This document shows, piece by piece, positions 1 to 64,000 of a DNA stretch of 64,000 bases. The stretch is from Flavobacterium sp. GTDB lineage: Bacteria; Bacteroidota; Bacteroidia; Flavobacteriales; Flavobacteriaceae. How positions within the stretch are numbered: the stretch's first letter is position 1; every line of letters starts with the position of its first letter. Location of the stretch: assembly GCA_008501705.1 (NCBI GenBank), contig QQUG01000022.1:922-64921 (forward strand), in the 5' to 3' direction. Made by a program: the position numbers and the translations under genes. Under the pieces are notes generated by a model. It did not search any database, was not told where the DNA came from, and saw nothing but the letters and a program-made list of their open reading frames with translations.

Positions 1-1839
1 ACCTCCTAAATACAAGATATCCTGGTTATGCGAACTCAGTAAAATAGGGGTTTGCCAGTTAAACCGATACGGAGTTTCACCCAGTTCGTGTTTGGGTTGA
101 ATATAGGTCTGATCATCTGTTTCGAGGTTTAGCCGGAAATAATTTCCAAATTGAAAACCTGTGTACACCACATTGGTATTTCTACTATCGATCTGTACTT
201 GCATCCCGTCGCCACCCATAATAGATTTATATGGATTCTCGCCGCTTTGATGCCAGCGATTATTCATTTCGGCGTTATGAGCCCCCTTCCAAACTCCGTT
301 ATCCTGAAGACCCCCATATACATTATATGGTTTCTCATCGTCCACATTAACGGTATAGAACTGTCCTACTGCAGGGGCATTGTTCTTGACCCAGGTCTCA
401 CCATCATCGTACGAAATATTTACACCACCATCATTTCCATTGATAAGATGCCCGGATAAATTCGGATTTATCCAAAGTGCATGATGGTCTGCATGTACAT
501 TATCGGCACTGATGGACTCGAATGATTTTCCTCCATCAGCCGATTTTAAAATAGGTACTCCATAAATATATATCTTATCTGAATTGTTAGGGTCCACGTG
601 TATCTTTCCGAAGTAATATCCATAAGAATAATAGATCCCGTCCAGGTAGCCATCATGTGTTTTCTTCCAGTTCTTACCTCCATCTGTACTCTTGTAAACC
701 TCAGCTCCAATTACAGGAGTGTCGAATAACATCGTATTGGCATCCTCGAGATAGCGCGCAAGATCTACGGGCTTCGCCTTTCCGCTCTTAACCATGTTTT
801 TTACACTTTCGGCGGTATATTTCTTCTGAAATCCGTTTTGCCTTAAGAAGGTTTTAAGCCTGTTGTTATCAAGCCCCATGAACTGAGAGGTCGTCATGGT
901 CTTGAAATCATCTTTCAACAACATCCCATCATTAGATTCCATCTTCTTTTCTTCTTTTCTTCGGAATTGATTGTCGTGAATTGCATACACCGTATTGGCA
1001 TCCACTACGGCCAGACCAATACGTCCTACTCCTTCACCCACCGGAAAACCACTTCCGTCTACGGTGATTTTGGTCCAGGTATTTCCAGCATCCGTACTTT
1101 TATAGATAGCACTCGCGTTTCCATTGCCCCTGAAATTCCAGGCTTTTCTGTCTTTATCCCAGGCGGCCGCATACATCAGGTTCCAGTTGTTGGGGTCTAC
1201 ATCCATTTCAATGATCCCGGTCTCATCGTTCACAAATAGGGTTTTGTTCCAGGAGGCTCCTCCATCTATGGTTTTGTATACTCCTCTTTCATTATTTTTT
1301 GAATACAAATGGCCTACTGCACTTACCACAACCTCATCGGGATTGTTGGGATTGATCATGATCTTACTAATATGGTGCGCATCGCTAAGACCCATATTCT
1401 TCCAGGACTTCCCTCCATCTTCAGAAAGAAGTAGGCCGATACCGGCATAGGACGAACGAGACGAATTTACTTCTCCGGTACCTACCCAGAGCCTGTTATT
1501 CTTCCAATCCATGGCAAGACTACCTACATTTTGCGTCGCACTCGAATCCAGTACGGGCTCGAAGGAAGTCCCGTTATTGCGGGTATGCCACACGCCGCCA
1601 CTTGCGTAACCTACATAAAATTCTACGGGATTGTCGGGGTTAACGGAAAAATCGACTACCCGGCCGCTCATTATGGTAGGCCCGATACTTTTAAAGGGTA
1701 AATTTTTAACAAGGGAAGATTGAGCAAGTTGAGCTTTTTGTTGAATACCTTTTTCCACTTCGGAAGCAGGCGTAGCTGCCGGTTGTGCAAAGAGGCTGAA
1801 TGTAAATAGGAGGAAGCTAAAAATGATTAGTTTTTTCAT
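1..1839 (-). CDS. Secreted BNR/Asp-box (VPS10/sortilin-like, sialidase-fold) glycosyl-hydrolase-like beta-propeller protein, 5' part only (runs off the window start)
   Basis: Not in the ORF track because it has no stop in the window. Manual minus-strand translation from ATG at 1839 gives MKKLIIFSFLLFTFSLFAQ (signal peptide), then IGPTIMSGRVVD, YVGYASGGVWHTRNNGTSF and LWVGTGEVNSSRSSYAGIG. The same frame reads NWQTPILLSSHNQDILYLGG at the window start, typical of this Bacteroidota family. I did not check every intervening codon. Confidence 0.8.
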   Translation of the reverse strand, partial: MKKLIIFSFLLFTFSLFAQPAATPASEVEKGIQQKAQLAQSSLVKNLPFKSIGPTIMSGRVVDFSVNPDNPVEFYVGYASGGVWHTRNNGTSFEPVLDSSATQNVGSLAMDWKNNRLWVGTGEVNSSRSSYAGIGLLLSEDGGKSWKNMGLSDAHHISKIMINPNNPDEVVVSAVGHLYSKNNERGVYKTIDGGASWNKTLFVNDETGIIEMDVDPNNWNLMYAAAWDKDRKAWNFRGNGNASAIYKSTDAGNTWTKITVDGSGFPVGEGVGRIGLAVVDANTVYAIHDNQFRRKEEKKMESNDGMLLKDDFKTMTTSQFMGLDNNRLKTFLRQNGFQKKYTAESVKNMVKSGKAKPVDLARYLEDANTMLFDTPVIGAEVYKSTDGGKNWKKTHDGYLDGIYYSYGYYFGKIHVDPNNSDKIYIYGVPILKSADGGKSFESISADNVHADHHALWINPNLSGHLINGNDGGVNISYDDGETWVKNNAPAVGQFYTVNVDDEKPYNVYGGLQDNGVWKGAHNAEMNNRWHQSGENPYKSIMGGDGMQVQIDSRNTNVVYTGFQFGNYFRLNLETDDQTYIQPKHELGETPYRFNWQTPILLSSHNQDILYLGG

Positions 1840-1952
1840 ATTGGTGGATTTTCAGAATTTGAAAGTACAGAAATGCAAACTGATTGCAAAATATTCGGAA
1901 GTTGTATTTCCATTAATTAAATTCGAAATTTTATTCAAAGCACAAATTGCTG

Positions 1953-1960
1953 TATTTTTG
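1953..1960 (+). promoter_or_regulatory. Bacteroidota sigma70 -7 element (TATTTTTG) upstream of pepP
   Basis: Exact TAnnTTTG match 22 nt before ATG 1983. Confidence 0.55.
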
Positions 1961-1982
1961 AATCTATTCTGAAAAGCTTTCT

Positions 1983-3275
1983 ATGAAATACCAACCCATA
2001 AACAATACGCTGTATATAAAAAACCGCAGAAATTTCATGGCTGAAATGAAACCCAAAAGTCTCGCGGTGTTCAACAGCAATGATATTTACCCCATTAGTG
2101 CGGATAGTACAATGCCCTTTCAGCAACACAGAGATATACTATATTTGAGTGGTGTAGACCAGGAGGAAAGTATCTTGTTACTGTTTCCCGATGCTGTTGA
2201 AGAAAAACACAGGGAAGTACTCTTCCTAAGGGAAACGAACGAACATATCGCTGTATGGGAAGGAGAGAAGTTAACAAAGGAGAAAGCCCACGAAGTTAGT
2301 GGCGTGAAGACTGTTTACTGGTTGTCTGATTTCGACAAAATATTCTTCGAACTCATGACCCAGGCAGAGACGATCTATTTTAACACTAACGAACATTACC
2401 GCCAGTCTGTAGAAACCGAAACGCGTGAAGCTCGTTTTATAAAAGCTACCAAGGAGAAGTTTCCGGCGCATAACTGGGCGAAAAGCAATCCTATTTTACA
2501 AAGGTTGAGAGCGGTAAAAGATCCGTTGGAAATTAAAGTGCTGCAACAAGCATGCGATATTACAGAAAAAGGCTTTAGACGTGTACTTCAATTTGTAAAA
2601 CCAGATGTTTGGGAGTATGAGATCGAGGCGGAGTTTATGCACGAGTTTCTTAGAAACCGCTCCGATGGTTTCGCCTACACCCCGATTATCGCTAGTGGAA
2701 ACAACGCCAACGTATTGCACTATATTGAAAACAACCAGCAATGTAAAGCGGGTGATCTTATTCTAATGGATGTAGGAGCGTCGTATGCAAACTACAGTAG
2801 CGATATGACGCGCACCATACCAGTGAGCGGAACCTATAGTAAGCGACAACGGGAAGTGTATAATTCGGTGTTGCACGTGAAGAACGAAGCCACCAAATTA
2901 CTGGTTCCGGGTGCATTTTGGAAAGAATATCACGTTGAGGTAGGGAAATTAATGACATCTGAGTTGCTAAAACTAGGTTTGCTCGACAAGGCCGACGTAC
3001 AAAATGAAGACCCGGACTGGCCGGCCTATAAAAAATATTTTATGCACGGCACAAGTCATCATATGGGACTGGATACTCATGATTACGGTATATTATGGGA
3101 ACCTATCAAAGCCGGAATGGTATTTACGGTAGAGCCCGGGATTTATATCCCTGAAGAAGGATTTGGGATTAGACTGGAAGATGATGTTGTTATTCAGGAA
3201 AAGGGCGAACCTTTTAACCTGATGAGAAATATTCCAATAGAGGCCGAAGAGATCGAAGACCTTATGAATTCCTGA
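1983..3275 (+). CDS. pepP: Xaa-Pro aminopeptidase (aminopeptidase P, M24B)
   Basis: Pita-bread metal ligand motifs DVGA..YSSD, HGTSHHMGLDTHD, TVEPGIY and IRLEDD, plus the N-terminal AMP_N region QHRDILYLSGVDQEES. Confidence 0.92.
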   Translation: MKYQPINNTLYIKNRRNFMAEMKPKSLAVFNSNDIYPISADSTMPFQQHRDILYLSGVDQEESILLLFPDAVEEKHREVLFLRETNEHIAVWEGEKLTKEKAHEVSGVKTVYWLSDFDKIFFELMTQAETIYFNTNEHYRQSVETETREARFIKATKEKFPAHNWAKSNPILQRLRAVKDPLEIKVLQQACDITEKGFRRVLQFVKPDVWEYEIEAEFMHEFLRNRSDGFAYTPIIASGNNANVLHYIENNQQCKAGDLILMDVGASYANYSSDMTRTIPVSGTYSKRQREVYNSVLHVKNEATKLLVPGAFWKEYHVEVGKLMTSELLKLGLLDKADVQNEDPDWPAYKKYFMHGTSHHMGLDTHDYGILWEPIKAGMVFTVEPGIYIPEEGFGIRLEDDVVIQEKGEPFNLMRNIPIEAEEIEDLMNS

Positions 3276-3303
3276 TCCAATAAAGATCAATGAGATTAAA
3301 ATG

Positions 3304-3336
3304 AAAACGGCTATCCGGAATGCGGATAGCCGTTTT
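3304..3336. terminator. Bidirectional intrinsic terminator
   Basis: Perfect 14-bp inverted repeat AAAACGGCTATCCG-gaatg-CGGATAGCCGTTTT between convergent genes. Confidence 0.85.
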
Positions 3337-3356
3337 TAGTTACACTGTATTTGGGG

Positions 3357-3653
3357 TTATACGTGTACTACACTGTTCTCGGTTGCAGCAAACTCGTTCC
3401 ATTGATAGCTGTCGGCCTGGTCGTCGTTAGTCCAGTTACCATCTACTACATATCTGAATTCGTAAGACTGGTCCTTATCCAGGGAAACAGTTCCTTTAAA
3501 AGATCCGTTCTTTAGTTTTTTAAGAGGGGTAGAATCTGCGTTCCACTCATTAAAAGATCCTGCAACTTTTACTTCATTCGCTTCGGCGGCAGGAACTGTA
3601 AAAGTCACTTTGCACACCGGCTTGCTCTTTAAATATTGCTTTGAAATAGCCAT
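3357..3653 (-). CDS. Stand-alone CBM48/isoamylase early-set (AMPK-beta-like glycogen-binding) domain protein
   Basis: VKVAGSFNEW, LKKLKNGSF, YEFRYVVDGNW: an E-set glycogen-binding signature, 98 aa. Confidence 0.85.
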   Translation of the reverse strand: MAISKQYLKSKPVCKVTFTVPAAEANEVKVAGSFNEWNADSTPLKKLKNGSFKGTVSLDKDQSYEFRYVVDGNWTNDDQADSYQWNEFAATENSVVHV

Positions 3654-3905
3654 GATTTTAATGTTTTTAATTTGAGGTAAATCTATGATACAAATTCTTT
3701 ATTCCAAACACTTAACTTGTAAAATATCAGTGTTTTACGAATTATTCAAAAAGTGATCTCACTTTTTAAGAACTTGCAAATAAAGAGGGGTATAAAAAAT
3801 GGAATTCGCAATGAATTACCCTCAAATTTAATGTCGAATCCAGCACTATAAATAACTATATCGTTTGCGAAAAAATCGGTATTTGCTTCTTAGGGTAAAA
3901 AAACG

Positions 3906-5222
3906 TCAAATTCGCTCATTTTCCATTTCAGGATGCTGAGATTTTCCCTTGGATGCGCCGTATAGATTTGACAGGAAAAATGTGATCAAGAAGGGCAATA
4001 TCCAACCCATATGATCATGGGATAGTGGAATATACGTCCTGATCGATTCCAAAATATGTTGAGGTATTAATTGCAGCTTGAGAGTTGCTGCAAAGTCGGG
4101 AATGCTAAAAATGATGGTGGTGATCACGGTAGCTCGATACACTAATTTACTCGTTAACCTGTCTGGTAAAACACTTAGGATGATCAAGACTATGGTAATT
4201 GGATAGATGAACATAAGGGCGGGAATGGCCACATCGATAATATAACCCACAGTTTTCTGTCCTACTAAAACTCCTATAATACAGCCTGTAACAGCAGTGA
4301 TCACATAGGCCCTTTGCGAATTTCTGAAGACCCCTTTTACAAAGTCGGCCGTTCCTGTTACTATTCCAACGGCAGTTGTAAAGCACGCAAGTGCAACCAG
4401 AACAGCCAGAAAAGCCGTACCCACATCACCAAGAGAGTTTATGCATAAGAACAGAAGTAGTTCGGTGCGATCTTCAACCAGCATGGAACCACTTTGCCAT
4501 GCCCCCAATGCGATGAGGCCTGCATAAATAATAAACAAGCCCAGCCCGGCCAGCAGGCCCGATTTGGCGATCATTTTCCGTTGGTCATGATATTTATATT
4601 TCCCTTGCAGACTAAAAGAAATAACGATTACGCCTCCCACTACTACCCCACCTATGGCGTCGAAAGTCTGGTAACCTTCAAGTATCCCGGAGACCAGCGT
4701 ATTGTCGAATATCGAGGAACGCAAGGATTCGGTATCGGTGTTGAGACCAAGGACAATTACCAGGAGTAAAATAAGAATGATCAAAGGAGTAAGATACTTT
4801 CCAATGATGCTCAGGATCTTGTTCCTGTTGAGTACAAATACAAGCACCAGTGAAAAATAGATTATACTCAGCCAGAGGGACGAAAGGTCGAAATAAGGCT
4901 CGATAGCCATTTCGTAGGCCATGGATGCTGTTCTTGGAGAAGGAAGTGAAACAGAGATCGCATACACAAGCACAGAGTAGACCAGGGCAAACCAGGGCGA
5001 GACCTTATTGGCAAAATCCAACATGGTCCCCTGTAAGCGGGCATGACCATATATAGCCATTATAGGAATAATTACCGCCGAAATAGCAAATCCAATGGCT
5101 ACCCAAAACCAACTCGATCCTGCGTTGTAGCCTAAATAAGGTGGTAAAATAAGATTCCCGGCTCCAAAAAAAAGAGAAAATAAGGCAAAAGCCGTGATCA
5201 CAATTTGCTTGCGTTGCGTCAT
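3906..5222 (-). CDS. brnQ: Branched-chain amino acid:cation symporter (LIVCS family)
   Basis: N-terminal FALFSLFFGAGNLILPP and EGYQTFDAIGG motifs; about 12 hydrophobic segments. Confidence 0.9.
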   Translation of the reverse strand: MTQRKQIVITAFALFSLFFGAGNLILPPYLGYNAGSSWFWVAIGFAISAVIIPIMAIYGHARLQGTMLDFANKVSPWFALVYSVLVYAISVSLPSPRTASMAYEMAIEPYFDLSSLWLSIIYFSLVLVFVLNRNKILSIIGKYLTPLIILILLLVIVLGLNTDTESLRSSIFDNTLVSGILEGYQTFDAIGGVVVGGVIVISFSLQGKYKYHDQRKMIAKSGLLAGLGLFIIYAGLIALGAWQSGSMLVEDRTELLLFLCINSLGDVGTAFLAVLVALACFTTAVGIVTGTADFVKGVFRNSQRAYVITAVTGCIIGVLVGQKTVGYIIDVAIPALMFIYPITIVLIILSVLPDRLTSKLVYRATVITTIIFSIPDFAATLKLQLIPQHILESIRTYIPLSHDHMGWILPFLITFFLSNLYGASKGKSQHPEMENERI

Positions 5223-5251
5223 TAACAGATATTTGCCATGAAGATAGAAAA

Positions 5252-6022
5252 ATGATCTTTCCTTACAACGACGGAACTATTTATTATGATATTCAAGGTG
5301 AAGGGCCTGCAGTATTGTTATTGCACGGATTTCTGGAAGACCTTGGGATGTGGGATGAGCTGGCAGGATTTCTTCTGAAGAATTTCACCGTTATCCGCTT
5401 GGACCTTCCCGGACATGGACGATCCAGTGTCTATCACGAAATACACAGCATGGAATTTATGGCCGAAGTTGCACATGAACTGTTACAGGATTTGGACCTG
5501 GAATCGGTAAGCCTTATAGGGCATTCTATGGGTGGCTATGTTGCCCTTGCATTTCTTGAGTTATTTCCTTCGGAAGTGCGGCAGATCGTTTTGCTTAATT
5601 CTTCACCTTATAATGATAGCCCCGAAAGACTGCTAAACAGGAAGCGGGCCCTGAAACTAATTCCGAAGAATAAAAAGTTATTTGTCACCGTTTCCATACT
5701 GAACTTGTTCGCCGAAGACCGCCGTGAAGATCTCGCTTCAGAAATTTCTGCCCTTCAGCAGCAGGCGCTAACTATTCCCACGGAAGGAATCTTAGCCGCA
5801 ATACGTGGAATGATGGAACGAAAGGACCGCCGTTCTGTACTGAAGAAATTTCGGGATTCAAAATATTTGATCGCCGGCACCAAGGACGAAGTGATCCCGA
5901 TTTCTGATTCTGAAAGAACAGCAAAAGAAACAGGATGCACCCTGATTAAAATAGAAAGTGGCCACATGACACTAATTGAAAATGTTAAAGTAATTCATGA
6001 AATTGTGCATTTCATCGAATAA
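5252..6022 (+). CDS. Alpha/beta-fold hydrolase
   Basis: LLLHGFLE oxyanion motif, DLPGHG, GHSMGG nucleophile elbow, GTKD acid and SGH catalytic His. Confidence 0.88.
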   Translation: MIFPYNDGTIYYDIQGEGPAVLLLHGFLEDLGMWDELAGFLLKNFTVIRLDLPGHGRSSVYHEIHSMEFMAEVAHELLQDLDLESVSLIGHSMGGYVALAFLELFPSEVRQIVLLNSSPYNDSPERLLNRKRALKLIPKNKKLFVTVSILNLFAEDRREDLASEISALQQQALTIPTEGILAAIRGMMERKDRRSVLKKFRDSKYLIAGTKDEVIPISDSERTAKETGCTLIKIESGHMTLIENVKVIHEIVHFIE

Positions 6023-6089
6023 TTTATGTCTTTTGTCGATTTTTTAAATTAAAATTCTATATTAGGGTATTAAAATAAAGCCCTGATAT

Positions 6090-6335
6090 ATGAAATCCTC
6101 CCCAAAAAAGCACCTTTCGCTATCCAACCTTGTGTGCGTAGCCTTCGGACATGATTACATTATCACCCGAAAAGTAACCAACCATATTAATGAGTATAAA
6201 TGCTCTCACTGCGGCCGTGAAGTGGCCGAAAACGATACGGGACATCTGGAGATACTTACCCAGAAACTTAAGAATACCAATTCTTGCCTGGCGACCTTCT
6301 TTCAGAAGAAAAATAGAAAAATTTCGACATTATGA
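6090..6335 (+). CDS. Small Cys/His (putative Zn-ribbon) protein
   Basis: C-x3-GH...EYKCSHC motif; paralogous to the next ORF. Confidence 0.65.
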   Translation: MKSSPKKHLSLSNLVCVAFGHDYIITRKVTNHINEYKCSHCGREVAENDTGHLEILTQKLKNTNSCLATFFQKKNRKISTL

Positions 6336-6535
6336 AGCATTTGCGTTGCAAGATTAAAGGTCATAATCTTTCGCTAGTATCAAAACAACAAATTCCTATT
6401 CAAGAATACGAATGCACTCACTGCCATCAGAAATTCACCAAAGATGGGTATGGCAGAATAGTAAAATTTACGAGTTACTGGGAAAAGAATCACGAATTCT
6501 TCCAGAATCACTTTCAGAAACAAATCTTGTCCTGA
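6332..6535 (+). CDS. Small Cys/His (putative Zn-ribbon) protein, paralog of the preceding ORF
   Basis: C-x3-GH...EYECTHC motif; ATGA start/stop overlap with the previous gene. Confidence 0.65.
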   Translation: MKHLRCKIKGHNLSLVSKQQIPIQEYECTHCHQKFTKDGYGRIVKFTSYWEKNHEFFQNHFQKQILS

Positions 6536-7591
6536 TCATTCCTCTTCACTAAGCGCGTTCCACCCACGAGCAATAAGTGGTATTTTGGTATTTGCCCGGG
6601 TTATAAGATGCGCCCCTTCCTTTTGGGCTGTAATATGCCCGATCACAGTTAAATTTGGATTTCCTTTAATCTTTGGAAAATCCTCCTGTTTCATAGTAAA
6701 TAGCAATTCATAATCTTCCCCTCCGCTAAGGGCAATAGTTGTACTATCGAGGTTAAATTCTTCGCAGGTATTGATAACCTGGGGATCCAGGGGGATCTTA
6801 TCCTCGTATAAATTACAGCCAACCTTCGATTGTTCACATAAATGAAGGATCTCGGAGGACAAACCGTCACTTATATCTATCATTGCCGTGGGCAGCACAC
6901 CCAGATCGGCTAGTAATTTTGGGATGTCCTTCCTGGCTTCCGGTTTCAATTGTCGTTCTACCAAATACGTATAGGGTTCCAGATCAGGTTGTGCGTTAGG
7001 ATTAACTTCGAACACTTTCTTTTCTCTTTCTAAAACCTGAAGGCCAAGATAAGCAGCTCCAAGATCTCCGGTAACCACCAGCAGATCGTTCTCTGAAGCT
7101 CCGCTTCTGTAGGTGATGTTCTTCTTATCGGCCATCCCAATAGCGGTTATACTAATAACAAGTCCCGACGTGGAGGACGTGGTATCGCCTCCTACCACAT
7201 CGACATCGTAAATCCTGGCAGCAGTTTCTATCCCGCTGTACAGGGCTTCAACTGCCTCCACAGGAAACCGATTGGATAAAGCAATAGATATTGTAATTTG
7301 AGAAGCCTGAGCGTTCATAGCGTATATGTCGGATAGATTCACCACCACGGCCTTGTAGCCTAAGTGCTTAAGCGGCATATAGCTAAGATCAAAATGGACC
7401 CCTTCAATTAGCATATCGGTGGTTACAACGATCTCTTTCCCTTTGGCAGGACCAATCACAGCTGCATCATCTCCAATTCCTTTTACGGTAGATTGGTGAG
7501 TAATTTTAAAATTTCCGGTTAGGTGGGATATGAGCCCGAACTCACCTAGTTCAGAAATGGCGGTTCTTGATTGATCTTTTTCTTCAAACAT
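6536..7591 (-). CDS. thiL: Thiamine-monophosphate kinase
   Basis: LGEFGLI, IGDDAA, NLSDIYAM, GGDT, IDISDGLSSE and GGEDYEL PurM-fold motifs. Confidence 0.95.
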   Translation of the reverse strand: MFEEKDQSRTAISELGEFGLISHLTGNFKITHQSTVKGIGDDAAVIGPAKGKEIVVTTDMLIEGVHFDLSYMPLKHLGYKAVVVNLSDIYAMNAQASQITISIALSNRFPVEAVEALYSGIETAARIYDVDVVGGDTTSSTSGLVISITAIGMADKKNITYRSGASENDLLVVTGDLGAAYLGLQVLEREKKVFEVNPNAQPDLEPYTYLVERQLKPEARKDIPKLLADLGVLPTAMIDISDGLSSEILHLCEQSKVGCNLYEDKIPLDPQVINTCEEFNLDSTTIALSGGEDYELLFTMKQEDFPKIKGNPNLTVIGHITAQKEGAHLITRANTKIPLIARGWNALSEEE

Positions 7592-7609
7592 AGTCTATTA
7601 ATTGCAGTG

Positions 7610-7617
7610 CAAAAGTA
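7610..7617 (-). promoter_or_regulatory. -7 element (TACTTTTG) for thiL
   Basis: CAAAAGTA on the plus strand, 18 nt upstream of the thiL start. Confidence 0.55.
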
Positions 7618-7634
7618 CTGCTTAGAATTAAAGA

Positions 7635-7667
7635 ATTTCAGAAATAATTGATATTTCAGAAATAATT
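7635..7667. repeat. Two perfect 15-nt direct repeats ATTTCAGAAATAATT (18-nt period) in the divergent promoter region
   Basis: Copies at 7635-7649 and 7653-7667; each contains the palindrome ATTTC-A-GAAAT. Confidence 0.8.
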
Positions 7668-7767
7668 CTTTTTGGTAAAACGCTGCTAAATGTCTGCATT
7701 TATAAAAGCCGACCCTGTTATTTTGCAGGCCAGAGCCATCTTAAGTACATTTAACAAATTTTCATTC

Positions 7768-9015
7768 ATGAAATTTATTATTGCAGTGTCTATTGCCGGT
7801 TTATTCCTCTTTGGATGCGCCGGGGATGATGGATTCCGCATCCCCGAAAATGCACAGATAACCAATGAGAATGACAGCATCCCGGCACCGGTTCAATATC
7901 CATTGTCTGCCCAATGTGTGAACGGCTCTGCCGGGGGATTTTCCTGCAGGGGCTATAACCTTATAAGCCGTGTAGAATTGGGCACGATGGGTGCCACGAC
8001 TGGGAACGATTGCTGGGGATGGACAGATCCAACCACGGGGATAGAATACGCCATAATGGGGCTGGACAGCGGAACCACTTTTATAGATATTTCAGATCCC
8101 TCTAATCCGGTGTACCTTGGGAAGGTACCCACACAGACTTCGGCGTCTTCCTGGCGGGATGTGAAAGTTTACAATAATCATGCTTTTATCGTGAGTGAGG
8201 CGGCTGGTCACGGGATGCAGGTTTTCGATCTTACCCGCTTGCGGGATGTTCCCAGTCCTCCAGCCAACTTTAGCGCCAATGCAGTGTATACAGGCTTCGG
8301 AAACGCCCACAATATCGTGATAAACGAAAACAGCGGATATGCGTATGCTGTGGGGACAAGCACTTACAATGGAGGACCTCATTTTATTAATATTCAAAAC
8401 CCTGTAGATCCGCAACCCGCCGGAGGCTATAGCATGGACTCATACAGCCATGATGCACAGGTGGTCACTTATAGTGGTCCCGACACAGACCATACAGGAT
8501 CTGAGATCCTCATTGGGAGCAATGAGAACGAGCTTGTTATTGTAGATATCACAGACAAATCCAACCCAGAGCGGATCGCAACTGTTTCTTACACGCAGAC
8601 CGGTTATACCCATCAAGGCTGGTTTACAGAAGACCAGCGCTACTTTATTGCAGGGGACGAATTGGATGAGCTCGCTTTTGGGTTTAATTCTCGTACCCTT
8701 ATCTTCGATCTCAGCGATCTGGAAAATCCCGTATTATCCGGTGAATATTACGGCACCACAACTGCGATCGATCATAATGGATATGTAAAAGGAAACATAT
8801 ATTATTTATCTAATTACACGAGAGGACTCACCGAGATTGATATTACGGGTATTGCAAATGGAGATTTATACGAATCGGGATATTTCGACACCTATCCTGA
8901 AACTGATGCGGCGTCTTTTAACGGTGCCTGGAGTGTATATCCCTACTTCTCAAGTGGGAATATCGTAATTAGCGACATTAATCTGGGCTTTTTTCTTGTA
9001 AAGCGAGGAAATTGA
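7768..9015 (+). CDS. Choice-of-anchor B family (LVIVD-repeat-like propeller) lipoprotein, copy 1
   Basis: The start was moved from the track's 7690 to ATG 7768, giving the signal MKFIIAVSIAGLFLFG-C followed by acidic AGDD. Family motifs: NDCWGWTD, WRDVK, AHNIVIN, ELVIVDITD, THQGW, DHNGYV, GAWSVYPYF. No T9SS CTD. Confidence 0.85.
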   Translation: MKFIIAVSIAGLFLFGCAGDDGFRIPENAQITNENDSIPAPVQYPLSAQCVNGSAGGFSCRGYNLISRVELGTMGATTGNDCWGWTDPTTGIEYAIMGLDSGTTFIDISDPSNPVYLGKVPTQTSASSWRDVKVYNNHAFIVSEAAGHGMQVFDLTRLRDVPSPPANFSANAVYTGFGNAHNIVINENSGYAYAVGTSTYNGGPHFINIQNPVDPQPAGGYSMDSYSHDAQVVTYSGPDTDHTGSEILIGSNENELVIVDITDKSNPERIATVSYTQTGYTHQGWFTEDQRYFIAGDELDELAFGFNSRTLIFDLSDLENPVLSGEYYGTTTAIDHNGYVKGNIYYLSNYTRGLTEIDITGIANGDLYESGYFDTYPETDAASFNGAWSVYPYFSSGNIVISDINLGFFLVKRGN

Positions 9016-9079
9016 TCATGAACCCTCTAGAAATGGGTTAATTAACATCTAAAACAGTTGGTCATATTACATATTTTTC

Positions 9080-9087
9080 TACTTTTG
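9080..9087 (+). promoter_or_regulatory. -7 element (TACTTTTG) upstream of copy 2, followed by an imperfect palindrome at 9094-9112
   Basis: Exact TAnnTTTG match; TTTCGAAAA-A-TTTTTGAAA lies just downstream. Confidence 0.4.
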
Positions 9088-9202
9088 GAATGATTTCGAA
9101 AAATTTTTGAAAGAAATTCAGATAAAATAGATTTTTAATACATTTTCAATAATCAATCGACGAGTTCCTCAAATCATAAACAACCCAAGTTAAACACAAC
9201 CT

Positions 9203-11119
9203 ATGAAAAATTTATTACTCCCTATCCTGCTTATTTTTTCTTTACCCATAATTGCACAAACTCCTTGTACAGGTGGAACTGCTGGACCGTACCCATGTAG
9301 TGGCTACGATCTGCAGTCTGAATTAAGCCTAGCCGCCTTAAATGCTAGTGGTGGTAATGATAGTTGGGGATGGACAGATTCTACAACCGGGAAAGAATAT
9401 GCCCTTATCGGTCTCAATAACGGTACTGCCTTTATCGATATATCCAATCCTACAAGTCCGGTATTTCTAGGCAAACTACCAACTCACACTTCTAATAGCA
9501 GTTGGAGAGATGTGAAAACCTATAATGACCATGCATTTATAGTGAGTGAAGCAAACGGCCACGGGATGCAGGTTTTCGACCTAACCAGGTTACGCAATGT
9601 GAGCAGCCCGCCCGAAACATTTACAGAGGATGCCCATTACTCAGGATTTGGAAGAGCTCATAACATAGTGATCAATGAAGATACAGGCTACGCCTATGCC
9701 GTAGGTACCTCCAGTTTTAATGGCGGGCCACATTTCATCAATATCCAGAATCCTACTAGTCCAACTGCGGCAGGAGGTTATTCCATGGATGATTACAGCC
9801 ATGATGCTCAGGTGGTGACTTACTGCGGACCGGACCATGATTATATAGGGAGAGAGATCCTGATAGGAAGTAATGAGAATGAGGTGATCATTGCCGATAT
9901 TACAAACAAATCTAATCCCGTGAGTATCTCAACAATTTCCTATACGAATGTAAATTATACACACCAGGGTTGGTTTACAGAAGATCAGCGATACTTTATA
10001 CTTGGCGATGAGTTGGATGAACAAAGTGTTGGGTTCAATACCCGTACGCTGGTGTTCGATTTTGAAGATCTTGACAATCCACAGTTACATACAACCTATA
10101 ATGGGCCAACGCCGGCCATAGATCACAATGGTTATGTAAAAGGAACCAAATACTATCTGGCAAACTACAGAGCCGGTATCCGCGTGATAGATATATCAAA
10201 TATCGCAAGTGGAACGATGACAGAAGAAGGTTACTTTGACAGTTACCCCAATAATGATAACGCAAACTTCAGCGGTGCCTGGAACGTATACCCCTACTTT
10301 GAGAGTGGCAATATTGTAATTAGCGATATAAATCGTGGATTTTTGCTGATAAAAGCTCAATCTACCGATCTGGTAGATCCCGTAGCCGTCTGCCAGGACA
10401 TCACAGTATCTCTGGACGCCAATGGAGAAGCAACGATAACCGGAGCAGATATTGACAATGGCTCGACCGATAATAGCGGGGTGGTTTATTTCAATATTTG
10501 TAACGAATATTTTGATTGTTCAAACCTGGGTGCCAATGTTGTTGAACTGGAAGTTTACGACGACTTCGGAAATAAAGACTATTGTAGCGCTACAGTAACA
10601 GTGGTAGATGATTTGGATCCACAGATTAACTGCCCGGGGAATTCTCAGGCGCTTGTAGACGCAGGACAAAACTATTATACCTTGCCGGACTATTTTGCCA
10701 CCGGTGAAGTAACCGCTACAGATAATTGTGCCTCAGGCCTAATACTTACGCAGAGTCCAGTGGCCGGAACTCAGTTACCCATCGGGACCCACACTATTAG
10801 TTTTGTAGCAGAAGACAGCAGTGGAAATACCAACAACTGTTCTTTCGATATTATCGTTACAGACGTATTATCTGCAGATGATATAGCCTTTGAAAATGGA
10901 TTAAGTATATATCCTAATCCGGCTTCAGAAATAATTAATATCAACTCAGCCAATAGATCGATCCACAGAATAAGTATCGTTGACATTTCAGGAAAATTGG
11001 TTTTCGACACCAATAACCTGGATACATTATCTACTTCGGTTGATGTTTCTGCTTTCTCTAGAGGGATATATTTTGTTACGGTTAACAATAGTGTGACAAA
11101 AAAGATAATTAAGAGATAA
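9203..11119 (+). CDS. Choice-of-anchor B protein + two HYR-like Ig domains + T9SS type-A CTD, copy 2
   Basis: Signal peptide ending IIA-Q; the same propeller motifs; an insert with DPVAVCQDITV...ATVTVVD and DPQINCP...TDNC...CSFDIIV; C-terminal IYPNPA...GIYFV...KKIIK. Confidence 0.88.
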   Translation: MKNLLLPILLIFSLPIIAQTPCTGGTAGPYPCSGYDLQSELSLAALNASGGNDSWGWTDSTTGKEYALIGLNNGTAFIDISNPTSPVFLGKLPTHTSNSSWRDVKTYNDHAFIVSEANGHGMQVFDLTRLRNVSSPPETFTEDAHYSGFGRAHNIVINEDTGYAYAVGTSSFNGGPHFINIQNPTSPTAAGGYSMDDYSHDAQVVTYCGPDHDYIGREILIGSNENEVIIADITNKSNPVSISTISYTNVNYTHQGWFTEDQRYFILGDELDEQSVGFNTRTLVFDFEDLDNPQLHTTYNGPTPAIDHNGYVKGTKYYLANYRAGIRVIDISNIASGTMTEEGYFDSYPNNDNANFSGAWNVYPYFESGNIVISDINRGFLLIKAQSTDLVDPVAVCQDITVSLDANGEATITGADIDNGSTDNSGVVYFNICNEYFDCSNLGANVVELEVYDDFGNKDYCSATVTVVDDLDPQINCPGNSQALVDAGQNYYTLPDYFATGEVTATDNCASGLILTQSPVAGTQLPIGTHTISFVAEDSSGNTNNCSFDIIVTDVLSADDIAFENGLSIYPNPASEIININSANRSIHRISIVDISGKLVFDTNNLDTLSTSVDVSAFSRGIYFVTVNNSVTKKIIKR

Positions 11120-11173
11120 TTTGTAAGTACGGGAAAATTGGCGATCACGTACTTCAAGAACACTATAATAACT

Positions 11174-12586
11174 ATGTTAAGATTATTGTCGTGCTTTTTA
11201 GTACTGTGTAGCACCTGTGTCACAGCACAAACGCCGTGTAGTAATGGTACTGCAGCTGGTTTTCCATGTGCGGGATACGACCTTATCTCACAAATTCCAC
11301 TTTCTACTATGGGCTCCAGTCGTGCCAATGACAGCTGGGGTTGGACAGACCCCATGGACGGGAAGGAGTACGCTGTTATTTGCCTTAACGAAGCCACGGC
11401 ATTTATAGACATTTCAGATCCGCTCAACCCCGTTTATCTTGGGAAATTACCTAGCCAGGGAAGTTCCAGTACCTGGCGAGACGCAAAAACCTATAACAAT
11501 TACGCTTTTATTGTAAGTGAAGATCCCGGACACGGTATGCAGGTTTTCGATCTAACACGCTTGCGAAATGTCGCTAATCCTCCTGTTACTTTTACTAACG
11601 ATGCTCATTTTGCCAGTTTTGGAGGGGCACATAACATCGTGATCAATGAAGATACCGGTTTTGCGTATGCCGTTGGCACCAGCCAATATAGTGGCGGTGC
11701 GTATTTTATAGATATTCAGGATCCTTTAAATCCTGTGCCGGCAGGAGGTTATGCCGGTGAGGGCTATACACACGACGCACAAGTGGTAATGTACAATGGC
11801 CCTGATACAGACTATATCGGACAGGAAATCATGATTGGCAGTAACGAAGACGAAATGGTAATCGTTGACGTTACAGATAAAGCAAATCCGCAGGCTATTT
11901 CAGCCATTTCCTATTCTAACGTTTCTTATACCCACCAAGGTTGGTTCTCCGAGGATCAGCGATACTTTATCCTTGGTGACGAAACCGATGAGATTGATTT
12001 TGGCTTTAATTCCAGGACTTTGATATTCGATCTTTCAGATCTTGATAACCCACAGCTTCACTTCCAGTATTCCGGGCCCACAGGAGCAACAGATCACAAC
12101 GGTTATGTAAAAGGAGATAAATTCTACCTTGCTAATAACGCCGCAGGTTTACGGGTGATCGATATCTCGGATATAGCAAATATGAATATGAATGAAGTTG
12201 GATATTTCGACACCTATGCTGTAAATAACAATTCGGGATTCAACGGATCCTGGAGTGTTTACCCCTACTTTGACAGCGGACATATTGTAATAAGTGACAG
12301 GGATCAGGGGTTTGTCCTGGTAAAACCATCGGTAATTCTCGGAATTGATGATGTTTTATCTTCGGAAGTAGCGGTATATCCGAATCCCGTATCGGACCTC
12401 CTTTCAATAAACTTGAATGATAAGGTCATTTCAGAAATAAAGATCATAGATATACTGGGTAAAACAATTTATTCTGAAGAAAAAATCGACACTAACAAAA
12501 AGACGATCGACCTCGGAGATATCACCCAGGGGGTCTATTTTGTGAGGATCAATAAAACTATTGTAAAGAAAATTATTAAAACCTAA
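11174..12586 (+). CDS. Choice-of-anchor B protein + T9SS type-A CTD, copy 3
   Basis: The start was moved to ATG 11174 (MLRLLSCFLVLCSTCVTA-Q signal). Family motifs are present, with the CTD VYPNPV...GVYFVRI...KKIIK. Confidence 0.88.
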   Translation: MLRLLSCFLVLCSTCVTAQTPCSNGTAAGFPCAGYDLISQIPLSTMGSSRANDSWGWTDPMDGKEYAVICLNEATAFIDISDPLNPVYLGKLPSQGSSSTWRDAKTYNNYAFIVSEDPGHGMQVFDLTRLRNVANPPVTFTNDAHFASFGGAHNIVINEDTGFAYAVGTSQYSGGAYFIDIQDPLNPVPAGGYAGEGYTHDAQVVMYNGPDTDYIGQEIMIGSNEDEMVIVDVTDKANPQAISAISYSNVSYTHQGWFSEDQRYFILGDETDEIDFGFNSRTLIFDLSDLDNPQLHFQYSGPTGATDHNGYVKGDKFYLANNAAGLRVIDISDIANMNMNEVGYFDTYAVNNNSGFNGSWSVYPYFDSGHIVISDRDQGFVLVKPSVILGIDDVLSSEVAVYPNPVSDLLSINLNDKVISEIKIIDILGKTIYSEEKIDTNKKTIDLGDITQGVYFVRINKTIVKKIIKT

Positions 12587-12666
12587 TTAAACCTAAGAAA
12601 CACGATGATATCAGTGGGCACGCTTTTTAATTGACAGCAGTTCTGTCTGTAGTGCCGTAATATTCG

Positions 12667-12674
12667 TATTTTTG
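12667..12674 (+). promoter_or_regulatory. -7 element (TATTTTTG), an internal promoter before copy 4
   Basis: Exact TAnnTTTG match 22 nt upstream of ATG 12697, in a 110-nt gap. Confidence 0.55.
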
Positions 12675-12696
12675 TGTTATTGCTAATAAATTTGTC

Positions 12697-14112
12697 ATGA
12701 TAAAGAAACTACTCCTGTTCGGATTATCAATATTCGGCACCCTGGCATTAGCTCAAACTCCATGTGAAAGTGGTATGGCGGGATCTTTTCCCTGTAATGG
12801 TTACGACCTCTTATCAACTTTCACACTTGGTGAACTGGGTGGCTCCTCCGGAAATGATTCCTGGGGCTGGACAGATCCTCAAAACGGAAAAGAATACGCC
12901 ATAACCGGTGTAGATAACGGAACAGTATTTATAGACATTACAGACCCCGTTAACCCGATAATCCTTGGGAAACTACTGGGGCATGGTAATTCTTCCAGCC
13001 TATGGCGCGATGTAAAAGTGTATAATAATTATGCTTTTATGGTAAGTGAGGCGGGTGGCCACGGGATGCAAATATTCGATCTTACACGATTGAGATCGGT
13101 AAGCAGCCCTCCCGAAAACTTTACGGAGGATGCATATTTTAGTGGCTTCGGAAGTGCCCATAATGTGGTAATAAACGAAACATCCGGCTATGCATATGGC
13201 GTAGGTACCAGTCAATTTGGCGGCGGAGCTGTTTTTGTAAACATTCAAGATCCACTAAACCCTGTGGCTGAAGGTGGATATGCCGGAAGCGGTTATACTC
13301 ATGACGCCCAGGTAGTAACATATAACGGTCCCGACACCGATTATACAGGGAGCGAGATATACATTGGCTGTAATACCGATGAAGTGGTAATTGTAGATGT
13401 GACCGATAAGTCCAATCCTCAACTTATCTCAACTATTGGCTACGCCAACATAGGCTATACCCACCAGGGATGGCTTACTGAAGATCAAACCTATTTTATT
13501 GCCGGGGATGAATTTGACGAATCTAATGTTGGGTTTAACACCCGTTCTATAGTTTTCGATTTTACCGATCTGGATAATCCACAATTCCACATGGAATATT
13601 TTGGACCCACTCCTGCCATAGACCACAATGGATATGTAAAAGGAGACAGGTTTTATCTTGCCAATTACACTGCAGGATTCCGCGTAGTGGATATAAGCGA
13701 TATTGCCAATGGGAATATGACAGAAATAGGGTATTTCGACACCCACCCTGCAAATCAGAATGTTTCTTACAACGGCGCTTGGAACGTATATCCGTATTTC
13801 CCTAGTGGAAACATAATTGTAAGTAATATCGACGGTGGTTTTTTTGTGCTGAGAGATCAAACGCTGGGAACGGAACCCGTAGCGAGTACGAATTTTGCTT
13901 TATCCCCTAACCCTGCTTCAGACATCCTGATGGTACATTCGGATGTTAGCGGGATACAATCAATAGAAATTACGAATATGCTGGGCCAGCAAGTTCTGCA
14001 ATTCGATTACAATAATACCCACAATGAACGCATAGATATCTCCGGATTAACCTCCGGTTTGTATCTGGTAAAAATTAATAACAACACCGTAAAAAGACTT
14101 ATAGTAAAGTAG
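12697..14112 (+). CDS. Choice-of-anchor B protein + T9SS type-A CTD, copy 4
   Basis: Signal peptide ending ALA-Q; family motifs; CTD LSPNPA...GLYLVKI...KRLIVK. Confidence 0.88.
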   Translation: MIKKLLLFGLSIFGTLALAQTPCESGMAGSFPCNGYDLLSTFTLGELGGSSGNDSWGWTDPQNGKEYAITGVDNGTVFIDITDPVNPIILGKLLGHGNSSSLWRDVKVYNNYAFMVSEAGGHGMQIFDLTRLRSVSSPPENFTEDAYFSGFGSAHNVVINETSGYAYGVGTSQFGGGAVFVNIQDPLNPVAEGGYAGSGYTHDAQVVTYNGPDTDYTGSEIYIGCNTDEVVIVDVTDKSNPQLISTIGYANIGYTHQGWLTEDQTYFIAGDEFDESNVGFNTRSIVFDFTDLDNPQFHMEYFGPTPAIDHNGYVKGDRFYLANYTAGFRVVDISDIANGNMTEIGYFDTHPANQNVSYNGAWNVYPYFPSGNIIVSNIDGGFFVLRDQTLGTEPVASTNFALSPNPASDILMVHSDVSGIQSIEITNMLGQQVLQFDYNNTHNERIDISGLTSGLYLVKINNNTVKRLIVK

Positions 14113-14134
14113 ACGGTAAAACAACAATCAAAAA

Positions 14135-15541
14135 ATGAAGAAAATAGTTACTTTAATAACCGTACTGGTTAGCTCGATGATGATAGCACAGGTACCATGT
14201 TCCGGGGGTTCGGCAGCTGGTTTCCCATGTTCTAATTTTACACTTCAGGGGCAGATCACCCTTGCCGCCATGGGCGCCGGAGGAGGAAACGATTCCTGGG
14301 GATGGACAGACCCTCAGGATGGTAAAGAATACGCCATCGTTGGCCTAAACAATGGAACCGCATTTATCGATATATCAGATCCGGTTGACCCTCAATATCT
14401 TGGTAAACTTCCAACGCACTCGAGTCCGAGTACCTGGAGAGATGTAAAAGTATATAATAATCATGCCTTTGTGGTAAGTGAAGCAGGCGGACACGGAATG
14501 CAGGTATTCGACCTTACCCGCTTACGCAATGTCACCAACCCTCCCGAAACGTTTACTGAAGATGCACATTACGGTAACTTTGGCAGTGCCCATAATATCG
14601 TTATTAATGAAGACACGGGCTACGCGTATGCTGTGGGCACCGATCTGTATAACGGGGGGCCACATTTCATAAATATCCAAGATCCATTAAACCCAACCGA
14701 TGAAGGCGGATATGCTTTAGACGGTTATAGTCATGACGCTCAGGTTGTGTTGTATAACGGGCCCGACACCAGCTATAATGGAAAAGAGATCCTTATCGGA
14801 AGTAACGAGAACGCAGTAGTGATCGTAGATATTACCGACAAAGGAAATCCTCAACCCATTTCTTCTACTAATTACTCCAATGTTGGATATACCCATCAGG
14901 GGTGGTTCACAGAAGATATGAAGTATTTCATCGTAGGAGACGAATTGGACGAATTTAGTGTAGGTTTCAACACCCGTACCCTGGTATTCGATTTTACCGA
15001 TCTTGACAATCCTCAATTAGATTTTGAGTATTTCGGTACTACTTCGGCGGTAGACCACAATGGTTATGTGGTAGGTGACCGATTCTATATGGCCAGCTAC
15101 TCTGCAGGAATGCGAGTTCTGGATATAAGCAATATAGAAAGCGGAAGTATGTCTGAATACGGATATTTTGACACCTTCCCAAGTAATAATAATGCAAGTT
15201 TCGACGGATCCTGGAATGTCTACCCCTTCTTTGCCAGTGGAAACATTGTGATAAGTGGTGATTTTGGTTTCACCCTGGTGCGTGACGAAAACCTTAGTGC
15301 TCCAGATTTTAGTAATTCGGATTTTTCCATCTTTCCTAATCCGGCTAACAATGTACTAAATATCGCCTCTAAGAACGCCCCAATTGATACTGTCGCTATA
15401 TACAATGTACTAGGACAGCAAGTAAATCGTTATGATTTTGCCGACAGTCTTTCAGAAACAATAGATATTTCCAGTTTAAACGCCGGTTTATATATGGTTC
15501 AGATAAACAAATCAACTACTAAAAGATTGATTGTGAATTAA
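14135..15541 (+). CDS. Choice-of-anchor B protein + T9SS type-A CTD, copy 5
   Basis: Signal peptide ending MIA-Q; family motifs; CTD IFPNPA...GLYMVQI...KRLIVN. Confidence 0.88.
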   Translation: MKKIVTLITVLVSSMMIAQVPCSGGSAAGFPCSNFTLQGQITLAAMGAGGGNDSWGWTDPQDGKEYAIVGLNNGTAFIDISDPVDPQYLGKLPTHSSPSTWRDVKVYNNHAFVVSEAGGHGMQVFDLTRLRNVTNPPETFTEDAHYGNFGSAHNIVINEDTGYAYAVGTDLYNGGPHFINIQDPLNPTDEGGYALDGYSHDAQVVLYNGPDTSYNGKEILIGSNENAVVIVDITDKGNPQPISSTNYSNVGYTHQGWFTEDMKYFIVGDELDEFSVGFNTRTLVFDFTDLDNPQLDFEYFGTTSAVDHNGYVVGDRFYMASYSAGMRVLDISNIESGSMSEYGYFDTFPSNNNASFDGSWNVYPFFASGNIVISGDFGFTLVRDENLSAPDFSNSDFSIFPNPANNVLNIASKNAPIDTVAIYNVLGQQVNRYDFADSLSETIDISSLNAGLYMVQINKSTTKRLIVN

Positions 15542-15552
15542 ACTTAGAAACT

Positions 15553-16926
15553 ATGAAAAGATACTTAACCTACGCCCTCGCCATCATCTTCATGTGTGGC
15601 TTCCACGCCTGTAAGAAAGATGAAGGCACTGCCCCGCCCGATGGCACTACCGATGACGACAACCCACCGGTTGGCGGTAATTTTGAAGGTGTGATAGAAT
15701 ACGTTAAAACCTATGGAGGTAGCAACGAAGACGAGGCCGTGGATGTAGTCCAGGCAAACGACGGAGGCTATGTTATGGTAGGTACCACATCCAGTAACGA
15801 CGGTGATATTACAGATAAAACCACCACCGATCCGGATTATTGGGTATTAAAAGTAAATGCTGCCGGTGAAAAGCAATGGAGTAAAACCTACGGAGGAACA
15901 TCTCCGGATAGGGCTACAGGAATTGTAAAAACAACCGATGGGGGTTACATCCTCTCCGGCCATAGCCGCAGTAATGACGGAGATGTTGGTGGAAATGAAG
16001 GCTTTCACGATTACTGGATCGTTAAGATAAACAGCGTTGGTGATATACAATGGGAAACCAATTTTGGGTTTTCCGGAAGTGACCAGGCTCTTAATATCAT
16101 TCAAACTTCAGACGGTGGTTATTTCGCTACGGGATTCCTCGATGTTTCCGCTAGTGGCGGCATGGGTAACGATGGTCGTAACCCCGAACATGGTGTAGGA
16201 GAATACTGGGGAATCAAGATGGATGCCAATGGTAATAAGATTTGGCGACGCTACTTTGGTGGATCTAATAACGACCGTAGTTATGACGTAGTTCAGACCG
16301 ACGACGGAGGATTCCTTATGATAGGTGCGTCTGAAAGTGATGACTTCGACAAATTAGACCCTAAAGGAAGTTACGATTTCTGGGTGGTAAAAGTTAGTGC
16401 CGGGGGAGATAACGTATGGTCGAAGTCCTTTGGCGGTTCTGAAATAGATGTGGCATATGGTGTTACACAAACTACCGATGGAAATTATATGATCGTCGGA
16501 GATACAAGAAGTACAGACCAGGATGTCACCAATCCACTGGGAAATGCCGATCTGTGGGTAGTGAAATTCAATAAGAACAATGGCGCTATCATTTGGCAAA
16601 AGACCTATGGTGGAACCGAATTCGAATCGGCTCGCAGTGTGGAACGACTGCCAAACGGCACCTATCTGATCTCAGGATCAACACGTTCTGCAAACGGGGA
16701 TGTTTCAATGAATATTGGTCAAAATGACGCCTGGGTCCTCATCATCAATGAAAATGGTGAACTGCAGTATCAGAAAACTGCCGGAGGTACCAGCCTTGAT
16801 TTTGCCGAAGGTGCCATCCAAACTACAGATAATAAACTGATCGTTGTAGGAAACACCGAGAGTAACGATATAGATATCACGGTAAACCGTGGTATAAAAG
16901 ACCTTTTGCTGATAAAAGTTAAATAA
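15553..16926 (+). CDS. Lipoprotein with seven internal repeats (predicted 7-bladed beta-propeller)
   Basis: Lipobox FHA-C followed by acidic KKDEG..DDD. Seven units of W.K.(Y/F)GG...D.A..(V/I).QT.DG.Y...G.(T/S).S.D.D......D.W..K. Confidence 0.8.
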   Translation: MKRYLTYALAIIFMCGFHACKKDEGTAPPDGTTDDDNPPVGGNFEGVIEYVKTYGGSNEDEAVDVVQANDGGYVMVGTTSSNDGDITDKTTTDPDYWVLKVNAAGEKQWSKTYGGTSPDRATGIVKTTDGGYILSGHSRSNDGDVGGNEGFHDYWIVKINSVGDIQWETNFGFSGSDQALNIIQTSDGGYFATGFLDVSASGGMGNDGRNPEHGVGEYWGIKMDANGNKIWRRYFGGSNNDRSYDVVQTDDGGFLMIGASESDDFDKLDPKGSYDFWVVKVSAGGDNVWSKSFGGSEIDVAYGVTQTTDGNYMIVGDTRSTDQDVTNPLGNADLWVVKFNKNNGAIIWQKTYGGTEFESARSVERLPNGTYLISGSTRSANGDVSMNIGQNDAWVLIINENGELQYQKTAGGTSLDFAEGAIQTTDNKLIVVGNTESNDIDITVNRGIKDLLLIKVK

Positions 16927-16954
16927 GTAAGAAACCTTAAAAAACAATAAATTA

Positions 16955-17752
16955 ATGAAAAAAATTGTCCTAATGATTGTAGCTTCCGTTCTTCTTTTCG
17001 GATGCAACAATGATGATAATGACCCACAACCTACACCGAATGCTATGGTTGAATTTACATTTACACACAACTGGGATGGCGACGAAATTGAAAATTCAGA
17101 CTTCGACCTATTGCAGTATTTTAATGCCAATGGAGAACAGATGAGCATTTCGAAGTTGGTCTATCTAATTTCTGATGTCACCTTTACAAATCTTTCTACC
17201 GCCGTGTCTTACGATGCAGGTGATTATAACCTGGTAAATGTGCGTGAAGGGACTAATCTAACCTTTACACCCGATATTGAGATCCCTGAAGGTGAATATC
17301 TCGTGACCTTCACTTTTGGATTTGACGATGAAGACAACCAGGATGGTATTTATCCGGATTTGAATTCGGCCGACGGAGGTTGGAATGTGCCAATGATGTT
17401 AGGAGGCGGATATCACTATATGCGTCTTGAAGGAAAATTTGTCGACAACACATCGGCCCAGGCAAATTACGCATACCACACTATTCGTGCGAACGACAAT
17501 ACCACTACCCCCATCACCCTTCAGGATACTTCCTTCGAAGTAAGCCTGGGGCAAGTAACGGTTGGAAGCAGTACCAATGTTGAGGTTAAAATGAATGTAG
17601 CCGAATGGTTTAGAAGTCCGAATCAATGGGACCTCAACCAATTAAACACGGTATTAATGCCAAATTTCGATGCCCAGATCATGATGTACGAAAATGGCTC
17701 TACATTTAATGGTTCTACCGGTGTATTCAGTAAAGGAACCGTAACACAATAA
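16955..17752 (+). CDS. mbnP: MbnP-family (putative copper-binding) lipoprotein
   Basis: Lipobox LFG-C then NNDDND; ISKLVYLISD and GGWNVPMMLGGGYHYMRLEG...YHT motifs; lies immediately upstream of a MauG/MbnH-like diheme gene, the canonical MbnPH arrangement. Confidence 0.7.
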   Translation: MKKIVLMIVASVLLFGCNNDDNDPQPTPNAMVEFTFTHNWDGDEIENSDFDLLQYFNANGEQMSISKLVYLISDVTFTNLSTAVSYDAGDYNLVNVREGTNLTFTPDIEIPEGEYLVTFTFGFDDEDNQDGIYPDLNSADGGWNVPMMLGGGYHYMRLEGKFVDNTSAQANYAYHTIRANDNTTTPITLQDTSFEVSLGQVTVGSSTNVEVKMNVAEWFRSPNQWDLNQLNTVLMPNFDAQIMMYENGSTFNGSTGVFSKGTVTQ

Positions 17753-17762
17753 ATAAAATAAT

Positions 17763-18839
17763 ATGAAACGCAGTTTAGCTTATATCGCACTATGTTGTCT
17801 CCTGGTATTTTCATGTACCACCGATCAGGATGACAGTATTGATGGGTATACGGCTACCCCACTGGAATTGAATATTCCACCTCTGTTTGCCGAAAAGATC
17901 CTTCCTCCGGTTATCCCGGAAAACAATCCGCAATCTGTTGAAGGCGTGGCCCTGGGTAGAAAGTTATTCTTCGATAAAAAGCTATCTGCAGATAATACCT
18001 TAGCCTGTGCCGGGTGTCACAGCCCGGCCAGTGCTTTTTCAGACCCGCGACAGTTTAGTGTGGGTATTGATGGAATGGCAGGCACGAGAAATTCCATGCC
18101 TTTATTCAACCTGGCCTGGAATTATAACGAACTTTTCTTTTGGGATGGTCGCGCAGCATCGATTGAAAACCAGGCTTTATTTCCTGTTATCGATCCTATC
18201 GAAATGCACAATACCTGGCCTGAGGCTGTCAATACTTTACAGGCAGACCCCGAATATCCTGCCTTGTTTGAAGCTGCCTTCGGAACCCAAAACATAGACT
18301 CGACCCTGGTAACCAAGGCCATCGCACAGTTTGTTAGAACACTTATTTCGGGAAATTCTAAATTTGACAGGTATCTGGCAGGCACAGAACAATTAACCCA
18401 ATCTGAACTGAACGGACTAAATGTTTTCCTGGATGAAAATAGGGGTGATTGTTTTCACTGCCACGGAAATCCTAATAACCCGCTGTGGACAGACAATATC
18501 TTCCATAACAATGGTCTGGATGAAACACATATAGATCGCGGTCGTGGTATAGTAACCGGAGATCCCAGAGAATTTGGCACCTTTAAAACTCCAAGCCTGC
18601 GAAATCTTGCGTACACCGCACCATATATGCACGATGGTAGATTTAACACCCTTGATGAGGTGATCGACCATTATAGTGAGGGACTTGTTTATTCTGAAAC
18701 TATAGATCCCCTGATGAAAAAAGTAGACGAAGGAGGTGTGGGACTCACGCCAGAAGATAAAGCCGATTTAAAGGCCTTTCTACTTTCTTTATCAGATCCC
18801 AGCTTTATTTCCAATCCCGATTTCCAGGATCCAAACTAA
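17763..18839 (+). CDS. mbnH: Diheme cytochrome c peroxidase superfamily lipoprotein, MbnH/MauG-like
   Basis: Two CxxCH motifs (CAGCH 18006-18020, CFHCH 18450-18464); LGRKLFFD, FFWDGRA, FKTPSLRN and APYMHDG...EVIDHY (Tyr at the distal ligand position); lipobox VFS-C. Confidence 0.82.
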   Translation: MKRSLAYIALCCLLVFSCTTDQDDSIDGYTATPLELNIPPLFAEKILPPVIPENNPQSVEGVALGRKLFFDKKLSADNTLACAGCHSPASAFSDPRQFSVGIDGMAGTRNSMPLFNLAWNYNELFFWDGRAASIENQALFPVIDPIEMHNTWPEAVNTLQADPEYPALFEAAFGTQNIDSTLVTKAIAQFVRTLISGNSKFDRYLAGTEQLTQSELNGLNVFLDENRGDCFHCHGNPNNPLWTDNIFHNNGLDETHIDRGRGIVTGDPREFGTFKTPSLRNLAYTAPYMHDGRFNTLDEVIDHYSEGLVYSETIDPLMKKVDEGGVGLTPEDKADLKAFLLSLSDPSFISNPDFQDPN

Positions 18840-18957
18840 GGCCGTTAAATATCTGCCGGAAACCCCTTAAAACCCTAAGGCTGTTAATTATTACTTAAAA
18901 CTATCCAGCCATAGGCGTAAATTGTATTTCCTCTATGGTTAAAAACGGCTTTTAACG

Positions 18958-18991
18958 TATATTTGCAACCTAATTTAGAATTAATCTATTT
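18958..18991 (+). promoter_or_regulatory. suf promoter: -7 element TATATTTG (18958-18965) and a downstream palindromic operator-like box ATTTAGA-N5-TCTATTT (18973-18991)
   Basis: Exact TAnnTTTG match. The TAGA-N5-TCTA core is a perfect inverted repeat between the promoter and the sufA start. Confidence 0.5.
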
Positions 18992-18995
18992 AGAG

Positions 18996-19325
18996 ATGAT
19001 CAAAGTAAGCGAACAAGCTAAAAGCAAAATTTCCGAGCTGATGACAGACGAAGGTTTTGCTGTTGACCAGGATTTTGTGCGTGTTGGAGTAAAGAGCGGA
19101 GGATGTTCGGGCCTGTCTTATGAGCTAACTTTCGATAAAAAATTAGGAGACGAGGATAAGATGTTCGAAGATACACCCGTAAAGATCGTAGTGGATAAGA
19201 AGAGCTTTCTCTACCTGGTAGGAACCACCCTGGAATACAGTGGTGGTCTTAATGGAAAGGGATTTGTCTTTAACAATCCAAATGCTAACAGAACTTGCGG
19301 ATGCGGAGAGAGTTTCTCTTTATAA
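18996..19325 (+). CDS. sufA: A-type Fe-S carrier (IscA/SufA/HesB family)
   Basis: [12 protein letters not shown] and RTCGCGESF motifs; the start was moved to ATG 18996. Confidence 0.93.
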
Positions 19326-19344
19326 TTATTGCAGAAAAAGAACC

Positions 19345-20793
19345 ATGGGAAAATTTACCGAAGACGATTTAAAGAAAGAACTGGAAACCAAGGAATACGA
19401 ATATGGTTTCTACACTGATATTGCTTCAGAAACATTTCCTGCCGGCCTTAATGAAGAAATCGTAAGAGCGATTTCCCTAAAAAAGGAAGAACCGCAATGG
19501 ATGACCGATTGGAGACTGGAGTCTTTTCGCTTGTGGAAGGAAATGGTCGAGCCGGAGTGGGCCAATGTTCGCTACGAAAAACCGGATTTCCAGGCAATTT
19601 CATATTATTCGGCTCCTTCAAAGAAGCCAAAATACGATAGCATCGATGAGGTAGACCCGGAATTGCTCGATACGTTCAACAGGCTGGGAATTTCTCTTGA
19701 AGAACAAAAAAAATTAGCGGGGGTGGCTGTAGATATCGTTATGGACTCCGTTTCGGTAGCAACTACCTTTAAAGAAACCCTGGCAGAAAAAGGCATTATT
19801 TTTTGCTCTATTTCAGAAGCAATTAAAGAACACCCCGAACTTGTAAAAAAATATATTGGTTCTGTAGTTCCCCAAAAGGACAACTTTTACGCAGCACTAA
19901 ACAGCGCTGTTTTTAGTGATGGGTCCTTTTGCTACATACCTAAGGGCGTACGATGCCCCATGGAACTATCTACTTACTTCCGTATAAACCAGGCAGGAAC
20001 GGGACAGTTTGAACGTACCCTCGTAATTGCAGATGAAGGAAGTTATGTAAGCTACCTGGAAGGGTGCACAGCCCCTTCAAGAGATGAAAATCAATTGCAC
20101 GCTGCTGTAGTAGAACTGGTAGCACTGGACGATGCCGAAATTAAATATTCTACGGTACAGAACTGGTATCCGGGAGGTAAGGACGGTAAAGGAGGGGTAT
20201 ATAACTTTGTTACCAAGCGTGGCCTGTGCGAAAAAAATGCAAAAATATCCTGGACTCAGGTGGAAACGGGAAGTGCCGTTACATGGAAATATCCCAGTTG
20301 CGTATTGAAAGGTGATAATTCTATTGGAGAATTCTATTCGATCGCGGTAACGAACAATTACCAGCAGGCCGATACAGGTACTAAAATGATCCACCTTGGA
20401 AAGAATACCAGAAGCACAATTATTTCGAAAGGTATTTCAGCAGGAAAATCACAAAATAGCTATAGAGGCCTTGTGAAGATTAGTCCGAGAGCCGAAAATG
20501 CCCGTAACTTCTCACAGTGTGATTCGTTACTTATGGGGAATAATTGCGGTGCTCATACCTTCCCGTATATAGAGGCCAGTAATAAATCTGCGAGGATCGA
20601 ACACGAAGCCACAACGAGTAAGATTGGAGAAGACCAGATATTTTATTGCAATCAGCGCGGTATCGATACCGAAAAAGCTATTGCTCTTATTGTAAATGGT
20701 TTTAGCAAGGAGGTTCTTAATAAACTTCCTATGGAATTTGCGGTTGAAGCACAAAAATTATTAGAAATAAGCCTTGAAGGTTCAGTTGGATAA
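19345..20793 (+). CDS. sufB: Fe-S cluster assembly scaffold SufB
   Basis: [46 protein letters not shown] and [13 protein letters not shown]. The track start (19240) overlaps sufA; ATG 19345 is preferred. Confidence 0.97.
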
Positions 20794-20808
20794 AACTAAA
20801 AAATAACA

Positions 20809-21243
20809 ATGAAAAAAATCTTTTATTTATTACTGATCGCAACTATTACATTCTCTTGTAATAATTCTGAAAAGAAAAACGGTGAGAACCCGGATGATTC
20901 TACCGAAGTCTCCGCACAAGGCGGCGGTAGTGTAGTGGACGTAAGAATGCCTGTTTACAGAGGTGAGATTATCTTTACCGATGAAGCAGCCGTGCTGAAA
21001 GGTAAAAACTTTGTTTACGGGGTGGTAATAGATACGGTTGCCCGTGAATTGGCCGCCAGAGTAGCACCGATCAAGAAGGATGAGTTCGATATGGTCCCGG
21101 TGGTAGTATCGGGCATAGTTTCACCCAATCCTGCCCTCTCTGAAGGTGAAGAAGGCTGGGAGGAAGTGATCACCATAAAAAATATACTGAATGTGAGCGC
21201 GAAGCCCGCAGAGGCAGATGTTAAAATTGAAGACAATAACTAA
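20809..21243 (+). CDS. Uncharacterized lipoprotein within the suf operon (NlpE C-terminal OB-like)
   Basis: Lipobox TFS-C; YRGEIIFTDEAAVL...VPVVVSG...EG resembles the NlpE_C pattern, judged by eye. Confidence 0.65.
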   Translation: MKKIFYLLLIATITFSCNNSEKKNGENPDDSTEVSAQGGGSVVDVRMPVYRGEIIFTDEAAVLKGKNFVYGVVIDTVARELAARVAPIKKDEFDMVPVVVSGIVSPNPALSEGEEGWEEVITIKNILNVSAKPAEADVKIEDNN

Positions 21244-21244
21244 G

Positions 21245-21997
21245 ATGTTAGAGATAAAAAATTTACACGCGAGTGTTGAAGAGAAGAATATCCTTAACGG
21301 GGTAAATCTGGATGTAAAGGCCGGTGAAGTTCATGCCATTATGGGCCCAAACGGGTCTGGAAAAAGCACACTGGCGTCTGTTATAGCTGGGAAAGAGGAG
21401 TTTGAGATCACTAAGGGAGACGTACTTCTGGAAGGCGAGGATATCACCGAACTGGATCCCGAAGAACGCGCCCATAAAGGGGTCTTTCTATCCTTTCAGT
21501 ACCCGGTAGAGATTCCCGGTGTGACGGTTACAAACTTTATCAAGACGGCGATCAATGAATCCCGTAAAGCACAGGGGCTGGAGGACATGCCGGCTTCAGA
21601 AATGCTTAAAAAGATCAAAGAAAAAGCCGATCTGCTAGAGATAGATCGTAAGTTTTTATCACGATCCCTGAACGAAGGTTTTTCAGGTGGTGAAAAAAAG
21701 AGAAATGAGATCTTCCAGCTGGCAATGATGGAACCAAAATTAGCCATCCTGGACGAGACAGATTCCGGACTCGATATCGACGCACTGAAAGTTGTCGCCA
21801 ACGGTGTGAATAAACTAAGGAACAAAGACAATGCTGTGATCGTGATCACTCACTATCAGCGACTATTGGATTATATAGTTCCGGATTTTGTGCATGTTCT
21901 TATGGATGGCCGAATTGTAAAATCGGGACCTAAAGAACTGGCGTACGAACTGGAAGAAAAAGGATACGACTGGATCAAGGAAGAAGTTAAGGCCTAA
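21245..21997 (+). CDS. sufC: Fe-S cluster assembly ATPase SufC
   Basis: Walker A MGPNGSGKST, RSLNEGFSGGEKKRNE, LDETDSGLDIDAL and ITHYQRLL; start at ATG 21245. Confidence 0.97.
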   Translation: MLEIKNLHASVEEKNILNGVNLDVKAGEVHAIMGPNGSGKSTLASVIAGKEEFEITKGDVLLEGEDITELDPEERAHKGVFLSFQYPVEIPGVTVTNFIKTAINESRKAQGLEDMPASEMLKKIKEKADLLEIDRKFLSRSLNEGFSGGEKKRNEIFQLAMMEPKLAILDETDSGLDIDALKVVANGVNKLRNKDNAVIVITHYQRLLDYIVPDFVHVLMDGRIVKSGPKELAYELEEKGYDWIKEEVKA

Positions 21998-22019
21998 AAG
22001 CCTGAATGAAGGACAGCTT

Positions 22020-23333
22020 ATGAATTTGAAAAACAAATTATTATCCTCTTATATCGCATTCGAAGATCATCTCGAAGCAGACTCCCCTATTTACGACTTA
22101 AAGAGCAAGGCTATTAAGATCTTTGAGAATGAAGGGTTCCCGTCTAAAAAAATGGAGGATTGGAAATACACCTCTCTCAATTCCCTGTTAAAAACAGATT
22201 ACAGCCTGTCACCGAAGAAGGATCACGCTGTCGAATTTAAGGATGTAAAGCAGTATTTCCTGCATGATATCGATACTTACAAAATTGTATTTGTCGATGG
22301 TGTTTATAATTCTTTTCTTTCTGAAACAACTCACGACAAGATGGATGTATGCCTGCTGTCTGCAGCTCTCAGCAAACCGAAATATAAGCCTGTAATTGAG
22401 GCCTATTTCAATAAAGTTGCCGGGAAAGACAGCCTTACATCCCTGAACACTGCTTTTGCCCGTGAAGGTGCATATATCTACATTCCGAAGCATAGGGAAG
22501 TGGAAAAACCTATAGAGGTGATCAATTTCGCAACAGGGAACGAGGCCGCGCTGATGCTACAACCTCGTAATCTTATCATTGTTGGTGAGAATGCTCATGT
22601 TCAAATAATCGAGAGGCATCAAAGTCTTTCCGAAAATGCGGTCTTTACCAATTCGGTTACAGAGATATTTGCCGAAAAACGTGCCTATGTGGATTACTAT
22701 AAGATCCAGAACGACAAAGCGAATGCTTCCCTGATAGACACTACTTTTATTTCACAGGAAGAACAAAGTAACTGTAGGGTGCACACCTTCTCTTTTGGAG
22801 GAAAAATGACAAGGAATAACCTTAATTTCTACCAAAGAGGGGAACGATGTGATTCTACGCTTAAAGGGATCACTATTCTTGAAGGCAAGCAACATGTAGA
22901 CCATAATACCCTGGTAAACCATATCGAGCCCAATTGTGAAAGCCATCAAGACTACAAAGGGATTTTCGGGGACTCCTCCACAGGGGTGTTCAACGGCAAA
23001 GTGGTTGTCGAGAGAGAAGCTCAGAAAACTGATGCTTTTCAGCAGAATAACAACATCCTGATAGACGACAAGGCTACGATAAATGCTAAACCTCAACTGG
23101 AGATCTTTGCGGACGACGTGAAATGTTCGCATGGATGTACCATTGGGCAACTGGACGAAGAAGCCTTATTTTATCTTCGCTCTCGGGGCATAGGGAAAAA
23201 GGAGGCCAGGGCGTTGCTTATGTACGCTTTCGCCAATAATGTTCTGGAAAGTGTAAAGATCCCTGAACTTAAAAGGCGTATCAATAAATTGATCGCTACC
23301 AAGATTGGAGTTCATCTTGGGTTCGACCTTTAA
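22020..23333 (+). CDS. sufD: Fe-S cluster assembly protein SufD
   Basis: EDWKYTSL, GVFNGKVVV, KPQLEIFADDVKCSHG and LFYLRSRGI. Confidence 0.96.
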   Translation: MNLKNKLLSSYIAFEDHLEADSPIYDLKSKAIKIFENEGFPSKKMEDWKYTSLNSLLKTDYSLSPKKDHAVEFKDVKQYFLHDIDTYKIVFVDGVYNSFLSETTHDKMDVCLLSAALSKPKYKPVIEAYFNKVAGKDSLTSLNTAFAREGAYIYIPKHREVEKPIEVINFATGNEAALMLQPRNLIIVGENAHVQIIERHQSLSENAVFTNSVTEIFAEKRAYVDYYKIQNDKANASLIDTTFISQEEQSNCRVHTFSFGGKMTRNNLNFYQRGERCDSTLKGITILEGKQHVDHNTLVNHIEPNCESHQDYKGIFGDSSTGVFNGKVVVEREAQKTDAFQQNNNILIDDKATINAKPQLEIFADDVKCSHGCTIGQLDEEALFYLRSRGIGKKEARALLMYAFANNVLESVKIPELKRRINKLIATKIGVHLGFDL

Positions 23334-23354
23334 CGCATTACAATAGATATCCGG

Positions 23355-24572
23355 ATGGCATTAAATGTAACTCAAATACGAGAAGATTTCCCCATACTTA
23401 AGCGCGAGGTGAATGGAAAGCCGCTGGTGTATCTTGACAATGCTGCAACTTCCCAAAAACCGAAACAAGTAATAGATAGTATATCCCACTATTACACTCA
23501 CTATAACGCCAATATTCATAGGGGAGTTCATACCCTTTCCCAGGAAGCCACCGATGCCTATGAACAGGCCAGAAAAAAAATACAAAAGCATTTTAATATC
23601 GCCCATAGTCACCAAGTGATCTTTACTTCGGGAACCACAGATGGTATCAACCTGGTTGCTAATGGTTTTTCTTCTTTTCTGAAAACCGGCGACGAGGTCC
23701 TGGTTTCGGCCATGGAGCATCATTCCAACATAGTTCCCTGGCAGATGCTTTGCGAAAGAACCGGTGCTCAGCTGAAAGTGATCCCTATGAGTGAAGAAGG
23801 AACACTCATTCTGGACACGTATGATAATTTACTCACCGAAAAAACCAAACTGGTTTTTGTGAACCATATTTCGAATGCTCTTGGAACCATCAACCCGATA
23901 AAAGAAATAATTGATAAGGCACATAGGCACGGGGCGGCAGCTTTGGTTGATGGTGCACAGTCCTGCTCTCATATAAAACCGGATCTACAAGAACTGGATG
24001 TAGACTTCTATGTTACCAGCGCTCATAAAATGTGTGGGCCAACCGGGGTGGGCATGTTATACGGTAAAGAAGAGTGGTTGCAAAAATTACCTCCTTACCA
24101 GGGCGGCGGTGAAATGATCGCCGAAGTAACATTCGAAAAGACCACCTATGCAGACCTGCCGCATAAATTTGAAGCCGGAACTCCTAATATTGCAGGGGGA
24201 ATAGCTTTTGGCACAGCGATTGACTATTTAAACGAAATAGGTTTCGATGCGATCGCTCAGTATGAATCCGAACTGTTAGAATATGCCACCGTGGAATTAT
24301 TGAAAATTCCAGGACTGCGAATCTACGGAACGGGTAAAGAAAAAACATCCGTAATTTCCTTCAACCTTGAAGGGATACATCCCTACGATGTAGGGACCAT
24401 ACTGGACAAGCTGGGTGTCGCTGTAAGAACAGGGCATCACTGTGCCCAGCCAATAATGGATTTTTATAAGATCCCGGGAACGGTAAGGGCTTCTTTCGCT
24501 TTTTACAACACCATGGAAGAAGTGGACGCCTTGGTGAATGCTGTTCGAAAAGCCCAAAATATGTTGAGCTAA
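23355..24572 (+). CDS. sufS: Cysteine desulfurase SufS
   Basis: YLDNAATSQKP, SAHKMCGPTG (PLP Lys), FEAGTP and RTGHHCAQP (catalytic Cys). Confidence 0.96.
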   Translation: MALNVTQIREDFPILKREVNGKPLVYLDNAATSQKPKQVIDSISHYYTHYNANIHRGVHTLSQEATDAYEQARKKIQKHFNIAHSHQVIFTSGTTDGINLVANGFSSFLKTGDEVLVSAMEHHSNIVPWQMLCERTGAQLKVIPMSEEGTLILDTYDNLLTEKTKLVFVNHISNALGTINPIKEIIDKAHRHGAAALVDGAQSCSHIKPDLQELDVDFYVTSAHKMCGPTGVGMLYGKEEWLQKLPPYQGGGEMIAEVTFEKTTYADLPHKFEAGTPNIAGGIAFGTAIDYLNEIGFDAIAQYESELLEYATVELLKIPGLRIYGTGKEKTSVISFNLEGIHPYDVGTILDKLGVAVRTGHHCAQPIMDFYKIPGTVRASFAFYNTMEEVDALVNAVRKAQNMLS

Positions 24573-24635
24573 ACACAGAAATTAAATAAGGCCGAAGATT
24601 TATAGTATCTTCGGAATACACAAAATAACAGTATT

Positions 24636-25064
24636 ATGAAAACACTAATCTCACTCTGTATCGCCGCTACCTTTTTTATTAGCTGCGATGAAACTAAAAA
24701 AGTGATCGATACTGCCGGTAATGTCCAATTAGCCGGTACATATACAGTAACCATCCTAGGTGATGAATTGGTCTCCCAGAACCCGCCCAGCATCTCATTT
24801 ATGGCTTACGATAAGACCGTAAAGGGAAATACAGGATGTAATTCGTTTTTCGGAAGTTATACCCTGGACCTCTATGCCTTGTCTTTTTCAGACATAGGAT
24901 CTACCGAGATGGCCTGTGAAGAACCTATAATGACCAATGAGAATCAGTTTTTACAAGCCTTGAGAAATACAGGATCATATTCAATCGAAAAGAATGTCCT
25001 CACTCTATTCTCAAGGAACGACAGAAGTATATTATTGAAAGCACAGAAAGAAGTAACCCAATAG
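24636..25064 (+). CDS. META-domain (HslJ-like) lipoprotein
   Basis: Lipobox FIS-C; GNTGCNSFFGSY and STEMAC are META signatures. Confidence 0.85.
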   Translation: MKTLISLCIAATFFISCDETKKVIDTAGNVQLAGTYTVTILGDELVSQNPPSISFMAYDKTVKGNTGCNSFFGSYTLDLYALSFSDIGSTEMACEEPIMTNENQFLQALRNTGSYSIEKNVLTLFSRNDRSILLKAQKEVTQ

Positions 25065-25074
25065 AATTTCTGGT

Positions 25075-25500
25075 ATGAGCATCGCAGCAATACAAGAAGA
25101 ATTAATAGATGAATTCTCCCTTTTTGAAGATTGGATGGATAAATACGAACATCTTATCCAGCTTGGAAAAACACTGCCATTGATAGACCCTCAACACAAA
25201 ACCGACGATAAACTTATCAAAGGCTGTCAAAGTAAGGTGTGGCTGGATGCTTCCTTAAAGGAGGGTAAGGTGATCTTTACCGCCGATAGTGACGCTATTA
25301 TCACCAAGGGGATTATTGCCGTTCTTATCCGTGTGTTCTCGGGGCATAGCCCAGAGGAGATTACGGCGGCCAACACAGATTTCATCGATGAGATCGGACT
25401 GAAGGAACACCTGTCACCTACCCGTGCAAATGGATTGGTGTCTATGATAAAACAAATGAAACTATATGCTGTGGCTTTTCAGGCGCAGCTAAAGAAATAA
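25075..25500 (+). CDS. sufE: Sulfur acceptor SufE
   Basis: LIKGCQSKVW (conserved Cys), ADSDAIITKG and HLSPTRANGL. Confidence 0.95.
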   Translation: MSIAAIQEELIDEFSLFEDWMDKYEHLIQLGKTLPLIDPQHKTDDKLIKGCQSKVWLDASLKEGKVIFTADSDAIITKGIIAVLIRVFSGHSPEEITAANTDFIDEIGLKEHLSPTRANGLVSMIKQMKLYAVAFQAQLKK

Positions 25501-25503
25501 ATA

Positions 25504-25830
25504 ATGAGCACTACCGAAATTGATACTACCGAATTAGGTGAGAAAATAGTAAAGGTCCTAAAAACGATCTACGATCCGGAGATCCCGGTCGATATTTATG
25601 AACTCGGTTTAATCTACGATGTATTTGTGAATGAAGACCTGGAAGTAAAGATCCTCATGACACTCACCACGCCCAATTGCCCTGTAGCAGAATCACTGCC
25701 ATTGGAAGTAGAAGACAAGGTTAAGTCTATAAAGCTGGTGAAGGATGCCGAAGTTGAGATTACCTTCGATCCGCCCTGGAGTCAGGACCTGATGAGTGAA
25801 GAAGCCAAATTGGAATTGGGAATGCTATAA
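25504..25830 (+). CDS. sufT: DUF59/SufT Fe-S assembly protein
   Basis: IYDPEIPVDIYELGLIY, MTLTTPNCP and FDPPW. Confidence 0.9.
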   Translation: MSTTEIDTTELGEKIVKVLKTIYDPEIPVDIYELGLIYDVFVNEDLEVKILMTLTTPNCPVAESLPLEVEDKVKSIKLVKDAEVEITFDPPWSQDLMSEEAKLELGML

Positions 25831-25841
25831 TAAATGCAGCT

Positions 25842-27275
25842 ATGTCGAAAGCAGGAATTGACGCCATATCATTTTATGTACCTCCCTTGTATGTTCCTAT
25901 GCAGGATCTCGCTGAAAAGCGGGATATTCCCTACGAAAAACTTCGAAGAGGTCTTGGTCTGGAAAAAATGGCGATCCCCGATATCAACGAAGATGCTGCA
26001 AGTTTTGCAGCCAATGCCCTGCTTAGCCTTATACGCGACAACGAAATTGATCCCACTCAAATTGGACGAATTTACCTGGGGACCGAAAGTGCGGTGGATG
26101 GCTCAAAACCTACAGCTACGTACGCAATTGAGGTTGTAGAAGATATCTTGTCTGCCCAATGGGGTGACCGATGCTTCAAAAACTGTGATGTGGTAGACCT
26201 CACTTTTGCTTGTGTGGGTGCGGTAGACGCCATGCATAACTGCCTGGACTGGGTTGAAAATGGCGTAAACAGAAAAGCGGCGGTGATCGCTTCCGATCTG
26301 TCTAAATATGAACTTCACTCCACAGGCGAATACACCCAGGGAGCTGGAGCTGTTGCAGTACTCCTCACCAAGGATCCATCCCTGATCGCAATGAGTTCGA
26401 ACTGGGGTGTGGCAACAAAAAGTGTAGGCGACTTTTTTAAACCCAGACGCTATTTTAATAAACAACAGTTGGCTAAAGAGCTGCTACAGCAGCTAAATGG
26501 CAATTATTCGGATGAAGAATTGAACAAACTTATTACCAGCACCGATTCCGGATTTTGGAGCGAGAAGAACGAACAGGTGGAGTTGTTCAAAGAAGAGCCG
26601 GTTTTCGACGGACAATACTCTAACCAGTGCTATAGTGACCGCGTAACAGAAGCTCTTGAGCATTTTAACGAACAATCCACAACCAATTTTCTTCACGACT
26701 GGGATTATCTTGTCTTCCATTTACCTTATGCATATCACGGACGAAGAATAATATTCACAAATTGGCTCGAATGGATTGAAGCCGATGGCCGGATGGATGA
26801 ACTTGTGCAGGAAATCGGTCCACAATCAGACGACAGGAAAACCTGGGAGCGTCTGGCGAGCAAATCGGCTATGTACCGCGAATTTGTAAACTCCCGGATA
26901 GAAAAGGGAGAACGCGCCTCTTCTTTAATAGGAAACATGTACACAGCATCGATCTTCATGGCATTACTTAGCCTGTTAAGAAGCTCTTATAACAGTAAGG
27001 AAGAACTTTCAGGAAAGAAAGTTGGGTTTATCGCCTACGGCAGCGGTTCGAAATCGAAAGTATTTGAAGGCACCGTTCAGAAGAAATGGAAAGAAAAAAT
27101 TGCAACCGTCGATATCTTCGAAATACTCGACAATCGTACTGCTATTGATGTTGAATTATACGAAAAGATCCATAGCAGGGTACAGCAAACTCCGGTTTAT
27201 GAAAATGCGGGAGTTGCGTTAAGTGAGATCGAAACAGACAATGAGAATACCAAAGGCCTCAGAAAGTATTCATAA
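25842..27275 (+). CDS. mvaS: Hydroxymethylglutaryl-CoA synthase
   Basis: GTESAVDGSKP (Glu), FACVGA (catalytic Cys), EYTQGAGAVA, FHLPY (His), GNMYTAS and YGSG. Confidence 0.88.
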   Translation: MSKAGIDAISFYVPPLYVPMQDLAEKRDIPYEKLRRGLGLEKMAIPDINEDAASFAANALLSLIRDNEIDPTQIGRIYLGTESAVDGSKPTATYAIEVVEDILSAQWGDRCFKNCDVVDLTFACVGAVDAMHNCLDWVENGVNRKAAVIASDLSKYELHSTGEYTQGAGAVAVLLTKDPSLIAMSSNWGVATKSVGDFFKPRRYFNKQQLAKELLQQLNGNYSDEELNKLITSTDSGFWSEKNEQVELFKEEPVFDGQYSNQCYSDRVTEALEHFNEQSTTNFLHDWDYLVFHLPYAYHGRRIIFTNWLEWIEADGRMDELVQEIGPQSDDRKTWERLASKSAMYREFVNSRIEKGERASSLIGNMYTASIFMALLSLLRSSYNSKEELSGKKVGFIAYGSGSKSKVFEGTVQKKWKEKIATVDIFEILDNRTAIDVELYEKIHSRVQQTPVYENAGVALSEIETDNENTKGLRKYS

Positions 27276-27287
27276 GTACACCAAAGC

Positions 27288-27794
27288 ATGGCAGATGAGA
27301 TAATAAACAGGGTTGCAAACAGCAAATTGGTCACTTTCGATCTGGAGGATCACTATCCCCAGGGCGACCGTATTTTACTGGATATTTCAGAATGGTTATT
27401 TGAAGGTATAGTGCTCCGGGAAAAGGAGTTCAGAAATTATGTGAAGAAGCATGATTGGAGTAAATACAACAACGCATATCTAGCCGTAGGATGTTCTACA
27501 GAGGCGATCGTTCCGGCCTGGGCCTATATGCTGGTATCGCTGCATGCTTCCAAATATGCTAAAAAAGTCGTATTTGGAGATCTAACCACCCTCGAAACCA
27601 TATTATTTACCGAAATTATCGACACCCTCGACCTTAGTGAATACCGGGATAAACCTGTGATCATAAAAGGTTGTACCCATAAACCTATTCCGCAAAACGC
27701 ATATCTTCTCCTGGCTCAGAAACTTCAAAAGACGGCCAGCAGTATCATGTATGGTGAAGCCTGTTCGTCCGTACCGCTTTTTAAGAAAAAATGA
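27288..27794 (+). CDS. DUF2480 family protein
   Basis: IINRVANSKLVTFDLED, AIVPAWAYML, VIIKGC and YGEACSSVP; a Bacteroidota suf-associated family. Confidence 0.85.
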   Translation: MADEIINRVANSKLVTFDLEDHYPQGDRILLDISEWLFEGIVLREKEFRNYVKKHDWSKYNNAYLAVGCSTEAIVPAWAYMLVSLHASKYAKKVVFGDLTTLETILFTEIIDTLDLSEYRDKPVIIKGCTHKPIPQNAYLLLAQKLQKTASSIMYGEACSSVPLFKKK

Positions 27795-27912
27795 TCCGTC
27801 TTTCCGCTTAGCGAAATGTTGCTTCCTTTTATCGAAAATGAATTAATTTAAAGAATTCTGTTTTCTCAGATATCTGATTAATAGTAATTTTACCGCCTTA
27901 AATAACAATACC

Positions 27913-28833
27913 ATGAAAAAACTAGTAATACTTGCAATTTTATTGATAGCTCCATTTGCCTTATTTGCACAGGACGAGGAGAAAAAAGACGAACCGAAAG
28001 ACGGTTGGTCGAAGTCTGGAAATATGTCTCTGCTTTTCAGCCAGGCTGCATTCAACGACGAATGGACCGGTGGTGGAACCTCAAACTACGCCGCCAACCT
28101 GTCTCTTGCCTACGATGCTAATTACCGCCAGGGTAAATTGGCCTGGGATAACCGAATCATGGCCGACTATGGTATCACTAAAACAAAAGACCAGGAGTTT
28201 ACTCGTAAAACCAACGACAGATTAGAACTGAACTCAATTCTTGGGCGCCAGATCAATGAAAGTAATTGGTACTATTCATTCTTTATGAATTTCAGAACCC
28301 AGTTTACTTCCGGTTATACCTATAGTACAGACAATGCAGGTAATGAGATCCGCACCGAAACCACTAAGTTATTATCTCCAGGTTACCTTCAGGGTGGCCC
28401 CGGATTTCTGTGGAAGAAAAATGACAATCTGAAAGTGAACATCGCTCCTGCTACTGCCAAATTGATATTTGTAAGCAGCGAGTTTACCGATGTGGGTAAT
28501 GACCCGGCTCTAATCATGGCTTTCAATGATGCCGGTGGTTATTTTGGAGTTGAAGCTAACGAATCTACTCGTTTCGAATTTGGTGCTGCACTAGGGGCAT
28601 ACGCCAAGTTTGAAGTGATGCCCAATGTGAAACTCGAGAATATTCTGAACCTTTACAGCAATTATCTGGAAGATCCGCAAAATGTGGATATCGACTATAC
28701 GCTTAACCTTGTTATGGCCGTGAACAAATGGATTACAGCAAATGCTACCTTCCAGGCGATCTATGATGATAATGCCGTACAAGGATTCCAGATCCGGGAA
28801 GCTCTGGGAATTGGGATTACTTACGGACTTTAA
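27913..28833 (+). CDS. DUF3078 family outer-membrane beta-barrel protein
   Basis: Signal peptide; LLFSQAAF..W.GGG, RKTNDRLE, FRTQF.SGY, LSPGY and alternating beta strands ending in an aromatic-rich C-terminus. Confidence 0.75.
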   Translation: MKKLVILAILLIAPFALFAQDEEKKDEPKDGWSKSGNMSLLFSQAAFNDEWTGGGTSNYAANLSLAYDANYRQGKLAWDNRIMADYGITKTKDQEFTRKTNDRLELNSILGRQINESNWYYSFFMNFRTQFTSGYTYSTDNAGNEIRTETTKLLSPGYLQGGPGFLWKKNDNLKVNIAPATAKLIFVSSEFTDVGNDPALIMAFNDAGGYFGVEANESTRFEFGAALGAYAKFEVMPNVKLENILNLYSNYLEDPQNVDIDYTLNLVMAVNKWITANATFQAIYDDNAVQGFQIREALGIGITYGL

Positions 28834-28849
28834 TATTTTTTTACTGAAT

Positions 28850-28875
28850 AAAAAGCCGGCAAATGCCGGCTTTTT
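28850..28875. terminator. Bidirectional intrinsic terminator
   Basis: AAAAAGCCGGC-aaat-GCCGGCTTTTT between the convergent DUF3078 gene and hflX. Confidence 0.85.
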
Positions 28876-28922
28876 TATTGTTTAAAAGTCTGCCGTCTTC
28901 TGAAGGTTCAGAAGAAAAAATA

Positions 28923-30128
28923 TCATTCTAAGAATTCGGGGTAAAGAAAGTTATTATAAGGGAAACGGGTAATATGTATTTCTCTTACTTTCTCATAAAC
29001 TACCTTGCGGAATTCTTCCAGGTTTTCTTTATTTAGGGCTGAAATAAATATTGCATCTCCGTTTACTCTACTCATCCAGGTGCGTTTCCATTCCTCCAGT
29101 GTATAATGTGCTTTGGTCTTCTCGGTAACCAGGTCGTCACTCTCAATGATCTCGGGTTCGAAGGCATCGATCTTATTAAACACCATTAGCACCGGTTTAT
29201 CCGAACTTCCTATCTCATCCAGGATCTGGTTCACCGAATCGATATGATCCTCAAAGGAAGGGTGGGAAATATCAACCACATGCAGTAGCAGATCGGCTTC
29301 CCGAACCTCGTCCAGTGTACTTTTAAAAGATTCTACCAACTGCGTGGGCAACTTCCGTATAAATCCTACCGTGTCACTAAGTAAAAAAGGAAGATTCCCA
29401 ATAACAACTTTTCTCACTGTGGTGTCCAGGGTTGCAAATAATTTGTTCTCGGCGAAGACCTCACTTTTGCTTATCACATTCATGAGAGTAGATTTACCAA
29501 CGTTGGTATATCCCACTAAGGCAACACGTACCAGCGCACCTCTGTTGCCCCGCTGAACTTCCATCTGCCGGTCGATCTTTGCCAACTTCTTTTTCAGCAA
29601 AGAGATCCGGTCACGCACAATACGCCTGTCGGTCTCGATCTCAGTTTCCCCGGGACCGCGCATACCAATACCTCCTCGTTGTCGTTCCAGGTGAGTCCAC
29701 ATCCCTGCCAGCCTTGGCAATAAGTATTCGTACTGGGCGAGTTCCACCTGGGTACGGGCATAACTTGTTTTGGCTCTTTGAGCAAATATGTCGAGGATAA
29801 GGTTGGTGCGATCGATGATCTTGCACTTTAGGATTCGTTCTATATTCTTTTGTTGAGCTGGCGATAATTCATCGTCAAAGATGGCAGTGCCTATATCATT
29901 TTCTCGCACGTATTCTTCCACTTCAGCCATTTTACCCGAACCAATAAATGTCTTTGGATTGGGCATTTCCATCTTCTGTACAAATCGTTTTAAAACCTCA
30001 CCGCCGGCAGTATAAGCCAGGAATTCAAGTTCGTCCAGGTATTCGGTAGATTTTGCCTCGTCCTGCTGTTGAGTGATCAATCCAATGAGGATTGTCTTTT
30101 CGTAAATTATATCTTCTTTTTCTAACAT
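28923..30128 (-). CDS. hflX: Ribosome-splitting GTPase HflX
   Basis: LILDIFAQRA, GPGETEIETDRR, G1 GYTNVGKST, LFATLDTT, DTVGFI and NKID. Confidence 0.97.
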   Translation of the reverse strand: MLEKEDIIYEKTILIGLITQQQDEAKSTEYLDELEFLAYTAGGEVLKRFVQKMEMPNPKTFIGSGKMAEVEEYVRENDIGTAIFDDELSPAQQKNIERILKCKIIDRTNLILDIFAQRAKTSYARTQVELAQYEYLLPRLAGMWTHLERQRGGIGMRGPGETEIETDRRIVRDRISLLKKKLAKIDRQMEVQRGNRGALVRVALVGYTNVGKSTLMNVISKSEVFAENKLFATLDTTVRKVVIGNLPFLLSDTVGFIRKLPTQLVESFKSTLDEVREADLLLHVVDISHPSFEDHIDSVNQILDEIGSSDKPVLMVFNKIDAFEPEIIESDDLVTEKTKAHYTLEEWKRTWMSRVNGDAIFISALNKENLEEFRKVVYEKVREIHITRFPYNNFLYPEFLE

Positions 30129-30145
30129 AAATCTTAATAGGTGGG

Positions 30146-30153
30146 CAAAGATA
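30146..30153 (-). promoter_or_regulatory. -7 element (TATCTTTG) for hflX
   Basis: CAAAGATA on the plus strand, 17 nt upstream of the start. Confidence 0.55.
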
Positions 30154-30207
30154 CAAAAGCTTTGCTTCGGAATTTTGTAATTTACAGGGCTTTATACTGC
30201 GGATTTT

Positions 30208-31167
30208 ATGCTGAAAAAGGAAAACCACAACTACTACACCTTCGCTTTTTACAACGTGGAGAATCTTTTCGACACGCGAAACGATCCGAAAACCATGGAC
30301 GACGACTTCACCGCAAAGTCTAACAGGAACTGGAACGAAAAACGCTTCAGAAAAAAACTTAGAAAAATGGGAAGAGTAATTTCCCAGATAGGATTTGATG
30401 AAATTGGTCATCCGCCGGTTTTAATAGGCCTGGCAGAAATTGAAAACAGGTTTGTACTGGAAGAACTTGTTTCGTCTAAATATTTAAAACACAAACACTA
30501 TGGGATCGCGCATATAGATTCGCCCGATGAACGAGGTATAGACACGGCCCTGCTTTACCGAAAAGACCACCTGCAAATAAAAAATATCACGGCGCATACA
30601 GTACACGTGGTAAACGAAGAAGGCATACGGGATTACACCCGGGATATACTGGAGGTCGAAGCCATTTTGGATGATTTTACAATTCATGTTCTGGTGAACC
30701 ACTGGCCTTCCCGCAGAAAGGGTGTAGAAGAGACAGCCTTCCGAAGAATGGCAGCTTCTGTAAAAGCCAAAGAGATCGTGCAACAGATACAAGCGATCAA
30801 TCCTAATGCAAGGATCATGGTTATGGGAGATTTTAACGATGATCCTGAAAGCAAAAGTATAAAGTATCTCGTGGGAACCACCTTCTACAATCCCATGGAG
30901 ATTCTGCTCACCCGAGATGAGGGTAGTGTGAACTACAGGGGTGACTGGTTTTTATTCGATCAGATCCTGATATCCCATAATTTCATGCAGCAGCATGGCA
31001 ACGATTTTCGCTTTCAAAAAGCATCCATTTTTAATCCCAAACATCTTCAGGAATACCAGGGAAGAAGAAAAGGAAACCCATTCCGAACCTTTCTGGGACG
31101 CCGATATGCAGGAGGATTGAGCGATCATTTCCCTGTTTACACCATATGTTCAATTGAAAAATCGTAA
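30208..31167 (+). CDS. Endonuclease/exonuclease/phosphatase (EEP) family protein without a signal peptide
   Basis: AFYNVENLFD, GLAEIEN, DERGIDTALLY, VNHWPSR, MGDFND, LFDQI and SDHFPV. Confidence 0.88.
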   Translation: MLKKENHNYYTFAFYNVENLFDTRNDPKTMDDDFTAKSNRNWNEKRFRKKLRKMGRVISQIGFDEIGHPPVLIGLAEIENRFVLEELVSSKYLKHKHYGIAHIDSPDERGIDTALLYRKDHLQIKNITAHTVHVVNEEGIRDYTRDILEVEAILDDFTIHVLVNHWPSRRKGVEETAFRRMAASVKAKEIVQQIQAINPNARIMVMGDFNDDPESKSIKYLVGTTFYNPMEILLTRDEGSVNYRGDWFLFDQILISHNFMQQHGNDFRFQKASIFNPKHLQEYQGRRKGNPFRTFLGRRYAGGLSDHFPVYTICSIEKS

Positions 31168-31287
31168 ATTTCTATTAACATGTTTTTAGTCGGGAATTTC
31201 TCACATTTTATCTAAAAAAAAGTAAGGTATTAACTACCTTTATATTTTTAACTATTTTAGTGCATCAAAACAACCAACCCTACCCTC

Positions 31288-33312
31288 ATGAAAAAAGATT
31301 ACACCTTCGACTTTTCATACTTAAACCGAAGATTTAACACCGCAATTGTCAGCTTTTTACTGTTTTTCATTTCTTCTGTGGCTTTGGCACAAGGGCCCGG
31401 ATGTCCTAATGTTGATGCAGGTGCCGATGTAGACCTGGACTGTGGAGTGGACTGTGTGGATCTTACTGCCAGTTTTTTACAAACCGGTGAGACCACAAGT
31501 TACGAAGTTACTTCTATCGACTATTCTCCTCCATTCCCTTTTACCGGAGGAACACCGGTATCTGTGAATACAGATGATGTCTGGTCACCTATTATACCGA
31601 TTCCTTTTGATTTTTGTTTTTTTGGGGAAACTTATTCTGAAATGATCATCGGTTCGAATGGGGTGGTTGCCTTCGATTTTACACAGTCTGATACCACACC
31701 AAATGGCTTCTGCCAATGGAGCTTCGAACCTACCGAAACTATTCCTGATCCCGTTGAATTATTTCGAACCACTATTTTTGGCGCCTATATGGATATCAAC
31801 CCAGCCGTAACCGGTTCGGGTCAGATTAATTTCGAAGTATTCGGTACTGCGCCCTGCCGAACCATGGTTATCAATTTTCCTGATGTGCCGTATTTCAGCT
31901 GCAACAACCTTATTATGACCTCTCAGATCGTGATGTATGAAACAACCAATGTGATAGAGGTATATATCGAAGAACGTTCAGACCAATGTTCCGGTTGGAA
32001 TGACGGCCTTGCCATCATTGGTATTCAGAACCAGGACGGAACAGTTGGTTTTACACCTCCGGGAAGAAATACAGGAAACTGGTCTGCAACACAAGAAGCA
32101 TGGAGATTTACTCCTAACGGAACTTCAAATGTTGATTTCTCCTGGCTGGACGCGAGCGGGACAGTGTTGGGAACAGATCCTACTTTAAATGTTTGTCCTA
32201 CAGACCCTGTAACCGAATATACCGCGCAAGCGATCTATACCAATTGTAACGGTGATGTGATCACAGAAACAGATACGGTTACCGTAACCAAAGTTGCTTC
32301 TTTTACAGTAGACCTTGGTGAAGATCAGCAATTCTGCGATGTTGCATCATACGATATCACTGCCGATGTTCAGGGGATCGATCCAGCCCAGGCCACCTAC
32401 CTGTGGAATACTGGAGCCACTACGCAGACCATCACAGTCACTCAAACAGGAACCTATACCTGTGAAGTTACCTTCGACACCTGTACATTGATGGATAGTG
32501 TGGATATAGAATTTAATGAGGATCCCGATATCGATCTTGGTCCCGATTTCGAAACTTGTTTTGAAAACCCGGTTGTCCTGGACGCTTCTCCTTCTAATTA
32601 TGATCCCGCTTTGGCCACCTACGAGTGGAGTCTGGATGGGGTAGTAATCGCCGGAGCAACAAGCCCTACCTTAACGGTAGTTGTGGGCGGAACGTATTCG
32701 GTATTTGTAACTGTGGGTATATGCTCGAGTAATGATACTATAGTGATCTCTCCAAGGAGTGATCTGGAAGTTTCTCTAGGAGATGATTTTAAATCCTGTC
32801 CAAATGAACCTCAAACCCTTACGGCGGTTACCAGTGAAACAGATGTTACCTTCGAATGGTTGCTGAATGGTGATACTATAGAAGGAGAGACAAGCAACAC
32901 TTTGGAAGTAATGCTTGAGGAAGGTGTTATGGGAACACAAACCTATACGGTGATCATCACTAAAGGGGAGTGTACCGGAACAGACGATCTTAATATTGAA
33001 ACCTACGATGTTGGAAATTGTGTGATCTCTCAAGGTATTTCACCTAATGGGTCTCCGGGCTTCAATGACGAATTGGATCTTGAATTCCTTTCAGACAGAG
33101 CAGGAGGAATTTTACAAATTCAGATATTTAACAGGCTTGGTCTGGTTGTTTATCAGAGAAGCAATTATGTGAACGAATGGGTGGGACAATCGGACGACGG
33201 AAACGAATTACCTACCGGAACATACTTCTATGTGATTGATCTGGCTTCTGAAGATCCGGTTTACGGTGCGCAGGCCACAGGGTGGATTTACCTGAATCGC
33301 GACGCCAATTAA
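31288..33312 (+). CDS. T9SS type-B (gliding-motility/CHU_C CTD) secreted surface protein with a nidogen-like N-terminal region and Ig-like repeats
   Basis: DDVWSPIIPIPFDFCFFGETY...GSNGVVAF; repeated (V/I)DLG.D...C...YLW/YEW units; CTD ISQGISPNG...FNRLG..VY...W.G...LPTGTYFYVI...GWIYLNR. Confidence 0.85.
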   Translation: MKKDYTFDFSYLNRRFNTAIVSFLLFFISSVALAQGPGCPNVDAGADVDLDCGVDCVDLTASFLQTGETTSYEVTSIDYSPPFPFTGGTPVSVNTDDVWSPIIPIPFDFCFFGETYSEMIIGSNGVVAFDFTQSDTTPNGFCQWSFEPTETIPDPVELFRTTIFGAYMDINPAVTGSGQINFEVFGTAPCRTMVINFPDVPYFSCNNLIMTSQIVMYETTNVIEVYIEERSDQCSGWNDGLAIIGIQNQDGTVGFTPPGRNTGNWSATQEAWRFTPNGTSNVDFSWLDASGTVLGTDPTLNVCPTDPVTEYTAQAIYTNCNGDVITETDTVTVTKVASFTVDLGEDQQFCDVASYDITADVQGIDPAQATYLWNTGATTQTITVTQTGTYTCEVTFDTCTLMDSVDIEFNEDPDIDLGPDFETCFENPVVLDASPSNYDPALATYEWSLDGVVIAGATSPTLTVVVGGTYSVFVTVGICSSNDTIVISPRSDLEVSLGDDFKSCPNEPQTLTAVTSETDVTFEWLLNGDTIEGETSNTLEVMLEEGVMGTQTYTVIITKGECTGTDDLNIETYDVGNCVISQGISPNGSPGFNDELDLEFLSDRAGGILQIQIFNRLGLVVYQRSNYVNEWVGQSDDGNELPTGTYFYVIDLASEDPVYGAQATGWIYLNRDAN

Positions 33313-33333
33313 GCTCAAAGACAACAATCACTT

Positions 33334-35445
33334 ATGAAAAAACTAATCACATGTGCATCCTTATTGGTGAGTGCTTTAACTTTCGCACAATCCATCTCGG
33401 TTAATGACCCTGCCGATCCTCAAAGTGCTTTTACAGCCGAAGAATTGATACAGGAGGTGCTCGTTAGCGGATCGTCATGTGTGGAAATTGAACTCACTAA
33501 CCTTGCCGAAAATCCGGACGGTGTTGGTAACATTGCCGAGCAAAGCTGGGGGTATTTTCAGAATAATGGAGGCACCTTCCCATTCGAGGAAGGGATCATT
33601 TTATCTTCAGGATTTGCGGTAAGTGCAGAAGGCCCTAATTCCGAAACAGGCACGTCCGACGGTGGGCTGAACTGGCCTGGTGATGTCGACCTAAAAGCAC
33701 TGCTGGACAATCAGTACGGAACAAATGTAGACACCAACAATGCCACGGTTTTCGAATTTACCTTTGTATCCAGTCTGGATGAAGCGACCTTCGAATTTAT
33801 ATTCGCTTCCGAAGAATATGAAAATCAATGGGAATGCAGCGATGATTTTCGCGATGGTTTCGCCTTCCTCATAAAAGGCCCGGGCATTCCAAATGTCTCC
33901 GGAGCTCCCTTTGGCGGGACGAATGTAGCTGCCGTTCCCGGTTCTAATAATGTCCCGGTTAGTACGGCCTCTATCCATAGCGATACCTTCTTATGTGGTT
34001 TCGAAATACTGGGAACGAATTACTTTCCGGACCTCTACGTTACAAATTCGAATCCGCCAACCAATGAAATTGAATTCGACGGACTTACAGTAACCTTAAC
34101 AACTGCTACTATAGATATTATTCCCAATGAAGTTTATACCATCAAAATGGTTTTGGCAGACCGGGGAGATACCGCCTTCGATTCGGCTGTATTTTTAAAA
34201 GCAGGAAGTTTCAATATTGGAAATGTAGATCTGGGAGATGACATCCTACTGGGAGACCCCGAAGCCCAATGCGAGGGAGAAATAATTACCCTGGATGCAG
34301 GTGATAATCCGGACGCAGATTATCAATGGTTTAAAGATGGGGTAGCCATCCCCGGTGCGACCAATCAAACCCTGGATATTTCGGAAACAGGACTGTACAG
34401 AGTAGAACTTACCTTCGCGGCTACACCCGAATGTATAGTAAGTGATGAGATCCTAGTGGAATTCTTCACGGTTCCGGAATTCGATCTTGGCGATGACAGC
34501 CTGATTTGCGATAAAGAAATTATTACCCTGGACGCCACTCCTACCAACTCCAGTGAGCTAACAGGTATTTCATATAAATGGTTCAGAGATGAAGTAGAGA
34601 TCCCGGGTGAAATAACCGCCACCCTGGACGTTTCAGAAACCGGCCAATACGCCGCCGAAGTAACAGGAAACGGATGTGTGATCAGCGATTCTGTTTTTAT
34701 CGAGCTGGTTTCATTTACCGTAGATATAGGAGACTTTGTTGAGCCCTGCGGTGACAGTTCGTTCGAGATCGTACCTATTATTGTTGGTGCAGATCCTTCG
34801 GGAGCATCGTATCTGTGGAGTACTGGAGAAACAACTCCTACGATCACTGTAACAGCGGATGGGGTATATAGTGTGGAAGTAACTATTGATGGTTGTACAG
34901 AGTTTGACGATGTTACCATTAATTTCAGAACACTGCCGGAAATAGAGCTGGGTGAGGATATTGTAAAGTGCGCCCAGGAAGTTCGCATATTAACAGCAAC
35001 TCCTATAAACGCGGGTGGTTCGACCTTTACTTATACCTGGTACCGGGATGGTGGGGAAATAGAAGGTGAGATTTCAGAAACCCTTGAAGTGACCGAAGAA
35101 GGAATCTATACTGTGGAAGTAAATGACGACGGATGTATTGGCACCGACAGTATAAATGTGCAATTCTATGCCAATGAAAATTGTGTGATAACCCAGGGGA
35201 TCTCCCCCAATGGGGACAACATGAACGATACGCTGGACCTGGAATTCCTGAACGACCGTTCCGGAATCGTAAAATTATCCATTTACAACAGGCTGGGATT
35301 ATTAGTTTATGAAAAAGAACAGTATGTGAACGAATGGATGGGACAAACAGATGATGGTTCCGAACTTCCTGTAGGCACTTATTTCTATACGATCGAATTA
35401 CAAACCGAAGAACCGCTAAGCGGTTGGATATATTTAAACAGATAA
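33334..35445 (+). CDS. T9SS type-B secreted protein with an N-terminal choice-of-anchor L domain and Ig-like repeats
   Basis: FEEGIILSSG, FEFIFASEEY, DGFAFLI, FDGLT..L, MVLADRGD.AFDSAVFL (choice-of-anchor L); CTD ITQGISPNGD...YNRLG...LPVGTYFY...GWIYLNR. Confidence 0.87.
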   Translation: MKKLITCASLLVSALTFAQSISVNDPADPQSAFTAEELIQEVLVSGSSCVEIELTNLAENPDGVGNIAEQSWGYFQNNGGTFPFEEGIILSSGFAVSAEGPNSETGTSDGGLNWPGDVDLKALLDNQYGTNVDTNNATVFEFTFVSSLDEATFEFIFASEEYENQWECSDDFRDGFAFLIKGPGIPNVSGAPFGGTNVAAVPGSNNVPVSTASIHSDTFLCGFEILGTNYFPDLYVTNSNPPTNEIEFDGLTVTLTTATIDIIPNEVYTIKMVLADRGDTAFDSAVFLKAGSFNIGNVDLGDDILLGDPEAQCEGEIITLDAGDNPDADYQWFKDGVAIPGATNQTLDISETGLYRVELTFAATPECIVSDEILVEFFTVPEFDLGDDSLICDKEIITLDATPTNSSELTGISYKWFRDEVEIPGEITATLDVSETGQYAAEVTGNGCVISDSVFIELVSFTVDIGDFVEPCGDSSFEIVPIIVGADPSGASYLWSTGETTPTITVTADGVYSVEVTIDGCTEFDDVTINFRTLPEIELGEDIVKCAQEVRILTATPINAGGSTFTYTWYRDGGEIEGEISETLEVTEEGIYTVEVNDDGCIGTDSINVQFYANENCVITQGISPNGDNMNDTLDLEFLNDRSGIVKLSIYNRLGLLVYEKEQYVNEWMGQTDDGSELPVGTYFYTIELQTEEPLSGWIYLNR

Positions 35446-35467
35446 CAACCAATAATAACTAATTATA

Positions 35468-36382
35468 ATGAAAAAACTGTCGCTATTAGTACTCTTACTA
35501 GCTATACTGAGCACCGAATTTATTACGGCGCAACAAGACCCGCAGTATACGCAATACATGTACAATATGAACGTGGTAAACCCTGCCTACGCAGGTTCTA
35601 AAGAAAGCCTTTCCCTTACCGCCTTATACAGGAAGCAATGGTCTGGTTTCGATGGAGCTCCTGAGACATTTACCTTCTCGGCTCACACTCCCTTTGGAGA
35701 CAAAGTAGGTTTAGGATTATCTGCGATCAAGGATGAGCTCGGGCCTGTGAGTGAAACTAACGTATATGCCGATTTCTCTTACACCCTGGAAATTGGTGGT
35801 AACACTAAGGTTGCTTTGGGTATTAAAGCAGGTGCTACCTTTCACGATGTTGGTTTAACAGATCTCGAACTGCAGGATCCTAACGATCCTTTCTTTTCAC
35901 AGGACATTAGCAGTACATATCCCAATGTAGGTGCCGGAGCCTTTTTATATGGCGACAATTTTTATGTAGGCCTTTCGGTACCGAACTTACTTAATTCTGT
36001 TCACCTTGATGAGAACGGCTTGAAGTATGGTTCTGAAACCAATCATTATTTCGCAACTGCCGGATACGTTTTCCAGGTTTCGGAAAATGTAAAACTAAAA
36101 CCCTCAGTAATGGTTAAGTCGGCTTTCGATGCTCCTGTTTCCTTCGACGGAAACCTTAATGCACTCTTCTTTGAGAAATTCGAGATTGGTGCTTCATACC
36201 GATTAGACGATTCGTTCAGTGGCCTTGTCGGGTTCCAGGTTACTGAAAATATCCGGGTTGGATATGCTTACGACTATATAACATCTGATCTTGATGCCGT
36301 GGCAGATGCTTCACATGAAGTGATCTTGACCTTCGATCTGTTCTTTAATAAACGAACACTACGCTCACCGAGATACTTCTAA
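35468..36382 (+). CDS. PorP/SprF family T9SS outer-membrane barrel
   Basis: AQQDPQYTQYMYN...NPAYAG, YRKQWSG..GAP, GASYR and GYAYD...SHE; directly follows the type-B CTD genes. Confidence 0.92.
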   Translation: MKKLSLLVLLLAILSTEFITAQQDPQYTQYMYNMNVVNPAYAGSKESLSLTALYRKQWSGFDGAPETFTFSAHTPFGDKVGLGLSAIKDELGPVSETNVYADFSYTLEIGGNTKVALGIKAGATFHDVGLTDLELQDPNDPFFSQDISSTYPNVGAGAFLYGDNFYVGLSVPNLLNSVHLDENGLKYGSETNHYFATAGYVFQVSENVKLKPSVMVKSAFDAPVSFDGNLNALFFEKFEIGASYRLDDSFSGLVGFQVTENIRVGYAYDYITSDLDAVADASHEVILTFDLFFNKRTLRSPRYF

Positions 36383-36407
36383 TCACTAAAATCTAAGTTC
36401 AGTTACG

Positions 36408-38303
36408 ATGAAAAAATTATTTACATTCCTTCTAATCATCGCGGTAAGCACAACAGTGACAACCGCTCAAAATAAAGACACTAAAAAGGCCGACCAGCTG
36501 TATGCGCGCTATCAGTACACCGATGCTGCTGCAGCCTATCAGAAATTACTTAAAAAAGGTAAAGGCAGCCGCTATGTGTTTCAGCAACTAGGTAATAGTT
36601 ACTACTTTATTAACGATACCAAAAAAGCCGAAACCTATTACAGACGAGTGGTTAAGGGCAGGAACCTTAATCCGGAGGTTGTCTACAATTATGCACAGTC
36701 TCTGAAAGCCAACGGGAAATTTTCTGAACACAACACCTGGATGCAAAAATACGCCGAATTAAAACCTAACGATTCGCGCGCCAGGGAGTTTATGAAAAAC
36801 CCTAATTACATCCCGTTGATCATGGACGAAGTTCAACGATGGGAGGCCAAAAATCTGGAAGAGATCAATTCCGAATACTCCGATTTTGGGTCGTTCGTTA
36901 TGGGAAAAGAATTCTATTTTGCCTCCAGCCGTAACACCAGTCGTAAAAAATACGGATGGAACGAAGAGCCATACCTGGATATATACAAGGCTCAGAACGT
37001 AGGGGGCACCATTAAAAATGCCACCTTGTTGGAAGCCGGTGATGTGAATACAAAATTTCACGAAGGTACCGTTGCCATTACTGCAGACGGCAAGCGTATG
37101 TACTTCGACAGGAACGATTACTACCAGGGCGATTACGATAAGAGTGAAGAAGGTGTTAACCACATCAATCTATACTACGCCGAATTGATCGACGGCCAGT
37201 GGAAAGGCGTACAGTCTGTGCCATGGAACAGCAACGAATATTCAGTACAGCATCCGGCACTTAGCCCCGACGGGAATACCCTGTATTTCGCAAGTGATAT
37301 GCCGGGCGGCCAGGGAATGAGTGATATTTACAAAGTTACCGTGAATAAGGATGGTACTTTTGGTACACCTGAAAACATGGGCAGCGTTGTAAACACCGAA
37401 GGTCGGGAAGGTTTTCCATTTGTAGACAGTAATGGTTCTCTTTATTTCTCCAGTGATGGTCACCTGGGTATTGGATTGCTGGATGTATTTATGGTTCCCA
37501 TTACCCGTAGCGGGAATATGGAAGTGGTGAATATGGGTAAAGGTGTAAATAGTTCCAGTGACGATTTTGCCTTTGTATTCGACCCGGTAACTATGACCGG
37601 TTATGTGTCTTCCAACAGAGAAGGCGGAAAAGGAGGAGACGATATCTATGCGGTTAAAGAGCTTGAGATCGCCTGTGAAGTAACTTACAACGTAACTGTA
37701 CTTAACGAATATACCGATGGTCCTATTTCGGGAGCACGTGTAGATATGTACGACGAATTTGAAAACAACCTGAGTTCGCGAACCACCGGAGAAAATGGCA
37801 CAACAAAATTCACCGCCGAATGTGATAAGGGACATGTATTACAAGGGATCATGAAGGATTTCGAGAGCAATGCTGTTGTTGTTGAAGCCGCCAATAATAC
37901 CGAAGTTGATGTGGTGATCAGGCTGCGTCCGATAGAAGAGATCATCGTAGATGACCGGGTGGTCCTTAACCCGATCTATTTCGACCTGGATAAATCCAAT
38001 ATCAAGCCACAGGCAGCATTCGAGCTGGATAAATTAGTGGCGATCATGATGAAATACCCGAGAATGGTGATCAAAGTTGAGAGTCATACCGATAACAGAG
38101 GTAACGACGAATACAATTTAGATCTAAGTGAGCGCAGAGCACAGTCTACAGTACAATATGTGATCTCTAAAGGTGTGGATGCCTCGAGGATCAGTGGTGA
38201 AGGAAAGGGTGAGAACGATCCAAAATTCGATTGTGGAAGTAATTGTACTAAAGAACAACATGATAAGAACAGACGATCTGAGTTTATCATAGTAGAACGC
38301 TAG
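36408..38303 (+). CDS. PorE-like protein: TPR + PD40/WD40 propeller + carboxypeptidase-regulatory-like + OmpA_C
   Basis: TPR-like N-terminus; PD40 motifs HPALSPDGNTLYFASDMPGG and LYFSSDGHLG; OmpA_C IYFDLDK...SHTD.RG..YNL.LSERRA...NRRSEF. Confidence 0.9.
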   Translation: MKKLFTFLLIIAVSTTVTTAQNKDTKKADQLYARYQYTDAAAAYQKLLKKGKGSRYVFQQLGNSYYFINDTKKAETYYRRVVKGRNLNPEVVYNYAQSLKANGKFSEHNTWMQKYAELKPNDSRAREFMKNPNYIPLIMDEVQRWEAKNLEEINSEYSDFGSFVMGKEFYFASSRNTSRKKYGWNEEPYLDIYKAQNVGGTIKNATLLEAGDVNTKFHEGTVAITADGKRMYFDRNDYYQGDYDKSEEGVNHINLYYAELIDGQWKGVQSVPWNSNEYSVQHPALSPDGNTLYFASDMPGGQGMSDIYKVTVNKDGTFGTPENMGSVVNTEGREGFPFVDSNGSLYFSSDGHLGIGLLDVFMVPITRSGNMEVVNMGKGVNSSSDDFAFVFDPVTMTGYVSSNREGGKGGDDIYAVKELEIACEVTYNVTVLNEYTDGPISGARVDMYDEFENNLSSRTTGENGTTKFTAECDKGHVLQGIMKDFESNAVVVEAANNTEVDVVIRLRPIEEIIVDDRVVLNPIYFDLDKSNIKPQAAFELDKLVAIMMKYPRMVIKVESHTDNRGNDEYNLDLSERRAQSTVQYVISKGVDASRISGEGKGENDPKFDCGSNCTKEQHDKNRRSEFIIVER

Positions 38304-38331
38304 TCGTTTTCAACTAACTAATATCATCCAT

Positions 38332-38362
38332 AAAAAACCCTTTCACAACGAAAGGGTTTTTT
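38332..38362. terminator. Bidirectional intrinsic terminator
   Basis: AAAAAACCCTTTC-acaac-GAAAGGGTTTTTT between convergent genes. Confidence 0.88.
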
Positions 38363-38369
38363 GTTTCAC

Positions 38370-38768
38370 TTATTTTTTGGGTTCAATGATCAGGAAGACA
38401 GCTGTACTATCCCCAATGTTCAATACCTCGTGCTCCTGTATCTGATGTTTCGAAAAACTATAGCCCGTAGGCACATCTACTTCCCTTGTTCCGGTGGTGT
38501 CTTTTATTCTGAAGGTACTTCCCTTTAGGGTATATCCAAAATGAGGTGCATGGTAATGTTTCTCGTGCCCAACTCCCGGCGGAAAGGTGCATTTTAAGAC
38601 CCGTAAACTACTATCGTCCCGGATCACTTCGCAAACCTTATTCCCCTCCCAGCCTGCTTGCAGGGGATCGGGTAGAGATGGCTTATTCTCACAGCCGCTA
38701 AGTCCTGCGAGGCAGATAACTGTAGCCAAACCCGAACAAAACTTTGTATGTAGTGCAGTAGATCTCAC
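38370..38768 (-). CDS. Cupin-domain protein, probably a lipoprotein (start uncertain; GTG 38768 proposed)
   Basis: Cupin motifs GHEKHYHAPHFGY and EHEVLNIG...FLIIE. The track start (38837) overlaps the upstream gene; GTG 38768 gives a hydrophobic signal ending LSG-C. Confidence 0.7.
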   Translation of the reverse strand: MRSTALHTKFCSGLATVICLAGLSGCENKPSLPDPLQAGWEGNKVCEVIRDDSSLRVLKCTFPPGVGHEKHYHAPHFGYTLKGSTFRIKDTTGTREVDVPTGYSFSKHQIQEHEVLNIGDSTAVFLIIEPKK

Positions 38769-38790
38769 TATACGAAAGTATACAATTAAA

Positions 38791-40215
38791 TCAATTTGAG
38801 CGTATCTCGATCTCGTCCAGTTCGTAGGTTCCATCAAAGTCGGGATCTCCGCTGCCTACATATTTCCAGGCGATATGGCCGGTCCCTTCGATGCAACTTA
38901 AGTCGACATTACCGGAAAATATCCAATCCCCGAAGAAATCGTCATCCTGTACGATCACAGCACTGGGTAAAAGGTTCCAGGTAGCATTAGTGACAGACGC
39001 GGGGTCACCGTCCCAGTCATGAGAAAAAAACAGTTCCAGAAGGCTCCCATCGGCAAAGCTGTTGGAAGTTTTAAAACTGAGCGTTTCTCCTTGCTGTTCA
39101 TTAAAATTTATTTCGGGAGTGATGAGCCAGCCAATATTCTCATCATCGCCACTCATATAAGTGCCCATTCGTGCCGATATCCCCAGTGAGGCATTGGATC
39201 CATCGTCGAAATAAGCTTCCCATATTTCGGAGCCGGCTTCAGCGTAATTGGTCCAGCCATTACCTTGAATTGGCTCACCCTCCATCTGAGATTCGAAGAA
39301 TTCGCCAAATAAAATCGTATTTCCAACAGTCCCCGCAATTCCGCAATCAACCTCCAGCGGATCACAGCGATCTATCCCATCCAGCTGTATTCCGTTGAGA
39401 TCATTTACCACCAAATTGAATTCATCTCCAAAAAAATTATAGGTAAATATTCCTGTAATTGTTCCTTTCCCGGCGGCCATCTGTACAGATCTGAAATCGG
39501 CAAAGGTAGAGGTACTGAACACCATACTCGCATTTTCAACACAACTCTCCAAAGTGCGTTCCCCGTCGAACATATCGGTGGGCTCACCGGCGTAGGTAAG
39601 CGGGTTGTCACCCAGTACTTCCATACGATTGAATTGAACATCGTTTAATTGAACATAGGTGTTTATTAAGTCCTCAGATAGTTCTAAAATTAGTACAGGA
39701 GCTGGCTGGATAGCAACCACAGTGGTATCCCTGGCAACATAGTCGAACATACGAGACTCGGATATTTGGCCAATTCGGTTACCATCCCTAATCCCCACCG
39801 TAAGTTGTCCGCTGTCCATACCAACGGTTAGGCCCATAAGTTTTACATACACTTTCCGCCCGAACTCGAAACGGGAAAATAAAGGGTTAGAATCGATCTT
39901 TATCTTTAATCCGGCCGAGGGTGTGTTAGGAACGTCCTGTACAAGGATCTCTTCGAAGAAATTTCCATGTTCGTCACTTGAGATCACATAGGCTGTTATA
40001 TAAATATCTTCTTCTATGGTTAACACATCATTGCCATTATTGGCCATTTCCTGGAGTAAGGCATCCTTTAATGCTTCTATACTGATCTCCATCCCCAAGA
40101 GCTCAATATTTACGAGCTCGATCTCAGGGACATTGAACTCATCATCCGTAACACAGGAAATAATACACACGCTTAGTAGTAATAAAGTGCTTGCTATCGC
40201 TGGGAGATTTTTCAT
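38791..40215 (-). CDS. DUF5689-domain lipoprotein with a C-terminal beta-sandwich (DUF5017/choice-of-anchor-J-like)
   Basis: Lipobox IIS-C then VTDDEF; AYVISSDEHGNF, AGLKIKID and GRKVYVKL.GL (DUF5689 OB-like); C-terminal WLITPEINF...LSFKT...YELDEIEI. Confidence 0.78.
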   Translation of the reverse strand: MKNLPAIASTLLLLSVCIISCVTDDEFNVPEIELVNIELLGMEISIEALKDALLQEMANNGNDVLTIEEDIYITAYVISSDEHGNFFEEILVQDVPNTPSAGLKIKIDSNPLFSRFEFGRKVYVKLMGLTVGMDSGQLTVGIRDGNRIGQISESRMFDYVARDTTVVAIQPAPVLILELSEDLINTYVQLNDVQFNRMEVLGDNPLTYAGEPTDMFDGERTLESCVENASMVFSTSTFADFRSVQMAAGKGTITGIFTYNFFGDEFNLVVNDLNGIQLDGIDRCDPLEVDCGIAGTVGNTILFGEFFESQMEGEPIQGNGWTNYAEAGSEIWEAYFDDGSNASLGISARMGTYMSGDDENIGWLITPEINFNEQQGETLSFKTSNSFADGSLLELFFSHDWDGDPASVTNATWNLLPSAVIVQDDDFFGDWIFSGNVDLSCIEGTGHIAWKYVGSGDPDFDGTYELDEIEIRSN

Positions 40216-40235
40216 AATTTCTGAAGTTAATACGA

Positions 40236-43046
40236 TTAGAATCTTAGATACAGGTTTACATAATAGGTGGTTCCATTTCCGAAGAAATATTTATTCCCAA
40301 ACAAGGGACCGTACTTCCTGTTTCTCTCTTCCAATTGTTGTTGGAAACTTACCCTTCGAGAATCTTCAAACCCGCCTGTTCTGTACCTGCTATTAAGTAC
40401 ATTGTTGATCGACGCAAAAAGCCCGAGATAATACCCGCCAACACGCCAGGACTTTCCTCCCACCACATTCACCAGAAAATAATCATCGAGTTCTTCCTGT
40501 TTGAGCAAAGCTCGCGCCGTGTTTATATCGTAGTTTGAATATGGAAGTCCGTCGGAGTCTGTGTAGAAATCCGGCGTGCGCCTTAGATAACTAATATCAA
40601 CATAGGTGTTCGAAAAATAATTGGTTGTAATTCCGGCCCACCAAAAATTGGGGTCGCGATATTCCACACCTACCTGGGCTGCTCTCTCCGGTCCCCCTGC
40701 CACATGATAATTCTCCAGGATCACGGTTCGTTTCCCTCCAACGATTTCAATATCGTTCCCTTCCACCACTCCGTCAAGCGGGTTGCTGTCGAAATCGTCT
40801 CCAGATAAGTAAAGTAAAGGATTTGAGTTATAAATATACTGCCCCACAGATGCAGCTGCTTTTAATTTGAAGGTTGGAAATATTTTTACTTCAGCACCTA
40901 TTTCCGTCCCTATATTTCTATTGCCGATCCCGGTAACGATCTCCTGAACAAATGCGTTATTATCTTCACTCCCCAACGCATTTTGTGTAAAGTAAAAACC
41001 AATTTCTGTACGATTAGAAAGTTCATTATAAAAAGCGGATGCCCTTGCTTTAACATTGGGAGTTCGGAACAGGTAGCTTGCATCCGCCATCCTTGTATTC
41101 TCTATCGCCAGGCCATCAACGATATCATTGTTCTGACGGGGGTTAACAAAACTATTTCGTAAGCTGGGTGGGTGGGCCAGCAGGGCTGCATTCAATTCGA
41201 AAAAGTGACGTCCATTGAATTTATAGAGCCCTCCTAATTTAGCATTAAAGCCAGTAAAATTGATCGACTCACTATCTCCCAGGGAACGGTTGGATTGAGC
41301 GAAATATCCATTCTGATAAAGACCAGTTCGCTGGTAATTTACCTGGGAAACTCCACCGGCAATATATAGATTCACTCTTGACAGGTTTATCCTGGTCTGA
41401 ATAAAGGCTCTTAGGCTAGAGGCTTGAATTACATAATTATATTTATACCGCTCTCCCTCGGTTACAACCCTATCGGGATTTTGAAGATTACTTTGAATAA
41501 AATTAGTATCCTCACCAAAATGATCGATATCCAAATATCCTTGTCCGCCAAGTAGATCAGTAACTTCGGCATAATTCTCACTTCTTAGCATTCGATAACT
41601 CAACCCTCCGTCCAGACGTATGTTTTCAGACAGGCTCCCGTTGTAAATACTGCTCATGGATAGTTGAGTATCCCTGACAACATCCTCCTGAATGATATAG
41701 GCCGAAAGTCCTGCTGTTGTTTTTGTATTTGCCTCATAAAGGGAATTCCAATCAAGCTGACCCTTATTGATAAACTCCTGTTCTGCTTCGTAAGCTAATT
41801 GAAAATCAAGAGGAGTAGGGTTTGGGTTCCGAAGAAAATAACTTGGTAATCGCTGGTAATAATTTGCCAATGGGTTTCGTCTTCCGCCATAGTCCAGGCG
41901 GCTGTTCCCTATCTTCCCGCTTTGATAAGCGATATTGTTATTGATCTTGTTCCCTTCGGAAATTTTCCAATAATGATTCAACATTAGTATGGGTTCTTCA
42001 ATATACCGGATTCTACTGCTTCGTATTTTTCCATCCTGAATTCCCCAATGCGGATTATATCTGTTCCCTTTTAGGCTTTCCACTTCTTCAGTAAGCGCAG
42101 TAGAGCGGCCTCTGCGCACAGGAGTATAGATACCAACCAGATTAAGACTGTGTGCATCGTTCAATGCACGCTCAACAGCTATAAAAACCGAATTAGCCTC
42201 GTATGGAGTACCTTCTACATACCCTCTTTCCCCATATCGCCTTGATATTAATACCGAATACGACCATTTACTTCTCGTATGTCCGCTACTGTATGAAACC
42301 ATGGCTCGGCCTTCATAGCTCCTGTTTGCAAGAGCGTAAGAGATACGTCCTCCGCGTTTGTACTGAGAAGGGCGCATAAGTATATGTGTTGTACCATTTG
42401 CGCCGCCAAAATCGTAATCGCCCGGGGTAGTACCCCTGTTGTACTCAATGTTCCTCTGAAGGTCATTTAACCCGCCCCAATTACTCCATAAGGGTCTGCC
42501 CGAAGCTAACTTGTTCATCACAATCCCATTGATGAGTAACTTACTATACGCATTATCAAGCCCTCTTGGTTTGAAAAAAGTAGCGCTGAAGTCATAAGCA
42601 ACTGCATTTAGAAAAACATCCCTGGAGGCTTGTAATAATCCCGAGATATTTTGCGAACTCTCTTCCTCATTATCCAATTCGTAATCGGTTAAACTGATGA
42701 TCCCGGTTTGTTGCTCGCTCAGAGACAGATCTGCTTCCAGCAAGACCGGGTTTAGATCCACGATCTTGCCCATTGTGATAGTTATCCTTAGTTTTTTGGT
42801 TAGATAGTCATCATGAGATAATTGAATAATTTGTTCTCCGATTGGCAAATCAATATCAGAGAATATAAAATAGCCCTCGTTATCGCTTTGTACTTGCTTT
42901 ATGTGGCCCATGATCTGTATTTGAACCGAAGGGATGGCTATACCGGAATATGTGTCCAGTATCCTGCCTTTTACGACAGTAGTTTGTGAATATACCAACA
43001 CGCTCATGAGCATGAAATATGTAGCTATCAATCCCGAACACCTCAT
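40236..43046 (-). CDS. TonB-dependent receptor with an N-terminal carboxypeptidase-regulatory-like domain (non-SusC type)
   Basis: Signal peptide; KGRILD N-terminal domain; plug FKPRGLD...LINGIVMN...WSNWGGLND; amphipathic barrel strands; terminal YYVNLYLRF. Confidence 0.88.
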   Translation of the reverse strand: MRCSGLIATYFMLMSVLVYSQTTVVKGRILDTYSGIAIPSVQIQIMGHIKQVQSDNEGYFIFSDIDLPIGEQIIQLSHDDYLTKKLRITITMGKIVDLNPVLLEADLSLSEQQTGIISLTDYELDNEEESSQNISGLLQASRDVFLNAVAYDFSATFFKPRGLDNAYSKLLINGIVMNKLASGRPLWSNWGGLNDLQRNIEYNRGTTPGDYDFGGANGTTHILMRPSQYKRGGRISYALANRSYEGRAMVSYSSGHTRSKWSYSVLISRRYGERGYVEGTPYEANSVFIAVERALNDAHSLNLVGIYTPVRRGRSTALTEEVESLKGNRYNPHWGIQDGKIRSSRIRYIEEPILMLNHYWKISEGNKINNNIAYQSGKIGNSRLDYGGRRNPLANYYQRLPSYFLRNPNPTPLDFQLAYEAEQEFINKGQLDWNSLYEANTKTTAGLSAYIIQEDVVRDTQLSMSSIYNGSLSENIRLDGGLSYRMLRSENYAEVTDLLGGQGYLDIDHFGEDTNFIQSNLQNPDRVVTEGERYKYNYVIQASSLRAFIQTRINLSRVNLYIAGGVSQVNYQRTGLYQNGYFAQSNRSLGDSESINFTGFNAKLGGLYKFNGRHFFELNAALLAHPPSLRNSFVNPRQNNDIVDGLAIENTRMADASYLFRTPNVKARASAFYNELSNRTEIGFYFTQNALGSEDNNAFVQEIVTGIGNRNIGTEIGAEVKIFPTFKLKAAASVGQYIYNSNPLLYLSGDDFDSNPLDGVVEGNDIEIVGGKRTVILENYHVAGGPERAAQVGVEYRDPNFWWAGITTNYFSNTYVDISYLRRTPDFYTDSDGLPYSNYDINTARALLKQEELDDYFLVNVVGGKSWRVGGYYLGLFASINNVLNSRYRTGGFEDSRRVSFQQQLEERNRKYGPLFGNKYFFGNGTTYYVNLYLRF

Positions 43047-43311
43047 GGAAGAAAATGGTTAGTACGTATATGTTCGAACATTTACCTGAACAGTCGTAAA
43101 AACGAAGTTCCATCCGAAAAAAGATACGTTGTGTGGGAAGTACTAGAGACTGCTAGATCGAATAAAAGTATAAAAACGCACTAAGGGGTTTCCCGCTTTA
43201 CTTAGATTTTTAAATACTTATAAGTCTGATTTCATGAAAAGCATGTGTTCCCGGAATTAGTTTGTCTACATTTAAGCACTCCCCGGTATGAACTCTAAAC
43301 CCACTAACGAA

Positions 43312-44385
43312 ATGAGAATCTCATACCTTTTTTTTCTGATACTATTTAACTGGCCTAACCTTATCTACCCACAGGAAAACAGATCATTTAAGATCCACAC
43401 CATAGCCTTTTACAATCTTGAGAATTTGTTCGATTTTGAAGATGATCCAATTACTTTCGACAACGACAGAACTCCGGAAGGTAAAGATCACTGGACAGAG
43501 GACATCTATTTAAAAAAGGTTTGGAACATGGCCACAGTGATTTCTGAAATTGGAAAAGAGATAACCGGGCAATCACCGTCCATTATAGGAGTTTGTGAGA
43601 TCGAAAACCGGCGTGTATTGGAAGATCTTCTCAATGCTGGCCCCCTGCGGGAAACAGATTACAGGCTGGTTCATTTCGATTCTCCAGATCGTCGCGGCAT
43701 AGACGTTGCCCTACTTTATAAGAAATCTGTCTTTGTTCCTTCTCACTACAAGGCCGTGGAGTTATTACTTTTTGACGACCATGACAGCACAAAAAGGATT
43801 TTTACACGGGATCAACTCATTGTAAGTGGATACCTGGAGGGGGAATTGATCCATATCATTGTTAACCACTGGCCTTCCCGCAGTGGTGGTGAAGCCAGAA
43901 GTCAGTCCAAGCGTATAAAGGCCGCCAGGCTCAATAAACAGTTAATAGATTCATTATGGAGCGTCGATCCGTATGCTAAGATCATCAATATGGGTGATTT
44001 TAATGATGACCCTGTAAATGCGAGCATAAAAAGAACCTTGAAGACCACGATGAAAAAAGACACTTCACAGCTTAAAAAAATGTACAACCCAATGGAGCCT
44101 ATGTATCGAAAAGGGTTGGGCACCTTAGCCTATGCAGACGGTTGGAATCTATTCGACCAGATCATGCTTTCTTCAGAATTACTTAAAAAAGACTACAGTA
44201 CTTATCGATTCTACACGGCAGGGATCTATAATTCGCGAAAACTAATTGCCCGTGAGGGTAGATATAAAGGATATCCCTTTCGCAGTTTTACAGCAAGTGG
44301 ATTCACCGGGGGATACAGCGATCATTTCCCGGTCTTTGTGTACCTGATCAAAGAAACTGAAGCCTCAGCTACCAATACAAATTAA
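43312..44385 (+). CDS. Secreted EEP-family nuclease/phosphoesterase
   Basis: ATG 43312 (or 43288) gives a hydrophobic signal RISYLFFLILF. Motifs AFYNLENLFD, GVCEIEN, DRRGIDVALLY, VNHWPSR, MGDFND, WNLFDQI and GYSDHFPV are intact. Confidence 0.88.
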   Translation: MRISYLFFLILFNWPNLIYPQENRSFKIHTIAFYNLENLFDFEDDPITFDNDRTPEGKDHWTEDIYLKKVWNMATVISEIGKEITGQSPSIIGVCEIENRRVLEDLLNAGPLRETDYRLVHFDSPDRRGIDVALLYKKSVFVPSHYKAVELLLFDDHDSTKRIFTRDQLIVSGYLEGELIHIIVNHWPSRSGGEARSQSKRIKAARLNKQLIDSLWSVDPYAKIINMGDFNDDPVNASIKRTLKTTMKKDTSQLKKMYNPMEPMYRKGLGTLAYADGWNLFDQIMLSSELLKKDYSTYRFYTAGIYNSRKLIAREGRYKGYPFRSFTASGFTGGYSDHFPVFVYLIKETEASATNTN

Positions 44386-44825
44386 CTAAACCACTGAGCC
44401 CACGGGATACGGCTTAGGGTAAAGATGAGAGCCAGCGTATAGAAAATGGTGAGGGCGCGAAACTTGGGTCCGGAAACCAATCGTTTTTTATGCTTAGAGT
44501 ATCCAACGGTCACCAGTACAACCACGATGATCATGATAAGTGGATGTTCTACCGCGTAGAGCCTGAACTCTCCGTTCTTCATCACTTCGCTCATACCTAC
44601 ATTGGAGATATTCTTGAGTCCCATAGGGGAAACTATATAGAGGATCAAACCTATTAGAAACTGAAAATGAGTGACAATAAGCGTGAAGAGGGCTATTCTG
44701 AAATCCCTGGGTTGGTATTCTTTTTTGCCAACCAGGCCGGCTAATGAGTTAATCGTAGCAATAAGAAGCATGAAAAGAACAAGATAGGCCCACCAGGAAT
44801 GAATAAACTGAACGGTTGTGTACAT
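44382..44825 (-). CDS. Conserved four-TM membrane protein with His residues (cytochrome-b-like, unproven)
   Basis: Four hydrophobic segments; HSWWAY, VTH.Q.LIG and VEHP motifs. Confidence 0.7.
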   Translation of the reverse strand: MYTTVQFIHSWWAYLVLFMLLIATINSLAGLVGKKEYQPRDFRIALFTLIVTHFQFLIGLILYIVSPMGLKNISNVGMSEVMKNGEFRLYAVEHPLIMIIVVVLVTVGYSKHKKRLVSGPKFRALTIFYTLALIFTLSRIPWAQWFS

Positions 44826-44849
44826 AGTTGGTTTTGTTTAGAAGTCTTT

Positions 44850-44857
44850 CAAAGGTA
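44850..44857 (-). promoter_or_regulatory. -7 element (TACCTTTG) for the membrane protein gene
   Basis: CAAAGGTA on the plus strand, 24 nt upstream of the start. Confidence 0.5.
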
Positions 44858-44873
44858 GCATATTTTGAATAAA

Positions 44874-44909
44874 AAAACCGCCTCTCCTTTAAGCCGGAGA
44901 GGCGGTTTT
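44874..44909 (-). terminator. Intrinsic terminator of the TonB receptor gene
   Basis: 14-bp stem AAAACCGCCTCTCC/GGAGAGGCGGTTTT with an A7 run giving a U-tract on the minus strand. Confidence 0.88.
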
Positions 44910-44928
44910 ACTTCAGAAGAAAAAATTC

Positions 44929-47508
44929 TTAGAAGTTTAATCGTAAGCTTGCATTATACGTTCTTCCAACACCTAAGTAATAACCAAAAGCATCTCTCTG
45001 GTTAATATAAGCTTCGTTGAACAGGTTGTATACGTTACCTCTAAAGGTAAGACGCTGTCCACCTAAAGTAAACTTATAGGTAAGTCCGGCATCGGCTAAA
45101 GTGTAGGCTGGCAAACGTTCTGCCTGGTAGCGCTCACCCATTTGGGCAGCTTCAATTACATCATCGGCACTTACAAAACCATAAAGGTCTGTATAGATGT
45201 TGTAATCTCCGTCTACTGTAAGACCGTCGCATAATTTAACTGATAAGCCAGCACCAAAAGATGTTTGAGGTGCGTTACCTACTTTAGTTCCGGTAAGATC
45301 CAGCATACCATCGGTAACGATAAACTCACTGGTATCATCGTTCTGTCTTGTAAATGGAGTTTCTCCATCAAACTTCCAGTTACCGATAGATCCGTAACCT
45401 CGTAGTCTCCATGCCCCGTAGTTTGGACGGTATTCGAAATCGAATTCCACACCCTGGTGAAGCTGAGTTACATCGGTAAATCTATCGGTATAGAATACAG
45501 AGTTTTTAGGGTCTGAATTGTCTTCACCTCCGGCAGAGATAAATCTATTACCCCATTCGGTACGGTATACATCCACATTCACTCGAAGATTGCTGTTTTC
45601 GAAACGGTAACCTGCTTCCAGTCCCAGGATCTCTTCATTGTCAACTTCAGGCATAGCAAGATCGTTAGAACCACGAACGTCTCTGAAAATGTTATCCAGG
45701 AATGGCTGACGTGAGAACTGACCTGCATTTGCAAAGATCGCATGCTCCTCGGTAATGTTATATGAGGCCCCTCCTTTGATGTTATAACCGGTTTTATTTA
45801 CTTTTTCAGATTTACCGGCATTTGCCACGTCGAAACGCTCTTCTCTCTGGAAAGACTGGGTAGAAAATGCACCCTGAACAAAGATCGAGAACTTATCGGT
45901 AGCGTATTCCACCTGACCAAAACCACCTAAGTAGTTGATGTCTTCAGAGTAGTCGTAATCTATACGATCTCCCTCTTCGGCAGAATCGAATAAGGTACTC
46001 CATGGATCGGCTTCAAATTCGTTCATAAAGATCTGTCCGTTCTCTTCCAATCCGGTAAGCCCAAGCAGGTCGTTTACTTGTCTGAAGTGATCTCCGTGAT
46101 ATAGTCTACCATCGAAACCTGCATTGATGTTCCAGTTTTCACCAGCTTCAAGGTTTAAACTAGAAAGCAGTCCGTACCAGTTGTGGTTGTTCATAGATGA
46201 TCTGCGGATACGTGCATCGCTAAAGGCTCCAACACCGTTAGCATCTGCGATATCCATATTGTTTTGAACGATCTGATCGAAATCGATCTCACCGTTGATA
46301 CCTAATCGAACACGGCTTCCACGTCCGTACATTCCTGTTCCACCACCACGGCCCCAAGAGGCATAGGCTACAGTAGAAAGGTCTGCATTGTCGCTAATGG
46401 TGTAATCCCAGTTAAGGTTTGCAACCGGCTTGTGATAGAAGTTTCTTCTTTCAGTATAGCGTTCTCCTTCTAAGAAACCTGTGTTTCCGTTGTATTTCTC
46501 CCCGTAAAGCTCGTAGGTGTCCAGACTGTTTGAGAAATTCTGGTCGTGCCATTGTGGCGCACCTGTGATAAGGAAGTTAAATGCGTGAGTTTCGTTGGGC
46601 TTATAACCAACAGAGAACAAATAGTTTTGTCCTTGTCCTGCAGTACCAATAGCATATTTTCTATGTGCTTGCCAGTGGTCTACTAATACAGAGAAAGCCC
46701 AACCGCTGTCGCTAAGACCGGTGTTATAGCTCGCCGTTCCTTTGAAGTAACTATCGTTACCTGCCAGGAATCTCACAAATCCGCCTTCACGCTGATCTGT
46801 GGTTTTAGAGATAATGTTAACTGTACCACCAACAGATGAGATAGCAAGTTTTGAGGATCCAAGACCCCTTTGGATCTGGATAGCATTGGCAACATCTGCC
46901 ATACCCGCCCAGTTAGACCAGAACATTCTACCGTCCTCAACACTGTTAATTGGCTGTCCGTTAAGTAGGAAAGCCGTGTTGCTGTCGTTAAAACCACGTA
47001 AGAAGATCTGGCTATCACCGAAACCTCCGGCCTGATTGGCAACATATACAGAAGGTGTATTTTTCATCGCCTCTGTAAATTCTACGTTACCAGCCGCTTT
47101 GGTCGTGATCTCCTGAGCGGTAATAGTAGATACTGCAACAGGTGTTTGTCTGTCGTCTGCGAGGTCAATAACCCCTGTCCCTACAATTACAACCTCACCT
47201 AAAGTAGCAGCATCGGCATCGAGGGAAACAGACCCTAAATTTGCCGAACCATTACTTAAAGTAAAAGAAATAACTCTGGTTACATACCCTAAATAGGATA
47301 TTTCAACTTGTCCCGTGTTTGATGAAACGGACAAAGTAAAGTTCCCGTCGAAGTCGGAAATAGTTCCATTACTGGTACCAACTTCAACAACGCTTGCATT
47401 GGGAAGGGGTCCTCCAAGATCAGCATCTTGTACTGTTCCTGTTACCGTTCCCTGAGAAAATGCAGTTAAACTGCCGAATAAGAAAACTAAAAGTAAAAGT
47501 TTTTTCAT
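44929..47508 (-). CDS. TonB-dependent receptor with a carboxypeptidase-regulatory-like N-terminal domain
   Basis: Signal peptide; GTISDFDGNF; plug DRQTPVAVSTI...GGFGDSQIFLRGF...NGQPIN...WSNWAG; terminal YNASLRLNF. Confidence 0.92.
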   Translation of the reverse strand: MKKLLLLVFLFGSLTAFSQGTVTGTVQDADLGGPLPNASVVEVGTSNGTISDFDGNFTLSVSSNTGQVEISYLGYVTRVISFTLSNGSANLGSVSLDADAATLGEVVIVGTGVIDLADDRQTPVAVSTITAQEITTKAAGNVEFTEAMKNTPSVYVANQAGGFGDSQIFLRGFNDSNTAFLLNGQPINSVEDGRMFWSNWAGMADVANAIQIQRGLGSSKLAISSVGGTVNIISKTTDQREGGFVRFLAGNDSYFKGTASYNTGLSDSGWAFSVLVDHWQAHRKYAIGTAGQGQNYLFSVGYKPNETHAFNFLITGAPQWHDQNFSNSLDTYELYGEKYNGNTGFLEGERYTERRNFYHKPVANLNWDYTISDNADLSTVAYASWGRGGGTGMYGRGSRVRLGINGEIDFDQIVQNNMDIADANGVGAFSDARIRRSSMNNHNWYGLLSSLNLEAGENWNINAGFDGRLYHGDHFRQVNDLLGLTGLEENGQIFMNEFEADPWSTLFDSAEEGDRIDYDYSEDINYLGGFGQVEYATDKFSIFVQGAFSTQSFQREERFDVANAGKSEKVNKTGYNIKGGASYNITEEHAIFANAGQFSRQPFLDNIFRDVRGSNDLAMPEVDNEEILGLEAGYRFENSNLRVNVDVYRTEWGNRFISAGGEDNSDPKNSVFYTDRFTDVTQLHQGVEFDFEYRPNYGAWRLRGYGSIGNWKFDGETPFTRQNDDTSEFIVTDGMLDLTGTKVGNAPQTSFGAGLSVKLCDGLTVDGDYNIYTDLYGFVSADDVIEAAQMGERYQAERLPAYTLADAGLTYKFTLGGQRLTFRGNVYNLFNEAYINQRDAFGYYLGVGRTYNASLRLNF

Positions 47509-47538
47509 TGTTTAATGTTTAGTTTATGAATATTGGCG

Positions 47539-47546
47539 CAAAATTA
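47539..47546 (-). promoter_or_regulatory. -7 element (TAATTTTG) for the TonB receptor gene
   Basis: CAAAATTA on the plus strand, 30 nt upstream of the start. Confidence 0.5.
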
Positions 47547-47692
47547 CTTCCAATAATTTTCATATAATAATTTTTGGATTAAGAAAATATTAAGAAATAC
47601 ACGCCGATTAAATGTAAGATTTAATGAGTAACATTCTGAAAATCGGCACTTTAATTAATAACAGGGTTATCAACAGCGAAAAAAAAGAAAAT

Positions 47693-48913
47693 TTAAAAAG
47701 TGATACAGTCCAGATTTTCCTTCAAAGGAGCAATAAATTGGAAGTATTCCGGCTGTAGCTGTTCCGAAAGAGGTTTGGATGCGGGAAGATCCTCTTTAAA
47801 CGGATCCACCTGTCTGCCATTCTTCCAAAATCGATAACAAACATGCGGCCCTCCGGTATTTCCGGTCATACCTACCCATCCAATCACATCGCCTTGACGA
47901 ACGAAGTCGCCTACCTTCACATTTCTGCTTTTCATATGCAGATACTGGGTAGAATAGGTGCTATTATGTTTAATTTTTACATAATTACCATTTCCTCCCC
48001 GGCGTTCAGATTTGGTCACTGTGCCATCGGCGGTGGCTAATATAGGGGTGCCGATATTGGCTGCAAAATCGGTTCCTTTATGAGGCCTTAATTTATAGCC
48101 ATAGTACTTTATCCTGCGTTTTAAATTATACCGGGATGAGATCCTGCTGAATTTTACCGGCGCTTTCAGGAATGCCCTTCTCAGGTTTTCGGCATTCTCA
48201 TCGTAAAAATCGGGAATGAAATTCACTGTATCACCCACAAAGCGGAATGCATACAGCTGTTTTCCTTTATGCTCAAAGTAAGCTGCCTTTATTTTATCAA
48301 GTCCGGCAGGAATAGTATCGTTAATGTATTTTTCGGTATAGATCACCTTAAACCTGTCTCCGGGCTGTATGGCGAAAAAGTTGATGGTCCAGGCATAAAT
48401 ATTGGCCAGTCGTTCAGACATGTACGGACTAAGATTATTTTCTTCCATGGTCTGGTACAAGGAACTGCTTATAACCCCCGAGGCCGATTTTTCTACATAA
48501 GATACAGGTTTCCTGCTGTTAAAGGAGGATATCGAATCTCTAAAATCCACCACTGCGTAGTCCACCTTGTTCTTCTCATAAATAAATACCTGAGTAGTAT
48601 TTGTACTGTCTTTGGCGTTTAGCAACACATATGGCTTTCCTACCACCATTTTTCTAACATCGAAGCTATCTTTGAATTTGGTAGCCACTTCAAAGATCTT
48701 ATCCTGGGTAACGCCATTGGCGTCGAGTATGTCGCCAAAAGTATCTCCGGGCCTTATTGTATCCCTAATTACGTTAAAATCGTTCAGGACATAGCCGTAT
48801 TCTTCTATAATTGGTGGCAGCTCTACTTCTGCTACCTCATCTTCTTCTTTTATTTCGGTGCTGCAAGCTACAAATAGCAGTATTACGGGGAGTAAATAGG
48901 TTAATTTCTTCAA
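47693..48913 (-). CDS. M23 family peptidoglycan DD-endopeptidase (MepM-like), lipoprotein
   Basis: Lipobox FVA-C; RPHKGTDFAA (HxxxD), GNGNYVKIKH, YLHM, VGMTGNTGGPHVCY. Confidence 0.85.
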   Translation of the reverse strand: MKKLTYLLPVILLFVACSTEIKEEDEVAEVELPPIIEEYGYVLNDFNVIRDTIRPGDTFGDILDANGVTQDKIFEVATKFKDSFDVRKMVVGKPYVLLNAKDSTNTTQVFIYEKNKVDYAVVDFRDSISSFNSRKPVSYVEKSASGVISSSLYQTMEENNLSPYMSERLANIYAWTINFFAIQPGDRFKVIYTEKYINDTIPAGLDKIKAAYFEHKGKQLYAFRFVGDTVNFIPDFYDENAENLRRAFLKAPVKFSRISSRYNLKRRIKYYGYKLRPHKGTDFAANIGTPILATADGTVTKSERRGGNGNYVKIKHNSTYSTQYLHMKSRNVKVGDFVRQGDVIGWVGMTGNTGGPHVCYRFWKNGRQVDPFKEDLPASKPLSEQLQPEYFQFIAPLKENLDCITF

Positions 48914-48931
48914 GTTAATTCAATTTAGCAA

Positions 48932-49864
48932 CTATACATCATGGCCCCAGTTTTTCAGTTCTTCGGCAGTCCATACCTCGGGGAAGAATATTCTCCGCTG
49001 ATATTTTGGTAGCATATATTTTGCCCAATCACTGCCACCGGTAGCCTCTTCCGGTTCGTTTCCGTGATTGAGATATTTCACTGCCGTATTATAATGTGCC
49101 ATCACCCATTTAATATTAACGGTGCGATCGTAATGTCGCATGGCATTTCTTAGTTTGGGATCTTCTTTTACTGATTCGGGCAGACTTTTAAACTTCGCGT
49201 ACAAATTTATAGTATTATACTCTTTTGTAAATGCGATAAATTCGTTTTTATATTTTTCTTCGAAAGCACTGAGTAGATAACTCTTTTTTCCGGTTTGATA
49301 ATTCTTTCCTGCTGCCTGCCAGTACAAATGTTCCAGCGCATGTTCGTAAGGTGTGTCGCGATCTATTGTATCCCTGAACCTCGCATCGATGAGATTGATA
49401 AGATCGGTTGAGGCAAATTCGATCTTACGGTATTGGGCACTCTGAAATCCACTGGCCGGTGTAAGCGTATTTCTAAATTGCAGGTATTGTTCCACTTCCA
49501 TCCCTTCGGTCATGATCTGGAACGAGGAAGTAAGCATATCGAAATAACGGCTTATTCGCATCAATCTTTCTGAAAAGAACTTTGCTGTGAGCGCCTCGTG
49601 GTGTGCAACCTGGCTAATTTCCCAGAGGATCATTTTAAACAGCAACTCATTGATTTGATGGTACATGATAAATACCATCTCATCCGGCAGGGTAGTTCGT
49701 TGTATCTGAAGATTAAGCAGGGCATCGGTCTGGATGTAGTCCCAGTACGTTATAGGTTCTCCATACAGCAACCCTTCCAGGTGTGTATCGAGATCCTGAT
49801 CGATCGCATCGTATTTCTTTTTTAACTGTTCGAGTAATTTTAAGGTTTCCGGTTGAATTTCCAT
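48932..49864 (-). CDS. kynA: Tryptophan 2,3-dioxygenase
   Basis: YWDYIQTDALL, DEMVFIMYHQINELLF, FRNTLTPASGFQSAQYR and TGGS.W..YM. Confidence 0.9.
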   Translation of the reverse strand: MEIQPETLKLLEQLKKKYDAIDQDLDTHLEGLLYGEPITYWDYIQTDALLNLQIQRTTLPDEMVFIMYHQINELLFKMILWEISQVAHHEALTAKFFSERLMRISRYFDMLTSSFQIMTEGMEVEQYLQFRNTLTPASGFQSAQYRKIEFASTDLINLIDARFRDTIDRDTPYEHALEHLYWQAAGKNYQTGKKSYLLSAFEEKYKNEFIAFTKEYNTINLYAKFKSLPESVKEDPKLRNAMRHYDRTVNIKWVMAHYNTAVKYLNHGNEPEEATGGSDWAKYMLPKYQRRIFFPEVWTAEELKNWGHDV

Positions 49865-49871
49865 CGAGGCA

Positions 49872-50642
49872 TTAATCTACAATAATTTTAAATGAATGTT
49901 TTAATCCTTTAAATTCTGTTAAAGTGGCCTTTAAGGAACCAACTGCCAGATCGGCTTTTATAAGTAACGGGATCTTATTGTTATCATCACTTACCCAAAC
50001 AGTTAGGCTCTCTTTTTCTTTAAACACGCGGCCTGCCTGTACGTAAGGCCTGAAAACCAGACAAGACACTTTGCCAAAGTTAGTTTTTAAGGTTTCCCTA
50101 CCCAAGAATTTCAGCCTGAATTTATAATTCTCCTTGTCGAAGAACATATTCATATCGACTGTTTCTCCCTCCGAGATCTTGGTAACATCAAGATTATTCC
50201 TAAGGTAATAAAATGCCGAAACCATATCCTGGGCATCACTGGGGAAGGAAACAAGCTCCTTGGTTTTATGCTTTTTGTTGTTTACCAGAGCCATTCCCGC
50301 GTTATGATCGAAATCGATCTGAATATCCTTGGTATGCCCTCCTTCATCGATCTTTCTAATAAATCGATACGGTCTGTCGTTGTATTTATCTATATAGGAT
50401 TCGTAATAATCTTCTACATTAAAGAATAATTTAGAGACCCCTGTAGTACGCCCTTCCCCTTTTACGTGATACACACTGCGTCCTTCCAGATACGCATTGT
50501 CAACCTGCAAGGTGGCGTAACCAGCCGTTACGAAACCGTAGTGCACCCGAAACTTAAACCATTCTCCATCCCCATAGGCCTGTTCCTGGGCATTTACAGC
50601 GATGAAAGAAAAAAAGAAAAAAAGCGTAATAAGCCTTTTCAT
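49872..50642 (-). CDS. DUF3108 family exported protein
   Basis: Likely start at ATG 50642 (MKRLITLFFFFSFIAVNA-Q); GEWFKFRVHYGFV.AG and VWVSDDNNKIP.LI. Confidence 0.8.
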   Translation of the reverse strand: MKRLITLFFFFSFIAVNAQEQAYGDGEWFKFRVHYGFVTAGYATLQVDNAYLEGRSVYHVKGEGRTTGVSKLFFNVEDYYESYIDKYNDRPYRFIRKIDEGGHTKDIQIDFDHNAGMALVNNKKHKTKELVSFPSDAQDMVSAFYYLRNNLDVTKISEGETVDMNMFFDKENYKFRLKFLGRETLKTNFGKVSCLVFRPYVQAGRVFKEKESLTVWVSDDNNKIPLLIKADLAVGSLKATLTEFKGLKHSFKIIVD

Positions 50643-50694
50643 AGCATAAGTATTAAGATTTGGTAGCGTTAAATACAACTACTGTTCCAAAGTA

Positions 50695-50724
50695 AAAACT
50701 CCATCATTTAGACGATGGAGTTTT
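50695..50724 (-). terminator. Intrinsic terminator after hppD
   Basis: AAAACTCCATC-atttagac-GATGGAGTTTT hairpin with a minus-strand U-tract. Confidence 0.75.
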
Positions 50725-50738
50725 CAATTAGTTACATC

Positions 50739-51899
50739 TTATAGGGTGCCGCGCGCTGCTTGTTCTCTCTCTATAGATTCAAACAATGCCTTAAAATTTC
50801 CTGCCCCAAATCCTTTTGCGCCCATGCGCTGAATGATCTCAAAGAATAAAGTAGGCCTGTCTTCAAGGGGTTTTGTGAAAATTTGTAATAAATACCCTTC
50901 TTCATCGGCGTCTACAAGGATAGATAATTTCTGAAGCTCTTTAATATCTTCCTTCATCATATCCATATGCGAACCCAACCTGCCGGGAATATCATCGTAG
51001 TACTGCTGTGGTGGTGGAGGTAAAAATTCCACACCCCTGGCTCTAAGTTGCGCTACTGTTTCAATAATATCGTCTGTAGCAAGTGCCAGGTGCTGTACTC
51101 CGGATCCTTCATAAAAATCGAGATATTCCTCAATTTGAGAGCGTTTTATCCCTTCTGCCGGTTCATTGATTGGAAATTTAATGCGTCCATTACCATTACT
51201 CATCACCTTACTCATAAGGGCCGAATACTCGGTATGGATCTGCTTGTCATCAAAGGAAAGGAAATTAACAAATCCCATCACTTCCTCGTACCATTTTACC
51301 CAGGTGTTCATCTGTCCCCAGCCCACATTACCTACCATATGGTCTATATATTTCAATCCGGTAGGTGTGGGCTTATAATCTGTTTCCCATTTTACATATC
51401 CGGGTAAGAACACACCGTTATAGTTCTTTCGTTCTACAAACATATGTACGGTCTCCCCGTAGGTATAGATCCCGGACCGCACCACTTCTCCATCCTCATC
51501 CTTTTCTACCTTTGGCTCCATGTAAGACTTAGCGCCTCTGCTTGTTGTCTCTTCCCATGCTTTACGAGCATCATCAACCCACAAGGCGATCACTTTTACA
51601 CCATCACCATGCTTTACGATATGATCGTTTAGCGGGGATTTACTGTTCAGGGGAGTGGAAAGTACTATTCGGATCTTGTCCTGTTTCAGCACGTAACTCA
51701 CCACGTCTTTCGATCCGGTTTCAAGGCCTTTATAGGCATAATCCTGAAAACCAAAGGCGGTTTTATAGAAATGTGCAGATTGTTTTGCGTTCCCTACATA
51801 GAATTCTACATAGTCTGTTCCCAGTAAGGGTAAAAAGTCCTGGGCTCCGTCAAATATCTTTTCAAGTCCGTAGTCTACGGATTTTACTTCTTTACTCAT
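50739..51899 (-). CDS. hppD: 4-hydroxyphenylpyruvate dioxygenase
   Basis: IDHMVGNV, KFPINEP, SQIEEYL, GVQHLAL, LLQIFT and FFEIIQR.GA.GFGAGNF.ALF. Confidence 0.97.
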   Translation of the reverse strand: MSKEVKSVDYGLEKIFDGAQDFLPLLGTDYVEFYVGNAKQSAHFYKTAFGFQDYAYKGLETGSKDVVSYVLKQDKIRIVLSTPLNSKSPLNDHIVKHGDGVKVIALWVDDARKAWEETTSRGAKSYMEPKVEKDEDGEVVRSGIYTYGETVHMFVERKNYNGVFLPGYVKWETDYKPTPTGLKYIDHMVGNVGWGQMNTWVKWYEEVMGFVNFLSFDDKQIHTEYSALMSKVMSNGNGRIKFPINEPAEGIKRSQIEEYLDFYEGSGVQHLALATDDIIETVAQLRARGVEFLPPPPQQYYDDIPGRLGSHMDMMKEDIKELQKLSILVDADEEGYLLQIFTKPLEDRPTLFFEIIQRMGAKGFGAGNFKALFESIEREQAARGTL

Positions 51900-51986
51900 G
51901 GTATTTTATCTTTTTTGCCTTCGGCGAATTTTCTCTTCTGAATAGTCAAGAATTTAAGCGCAATTTAAGGCACATTATTGTTTAAA

Positions 51987-53144
51987 TCATTCCAGCCACG
52001 ACTGATAATATTTGTCGTCGGCAATTTTTAATGCTTCTTCGGTTACTTTCAATGGTTTGAACGTATCTACCATTACGGCCAGTTCGTCTGTCTTTACCTG
52101 CCCTATACTTCGTTCGGTAGCCCCCGGATGTGGTCCGTGAGGAATCCCCGCTGGGTGCAGCGATATATGCCCGGCGTCTATGTCGTTCCTACTCATAAAA
52201 TCCCCGTCTACGTAGTAGAGCACCTCATCACTGTCAATATTACTGTGATTGTAAGGTGCAGGGATACTATCCGGGTGATAATCATAAATTCGCGGCACGA
52301 AACTACATACTACAAACGCATCGGTTTCGAAGGTTTGATGGACCGGAGGAGGTTGATGAATTCGTCCGGTAATTGGCTCGAAATCGTGAATTGAGAACGC
52401 GTATGGGTAATTATACCCATCGTAACCAACCACATCGAAAGGATGGGTAGCATATACCATCTCTATGATCTCGTCCTGTTTTTTCACCTTCATCAAAAAT
52501 TCTCCTTTCTCATTGAAAGTCTCCAGTTTTTCCGGCTTTCTAATATCACGTTCACAAAAAGGTGAATGTTCCAGTAGCTGCCCAAACCAATTTCGGTATC
52601 GCTTTGGTGTATAAATGGGGCGATACGACTCTACTATAAAAAGTCGATTATCCTCTGTATCGAAGTCGATCTGATAGATCATACCCCGCGGTACCAGTAA
52701 ATAATCACCATAACTGAACTCTAGGTTTCCCATAAAAGTTCTAAGCGTTCCACTTCCTTTATGAATAAAGATTAGCTCGTCTGCATCTGTATTCTTGTAA
52801 AAATATGCTCTTAATGACTCTTTGGGGGCAGCAAGAATGATATTGCAATCGCTATTTGTAAGTACCACCTTTCTGCTTTCCAGATAATCATTTTCCGGTT
52901 TCACATGAAAACCCCTGAAACGGTAGGATTGTAAGTTGTTCGCCTTGGCAATCTTTGGCGCTACGCTGTACTGGTCTTTTATCTTAACCACCTGTGTAGG
53001 GCGGTGTTCATGATACAAATTACTGTACATCCCATCAAAGCCAATTGTTCCGAACAGCTGCTCGGAGTAAAGACTTCCATCCGCCTTCCGGAACTGGGTA
53101 TGGCGTTTAGGAGGTATTTTTCCTAATTTATGATATAGTGGCAT
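51987..53144 (-). CDS. hmgA: Homogentisate 1,2-dioxygenase
   Basis: YFYKNTDADE, HPFDVVGYDG, HQPPPVHQTF, PYNHSNIDSDE and SLHPAGIPHGP; adjacent to hppD. Confidence 0.93.
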   Translation of the reverse strand: MPLYHKLGKIPPKRHTQFRKADGSLYSEQLFGTIGFDGMYSNLYHEHRPTQVVKIKDQYSVAPKIAKANNLQSYRFRGFHVKPENDYLESRKVVLTNSDCNIILAAPKESLRAYFYKNTDADELIFIHKGSGTLRTFMGNLEFSYGDYLLVPRGMIYQIDFDTEDNRLFIVESYRPIYTPKRYRNWFGQLLEHSPFCERDIRKPEKLETFNEKGEFLMKVKKQDEIIEMVYATHPFDVVGYDGYNYPYAFSIHDFEPITGRIHQPPPVHQTFETDAFVVCSFVPRIYDYHPDSIPAPYNHSNIDSDEVLYYVDGDFMSRNDIDAGHISLHPAGIPHGPHPGATERSIGQVKTDELAVMVDTFKPLKVTEEALKIADDKYYQSWLE

Positions 53145-53305
53145 TATTAAATATATTACGTTAATACTAACTTAAGGGCAATAAAAACGCATTATTCGGG
53201 ATTTCTCTTAAGGAGAAATTTCAAGTCGAGGAGTAAATATTTCCAAGCCTTTTCGGTCATACCACAAATATCGGAAATTTTTGATGCAAAAAAGACAATA
53301 AAACA

Positions 53306-55540
53306 TTAAAAGCTGAAGCCCACCCGTACATGCCACTCGTCAGTATCGATTTCTGGTGAATAGGCATATTTTAATTCAATAGGGCCTAAAAAGGTCTCCA
53401 TACCATATCCAATAGAATACCCGGTATAGTCTATTTCATCGATCCATTCTCCGGTCTCGAACAATTGATCTCCCACATTACTTATGTTGGCAGCAAGGAT
53501 CAAATGTTGGTTCCTGGCAAACTCATAATCGAAGCTGGCAGCGCTCTTCAGGTAGGTGTCCCCTCTCAAGCTTAAGGCTTCGTAACCTAGCAGGGGAATA
53601 ATGTTATTGATACGCTCAAAACCATATCCTCCCAGGAAGAAATCCATGGAACGCGTATTGCTTCCTCCTAATTTAACCCCGCCTTCGGTATTTAAACGCA
53701 ACGTTAAATTGTTGGTCAGGCCAAGTGCATAGCCAATATTTGCTTTGGCAATGGAAAATTCCTCAAAATTCTTATTACTACCATTGGCAAACATGTAAAA
53801 ATGAAAATCCCCTTCCAAAAATAAACCCCTGGTAGGAAAAAATGAATCATCCATAGTATCGTATTTCACGTATCCGTAGGTACTGAAGTAATTTGTGTTT
53901 TCAAAGATGGTTCTCGGGTTGTTGTTTTCATCAATTCCTATGGTTTCTGAAAGATAACGGAGCCATTTATGTTCTACGCCGGCACCCAGTAAGAAGGATC
54001 GCCTGAAAAGTGTTTCCACATACAGTTGATTGGTAAAATCACCGTATTTTAACTGGAGTTGGTTAAGCTGAAGATTAGGTTCCGAGATTATATCGGGTGA
54101 AATAAAATCGATCTTCACATCTTTTTCGAAGAAACTATACCGGGAATTCAATCCAATACTCCAGTAAAACCCTTTGTCTATGTAATAATTGAAATTATAA
54201 CGCAGGTTATCGCCTACCACAAAATCGAAGGAGGCAATATCGTTGTTTGTAAATAAGCGTTTTCTGGTAATATTGATTAAGGCTGCTGTGCGATACAAAT
54301 TGTCGTAATGCGCCCCTAAGCGAAGTAAATTTCGCGAATCGCTTTCTATAAGATCAATAAACAATTTATGCTTTCCTTCCTCCATTTCTACCATACGATA
54401 GTTTATATCCTGAAAATTCCCCGTGGCGCTAAGATTATTGATCCCTTCATTTAGCCTTTTATAAGAGATCTGGTCCGGGGTTCTTATTTTAAGTTTACCA
54501 AGCACATAGGCTCGGGTATAATTCACATTGCCGGAGATCTCCACACTTTCTATAAAAATTGAAGACTCCTTTAGAAAGTCGGGTTTTGTTCTTGCCCGTT
54601 GTTTTTGCCTACTTGCAATTTCCCTTAATTGGGTAATGAATGGCTCTGCAGCCTCTTCTCCAGCCTCTATGATCTTTCGCCCCTGATCGAAGGAAACTAC
54701 TGTAAAATCGGTAATATTCGGATTGATGTAGATATCGGTCTTCTGTCGCTTTTTAGCCATATCTTCTATGGTCCTGTAGTTATTTATCTGCACCAGTACA
54801 TCGAAAGCTGAATTGAGGTCCTTCCTGCTCTTCAAAGTGTCCTGCACATCAACCCCAATAATTATGTCCATGCCTTTGGCTCTGAGGCGGTCTACCGGGT
54901 AATTGTTCTTAACTCCCCCGTCTACCAGCACCTGATCGTCAATTATCACCGGACTAAAAAGCGAAGGCAAGGCTCCACTAGCCGAAATTGCTTGTGGCAG
55001 GTAACCCCTTTCCATGATCACTTCCTTCCCTGTTTCTACATTCGTGGCCATACAGAAGAAAGGGATAGGCAATTTTCCAAAATCATCAATGTTATTAACA
55101 TGAGAGGTTAATCTGGAAAATAGATTATAAACGTTCTGTCCTTTCGAGAGCCCGCTGGGAAAGCTCACTTTGAAGCCGTCGAATGGCAGCGTCACGGCAT
55201 ATTTGTCTGTTTCAGCTTTTTCATAAAAAGTCTTGGAGCTTCTGGGGATATCATCCTGGATCAGTTCGTCGAAATCTAGATCTTCGAATATAGAATCCAG
55301 CTGCCTGGCGGTATAGCCCGAAGCATACAATCCGCCAATAATAGCCCCCATACTGGTTCCTCCAATATAGTCTATTTCAATTCCACTATCCTCAATGATC
55401 TTTAAGGCCCCGATGTGCGCAAGCCCTTTGGCTCCACCCCCGGAAAGGACCAGGCCAACCTTAGGATCGTCTGTTTCCGTCTGTGAGAAAGCCCATAGCG
55501 TTCCTAATAAAAATATAATGAGTGTTAGCTTTATTCTCAT
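53306..55540 (-). CDS. Patatin-like phospholipase + POTRA + beta-barrel (PlpD-type)
   Basis: LVLSGGGAKGLAHIG, GTSMG (Ser), VDGG (Asp), a central POTRA-like region, and a C-terminal barrel ending in RVGFSF. Confidence 0.88.
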   Translation of the reverse strand: MRIKLTLIIFLLGTLWAFSQTETDDPKVGLVLSGGGAKGLAHIGALKIIEDSGIEIDYIGGTSMGAIIGGLYASGYTARQLDSIFEDLDFDELIQDDIPRSSKTFYEKAETDKYAVTLPFDGFKVSFPSGLSKGQNVYNLFSRLTSHVNNIDDFGKLPIPFFCMATNVETGKEVIMERGYLPQAISASGALPSLFSPVIIDDQVLVDGGVKNNYPVDRLRAKGMDIIIGVDVQDTLKSRKDLNSAFDVLVQINNYRTIEDMAKKRQKTDIYINPNITDFTVVSFDQGRKIIEAGEEAAEPFITQLREIASRQKQRARTKPDFLKESSIFIESVEISGNVNYTRAYVLGKLKIRTPDQISYKRLNEGINNLSATGNFQDINYRMVEMEEGKHKLFIDLIESDSRNLLRLGAHYDNLYRTAALINITRKRLFTNNDIASFDFVVGDNLRYNFNYYIDKGFYWSIGLNSRYSFFEKDVKIDFISPDIISEPNLQLNQLQLKYGDFTNQLYVETLFRRSFLLGAGVEHKWLRYLSETIGIDENNNPRTIFENTNYFSTYGYVKYDTMDDSFFPTRGLFLEGDFHFYMFANGSNKNFEEFSIAKANIGYALGLTNNLTLRLNTEGGVKLGGSNTRSMDFFLGGYGFERINNIIPLLGYEALSLRGDTYLKSAASFDYEFARNQHLILAANISNVGDQLFETGEWIDEIDYTGYSIGYGMETFLGPIELKYAYSPEIDTDEWHVRVGFSF

Positions 55541-57333
55541 GGCATTTGCTGAAAATGCGTTACAATTTTTTTTGCCCTATCGGCTCCTACAACTACAGCG
55601 AGTTCTTCAAAATTCGCTGTAGCAATACGTTTGGTGCTCTTGAAGCGCTTCAATAATTCGACGATGGTTTTTTCGCCAATTCCCGAAATAGATTCCAGTT
55701 CTGTATTTAACGCATCCTTACTCCTTTTGTTTCGGTGAAATTCAATTCCGAAGCGATGTGCCTCATTCCGAAGTTGCTGTATAACCTTGAGGGTTTCAGA
55801 TTTCTTGTCGAGATACAGTGGGATGGGATCATCCGGATAAAATAGTTCTTCCAGACGCTTGGCTATCCCTACGATGGCGATCTTCCCCCGCAGGTTTAGT
55901 TTTTCGAGACTTTTAAGAGCCGATGATAACTGTCCCTTTCCTCCATCTATGATGATAAGTTGTGGCAATGGTTGCTCCTCTTCCAGCAATCTTTTGTAGC
56001 GCCTGTACACCACTTCCTCCATGGAGGCAAAATCATCCGGGCCCTCCACAGTTTTAATGTTGAATTTTCGGTAGTCCTTTTTACTGGGTTTTCCATTTTT
56101 AAATACCACGCAGGCCGCCACCGGATGTGTTCCCTGGATATTACTGTTATCGAAACATTCAATATGCCTGGGTTCTTCACTTAATCTAAGGTCGGTCTTC
56201 ATCTGTGCCATAATGCGTTTTTCATGACGGTCCGGGTCCACTATTTTGGCCTGTTTGAAGCGTTCCATCCTGAAGTACTTGGCATTGCGTTCGGAGAGGT
56301 CGAGTATCTTCTTTTTGTCGCCTAATTTCGGAACACTGACTTTCACGCCCGCTTCGGTCTTTATAGCGAAAGGAACATAGATCTCCCGTGACTGCGAATC
56401 GAAACGCTGGCGCAGTTCCACAACAGCCAGTTCGAGTAACACTTTGTCGGTCTCATCCAGTTTTTTTCTAATTTCCAGGGTATGCGACCGGATTATGCTT
56501 CCGAAGGAAACCTGCAGAAAATTTACATACGCATAAGTCTCATCGGAGACAATTGTGAAAATGTCCACATTGTTTATCTTAGGGTTTACAATGGTAGATT
56601 TGGCCTGATAATTCTCCAGAACCTCGATCTTCTCCTTTACCCGCTGCGCATCCTCAAACTGCATAAGAGCAGCATGTTTTTTCATCTGCTTCTTAAACCC
56701 ATTCAAGGAATCCTTGAAATTTCCTTTGATAATATTCCTGATAGCATCGATATTCGCTTCGTAATCTTCAATTGTTTGTTTCCCCTCACAGGGCCCCAGG
56801 CAATTCCCAAGGTGATATTCCAGGCAAACTTTGTATTTACCCGCGTTTATCTTCTCTTCAGACAGATCGTAATTACAGGTCCTAAGCTGGTATAGCTCTT
56901 TTACCAGGTCCAAAAGAGTATGCACCGTTTTCATACTGGTATAGGGGCCATAGTACTCGCTTCCGTCCTTAATAAACCTACGGGTGGAAAATACACGAGG
57001 AAACCGCTCTTTTTTAATGCAGATCCAGGGATAGGATTTATCGTCCTTCAGCATTACATTATAGCGGGGCTGATATTTTTTTATAAGATTATTTTCCAGG
57101 AGAAGGGCGTCCGTCTCTGTCGCTACCACAATGTGCTTAATGTTAACTATTTTCTTCACAAGCAGTCGCGTACGGCCATTGTCGTGCTTTTTATTGAAGT
57201 ACGATGCTACCCGTTTCTTCAGGTTGATCGCTTTCCCAACATATAATAGTTTATTTTCCTTATCGTAAAACTGATAGACTCCCGGTGACTCGGGAAGTGT
57301 TGAAATTTGAAGTTTTACTGGAGCTTTAGCCAT
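55537..57333 (-). CDS. uvrC: Excinuclease ABC subunit C
   Basis: GIY-YIG PGVYQF..LYVGKA, PRYNVMLKDDK, IECFDNSNIQG, IIIDGGKGQ, RNEAHRF and HhH ISGIG. Confidence 0.97.
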   Translation of the reverse strand: MAKAPVKLQISTLPESPGVYQFYDKENKLLYVGKAINLKKRVASYFNKKHDNGRTRLLVKKIVNIKHIVVATETDALLLENNLIKKYQPRYNVMLKDDKSYPWICIKKERFPRVFSTRRFIKDGSEYYGPYTSMKTVHTLLDLVKELYQLRTCNYDLSEEKINAGKYKVCLEYHLGNCLGPCEGKQTIEDYEANIDAIRNIIKGNFKDSLNGFKKQMKKHAALMQFEDAQRVKEKIEVLENYQAKSTIVNPKINNVDIFTIVSDETYAYVNFLQVSFGSIIRSHTLEIRKKLDETDKVLLELAVVELRQRFDSQSREIYVPFAIKTEAGVKVSVPKLGDKKKILDLSERNAKYFRMERFKQAKIVDPDRHEKRIMAQMKTDLRLSEEPRHIECFDNSNIQGTHPVAACVVFKNGKPSKKDYRKFNIKTVEGPDDFASMEEVVYRRYKRLLEEEQPLPQLIIIDGGKGQLSSALKSLEKLNLRGKIAIVGIAKRLEELFYPDDPIPLYLDKKSETLKVIQQLRNEAHRFGIEFHRNKRSKDALNTELESISGIGEKTIVELLKRFKSTKRIATANFEELAVVVGADRAKKIVTHFQQMP

Positions 57334-57338
57334 AGACT

Positions 57339-57346
57339 CAAAGATA
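57339..57346 (-). promoter_or_regulatory. -7 element (TATCTTTG) only 5 nt upstream of the uvrC ATG
   Basis: CAAAGATA on the plus strand; exact TAnnTTTG consensus. Confidence 0.5.
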
Positions 57347-57463
57347 CTTCTTGTTTTAAAACCCTATGGAATTAGGCGGCTAATTTTTCTGAGTCCTTGA
57401 GAAATTACACATTAAATCTTCGGAATCTAATTTTTGTTAAATTGCAGTAACTAATATTCTAGA

Positions 57464-58339
57464 ATGAATATCGCCATTTTATCACGCGGGGAAGGTTTAT
57501 ACTCCACCCGAAGTCTTTTTTTAGCCGGAGAATCCAGAAACCATGTGATGGAGGTGATCGATCCCAACCGCTGCACGCAAGCCATTATGGAAGGCAGGCC
57601 CGTACTTTACTATAACGACGAGCTTGTAGAGGATCTTCATGCGGTTATTCCGCGTATTGGAGCCTCGAACACCTATTTTGGTGCGGCATTGGTAAGGCAT
57701 TTACAAGCTATGGGTGTTTTTTGTGTGGCCGGGGCCGAACCTATTCTCCAATCCCGAAACAAATGGACTTGCAACCAGATACTGGCTCATGCTAAGATCC
57801 CGGTTCCAAGAACTGTACTGGGAATGTCTGTAGATGTGGACGCTATGCTGGAAATATTTGGTGACCCCCCATATATAATTAAGATCTTACAAGGAACACA
57901 TGGCCATGGGGTGATCCTGGCCGAAACATATACGTCTGCTGTTTCCACTATAGAAACGCTATTAACTGCAAAAGTTCGGTTTGTCATCCAGGAATTTATT
58001 GCCGAATCTCAAGGCTCCGATCTAAGAGTGATCGTAGTAGATGGGAAGGTAGTGGCGGCCATGAAGCGGCAAAGTCAGAAGGGAGAATTCAGGTCTAATC
58101 TTCACAGGGGAGGATCTTCAGATATGGTAGAATTAACCTATGCTGAAGAAAATAGTGCCCTTCGGGCAGCTAAAGCCCTTCGCTTAGGTGTCTGCGGGGT
58201 GGACATACTACAAAGTGAAAGAGGACCTTTGGTGCTGGAGGTAAATTCTACACCCGGACTGGAAGGTATAGAAACCACTACGGGGATCTCCATCGCGAGT
58301 AAGATAATAAGTTACATAGAGCGAAATAAGCGCAGATGA
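57464..58339 (+). CDS. rimK: RimK-family ATP-grasp alpha-L-glutamate ligase
   Basis: ILSR...LYSTR, VIPRIGAS, IIKILQGTHG.GV, IQEFI, FRSNLHRGG, GVDIL and LEVNSTPGLEGIE. Confidence 0.85.
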   Translation: MNIAILSRGEGLYSTRSLFLAGESRNHVMEVIDPNRCTQAIMEGRPVLYYNDELVEDLHAVIPRIGASNTYFGAALVRHLQAMGVFCVAGAEPILQSRNKWTCNQILAHAKIPVPRTVLGMSVDVDAMLEIFGDPPYIIKILQGTHGHGVILAETYTSAVSTIETLLTAKVRFVIQEFIAESQGSDLRVIVVDGKVVAAMKRQSQKGEFRSNLHRGGSSDMVELTYAEENSALRAAKALRLGVCGVDILQSERGPLVLEVNSTPGLEGIETTTGISIASKIISYIERNKRR

Positions 58340-59307
58340 CAAAAAAGAAAGCACAGGACATTGTATTATTTAAGGAAGTGATCCCCCCTGGCGCTTCCAA
58401 AGAGATCAATTTAAGTTTCGCAAAATTACACACCAATACCCCTATCGACGTGCCTATTTTTGTTGAAAGATCGATCTATGAAGGGCCCACCGTTTTATTT
58501 ACGGCAGGGATTCATGGGGATGAAGTTAATGGTATTGAAATAGTAAGGCAATTAGTTTCTAAAGGTATCAACAAGCCTAAGATAGGAACAACGATCTGCA
58601 TCCCGATCATCAATATTTTTGGATTCTTACAGAAGGTTCGAGAATTTCCGGACGGGCGCGACCTCAACAGGTCTTTTCCGGGTGGCAAATCCGGATCACT
58701 CGCTGCCAGGGTTGCCTACAAGTTGATGACACATATTATCCCCAATGTGGATTACTGCCTCGATTTTCATACAGGGGGGTCCAGCAGGTTCAATGCCCCC
58801 CATATCCGAATAGAGAAGGGAGACGATCATGTAACAGAACTAGCGGGAATATTTAATGCACCTTTTATCCTTCAATCCAAAAACCTCAAGAAATCCTTCC
58901 GAAATGCCTGTAGAAAGAAAGGCGTTCCTATGTTACTGTTTGAAGGCGGTAAATCCAACTATATAGACAATGTAGTAAGTAATACGGGAGTAAACGGATC
59001 GAAACGAGTGTTACATCATTTGGGGATGCTTCGTTCCAAATTTAAAGTGTCCTCTCCCAGGAAGAATTCGGTTACCATCACTAATAGTGTATGGGTAAGA
59101 GCCCACGCATCGGGTATGTTCAAGCCTGCTGTAAAAGTGGGTAGCCTGGTAAAACGCGGTGAAGTAATAGGCCACATTACCGATCCATACGGCAAGGTTC
59201 ATTACTGGATAAAATCCAGCAATGAGGGCTATGTATTCAATGTAAATGAGGCTCCTTTGGTTTATCAGGGTGATGCATTGTTTCATATTTCAACAGGCGT
59301 GATCTAA
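58336..59307 (+). CDS. Succinylglutamate desuccinylase/aspartoacylase family (M14-like) protein
   Basis: AGIHGDEVNG (HxxE), DLNRSFPG, LDFHTGG, LLFEGG and a C-terminal biotinyl-like domain. Confidence 0.9.
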   Translation: MTKKKAQDIVLFKEVIPPGASKEINLSFAKLHTNTPIDVPIFVERSIYEGPTVLFTAGIHGDEVNGIEIVRQLVSKGINKPKIGTTICIPIINIFGFLQKVREFPDGRDLNRSFPGGKSGSLAARVAYKLMTHIIPNVDYCLDFHTGGSSRFNAPHIRIEKGDDHVTELAGIFNAPFILQSKNLKKSFRNACRKKGVPMLLFEGGKSNYIDNVVSNTGVNGSKRVLHHLGMLRSKFKVSSPRKNSVTITNSVWVRAHASGMFKPAVKVGSLVKRGEVIGHITDPYGKVHYWIKSSNEGYVFNVNEAPLVYQGDALFHISTGVI

Positions 59308-59888
59308 TGAATAAGGACCAAATCCGTAAAAAATACAAGGCATTCCGAAACGATCTAAAGGAGGATGATATAGAGGCCCGCAGCTTGGAGATCGCCAATC
59401 GTAGTCTTGAGCTGTCCATTTGGGAAACCGATTATTATCATCTTTACCTGCCAATTACAGGTAAAAAAGAAGTTAATACGGAGTATTTACTACATATTCT
59501 ACAGGGAAAGGACAAGAGTGTGGTGATATCGCGATCTAATTTTGAAACGATGGAAATGGAGCATATTTTACTTCAGGAAAACACAAAAATAAAAGTTTCC
59601 GATTTTGGGATCCCAGAACCGGAAAATGGGGTGCAGATCGACCCTGAATTATTAGATGTGATCTTTGTTCCGCTACTGGCCTTCAACCATTTAGGGCATA
59701 GAGTTGGCTATGGAAAAGGATTTTACGACCGCTTTCTGTCTCGATGTCGCCCGGAAAGTGTTAAAGTGGGGCTTTCTTTGTTTGAAGCGGAGGAAAATTT
59801 TATCCATGAAAACATGGATTTTCCACTGGATTACTGCATTACACCGAAAAAAATATATGGTTTTAAAAATTCTAACCTATATTTATAG
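59307..59888 (+). CDS. ygfA: 5-formyltetrahydrofolate cyclo-ligase
   Basis: FGIPEP, LDVIFVPLLAF, HRVGYGKGFYDRFL and LDYCITP. Confidence 0.92.
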   Translation: MNKDQIRKKYKAFRNDLKEDDIEARSLEIANRSLELSIWETDYYHLYLPITGKKEVNTEYLLHILQGKDKSVVISRSNFETMEMEHILLQENTKIKVSDFGIPEPENGVQIDPELLDVIFVPLLAFNHLGHRVGYGKGFYDRFLSRCRPESVKVGLSLFEAEENFIHENMDFPLDYCITPKKIYGFKNSNLYL

Positions 59889-59916
59889 TCAATTAATAAC
59901 CAACTAAATAAAAATT

Positions 59917-60195
59917 ATGGAAACATCTAACAATCCAGCAGGAACTCCTCCCGATAACAATCTGGTATGGGCAATTATTTGTACAGTACTGTGTTGCCTA
60001 CCATTAGGTATTGTAGCTATTATTAAATCGACCAAGGTAAAAGAGCTTTGGCTACAAGGAGATCATGCAGGTGCTCAAAAAGCTGCTGATGATGCAAAGA
60101 AATACTCCATCTGGGGTATGGTTGTAGGTGGTGTTGTAGTAATACTTTATATCATTTTTGTTGTAGTATTAGGAGTTGCCGGTGGTGGATTCTAA
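59917..60195 (+). CDS. CD225/dispanin family membrane protein
   Basis: PDNNLVWAIICTVLCCLPLGIVAII.S.KV...GD..GA..A...AK is the dispanin signature. Confidence 0.88.
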   Translation: METSNNPAGTPPDNNLVWAIICTVLCCLPLGIVAIIKSTKVKELWLQGDHAGAQKAADDAKKYSIWGMVVGGVVVILYIIFVVVLGVAGGGF

Positions 60196-60199
60196 GAAA

Positions 60200-60583
60200 A
60201 TGTTATTTATCGCCCTCACGATCGTTATTCTTGGGGGCGGTTTTTTTTTATATTTCAATTATAATCCATCCAATAATTCACTTTTTCTTCCCTGTCCATT
60301 TAAATTACTATCCGGTTATAATTGCCCGGGATGTGGCTCACAACGTGCCATCCATCAATTACTTCACGGCGATCTGCAAACAGCTTTTCAACTAAATCCC
60401 TTAATGGTTCTCTCCTTACCCTTAATTGTTTATGGGTTGGGTATTAGAGGATATAATTATGTGTTCGAAACAAATCACCGAATTAAACTTTTTTACAGTA
60501 ATATCTTTATTTATGTTTACTTCGGAATCGCAGTGCTATACTGGGTTTTACGTAATTTGTCCTTTTATCCGTTCGTGAAATAA
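60200..60583 (+). CDS. DUF2752 family membrane protein
   Basis: PCPFKLLSGYNCPGCGSQRAIHQLLHGD...NPL motif; start moved to ATG 60200. Confidence 0.85.
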   Translation: MLFIALTIVILGGGFFLYFNYNPSNNSLFLPCPFKLLSGYNCPGCGSQRAIHQLLHGDLQTAFQLNPLMVLSLPLIVYGLGIRGYNYVFETNHRIKLFYSNIFIYVYFGIAVLYWVLRNLSFYPFVK

Positions 60584-60667
60584 ACCCAATTAAAATTTAC
60601 TTTGTTTTGAAGGAATTATCTTACAATTAAGATATTTTCGCTATATTTCGGACGTAAAGTTGAATGA

Positions 60668-61819
60668 ATGAACTTTTTGGCTCAGAAGCGCAGTAGAATA
60701 CTGTTGCAGAATAGTACTAATTACACTACATCCACGCCCCCGGATTCTGTTACTCCTGATCACTTTTACTACCAGGAATTATCGAAACTTACGGGATCGG
60801 GTGGATGGTCTGTGAATTTTAAGGAAAAGAAGAGTTTTCTGGATCCCGAAGGACAAAGAATACTGGAAATTCCCGAAGACTATCATCCTAGTCTTCGTAC
60901 CGCTTTAGACTTCTACGCAGACGAGCACAAAGAAAAAGTAACCGCACTTTTCATGGAATGTGCAGAAGGGCATCCTTTTACCACAACCTTGAAAATGCAA
61001 ACCTATAACAAGCGGCAATTCTGGGCACGAACAATAGGAAGGCCTATTTTCAATGAGGAAAACGAGGTGGTTGGGATTCAAGGGGTGTTTCAGGATATAA
61101 CCGACGATAAGCAGAAAGAAATTGAGTTGTTGAAAAGTATGAAGATCATCGAATCTCAAAACGCCAAACTCAACAACTTCGCAAATATTATCACCCATAG
61201 TCTTCGTTCACACGCCAGTAATCTTCAAATGGTTCTGGAGTTTTTCAAAGCAGCCGAATCGGAAACCGAACGGGATGAAATAAGCCAGAGTTTATACGAG
61301 ATTTCCGATAATATCTCAACAACTATCGGCCATCTGGCCGAATTAGGTTCTATTCAGGCCAAGGCTAAAGAACCAACCGAAACCGTTTATTTCGAACAGG
61401 TTTTGGTAGATGTTAAAAAGAAGATCAGACATACACTTACCGATACCCGTACAGAAATTTTTACCGATTTTTCTGAAGTTCCCTCCATAAAATACATTCC
61501 ATCCTATATGGAAAGTATACTGGTGAACCTCATTACAAACGCTGTGAAATACAGGCATCCTGAAAGAAGTCCGGTGATCGAGATCTACTCTTTTTTCGAA
61601 AACGACAACCCCTGTTTGATGGTAAAGGACAACGGTTTAGGGATCGACCTGGAGAAATACGGCAACAGGTTATTTAATATTTATCAAACTTTTCATCCCA
61701 ATAAAGATGCCGAAGGGGTGGACTTATTCCTTATTAAAAACAAGATCGAGTCGTTACAGGGAACTATCTCTGTTCAAAGTGAAGTGGACCAGGGAAGTAC
61801 ATTCACTATTCGGTTTTAA
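60668..61819 (+). CDS. Orphan PAS/PAC sensor histidine kinase (soluble)
   Basis: PAC-like FWARTIGRPIFNEENEVVGIQGVFQDITD; H-box ITHSLRSH; N-box NLITNAVKY; G1 KDNGLG; G2 altered to EGVDL. Confidence 0.85.
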   Translation: MNFLAQKRSRILLQNSTNYTTSTPPDSVTPDHFYYQELSKLTGSGGWSVNFKEKKSFLDPEGQRILEIPEDYHPSLRTALDFYADEHKEKVTALFMECAEGHPFTTTLKMQTYNKRQFWARTIGRPIFNEENEVVGIQGVFQDITDDKQKEIELLKSMKIIESQNAKLNNFANIITHSLRSHASNLQMVLEFFKAAESETERDEISQSLYEISDNISTTIGHLAELGSIQAKAKEPTETVYFEQVLVDVKKKIRHTLTDTRTEIFTDFSEVPSIKYIPSYMESILVNLITNAVKYRHPERSPVIEIYSFFENDNPCLMVKDNGLGIDLEKYGNRLFNIYQTFHPNKDAEGVDLFLIKNKIESLQGTISVQSEVDQGSTFTIRF

Positions 61820-62457
61820 TTATTTTTTTGCTGAAAACGCCTTAGGCTTATAGAACCTCGTTTGCTTGTGGCCTCTATAAAATAAGCTCCCTCCAGTTCC
61901 AATTCGTTAAATAAACTTCCTTCCTCCGAAACCGCTCTTCCTCCTACATTGGTTAGTGCAACTACAGTTATATTTCCGGAAATAGAATATAATCTGGCAT
62001 TCCCTCTGAAACCTAATAGTTCACAATTACCCTTATCAAGAGACGTTTCCAAAAACGAAACCACTCCCTCAAAACGTACAGACGCCGTGTTAGACCTAAT
62101 AACAACCGCCAGATCTTCGGGGACCTGTACCGTCATTTCTATAGACAGCACTTTGTGCGCAGCCAGCTTGTCGTTCTTTGGCTTGAAATAAGGACTAAAA
62201 CCGGTGCCGATCTTTAATGTCCTGTCAACAATTTTAGTATCCACCGTAACAGATTCGAAATATTCACCCTCCACTCTGGTTAAAAGAGCTATACTTCTGT
62301 TTGCTCCCGATTTGACCTTCACATTATAAACCTGATCCGAACTAATCCATAAGGTATCGATCCATGTTGCGTCCCATTGCTTCTCCATCTTTTTCTGGGC
62401 AAATAGGCCTGGAGTGGAAAGTAGAATAAGGGATATGAAGAGTAGATTTTTCAGCAT
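61816..62457 (-). CDS. Exported hypothetical protein (DUF4097/adhesin-like beta-helix suspected)
   Basis: Signal MLKNLLFISLILLSTPGLFA-Q; repeated short beta motifs with GN/GS turns in the C-terminal half. Confidence 0.6.
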   Translation of the reverse strand: MLKNLLFISLILLSTPGLFAQKKMEKQWDATWIDTLWISSDQVYNVKVKSGANRSIALLTRVEGEYFESVTVDTKIVDRTLKIGTGFSPYFKPKNDKLAAHKVLSIEMTVQVPEDLAVVIRSNTASVRFEGVVSFLETSLDKGNCELLGFRGNARLYSISGNITVVALTNVGGRAVSEEGSLFNELELEGAYFIEATSKRGSISLRRFQQKNN

Positions 62458-62462
62458 AAAAA

Positions 62463-62485
62463 ACCCCAAATAAAGAATTTGGGGT
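62463..62485 (-). terminator. Intrinsic terminator after dksA
   Basis: ACCCCAAAT-aaaga-ATTTGGGGT stem followed by a minus-strand U-run at 62458-62463. Confidence 0.6.
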
Positions 62486-62512
62486 AGATTTTAATATATT
62501 ATGACGCCTGGT

Positions 62513-62896
62513 CTATTTTTGCATGTTCTTCGCCTCAATGCTTAAAGTTGCATGAGGTACCAGCTTTAATCGTTCCGGATTGATAAGTTTACCCGTTACA
62601 CGACAAATACCGTAGGTTTTATTCTCAATACGGATAAGTGCGTTCTTTAGATCACGAATAAATTTTTCCTGTCTGATGGCCAGTTGGGAAGATGTTTCCT
62701 TACTCATTACCTCGCTGCCTTCATCGAAGGCCTTAAAAGTAGGTGAAGTATCGTCTGTACCATTATTACTATCGTTCTTATAAGCACTTTCTATTAGCTC
62801 AAGTTGTTCCTGCGCTTTTTCGATCTTCTCAAGGATAAGTTTTCTGAATTCCTCCAGTTCTTTATCACTATATCTGTTCTTAGCATCATTTGCCAT
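62513..62896 (-). CDS. dksA: TraR/DksA family transcription factor
   Basis: Coiled coil with NGTDD..PTFKAFDEG; C-terminal YGICRVTGKLI..ERL..VPHATLSIEAK. Confidence 0.9.
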   Translation of the reverse strand: MANDAKNRYSDKELEEFRKLILEKIEKAQEQLELIESAYKNDSNNGTDDTSPTFKAFDEGSEVMSKETSSQLAIRQEKFIRDLKNALIRIENKTYGICRVTGKLINPERLKLVPHATLSIEAKNMQK

Positions 62897-62900
62897 AGCT

Positions 62901-64000
62901 TCAATGTTTTTTAATTCGTAATCTTGTGGCTACCTCGTCGAAAGCAATTTCCGTTCCATTTACTACCTCGCTTTCAAACTGTAGTACTTCTGTTAGGGTT
63001 TCTTGTTTTATATAGTCAAGATTTTCGGCTACAGCAGGTTGTAATTCTGCATCATTCTGAATGGTAATATCCACCCTGTCAGTAACTTCAAAACCTGAAT
63101 CTTTTCTTAAATTCTGAATACGGTTCACCAATTCCCTGGCGATTCCTTCCTTCTTCAGTTTGGGAGTGATGGTAACATCTAATGCAACCGTGATCCCATC
63201 TGCATTTGCAACCAACCAACCCTCGATATCCTGCGAGCTGATAAGCACATCATCAATTGTTAATGTAGTGTTTTTTTCGTTAATTAACACTGATATTTCG
63301 CCATCTTTTTCAAGCTGTGAAATTTCTTCCTGACCAAAATTCATAATCACCTGAGCCACAGCTTTCATGTCTTTTCCAAAATGCGGACCCAGTTTCTTAA
63401 AGTTCGGCTTTATCTGCTTTACCAGTATGCCGGAACCTTCATCGATTAATTCGATCTCTTTTACGTTCACTTCAGATTTTATAAGATCCGAAACCGCTTC
63501 TATGGCGTGTTTATCCGAATCATCCAATACGGGGATCATGATCTTCTGAAGTGGCTGGCGAACCTTGATCTTCTCGCGCTGTCTCAACGATAAAACTAAC
63601 GAACTTATTGTTTGAGCACGATGCATCTTCTCTTCCAGTTCCTTGTCCACATAAGACGCATCGGCCACCGGAAAGTTACTCAAATGCACCGATTCCTTAC
63701 CTTTTTTCACCACACCTGCTGTGAGGTCTTTATACATGCGGTCCATGAAGAACGGCGCTATTGGGGCACCCAGACGTGTCACCACCTCCAGACAACTGTA
63801 TAAGGTCTGGTAGGCCGAGATCTTATCCTCACCATAACTACCCTTCCAATAACGTCTTCTGCTAAGACGTACAAACCAATTGCTTAAATTTTCCTGAACA
63901 AAGAGCGAAATTGCTCTGGCTGCCCTGGTTGGCTCATATTCGGCATAGGCTTCGTCTACCTTTTTAATAAGGGTATGAAGTTCAGAAAGGATCCAGCGGT
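62901..64000 (-). CDS. ileS: Isoleucine--tRNA ligase, C-terminal part (runs off the window end)
   Basis: The frame extends past the track ORF: RWILSELHTL...LSNWFVRLSRRRYWK...APIAPFF...ESVHL...KIKVRQPL...SEVNVK...EGIARELVNRIQNLRK. Confidence 0.95.
   Translation of the reverse strand, partial: RWILSELHTLIKKVDEAYAEYEPTRAARAISLFVQENLSNWFVRLSRRRYWKGSYGEDKISAYQTLYSCLEVVTRLGAPIAPFFMDRMYKDLTAGVVKKGKESVHLSNFPVADASYVDKELEEKMHRAQTISSLVLSLRQREKIKVRQPLQKIMIPVLDDSDKHAIEAVSDLIKSEVNVKEIELIDEGSGILVKQIKPNFKKLGPHFGKDMKAVAQVIMNFGQEEISQLEKDGEISVLINEKNTTLTIDDVLISSQDIEGWLVANADGITVALDVTITPKLKKEGIARELVNRIQNLRKDSGFEVTDRVDITIQNDAELQPAVAENLDYIKQETLTEVLQFESEVVNGTEIAFDEVATRLRIKKH

Follow-up and report, generated by a model that had tools for sequence, protein, structure and literature searches.

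The eight co-directional genes between positions 7768 and 18839 of the window, by which we mean the whole 64,000-nucleotide stretch of Flavobacterium DNA analysed, are best read as a two-gene envelope module that has been elaborated in one lineage, in which a MauG-type di-haem enzyme (MbnH-like) would mature the neighbouring MbnP-like lipoprotein and the pair would be accessory to surface propellers. We regard the chances of this reading being right or wrong as about evenly balanced. The core of the module consists of a gene for a choice-of-anchor-B propeller (CAB) and, at a median gap of 3 nt, a gene for a seven-repeat propeller lipoprotein (LIPO), placed between thiL and the suf operon in the 40 fetched Flavobacteriaceae loci (L001 to L040, thiL being present in nearly all). 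In one flavobacterial subclade only, this core has been extended by a divergent MbnP/MbnH pair behind LIPO and by the splitting of CAB into paralogue lines. Our literature searches returned no paper on this propeller-MbnP/MbnH system.

The locus and its propeller array

All eight genes lie on the + strand, and the gene calls, together with signal peptides and lipoboxes recognised by reading of the sequence and by regular expression, agree with the initial annotation in making every product exported: CAB1 to CAB5, LIPO, the MbnP-like protein, and the MbnH-like protein. The host is a marine flavobacterium. Upstream, the locus is bounded by the divergent thiL (thiamine-phosphate kinase; 6536..7591, - strand; TIGR01379, 5e-95), which forms the boundary of nearly all related loci and, as gene cluster f5, sits immediately before CAB in the majority of those fetched. 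Downstream, the boundary (18958..19325, + strand) comprises a conserved suf promoter region (TATATTTG at 18958) and sufA (18996-19325; PF01521, 3.7e-17), after which come sufB, sufC, and sufD (SufB: NF008773, 911 bits). The suf promoter block is kept in loci with and without MbnP/MbnH, and the gap from MbnH to sufA has a median of 154 nt in the fetched loci.

The gaps from CAB4 through CAB5, LIPO, and MbnP to MbnH are 22, 11, 28, and 10 nt and hold no terminator-like hairpin, exactly as first described; region-wide, predicted terminators do not rise above shuffled sequence (17 found versus 13.6 +/- 4.1 expected). This gene spacing suggests that CAB4 to MbnH are co-transcribed. The 110-nt gap preceding CAB4 holds two -7-like motifs, TATTTTTG at 12667 and TAAATTTG at 12687 (12667..12694, + strand), which constitute a candidate start of this transcription unit. 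The internal promoter earlier placed at 12667 survives as a match to TAnnTTTG, the Bacteroidetes -7 motif, rather than as a mapped promoter: beyond its second copy at 12687, the motif recurs before CAB2 (TACTTTTG, 9080..9087, + strand; likewise a motif match only) and at 18958, and its frequency on this strand of the window is 0.45 per kb.

The five CAB proteins carry alternative anchors on one domain. CAB1 (7768..9015, + strand; TIGR04312, 563.7 bits) is a seven-bladed propeller of the lipoprotein type, with an LFGC lipobox, an acidic stretch past the Cys, and no T9SS domain; its reading frame opens at 7690, and the start at 7768 yields the lipoprotein signal seen in orthologues. CAB2 (9203..11119, + strand; 584.6 bits) combines a signal peptide, the CAB propeller, HYR (PF02494, 2.5e-13), and a T9SS type-A C-terminal domain (PF18962, 4.7e-16). 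CAB3 (11174..12586, + strand, frame open from 11138; 551.6 bits; PF18962, 9e-15), CAB4 (12697..14112, + strand; 557.7 bits), and CAB5 (14135..15541, + strand; 549.4 bits), the last being the copy that was modelled, each consist of a signal peptide, the propeller, and a T9SS C-terminal domain. The identification of five choice-of-anchor-B proteins in the initial annotation is fully borne out: all exceed the TIGR04312 cut-off of 100 bits, scoring 549-585 bits over positions 1 to 363 or 364 of the 364-position domain. CAB2 to CAB5 are likewise T9SS type-A cargo (TIGR04183/PF18962, 45-50 bits against a cut-off of 23, plus the N-terminal signal peptide), and the C-terminal tail of a T9SS-type CAB matches the solved C-terminal domains 8GLK and 8GLJ. 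Both anchor types are also found in relatives.

The five-copy array is real: its members are 62-70% identical in protein and 60-72% in DNA, and the entire 11.6 kb is intact on single contigs in two separate public runs, one of them from a different strain that shows 89 substitutions and no indels. In the CAB tree, CAB1 clusters with the ~410-aa lipoprotein-type CABs of genomes G101 and G056 (96*, the star marking a well-supported clade), the orthologues of CAB2 are the 636-638-aa proteins of G101, G096, and G083 (97*), and the sister of CAB4 is a 470-aa CAB of G101 (100*). The paralogue lines are old and differ in their anchors (lipoprotein, T9SS C-terminal domain, or HYR plus C-terminal domain), and this genome retains five of them. 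Elsewhere, the family is built into many multidomain proteins, which reach 2,800 aa, and comprises about 2,000 clusters at 50% identity (E <= 1e-30); the literature searched contains no mention of the choice-of-anchor-B domain.

LIPO (15553..16926, + strand) is a second propeller and a lipoprotein, whose seven SBBP-like repeats of ~58 aa match the count first proposed. It adjoins CAB in 39/40 Flavobacteriaceae loci, the fortieth contig stopping at CAB. It matches the C-terminal propeller domain of CylK (1.2e-23) and the LipL53 SBBP-repeat proteins (4.5e-14), yet it lacks the N-terminal domain of CylK and falls below the LipL53-family cut-off (NF047494, 52 bits versus 400). The comparison with CylK yields nothing suggesting alkylation chemistry in LIPO.

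The divergent MbnP/MbnH pair

The pair closing the array corresponds to the MbnP/MbnH of methanobactin operons, as in Methylosinus trichosporium OB3b (7L6G, 6E1C), in gene order (adjacent, P then H) and in the principal features of both proteins, in keeping with the identity originally assigned. The MbnP-like lipoprotein (16955..17752, + strand; PF20243, 96.7 bits versus a threshold of 27) gives an AlphaFold2 model of pLDDT 91.3, for which the six chains of 7L6G are the only PDB fold matches with E < 0.001 (TM 0.51-0.57, Foldseek), confirming the 7L6G fold at the level of the model. In characterised MbnP proteins, a WxW motif holds the Trp that becomes kynurenine (Trp174, which may be either of the two), and a His and a Met serve as copper ligands. 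Here, the first Trp of WxW (W143, kept in at least 90% of 31 homologues) and the conserved His (H175, invariant in the homologue alignment) are retained, whereas the second Trp is replaced by Val (W143-N-V), no Met stands two residues ahead of the Trp, and the four-Cys motif is missing, the sole Cys being the lipid-anchor Cys17. Unlike the OB3b protein, it has no match to TIGR04052 ("metallo-mystery pair four-Cys motif protein") at E <= 0.01, and it has gained an LGGGYH[YF] motif specific to this subfamily. Since the Met, the second Trp, and the four Cys are gone, the subfamily may bind another metal than copper, or none.

The MbnH-like protein (17763..18839, + strand; PF03150, 1e-58) has the OB3b MbnH as its best PDB match (6E1C, 5e-55). 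It bears two CxxCH motifs (CAGCH at 82 and CFHCH at 230), a Tyr304 present in 41/41 sequences and aligned with the Tyr of 6E1C, and a Trp127 present in 40/41. Tyr is known as a haem ligand from MauG, and the two CxxCH motifs, the Tyr in place of a Met haem ligand, and the inter-haem Trp place the protein, as judged from these residues, with the MauG type rather than the peroxidase type. It misses the cut-off of the MbnH model, which is still its best NCBIfam model (TIGR04039, 261.8 bits versus 362.85), and assignment as MauG proper was rejected (TIGR03791, 194.8 bits versus 443.85).

Unlike in OB3b, both proteins are lipoproteins, no TonB transporter or methanobactin gene lies nearby, and two propeller genes precede the pair. 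An acidic stretch follows the lipid Cys in all four lipoproteins of the locus (CAB1, LIPO, MbnP, and MbnH), and more widely in 21/26 LIPO, 16/17 MbnP, and 9/12 MbnH sequences. Such a stretch marks surface export in Bacteroidota, and the four lipoproteins would accordingly reside at the surface, to which CAB2 to CAB5 would be exported by the T9SS. MbnH has MbnP as its known substrate and generates kynurenine there for the binding of copper (PMC11951088). By analogy, the MbnH-like enzyme, with its two haems, its 6E1C-aligned Tyr, and Trp127, would use peroxide to oxidise the neighbouring MbnP-fold lipoprotein, creating a metal site, probably for copper. The matured MbnP would share a compartment with the propellers and could assist them by supplying metal, by scavenging, or as a redox partner, without being a prerequisite.

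Distribution and history of the linkage

CAB and MbnP/MbnH are linked within the Flavobacteriaceae: of the genera with both families, 41/42 have a CAB gene 1.4-2.5 kb ahead of MbnP and in the same orientation, and the gaps in the fetched loci are operon-tight (medians of 3, 8, and 6 nt). However, on the LIPO+SufB tree the presence of MbnP/MbnH defines one clade (97*) and amounts to a single change, so the 41 linkages are not independent events, and retention could be partly inertia. Outside the family, only 1/100 CAB loci sampled from other families and phyla has such a pair within ~8-10 kb, 7.5 kb away and on the opposite strand. The neighbourhood survey recommended at the outset came out positive within the Flavobacteriaceae.

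The strongest alternative to the accessory-pair reading, although we consider it rather unlikely, is that the genes are neighbours by history only, a single insertion having brought the pair to a permissive site between LIPO and the promoter of suf, where it is co-transcribed for convenience and serves a function unrelated to the propellers, for example in handling copper or using peroxide. The single change on the locus tree and the near-absence of the linkage outside the family are what such a history would leave behind. The neighbourhood from thiL to suf is also wholly syntenic, so that gene order is inherited, and elsewhere in Bacteroidota MbnP/MbnH pairs occur in many unrelated gene contexts. 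Against this, the pair has been neither lost nor moved in any of 21 sampled clade members (20 fetched loci and the window), and its gaps are held at medians of 6-8 nt. Moreover, the CAB-linked MbnH proteins form two separate well-supported clades, and those from G019 and G115 cluster with flavobacterial MbnH that is not linked to CAB; the pair has therefore been placed behind CAB-LIPO at least twice, and chance is a poor explanation for a different MbnH clade filling the same slot. Finally, five genomes carry a canonical MbnP elsewhere in addition to the CAB-linked one, indicating that the pair behind LIPO represents a specialised paralogue. Outside methanotrophs, where MbnP/MbnH pairs are widespread, the divergent lipid-anchored pair, fixed behind two surface propellers and placed there twice, offers a concrete partner with which their role can be probed.

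A probable axial site in the CAB propellers

The AlphaFold2 model of CAB5 (pLDDT 84.5) shows seven blades and a beta-sandwich tail. In each of blades 3-6, the innermost strand opens with a histidine (H153, H200, H254, and H308), and from the propeller topology of the model it follows that the four would converge on one axial site. These four are near-invariant in 77 sequences, along with W55, W57, W360, D269, D272, D307, and N309. The same set holds over 154 distant domains, drawn from clusters less than 50% identical to each other, in which invariant Trp, Asp, and Glu accompany the four His. The PDB contains no sequence-level relative of the CAB propeller that our search could detect. The highest TM-score among the PDB fold matches listed for CAB5 belongs to Sb-PTE (5HRM; 0.56, E 1.7e-11), a phosphotriesterase with a seven-bladed propeller and a binuclear metal centre on its axis, to which different blades contribute His and carboxylate ligands. 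The likeness is one of fold, sequence identity to CAB5 being 13-14%.

This constellation suggests a metal or active site on the propeller axis that is independent of MbnH. We envisage CAB as a metal-dependent enzyme or ligand-binding protein whose site, at the mouth of the propeller axis, would be built from the four His, D201, D307, N309, D346, a GDExDE loop, and a ring of Trp, and would be made without any MauG-type enzyme. The earlier suggestion that the propellers are metalloenzymes gains from the near-invariant His/Asp/Trp residues on the axis, but nothing points to copper or to an oxidase. A bolder version, which we rate as improbable, makes CAB a new family of extracytoplasmic metalloenzymes with a four-His, multi-carboxylate, Trp-lined axial centre; in one flavobacterial subclade, a kynurenine-type MbnP, itself matured by a lipoprotein MbnH, would feed or tune this centre at the cell surface. 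Were it true, the operon would offer a handle on the chemistry of the whole CAB family, and its MbnP/MbnH pair would be the first with a defined client. Even apart from this, choice-of-anchor B is a large uncharacterised domain with an active-site-like His/Asp/Trp constellation.

A little less probable still is a non-catalytic role for the propellers, as surface adhesins or binding proteins whose conserved residues hold a structural ion or ligand and to which MbnP/MbnH would be irrelevant. The HYR of CAB2, the surface anchors, and the long multidomain architectures would suit such proteins, the top fold match of CAB5 is an archaeal S-layer YVTN propeller, and LVIVD-repeat proteins, usually guessed to have such a role, are described in the literature as modules for surface interaction. 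Adhesin paralogues, however, usually diverge at the binding face, and near-total invariance of four His together with Asp, Glu, Asn, and Trp across such distant clusters is commoner at an active or metal site than on an adhesin surface.

The distribution of the site favours the accessory-pair reading. CAB-LIPO occurs without MbnP in 27/69 flavobacterial genera, with the same invariant CAB site, and 14/25 such genomes have no di-haem CCP/MauG relative whatsoever. As the likely metal site is kept in many relatives lacking MbnP/MbnH, the pair is an add-on and not the maturation machinery of the propellers. The expectation that propeller and pair always co-occur is contradicted by the same genera, and maturation or loading by the pair fails as a property of the CAB family; taken as a whole, the maturation idea of the initial annotation is only partly supported.

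A parallel to that idea is the mtoX-SCO1/senC-mauG operon, in which a methanethiol oxidase (SBP56) with four conserved His and conserved Trp is encoded with a copper chaperone and mauG (Eyice et al. 2018, PMC5739008). Both loci place an exported propeller with four His and Trp before a protein that handles metal and a di-haem enzyme resembling MauG; here, in contrast, the metal partner is MbnP and not SCO1, and whereas the mtoX arrangement is kept across many bacteria, linkage of CAB to a MauG-type gene is confined to the one subclade. Nor is CAB a member of SBP56 (NF052453, PF05694): CAB1 scores 15 bits against a cut-off of 650, with E 0.006 over 67 residues only. Tempting as it is, the analogy with methanethiol oxidase needs correcting, in that the propellers can do without a MauG-type enzyme. 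The least probable reading is that CAB, and perhaps LIPO, are mtoX-like copper- or quinone-cofactor enzymes dependent on Trp oxidation by MbnH or copper loading by MbnP, for although the tight operon, conserved in 41/42 genera, the pair's two acquisitions, and the His and Trp of CAB speak for it, these residues are equally invariant where the pair is missing, no pair lies nearby in 99/100 loci of other families and phyla, and it is on MbnP that MbnH is known to act.

MauG also acts on a neighbouring gene product, generating a Trp-derived cofactor, and is a Tyr-bearing di-haem enzyme of the same family; the present locus differs in having no small TTQ subunit, and in methylamine dehydrogenase the heavy propeller subunit is not the modified chain. 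The genera with and without MbnP/MbnH provide a natural contrast, and hence a ready-made experiment, on propellers that share one likely axial site.

The eight-gene array and its products

The eight-gene cluster between thiL and sufA-sufB is real and conserved. All eight open reading frames lie on the plus strand, and thiL (6536-7591, minus strand), which is divergent from the first of them, forms the upstream boundary. The first five encode choice-of-anchor-B propellers (CAB1-CAB5), all of which match TIGR04312 over the full model length at 549-585 bits (cut-off 100) and also match the LVIVD repeat. CAB1 (7768-9015) has a lipobox and is devoid of a sorting tail, CAB2 (9203-11119) combines its CAB domain with a HYR domain and a T9SS type-A C-terminal domain, and CAB3 (11174-12586), CAB4 (12697-14112), and CAB5 (14135-15541) each possess a signal peptide and a T9SS domain. 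The sixth gene, LIPO (15553-16926), codes for a propeller lipoprotein with seven repeats of ~58 aa each, which resembles the CylK propeller domain (1.2e-23) and matches the SBBP/LipL53 model below the cut-off. It is followed by an MbnP-like gene (16955-17752; Pfam MbnP, 96.7 bits) and by a di-haem gene of the CCP/MauG family (17763-18839), for which MbnH is the best NCBIfam model. The gaps from CAB4 to the MbnH-like gene are 22, 11, 28, and 10 nt. The motif TAnnTTTG, used instead of the sigma-70 consensus, which is wrong for Bacteroidota and showed no excess over shuffles in a promoter scan, occurs at 12667, 12687, 9080, and 18958. The eight genes and their spacing are as the initial annotation described them, which confirms that observation. 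Rfam matched nothing on the whole window, and none of the sequence words looked for turned up in the one metatranscriptome. The entire stretch is found on single contigs in two independent runs, one of which is from a different strain (89 substitutions and no indels across the stretch); hence, the array is real, and an assembly artefact can be rejected as the source of the five CAB copies.

The MbnH-like protein scores 262 bits against TIGR04039 (cut-off 363), and its closest solved relative is MbnH itself (6E1C, 5e-55). It retains both CxxCH motifs, a tyrosine (Tyr304) that is present in 41/41 sequences and aligns with the 6E1C tyrosine, and a conserved Trp127, which identify it as being of the MauG type. 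The MbnP-like protein is more divergent: TIGR04052 gives no match, phmmer found nothing in the PDB, where a sequence match was obtained with a profile, and the sole significant PDB match to its model fold is 7L6G (TM 0.51-0.57). In studied MbnP, Trp174 of the WxW motif is converted to kynurenine, which ligates copper together with a His, a Met, and a water (PMC11951088). Unlike that protein, the MbnP-like protein carries no Cys apart from that of the lipid anchor, lacks the Met two residues before the Trp, has W-N-V in place of WxW, and displays an LGGGYH[YF] motif specific to its subfamily; it does retain the first Trp of the motif and an invariant His175. MbnH of the known system acts on MbnP, and on the simplest reading it would do so here too.

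In Bacteroidota, an acidic stretch after the lipobox is a surface-export signal of lipoproteins. Such residues follow the lipobox in LIPO, MbnP, MbnH, and CAB1, and recur in 21/26, 16/17, and 9/12 of the orthologues of the first three, respectively. Judging from these export signals, all eight products, including the four T9SS cargoes, may meet at the cell surface.

Linkage of the MbnP/MbnH pair to CAB-LIPO

Among 121 Flavobacteriaceae genera, sampled as one genome each with the window's own included, MbnP is found in 55 and CAB in 69. Both are present in 42 genera, and in 41 of these a CAB gene precedes MbnP by 1.4-2.5 kb and is co-oriented with it; the sole exception is a 610-contig assembly. 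In the 40 Flavobacteriaceae CAB loci fetched for close comparison, LIPO is situated directly 3' of CAB at a median distance of 3 nt (one of the 40 contigs ends at CAB), and nearly all have CAB-LIPO flanked by a divergent thiL on one side and by sufA-sufB-sufC-sufD-sufS-sufE on the other. Loci that possess MbnP and MbnH have them downstream of LIPO and ahead of sufA; the median gaps are 8 and 6 nt. Literature searches with ‘choice-of-anchor B’ and TIGR04312 gave no match, and no paper on the cluster was found.

The linkage seen in the window holds in 41/42 Flavobacteriaceae genera that have both families, but the tie disappears outside the family (1/100 CAB loci). Neither LIPO nor MbnP/MbnH occurs within ~8 kb at 20 CAB loci from other Bacteroidota families, and no CAB or LIPO is near the pair at 20 Bacteroidota MbnP/MbnH loci (17 outside Flavobacteriaceae). 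A CAB profile scan of genome contigs recovered 80 further loci from Rhodothermales, Balneolales, Gemmatimonadota, and Acidobacteriota, of which one has the pair near CAB, 7.5 kb off and on the opposite strand. At many of these 80 loci, the genes after CAB encode a YVTN/lactonase-type propeller and an FG-GAP protein. In Balneolales, Rhodothermales, and Gemmatimonadota (loci L085, L086, L100, L104, L109-L111, L122, L128, L133, L143, and others), a CAB protein of ~800 aa precedes a 7-bladed propeller of this type (~365 aa) and an FG-GAP repeat protein of 600-740 aa. CAB is thus recurrently paired with a second propeller, which in these three groups is of a different family from LIPO.

In a tree built from LIPO and SufB, the MbnP/MbnH-bearing loci fall into one well-supported clade (97) that requires a single change, indicating that the 41 linkages represent one inherited arrangement. 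Within the clade, none of the 21 sampled members (20 fetched loci and the window) has lost MbnP/MbnH. In the MbnH tree, 19 linked MbnH proteins constitute a well-supported clade of their own, and those of two further genomes (G019 and G115) fall in a different well-supported clade with unlinked flavobacterial MbnH. At the loci of these two genomes (L025 and L040), CAB-LIPO is followed by a canonical flavobacterial pair, with M-x-W-S-W kept, and not by one of the CAB-linked subfamily. The presence of two MbnH clades behind CAB-LIPO means that the pair was placed there at least twice. Furthermore, linked MbnP coexists with a canonical MbnP elsewhere in five genomes; the canonical flavobacterial pairs examined (G001 and G114) adjoin an outer-membrane barrel, and that of G114 is also near TonB receptors. 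The retention in the clade, the repeated placement, and the coexisting canonical MbnP speak for a real functional tie of the pair to CAB-LIPO in this subclade. We consider co-location alone rather unlikely, and put at about even chances the proposal that the pair is an accessory module of the CAB-LIPO surface system.

The CAB propeller and its putative site

The AlphaFold2 model of CAB5 is a confident 7-bladed propeller with a C-terminal domain (pLDDT 84.5). Foldseek with this model retrieved generic propellers, the top TM-score among the listed matches (0.56) being that of Sb-PTE (5HRM), a propeller protein whose metal centre is binuclear. PDB sequence searches with the CAB protein and the CAB profile matched the T9SS tail alone, with no sequence relative of the propeller. 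When conservation is mapped on the predicted strands, the innermost strand begins with H153, H200, H254, and H308 in blades 3 to 6, respectively. At least 97% of 77 sequences keep these histidines together with W55, W57, W101, R102, D201, Q255, W257, D269-E270-x-D272-E273, D307, N309, D346, and W360, and most of the conserved positions are invariant in all 77. The family comprises ~1,960 clusters (<50% identity) at E <= 1e-30, in architectures that reach 2,800 aa in length; among 155 aligned sequences (154 domains from clusters <50% mutually identical, plus CAB5), the four histidines are kept in 152-155. From the propeller topology, the conserved residues would encircle the entrance to the central channel, and their invariance points to a putative metal or active site.

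The initial annotation had proposed that MbnP/MbnH matures or loads the propellers, by analogy with the methanethiol oxidase operon mtoX-SCO1-mauG (PMC5739008). The likeness of that operon to CAB-LIPO-MbnP-MbnH is apt in form, but the analogy does not hold generally, since the propellers have no requirement for a MauG-type enzyme. The invariance extends to lineages without any such enzyme, so the CAB site does not need MbnH, and 14 of the 25 flavobacterial CAB-LIPO genomes without MbnP have no CCP/MauG-family match genome-wide (E <= 1e-10). Obligatory maturation of the propellers by the pair is therefore improbable. One CAB-LIPO genome without a Pfam-detectable MbnP (G024) encodes an MbnH-type protein away from CAB-LIPO (C1:3971518-3972450), with a TIGR04039 score (251 bits) as high as those of the linked ones.

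CAB paralogues and flanking regions

The five CAB copies share 62-70% protein identity. Recent amplification can be rejected as their origin, since they belong to different old orthogroups common to other genera: CAB1 belongs with the lipoprotein-type copies and CAB2 with those of the HYR type; CAB4 groups with a 470-aa copy from G101 (well supported, 100), and CAB5 with copies from G075 and G104. The window's genome retains more CAB lines than most. Judged by the similarity of their CAB sequences, its named relatives are Aureitalea, Aureisphaera galaxeae, and Marixanthomonas ophiurae. A sixth CAB domain lies outside the window at the start of a 1070-aa protein in the same genome (G000, C127:696-1823), and similar CAB proteins of 1030-1150 aa occur in nine or more further genera (G097, G101, G075, G083, G096, G099, G037, G104, and G006), where they are away from the thiL-suf locus.

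The thiL-CAB1 intergenic region contains an exact 15-nt direct repeat, ATTTCAGAAATAATT, at 7635-7649 and 7653-7667 (18 nt apart), which could be a regulator binding site; in 39 related loci no obvious equivalent was detected upstream of CAB, nor was a shared operator seen there by eye. At the other end, the region upstream of sufA (18900-18995) is strongly conserved between genera (L001-L040). It contains the block cGTATATTTGca..CTAATTTAGAAt, ahead of which stands a CCATAG...CTATGG palindrome or, alternatively, a TTATAATAATGTTAGG block, and is probably the suf promoter with a regulator site. This promoter block, which lies in the gap before sufA, is conserved whether or not a locus has MbnP/MbnH, marking suf as a separate unit; given its own promoter block and the median gap of 154 nt to sufA, a single transcript uniting the CAB-to-MbnH operon with suf is unlikely. 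Within suf, a 144-aa open reading frame lies between sufB and sufC (20809-21243), and open reading frames recur in this slot in most related loci, belonging to clusters f7 (117-144 aa) and/or f13 (~290 aa).

Follow-up and report, generated by a model that had tools for sequence, protein, structure and literature searches.

Introduction

Two experimentally characterised systems of the Bacteroidota are the closest described relatives of the locus analysed here. In Riemerella anatipestifer, natural transformation requires the gene pair RA0C_RS04915/04920 (Huang et al. 2021, PMC8459023). That work covered transformation but not growth on DNA (PMC8459023). The only annotation of RA0C_RS04915 is a CarbopepD_reg domain, while its partner combines DUF5689 with a choice-of-anchor J/DUF5017 domain. 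A tonBA mutant also loses transformation, and does so independently of iron (PMC8383284). All of the homologues are present in Flavobacterium johnsoniae, yet this species was not transformable in the laboratory (PMC8459023).

The second system is the ddb locus of Bacteroides thetaiotaomicron, in which ddbABCDEF are needed for DNA depletion (Sharan et al. 2025, PNAS, PMC12478041). DdbB is an SPI-type nuclease that degrades DNA in vitro, and DdbA and DdbF are SPII nucleases (PMC12478041). DdbC and DdbD form a complex in AF3, with DdbD resembling the p202 HIN DNA-binding domain, and the authors propose that the two act as a SusD-less transporter with a DUF5689 surface partner (PMC12478041). Bt1-type ddb loci, which operate together with extracellular nucleases, clear DNA from the medium, whereas depletion is slight with Pv2-type loci, which have no secreted nuclease; DNA is a poor sole source of C, N or P for B. 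thetaiotaomicron (PMC12478041). When we searched the literature on natural competence in other flavobacteria and on ddbABCDEF, experiments on the module were found only in Riemerella and Bacteroides.

Here, we describe a related locus in a 64,000-nucleotide stretch of DNA from a marine Flavobacterium sp., the whole of which is hereafter called the window. A preliminary description had proposed a nucleic-acid utilisation locus that resembles a polysaccharide utilisation locus (PUL) but has no SusD, and had pointed to similar gene triads linked to DNA use in gut Bacteroidales. This link is correct and corresponds to the B. thetaiotaomicron ddb locus (PMC12478041).

Results

Organization of the locus

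As shown in Table 1, genes for an outer-membrane (OM) protein, a DUF5689 lipoprotein and a cupin-like lipoprotein follow one another closely on the minus strand, and a gene for an EEP enzyme is divergent from them. This order, the short gaps and the divergent orientation were confirmed as previously described. For the cupin-like gene, the GTG start in the table is more likely than the TTG start at 38837 of a listed open reading frame that overlaps the DUF5689 gene. The spacer between the OM and EEP genes measures 241 bp, against a median of 130 bp in relatives. A sigma-70 scan of this region returned 14 sites compared with 15.2 expected from shuffled sequence, under a model that is ill-suited to Bacteroidota promoters.

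Table 1. Features of the locus, in coordinates of the window.
Feature	Coordinates	Strand	Description
OM protein gene	40236..43046	-	936 aa; DdbC / RA0C_RS04915-type TonB-dependent transporter (TBDT)
CarbopepD_reg-like beta-sandwich, N-terminal extension, residues 25-111	42714..42974	-	PF13715, E 3.5e-7
Candidate TonB box GIISLTDYELD, residues 115-125	42672..42704	-	Conserved motif in linker before plug
DUF5689 lipoprotein gene	38791..40215	-	474 aa; DdbD / RA0C_RS04920-type predicted surface lipoprotein; 20-nt gap after OM gene
DUF5689 domain, residues 44-274	39394..40086	-	PF18942, E 1e-51
Choice-of-anchor J jelly-roll, residues 316-471	38803..39270	-	NF038128, E 1e-17
Cupin-like lipoprotein gene	38370..38768	-	GTG start at 38768; lipobox LSGC; 22-nt gap
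EEP enzyme gene	43288..44385	+	365 aa; DdbB-type Exo_endo_phos_3; predicted periplasmic; divergent from OM gene
Divergent intergenic region	43047..43287	.	241 bp; as read from the sequence, must carry promoters of both transcription units

Profile searches between about 27.9 and 50.7 kb found no SusD or glycoside hydrolase genes, in agreement with the earlier observation, and no genes of the DdbA, DdbF or DdbE type. Across the genome there were no LTD or Endonuclease_1 proteins, and a separate LTD/endonuclease-I DNA-scavenging operon elsewhere was rejected because neither family is present. We also considered whether a second TBDT (44929..47508) could be another Ddb-type transporter. This candidate was rejected because its closest relatives in other families lie in unrelated contexts, adjoining glycogen genes, the Der GTPase or an ECF sigma/FecR pair. 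One such relative seemed to have a DUF5689 neighbour, but this protein has a DUF5017 domain only.

The outer-membrane protein

The OM protein begins with an SPI signal cleaved before an invariant Q21. A CarbopepD_reg domain comes next and is joined by a linker to the plug, after which a 22-strand-type barrel runs to the C-terminal residues ...YLRF. It had been called a TonB receptor, although CarbopepD_reg_2 is its sole Pfam match. It matched neither the Pfam Plug and barrel models nor any NCBIfam model, including the SusC/RagA model TIGR04056. Its structure upholds the label. A Foldseek search of the PDB with the AF2 model (pLDDT 80, pTM 0.74) gave the TBDTs PqqU, YncD, Fiu, FecA and FhuA as best matches, with E values of about 2e-28 to 1e-20 and TM-scores (target) of about 0.7. 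Moreover, residues 1-387 show similarity to the adjacent classical TBDT (E 5e-28), and the model has confident beta strands at residues 23-103.

The linker spanning residues 109-158 is modelled at low pLDDT and contains the candidate TonB box, in which I117, L119, D121 and L124 are conserved in at least 90% of 50 homologues. This motif may serve as the TonB box, and the transporter is predicted to be TonB dependent.

The DUF5689 lipoprotein

The lipoprotein encoded downstream carries a lipobox with Cys21, which is invariant among homologues; directly after this residue comes an acidic export signal (C-VTDDEF). Of 80 homologues, 70 had a recognisable lipobox, and in 69 of these 70 the Cys is followed by at least two acidic residues. 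End to end, the protein matches NF052645, the M949_1556 family lipoprotein (E 4e-61). Its score of 207 bits, compared with a cut-off of 475, places it in a sister subfamily.

In the AF2 model (pLDDT 84), two successive small beta-barrel units (residues 64-166 and 186-280) precede a beta-sandwich. Foldseek with the full-length model returned matches to the C-terminal domain only, namely cleaved-adhesin, MAM and CBM folds, and so gave no independent confirmation of an OB/HIN likeness of the DUF5689 domain. A profile search of DUF5689 against PDB sequences returned no match, and searches of PDB sequences with the OM, DUF5689 and EEP proteins and with their family profiles were likewise unproductive. 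The mature protein is very acidic, with a pI of 4.05 and 80 D+E residues versus 20 K+R. By analogy with DdbD, the DUF5689 protein may bind DNA.

The cupin-like neighbour

The cupin-like protein fell below the Cupin_2 cut-off (24.5-25.1 bits versus 27.2; E about 1.5e-5 to 2e-5) and had no NCBIfam match. Of 80 related loci, only 5 had a cupin at this position. Among 151 genera it occurred in 21, and it was unlinked to DUF5689 in all 13 for which both positions were listed, lying hundreds of kb away or on a different contig. The cupin is a lineage-specific adjacent passenger, possibly co-transcribed, and not a conserved component. The preliminary view of it as a component of the system therefore had to be abandoned.

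The predicted EEP nuclease

The EEP protein covers the whole of PF19580 (Exo_endo_phos_3; profile positions 1-311 of 311, E 2e-115). Its catalytic motifs are intact, as previously noted: N43, E45, E104/E106, H194, D237, N239, D290, D345 and H346 are invariant among 46 homologues. The set is complete for the family pattern (N, E, H/Y, D-x-N, D, D-H).

The enzyme had been described as secreted. It does have an SPI-type signal peptide, with probable cleavage before Q29, but neither a lipobox nor a T9SS C-terminal domain was found in it, and a lipobox is missing in 66 of 67 orthologues. These features make it most likely that the enzyme is periplasmic, like DdbB, rather than an extracellular enzyme that digests DNA ahead of import.

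This placement bears on a PUL-style scavenging scenario in which the enzyme leaves the cell and cleaves extracellular DNA or RNA to oligonucleotides, which the transporter and DUF5689 protein import purely as a source of P, N and C, with the cupin as a third component. Such a scenario would parallel Bt1-type ddb loci and would make use of an exported enzyme with intact catalytic residues. We nevertheless consider it improbable. The signal is unlike those of the SPII proteins DdbA and DdbF, no surface nuclease is encoded at the locus or represented by LTD or Endonuclease_1 proteins in the genome, and Pv2-type loci, in which a secreted nuclease is missing, show weak DNA depletion. Furthermore, conservation of the system does not extend to the cupin.

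Conservation of the triad

The preliminary description had called for a synteny survey, which we carried out. Considering Flavobacteriaceae loci with enough flanking sequence (n = 67), the OM protein, DUF5689 and divergent EEP genes were kept together in 66, and the EEP and transporter genes were divergently oriented in all 66. Sampling of 17 distant Bacteroidia families recovered the triad in 14. DUF5689 itself was present in 163 of 170 good Flavobacteriaceae genomes (about 96%).

Conserved adjacency could in principle be functionally meaningless if the genes remained neighbours only by shared descent of the chromosome region. In fact, unrelated neighbours (a small membrane protein, the second TBDT, an M23 peptidase and T9SS genes) are also syntenic within the family. 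These genes, however, do not persist at the triad in other families of the class. There, the EEP gene still adjoins the pair even though it shifts strand and position and the surrounding genes differ. Shared descent is thus a scarcely credible account of the arrangement; the adjacency of the triad is not due to chance.

Relationship to the Riemerella and Bacteroides proteins

Homology to DdbB, DdbC and DdbD and to the RA0C proteins was assessed by combining family models and domain architecture with identity tables from the literature and with a genome that serves as a bridge. The bridging genome belongs to another family of the same order, and its lipoprotein passes the cut-off of NF052645, the Riemerella M949_1556 family, at 753 bits. 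Its locus has the same gene order, with a divergent EEP_3 gene and a transporter that shares 33% identity with that of the window. The window's lipoprotein aligns with the bridging lipoprotein end to end at 25% identity (E 5e-27). These identities fit the 29-36% published for marine genera against the Riemerella proteins (PMC8459023). PF18942 and PF19580 were both found in a B. thetaiotaomicron control genome and, together with the Riemerella-type bridging locus, this leads us to infer that DdbB is a member of PF19580.

Discussion

Our results indicate that the locus is very probably the Flavobacteriaceae copy of an outer-membrane DNA-import module of the Bacteroidota, represented by ddbBCD and by RA0C_RS04915/04920 with a nuclease. 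Under this model, the DUF5689 lipoprotein would be flipped to the cell surface, where it would act as a SusD-like lid on the transporter and capture extracellular DNA. The transporter, energised through its TonB box, would move DNA into the periplasm, and the periplasmic EEP nuclease would cut or trim it. Products could then pass to ComEC and DprA for transformation, or could be salvaged as nucleotides for P, N and C. The genome encodes ComEC, DprA and a tandem-HhH ComEA-like protein.

The central proposal of the preliminary description, PUL-like uptake of nucleic acid without SusD and with DUF5689 as the surface partner, is supported and agrees with Sharan et al. (PMC12478041). Scavenging for P, N and C survives as one plausible use of the imported DNA, but not as the sole one, given that the nearest characterised orthologues are required for transformation (PMC8459023). 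We would assign food and transformation roughly equal weight, and both may apply.

We also considered whether the module might have no role with nucleic acids, such that the pair imports or presents another ligand or shapes the cell surface, while the EEP enzyme acts on phospholipid or inositol phosphate. Lipid and inositol phosphatases do occur in the EEP superfamily, the DUF5689 protein has a strongly acidic composition, and its C-terminal domain is similar to adhesin, MAM and carbohydrate-binding modules. In addition, Riemerella M949_1556 was first reported through an LPS phenotype, its mutant having altered LPS antigenicity. On the other hand, genetic work on two distant homologues of the system connects the pair with DNA uptake or depletion, DdbB has DNA-degrading activity in vitro, and the pair has kept a nuclease-type partner across the class. 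Taken together, these points make a role unrelated to nucleic acids highly improbable, and we favour DNA import.

Dissolved DNA is a large pool of organic phosphorus and nitrogen in the sea, where Flavobacteriaceae are major consumers of polymers. A broader and more speculative proposal, which we regard as rather unlikely in its entirety, starts from the near-universal presence of the module in marine Flavobacteriaceae and from its having no extracellular nuclease. Long DNA could then be imported intact, most marine Flavobacteriaceae would be cryptically competent for natural transformation, the module would be their main route to the phosphorus of dissolved DNA, and the unusually acidic DUF5689 protein would bind DNA through bridges of seawater Mg2+/Ca2+. 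If true, DNA would serve these bacteria as organic phosphorus by way of the module, and binding would not depend on a basic surface. Since about 96% of the good Flavobacteriaceae genomes have the module, it offers a handle for asking whether DNA is eaten, used for transformation, or both.

Comparison with known systems

The locus represents an ordinary member of an already known module, whose machinery and broad occurrence among Flavobacteriaceae were described in papers of 2021 and 2025. It most resembles the Riemerella pair, which also belongs to the Flavobacteriales and likewise consists of an OM barrel annotated with CarbopepD_reg only, then a lipoprotein with DUF5689 and choice-of-anchor J/DUF5017 domains, neighboured by an EEP-type (ddbB-like) nuclease. 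The competence proteins ComEC, DprA and the HhH protein are common to both genomes. However, the window's proteins are only about 25-33% identical to Weeksellaceae-type proteins, and ComEC lies four genes away in Riemerella (by locus-tag numbering) but not nearby in the window's genome. Riemerella has also been shown to be transformable, unlike any marine flavobacterium so far.

With the B. thetaiotaomicron ddb locus (BT3560-3563 region; Sharan et al. 2025, PMC12478041; Bechon et al. 2022, PMC8851478), the window shares a core of DdbB, DdbC and DdbD types and a PUL-like logic without SusD or glycoside hydrolases. It differs in having neither the surface lipoprotein nucleases DdbA and DdbF nor the extra surface protein DdbE, and in this respect is similar to the Pv2 subtype, which is poor in nucleases, or to the minimal ddbBCD/Riemerella form. 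In the window the nuclease gene is divergently oriented, whereas in B. thetaiotaomicron it lies within the operon.

Canonical SusC/SusD PULs have the same overall plan of a TBDT with an N-terminal extension, a surface lipoprotein encoded just downstream and a periplasmic hydrolase. In contrast to these, the window has no SusD-family protein, TIGR04056 match or CAZymes, and its hydrolase is a predicted phosphodiesterase. Finally, the type IV pilus / ComEA uptake of Pseudomonadota performs an analogous job, carrying DNA through the outer membrane to be used in transformation or as food. It does so by pilus retraction through a secretin, whereas the window would rely on unrelated machinery, a TonB-driven barrel with a lipoprotein lid.

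Organization and conservation of the locus

The preliminary description placed a TonB receptor, a DUF5689 lipoprotein and a cupin in one operon, divergent from a secreted EEP enzyme. Our ORF map agrees with this layout, including both short gaps. Family searches found no SusD and no glycoside hydrolase within ~10 kb either side of the locus, as had been stated. Names of homologues pointed to marine Flavobacteriaceae kin (Aureitalea, Constantimarinum, Altibacter and Aequorivita).

Features of the locus and its surroundings
Feature	Position	Strand	Remarks
319-aa Exo_endo_phos_3 paralogue	30208..31167	+	PF19580, E 2e-98; 7.6 kb from locus
T9SS-related cluster	31288..38303	+	Adjoins locus
Second CHU_C cargo protein	33334..35445		Also choice-of-anchor L domain
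PorP/SprF	35468..36382
PorE/CHU_0125-like OmpA protein	36408..38303
Small cupin-like ORF	38768 (likely GTG start)		22-nt gap after DUF5689 gene
474-aa DUF5689 lipoprotein	38791..40215	-	20-nt gap after 936-aa gene
936-aa outer-membrane protein	40236..43046	-	ORF map
365-aa EEP protein	43288..44385	+	Divergent from 936-aa gene across 241 bp
147-aa multi-pass membrane protein	44382..44825	-	Convergent with EEP gene; 3' ends overlap by 4 nt
Terminator	44874..44909		Strong, 14-bp stem; after receptor gene
Orphan classical TonB-dependent receptor	44929..47508	-	CarbopepD_reg, Plug, barrel
M23 peptidase	47693..48913

A pattern scan of species-representative genomes yielded 80 marine Flavobacteriaceae loci. 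The transporter gene lay directly upstream of the DUF5689 gene in 66 of the 67 loci with at least 4.4 kb upstream, and all 66 loci having both genes also had a divergent EEP gene. DUF5689 was found in 185/201 genera sampled from the family and 163/170 good-quality genomes, and is single copy in the window's genome. A distant sample took one match from each of 20 families in the class; 17 were strong transporter matches, and 14 of these 17 again had the complete triad, its EEP_3 member being of SPI type. There, the EEP gene was divergent in some families and in the same operon in others, and the window's unrelated neighbours did not travel with the triad. This synteny survey, of the kind proposed in the preliminary description, confirms the triad far beyond chance. 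Two loci in other Bacteroidia families (L095 and L097) had strong transporter homologues without a detectable DUF5689 gene, with an EEP_3 gene still directly downstream in the same operon in L097. In several distant families the transporter gene is followed by a pair of consecutive DUF5689 genes.

The cupin did not hold up as a third component of the system. The ORF is a weak Cupin_2 match under the curated threshold, and only the five closest relatives among the 80 related loci had such a gene at this position. Cupin-like genes occurred in 21/151 genera, and in 13/13 genomes listing both positions the gene was on another contig or hundreds of kb from the DUF5689 gene. Its restriction to close relatives and lack of linkage elsewhere rule it out as part of the system.

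The 319-aa paralogue is ~40% identical to the exported EEP enzyme, lacks a signal peptide and is thus presumably cytoplasmic; it is also near the locus in several relatives (L002, L003, L012 and L060). Many relatives preserve synteny between the DUF5689 gene and the T9SS-related cluster, in which two large cargo proteins with type-B CTDs (CHU_C) come first. The 147-aa membrane protein, whose family evidence is a weak COX15-CtaA match alone, keeps its position in 47 related Flavobacteriaceae loci and not in other families. The classical receptor is syntenic with the M23 peptidase in many relatives; we found no link to DNA uptake, and its kin in other families have unrelated contexts.

Properties of the three proteins

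An N-terminal CarbopepD_reg domain was the sole family match of the 936-aa protein, and a sequence search against PDB sequences found nothing. We aligned 50 homologues from related loci and predicted its structure (pLDDT 80, pTM 0.74). The top Foldseek matches were all TonB-dependent transporters (PqqU, YncD, Fiu, FecA, FhuA and OprC; E 2e-28 to 1e-20, target TM-score ~0.6-0.7, identity 10-12%), which bears out the earlier assignment as a TonB receptor. Its N-terminal 387 residues align with the classical TonB-dependent transporter two genes away (E 5e-28), and conservation across the family peaks in a plug-like segment (SGLLQASRDVF...FF(K/R)PRGL...LINGI.MN). Ahead of this segment, a disordered linker contains a conserved GIISLTDYELD strand, a candidate TonB box. 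The last residue is Phe, with which outer-membrane barrels end.

The 474-aa protein combines DUF5689 (PF18942, E 1e-51) with a C-terminal choice-of-anchor J domain. Its invariant lipobox Cys21 is followed by acidic residues (C-VTDDEF), a combination that signals surface exposure in Bacteroidota; at least two acidic residues followed the Cys in 69 of the 70 homologues (of 80) matching the lipobox pattern. The model (pLDDT 84) has two successive small beta-barrel units, then a beta-sandwich. The fold search matched this C-terminal sandwich only, to domains of the gingipain cleaved-adhesin, MAM, ephrin-receptor and CBM types, and gave no independent confirmation of the HIN/OB likeness reported for DdbD, its Bacteroides thetaiotaomicron counterpart. 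The mature lipoprotein is strongly acidic (pI 4.05; 80 D+E versus 20 K+R), a caveat to direct DNA binding and an odd trait for a proposed non-specific DNA receptor. A Weeksellaceae-type homologue has a pI of ~5.0, and the only invariant basic residues are R120, R162, R220 and R283. Some relatives had 650-730 aa forms, some with an extra DUF5017 domain, and some of their genomes had ~900-aa open frames with two tandem DUF5689 domains, at most six matches per genome.

The 365-aa enzyme belongs to Exo_endo_phos_3, with a match over the full length (PF19580, E 2e-115). N43, E45, E104/106, H194, D237, N239, D290, D345 and H346 were invariant in 46 EEP sequences, so that every catalytic position is kept, as first described. 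Its signal peptide lacks a lipobox, as in 66/67 orthologues, and the enzyme has no T9SS C-terminal domain. These features point to a periplasmic rather than extracellular location as most likely, which corrects the preliminary description.

Relationship to known DNA-uptake systems

Within the literature searched, DUF5689 is mentioned only by Huang et al. 2021 (PMC8459023) and Sharan et al. 2025 (PMC12478041). In Riemerella anatipestifer, the outer-membrane CarbopepD_reg protein RA0C_RS04915 and the DUF5689 plus DUF5017/choice-of-anchor J protein RA0C_RS04920 are essential for natural transformation, and homologues lying side by side are reported across Flavobacteriaceae, marine genera among them, with identities of 29-36% (PMC8459023). 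A Riemerella tonBA mutant loses transformation and retains iron uptake (PMC8383284). In B. thetaiotaomicron, ddbABCDEF, with nucleases DdbA, DdbB and DdbF, is needed to deplete exogenous DNA (PMC12478041). The two Riemerella proteins are homologues of DdbC and DdbD, and their genes also have a ddbB-like gene beside them; a complex of DdbC with DdbD is predicted by AF3, DdbD is likened to the p202 HIN DNA-binding domain, and DdbB, which carries an SPI signal, is assigned to the periplasm (PMC12478041).

We tied the window to Riemerella-type proteins through a bridge genome of another family in the same order. The bridge lipoprotein scores 753 bits against NF052645 ('M949_1556 family lipoprotein'), above the curated cut-off, M949_ being a locus tag of R. 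anatipestifer CH3. Upstream of it is a transporter sharing 33% identity with that of the window, and an EEP_3 gene of SPI type is divergent there as well. The window's lipoprotein aligned with the bridge lipoprotein from one end to the other at 25% identity (E 5e-27) and matched NF052645 over its full length, under the cut-off. The B. thetaiotaomicron control genome had matches for both PF18942 and PF19580.

The lipoprotein would capture DNA at the cell surface, the barrel would import it in a TonB-driven step, and the periplasmic nuclease would process it before passage to ComEC/DprA or nucleotide salvage; this order is likely. Genes for ComEC, DprA and a tandem-HhH ComEA-like protein are present in the window's genome, although such genes are widespread and not proof of competence. 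The preliminary description saw a scavenging system. Its DNA-import core stands, with scavenging as one of two plausible uses and transformation as the other, given the essential Riemerella pair; as judged from sequence, DNA could serve as food, genetic material or both.

The Bt1-type ddb locus provides extracellular pre-digestion. There is no surface nuclease at our locus and no LTD or Endonuclease_1 protein in the genome, so pre-digestion is not encoded, which leans slightly toward import of longer DNA. From the bridge locus, the NF052645 match and the control-genome families, we conclude that the window probably holds the Flavobacteriaceae orthologue of the DNA-uptake module in its minimal ddbBCD form, a system already described and already reported to be spread in this family.
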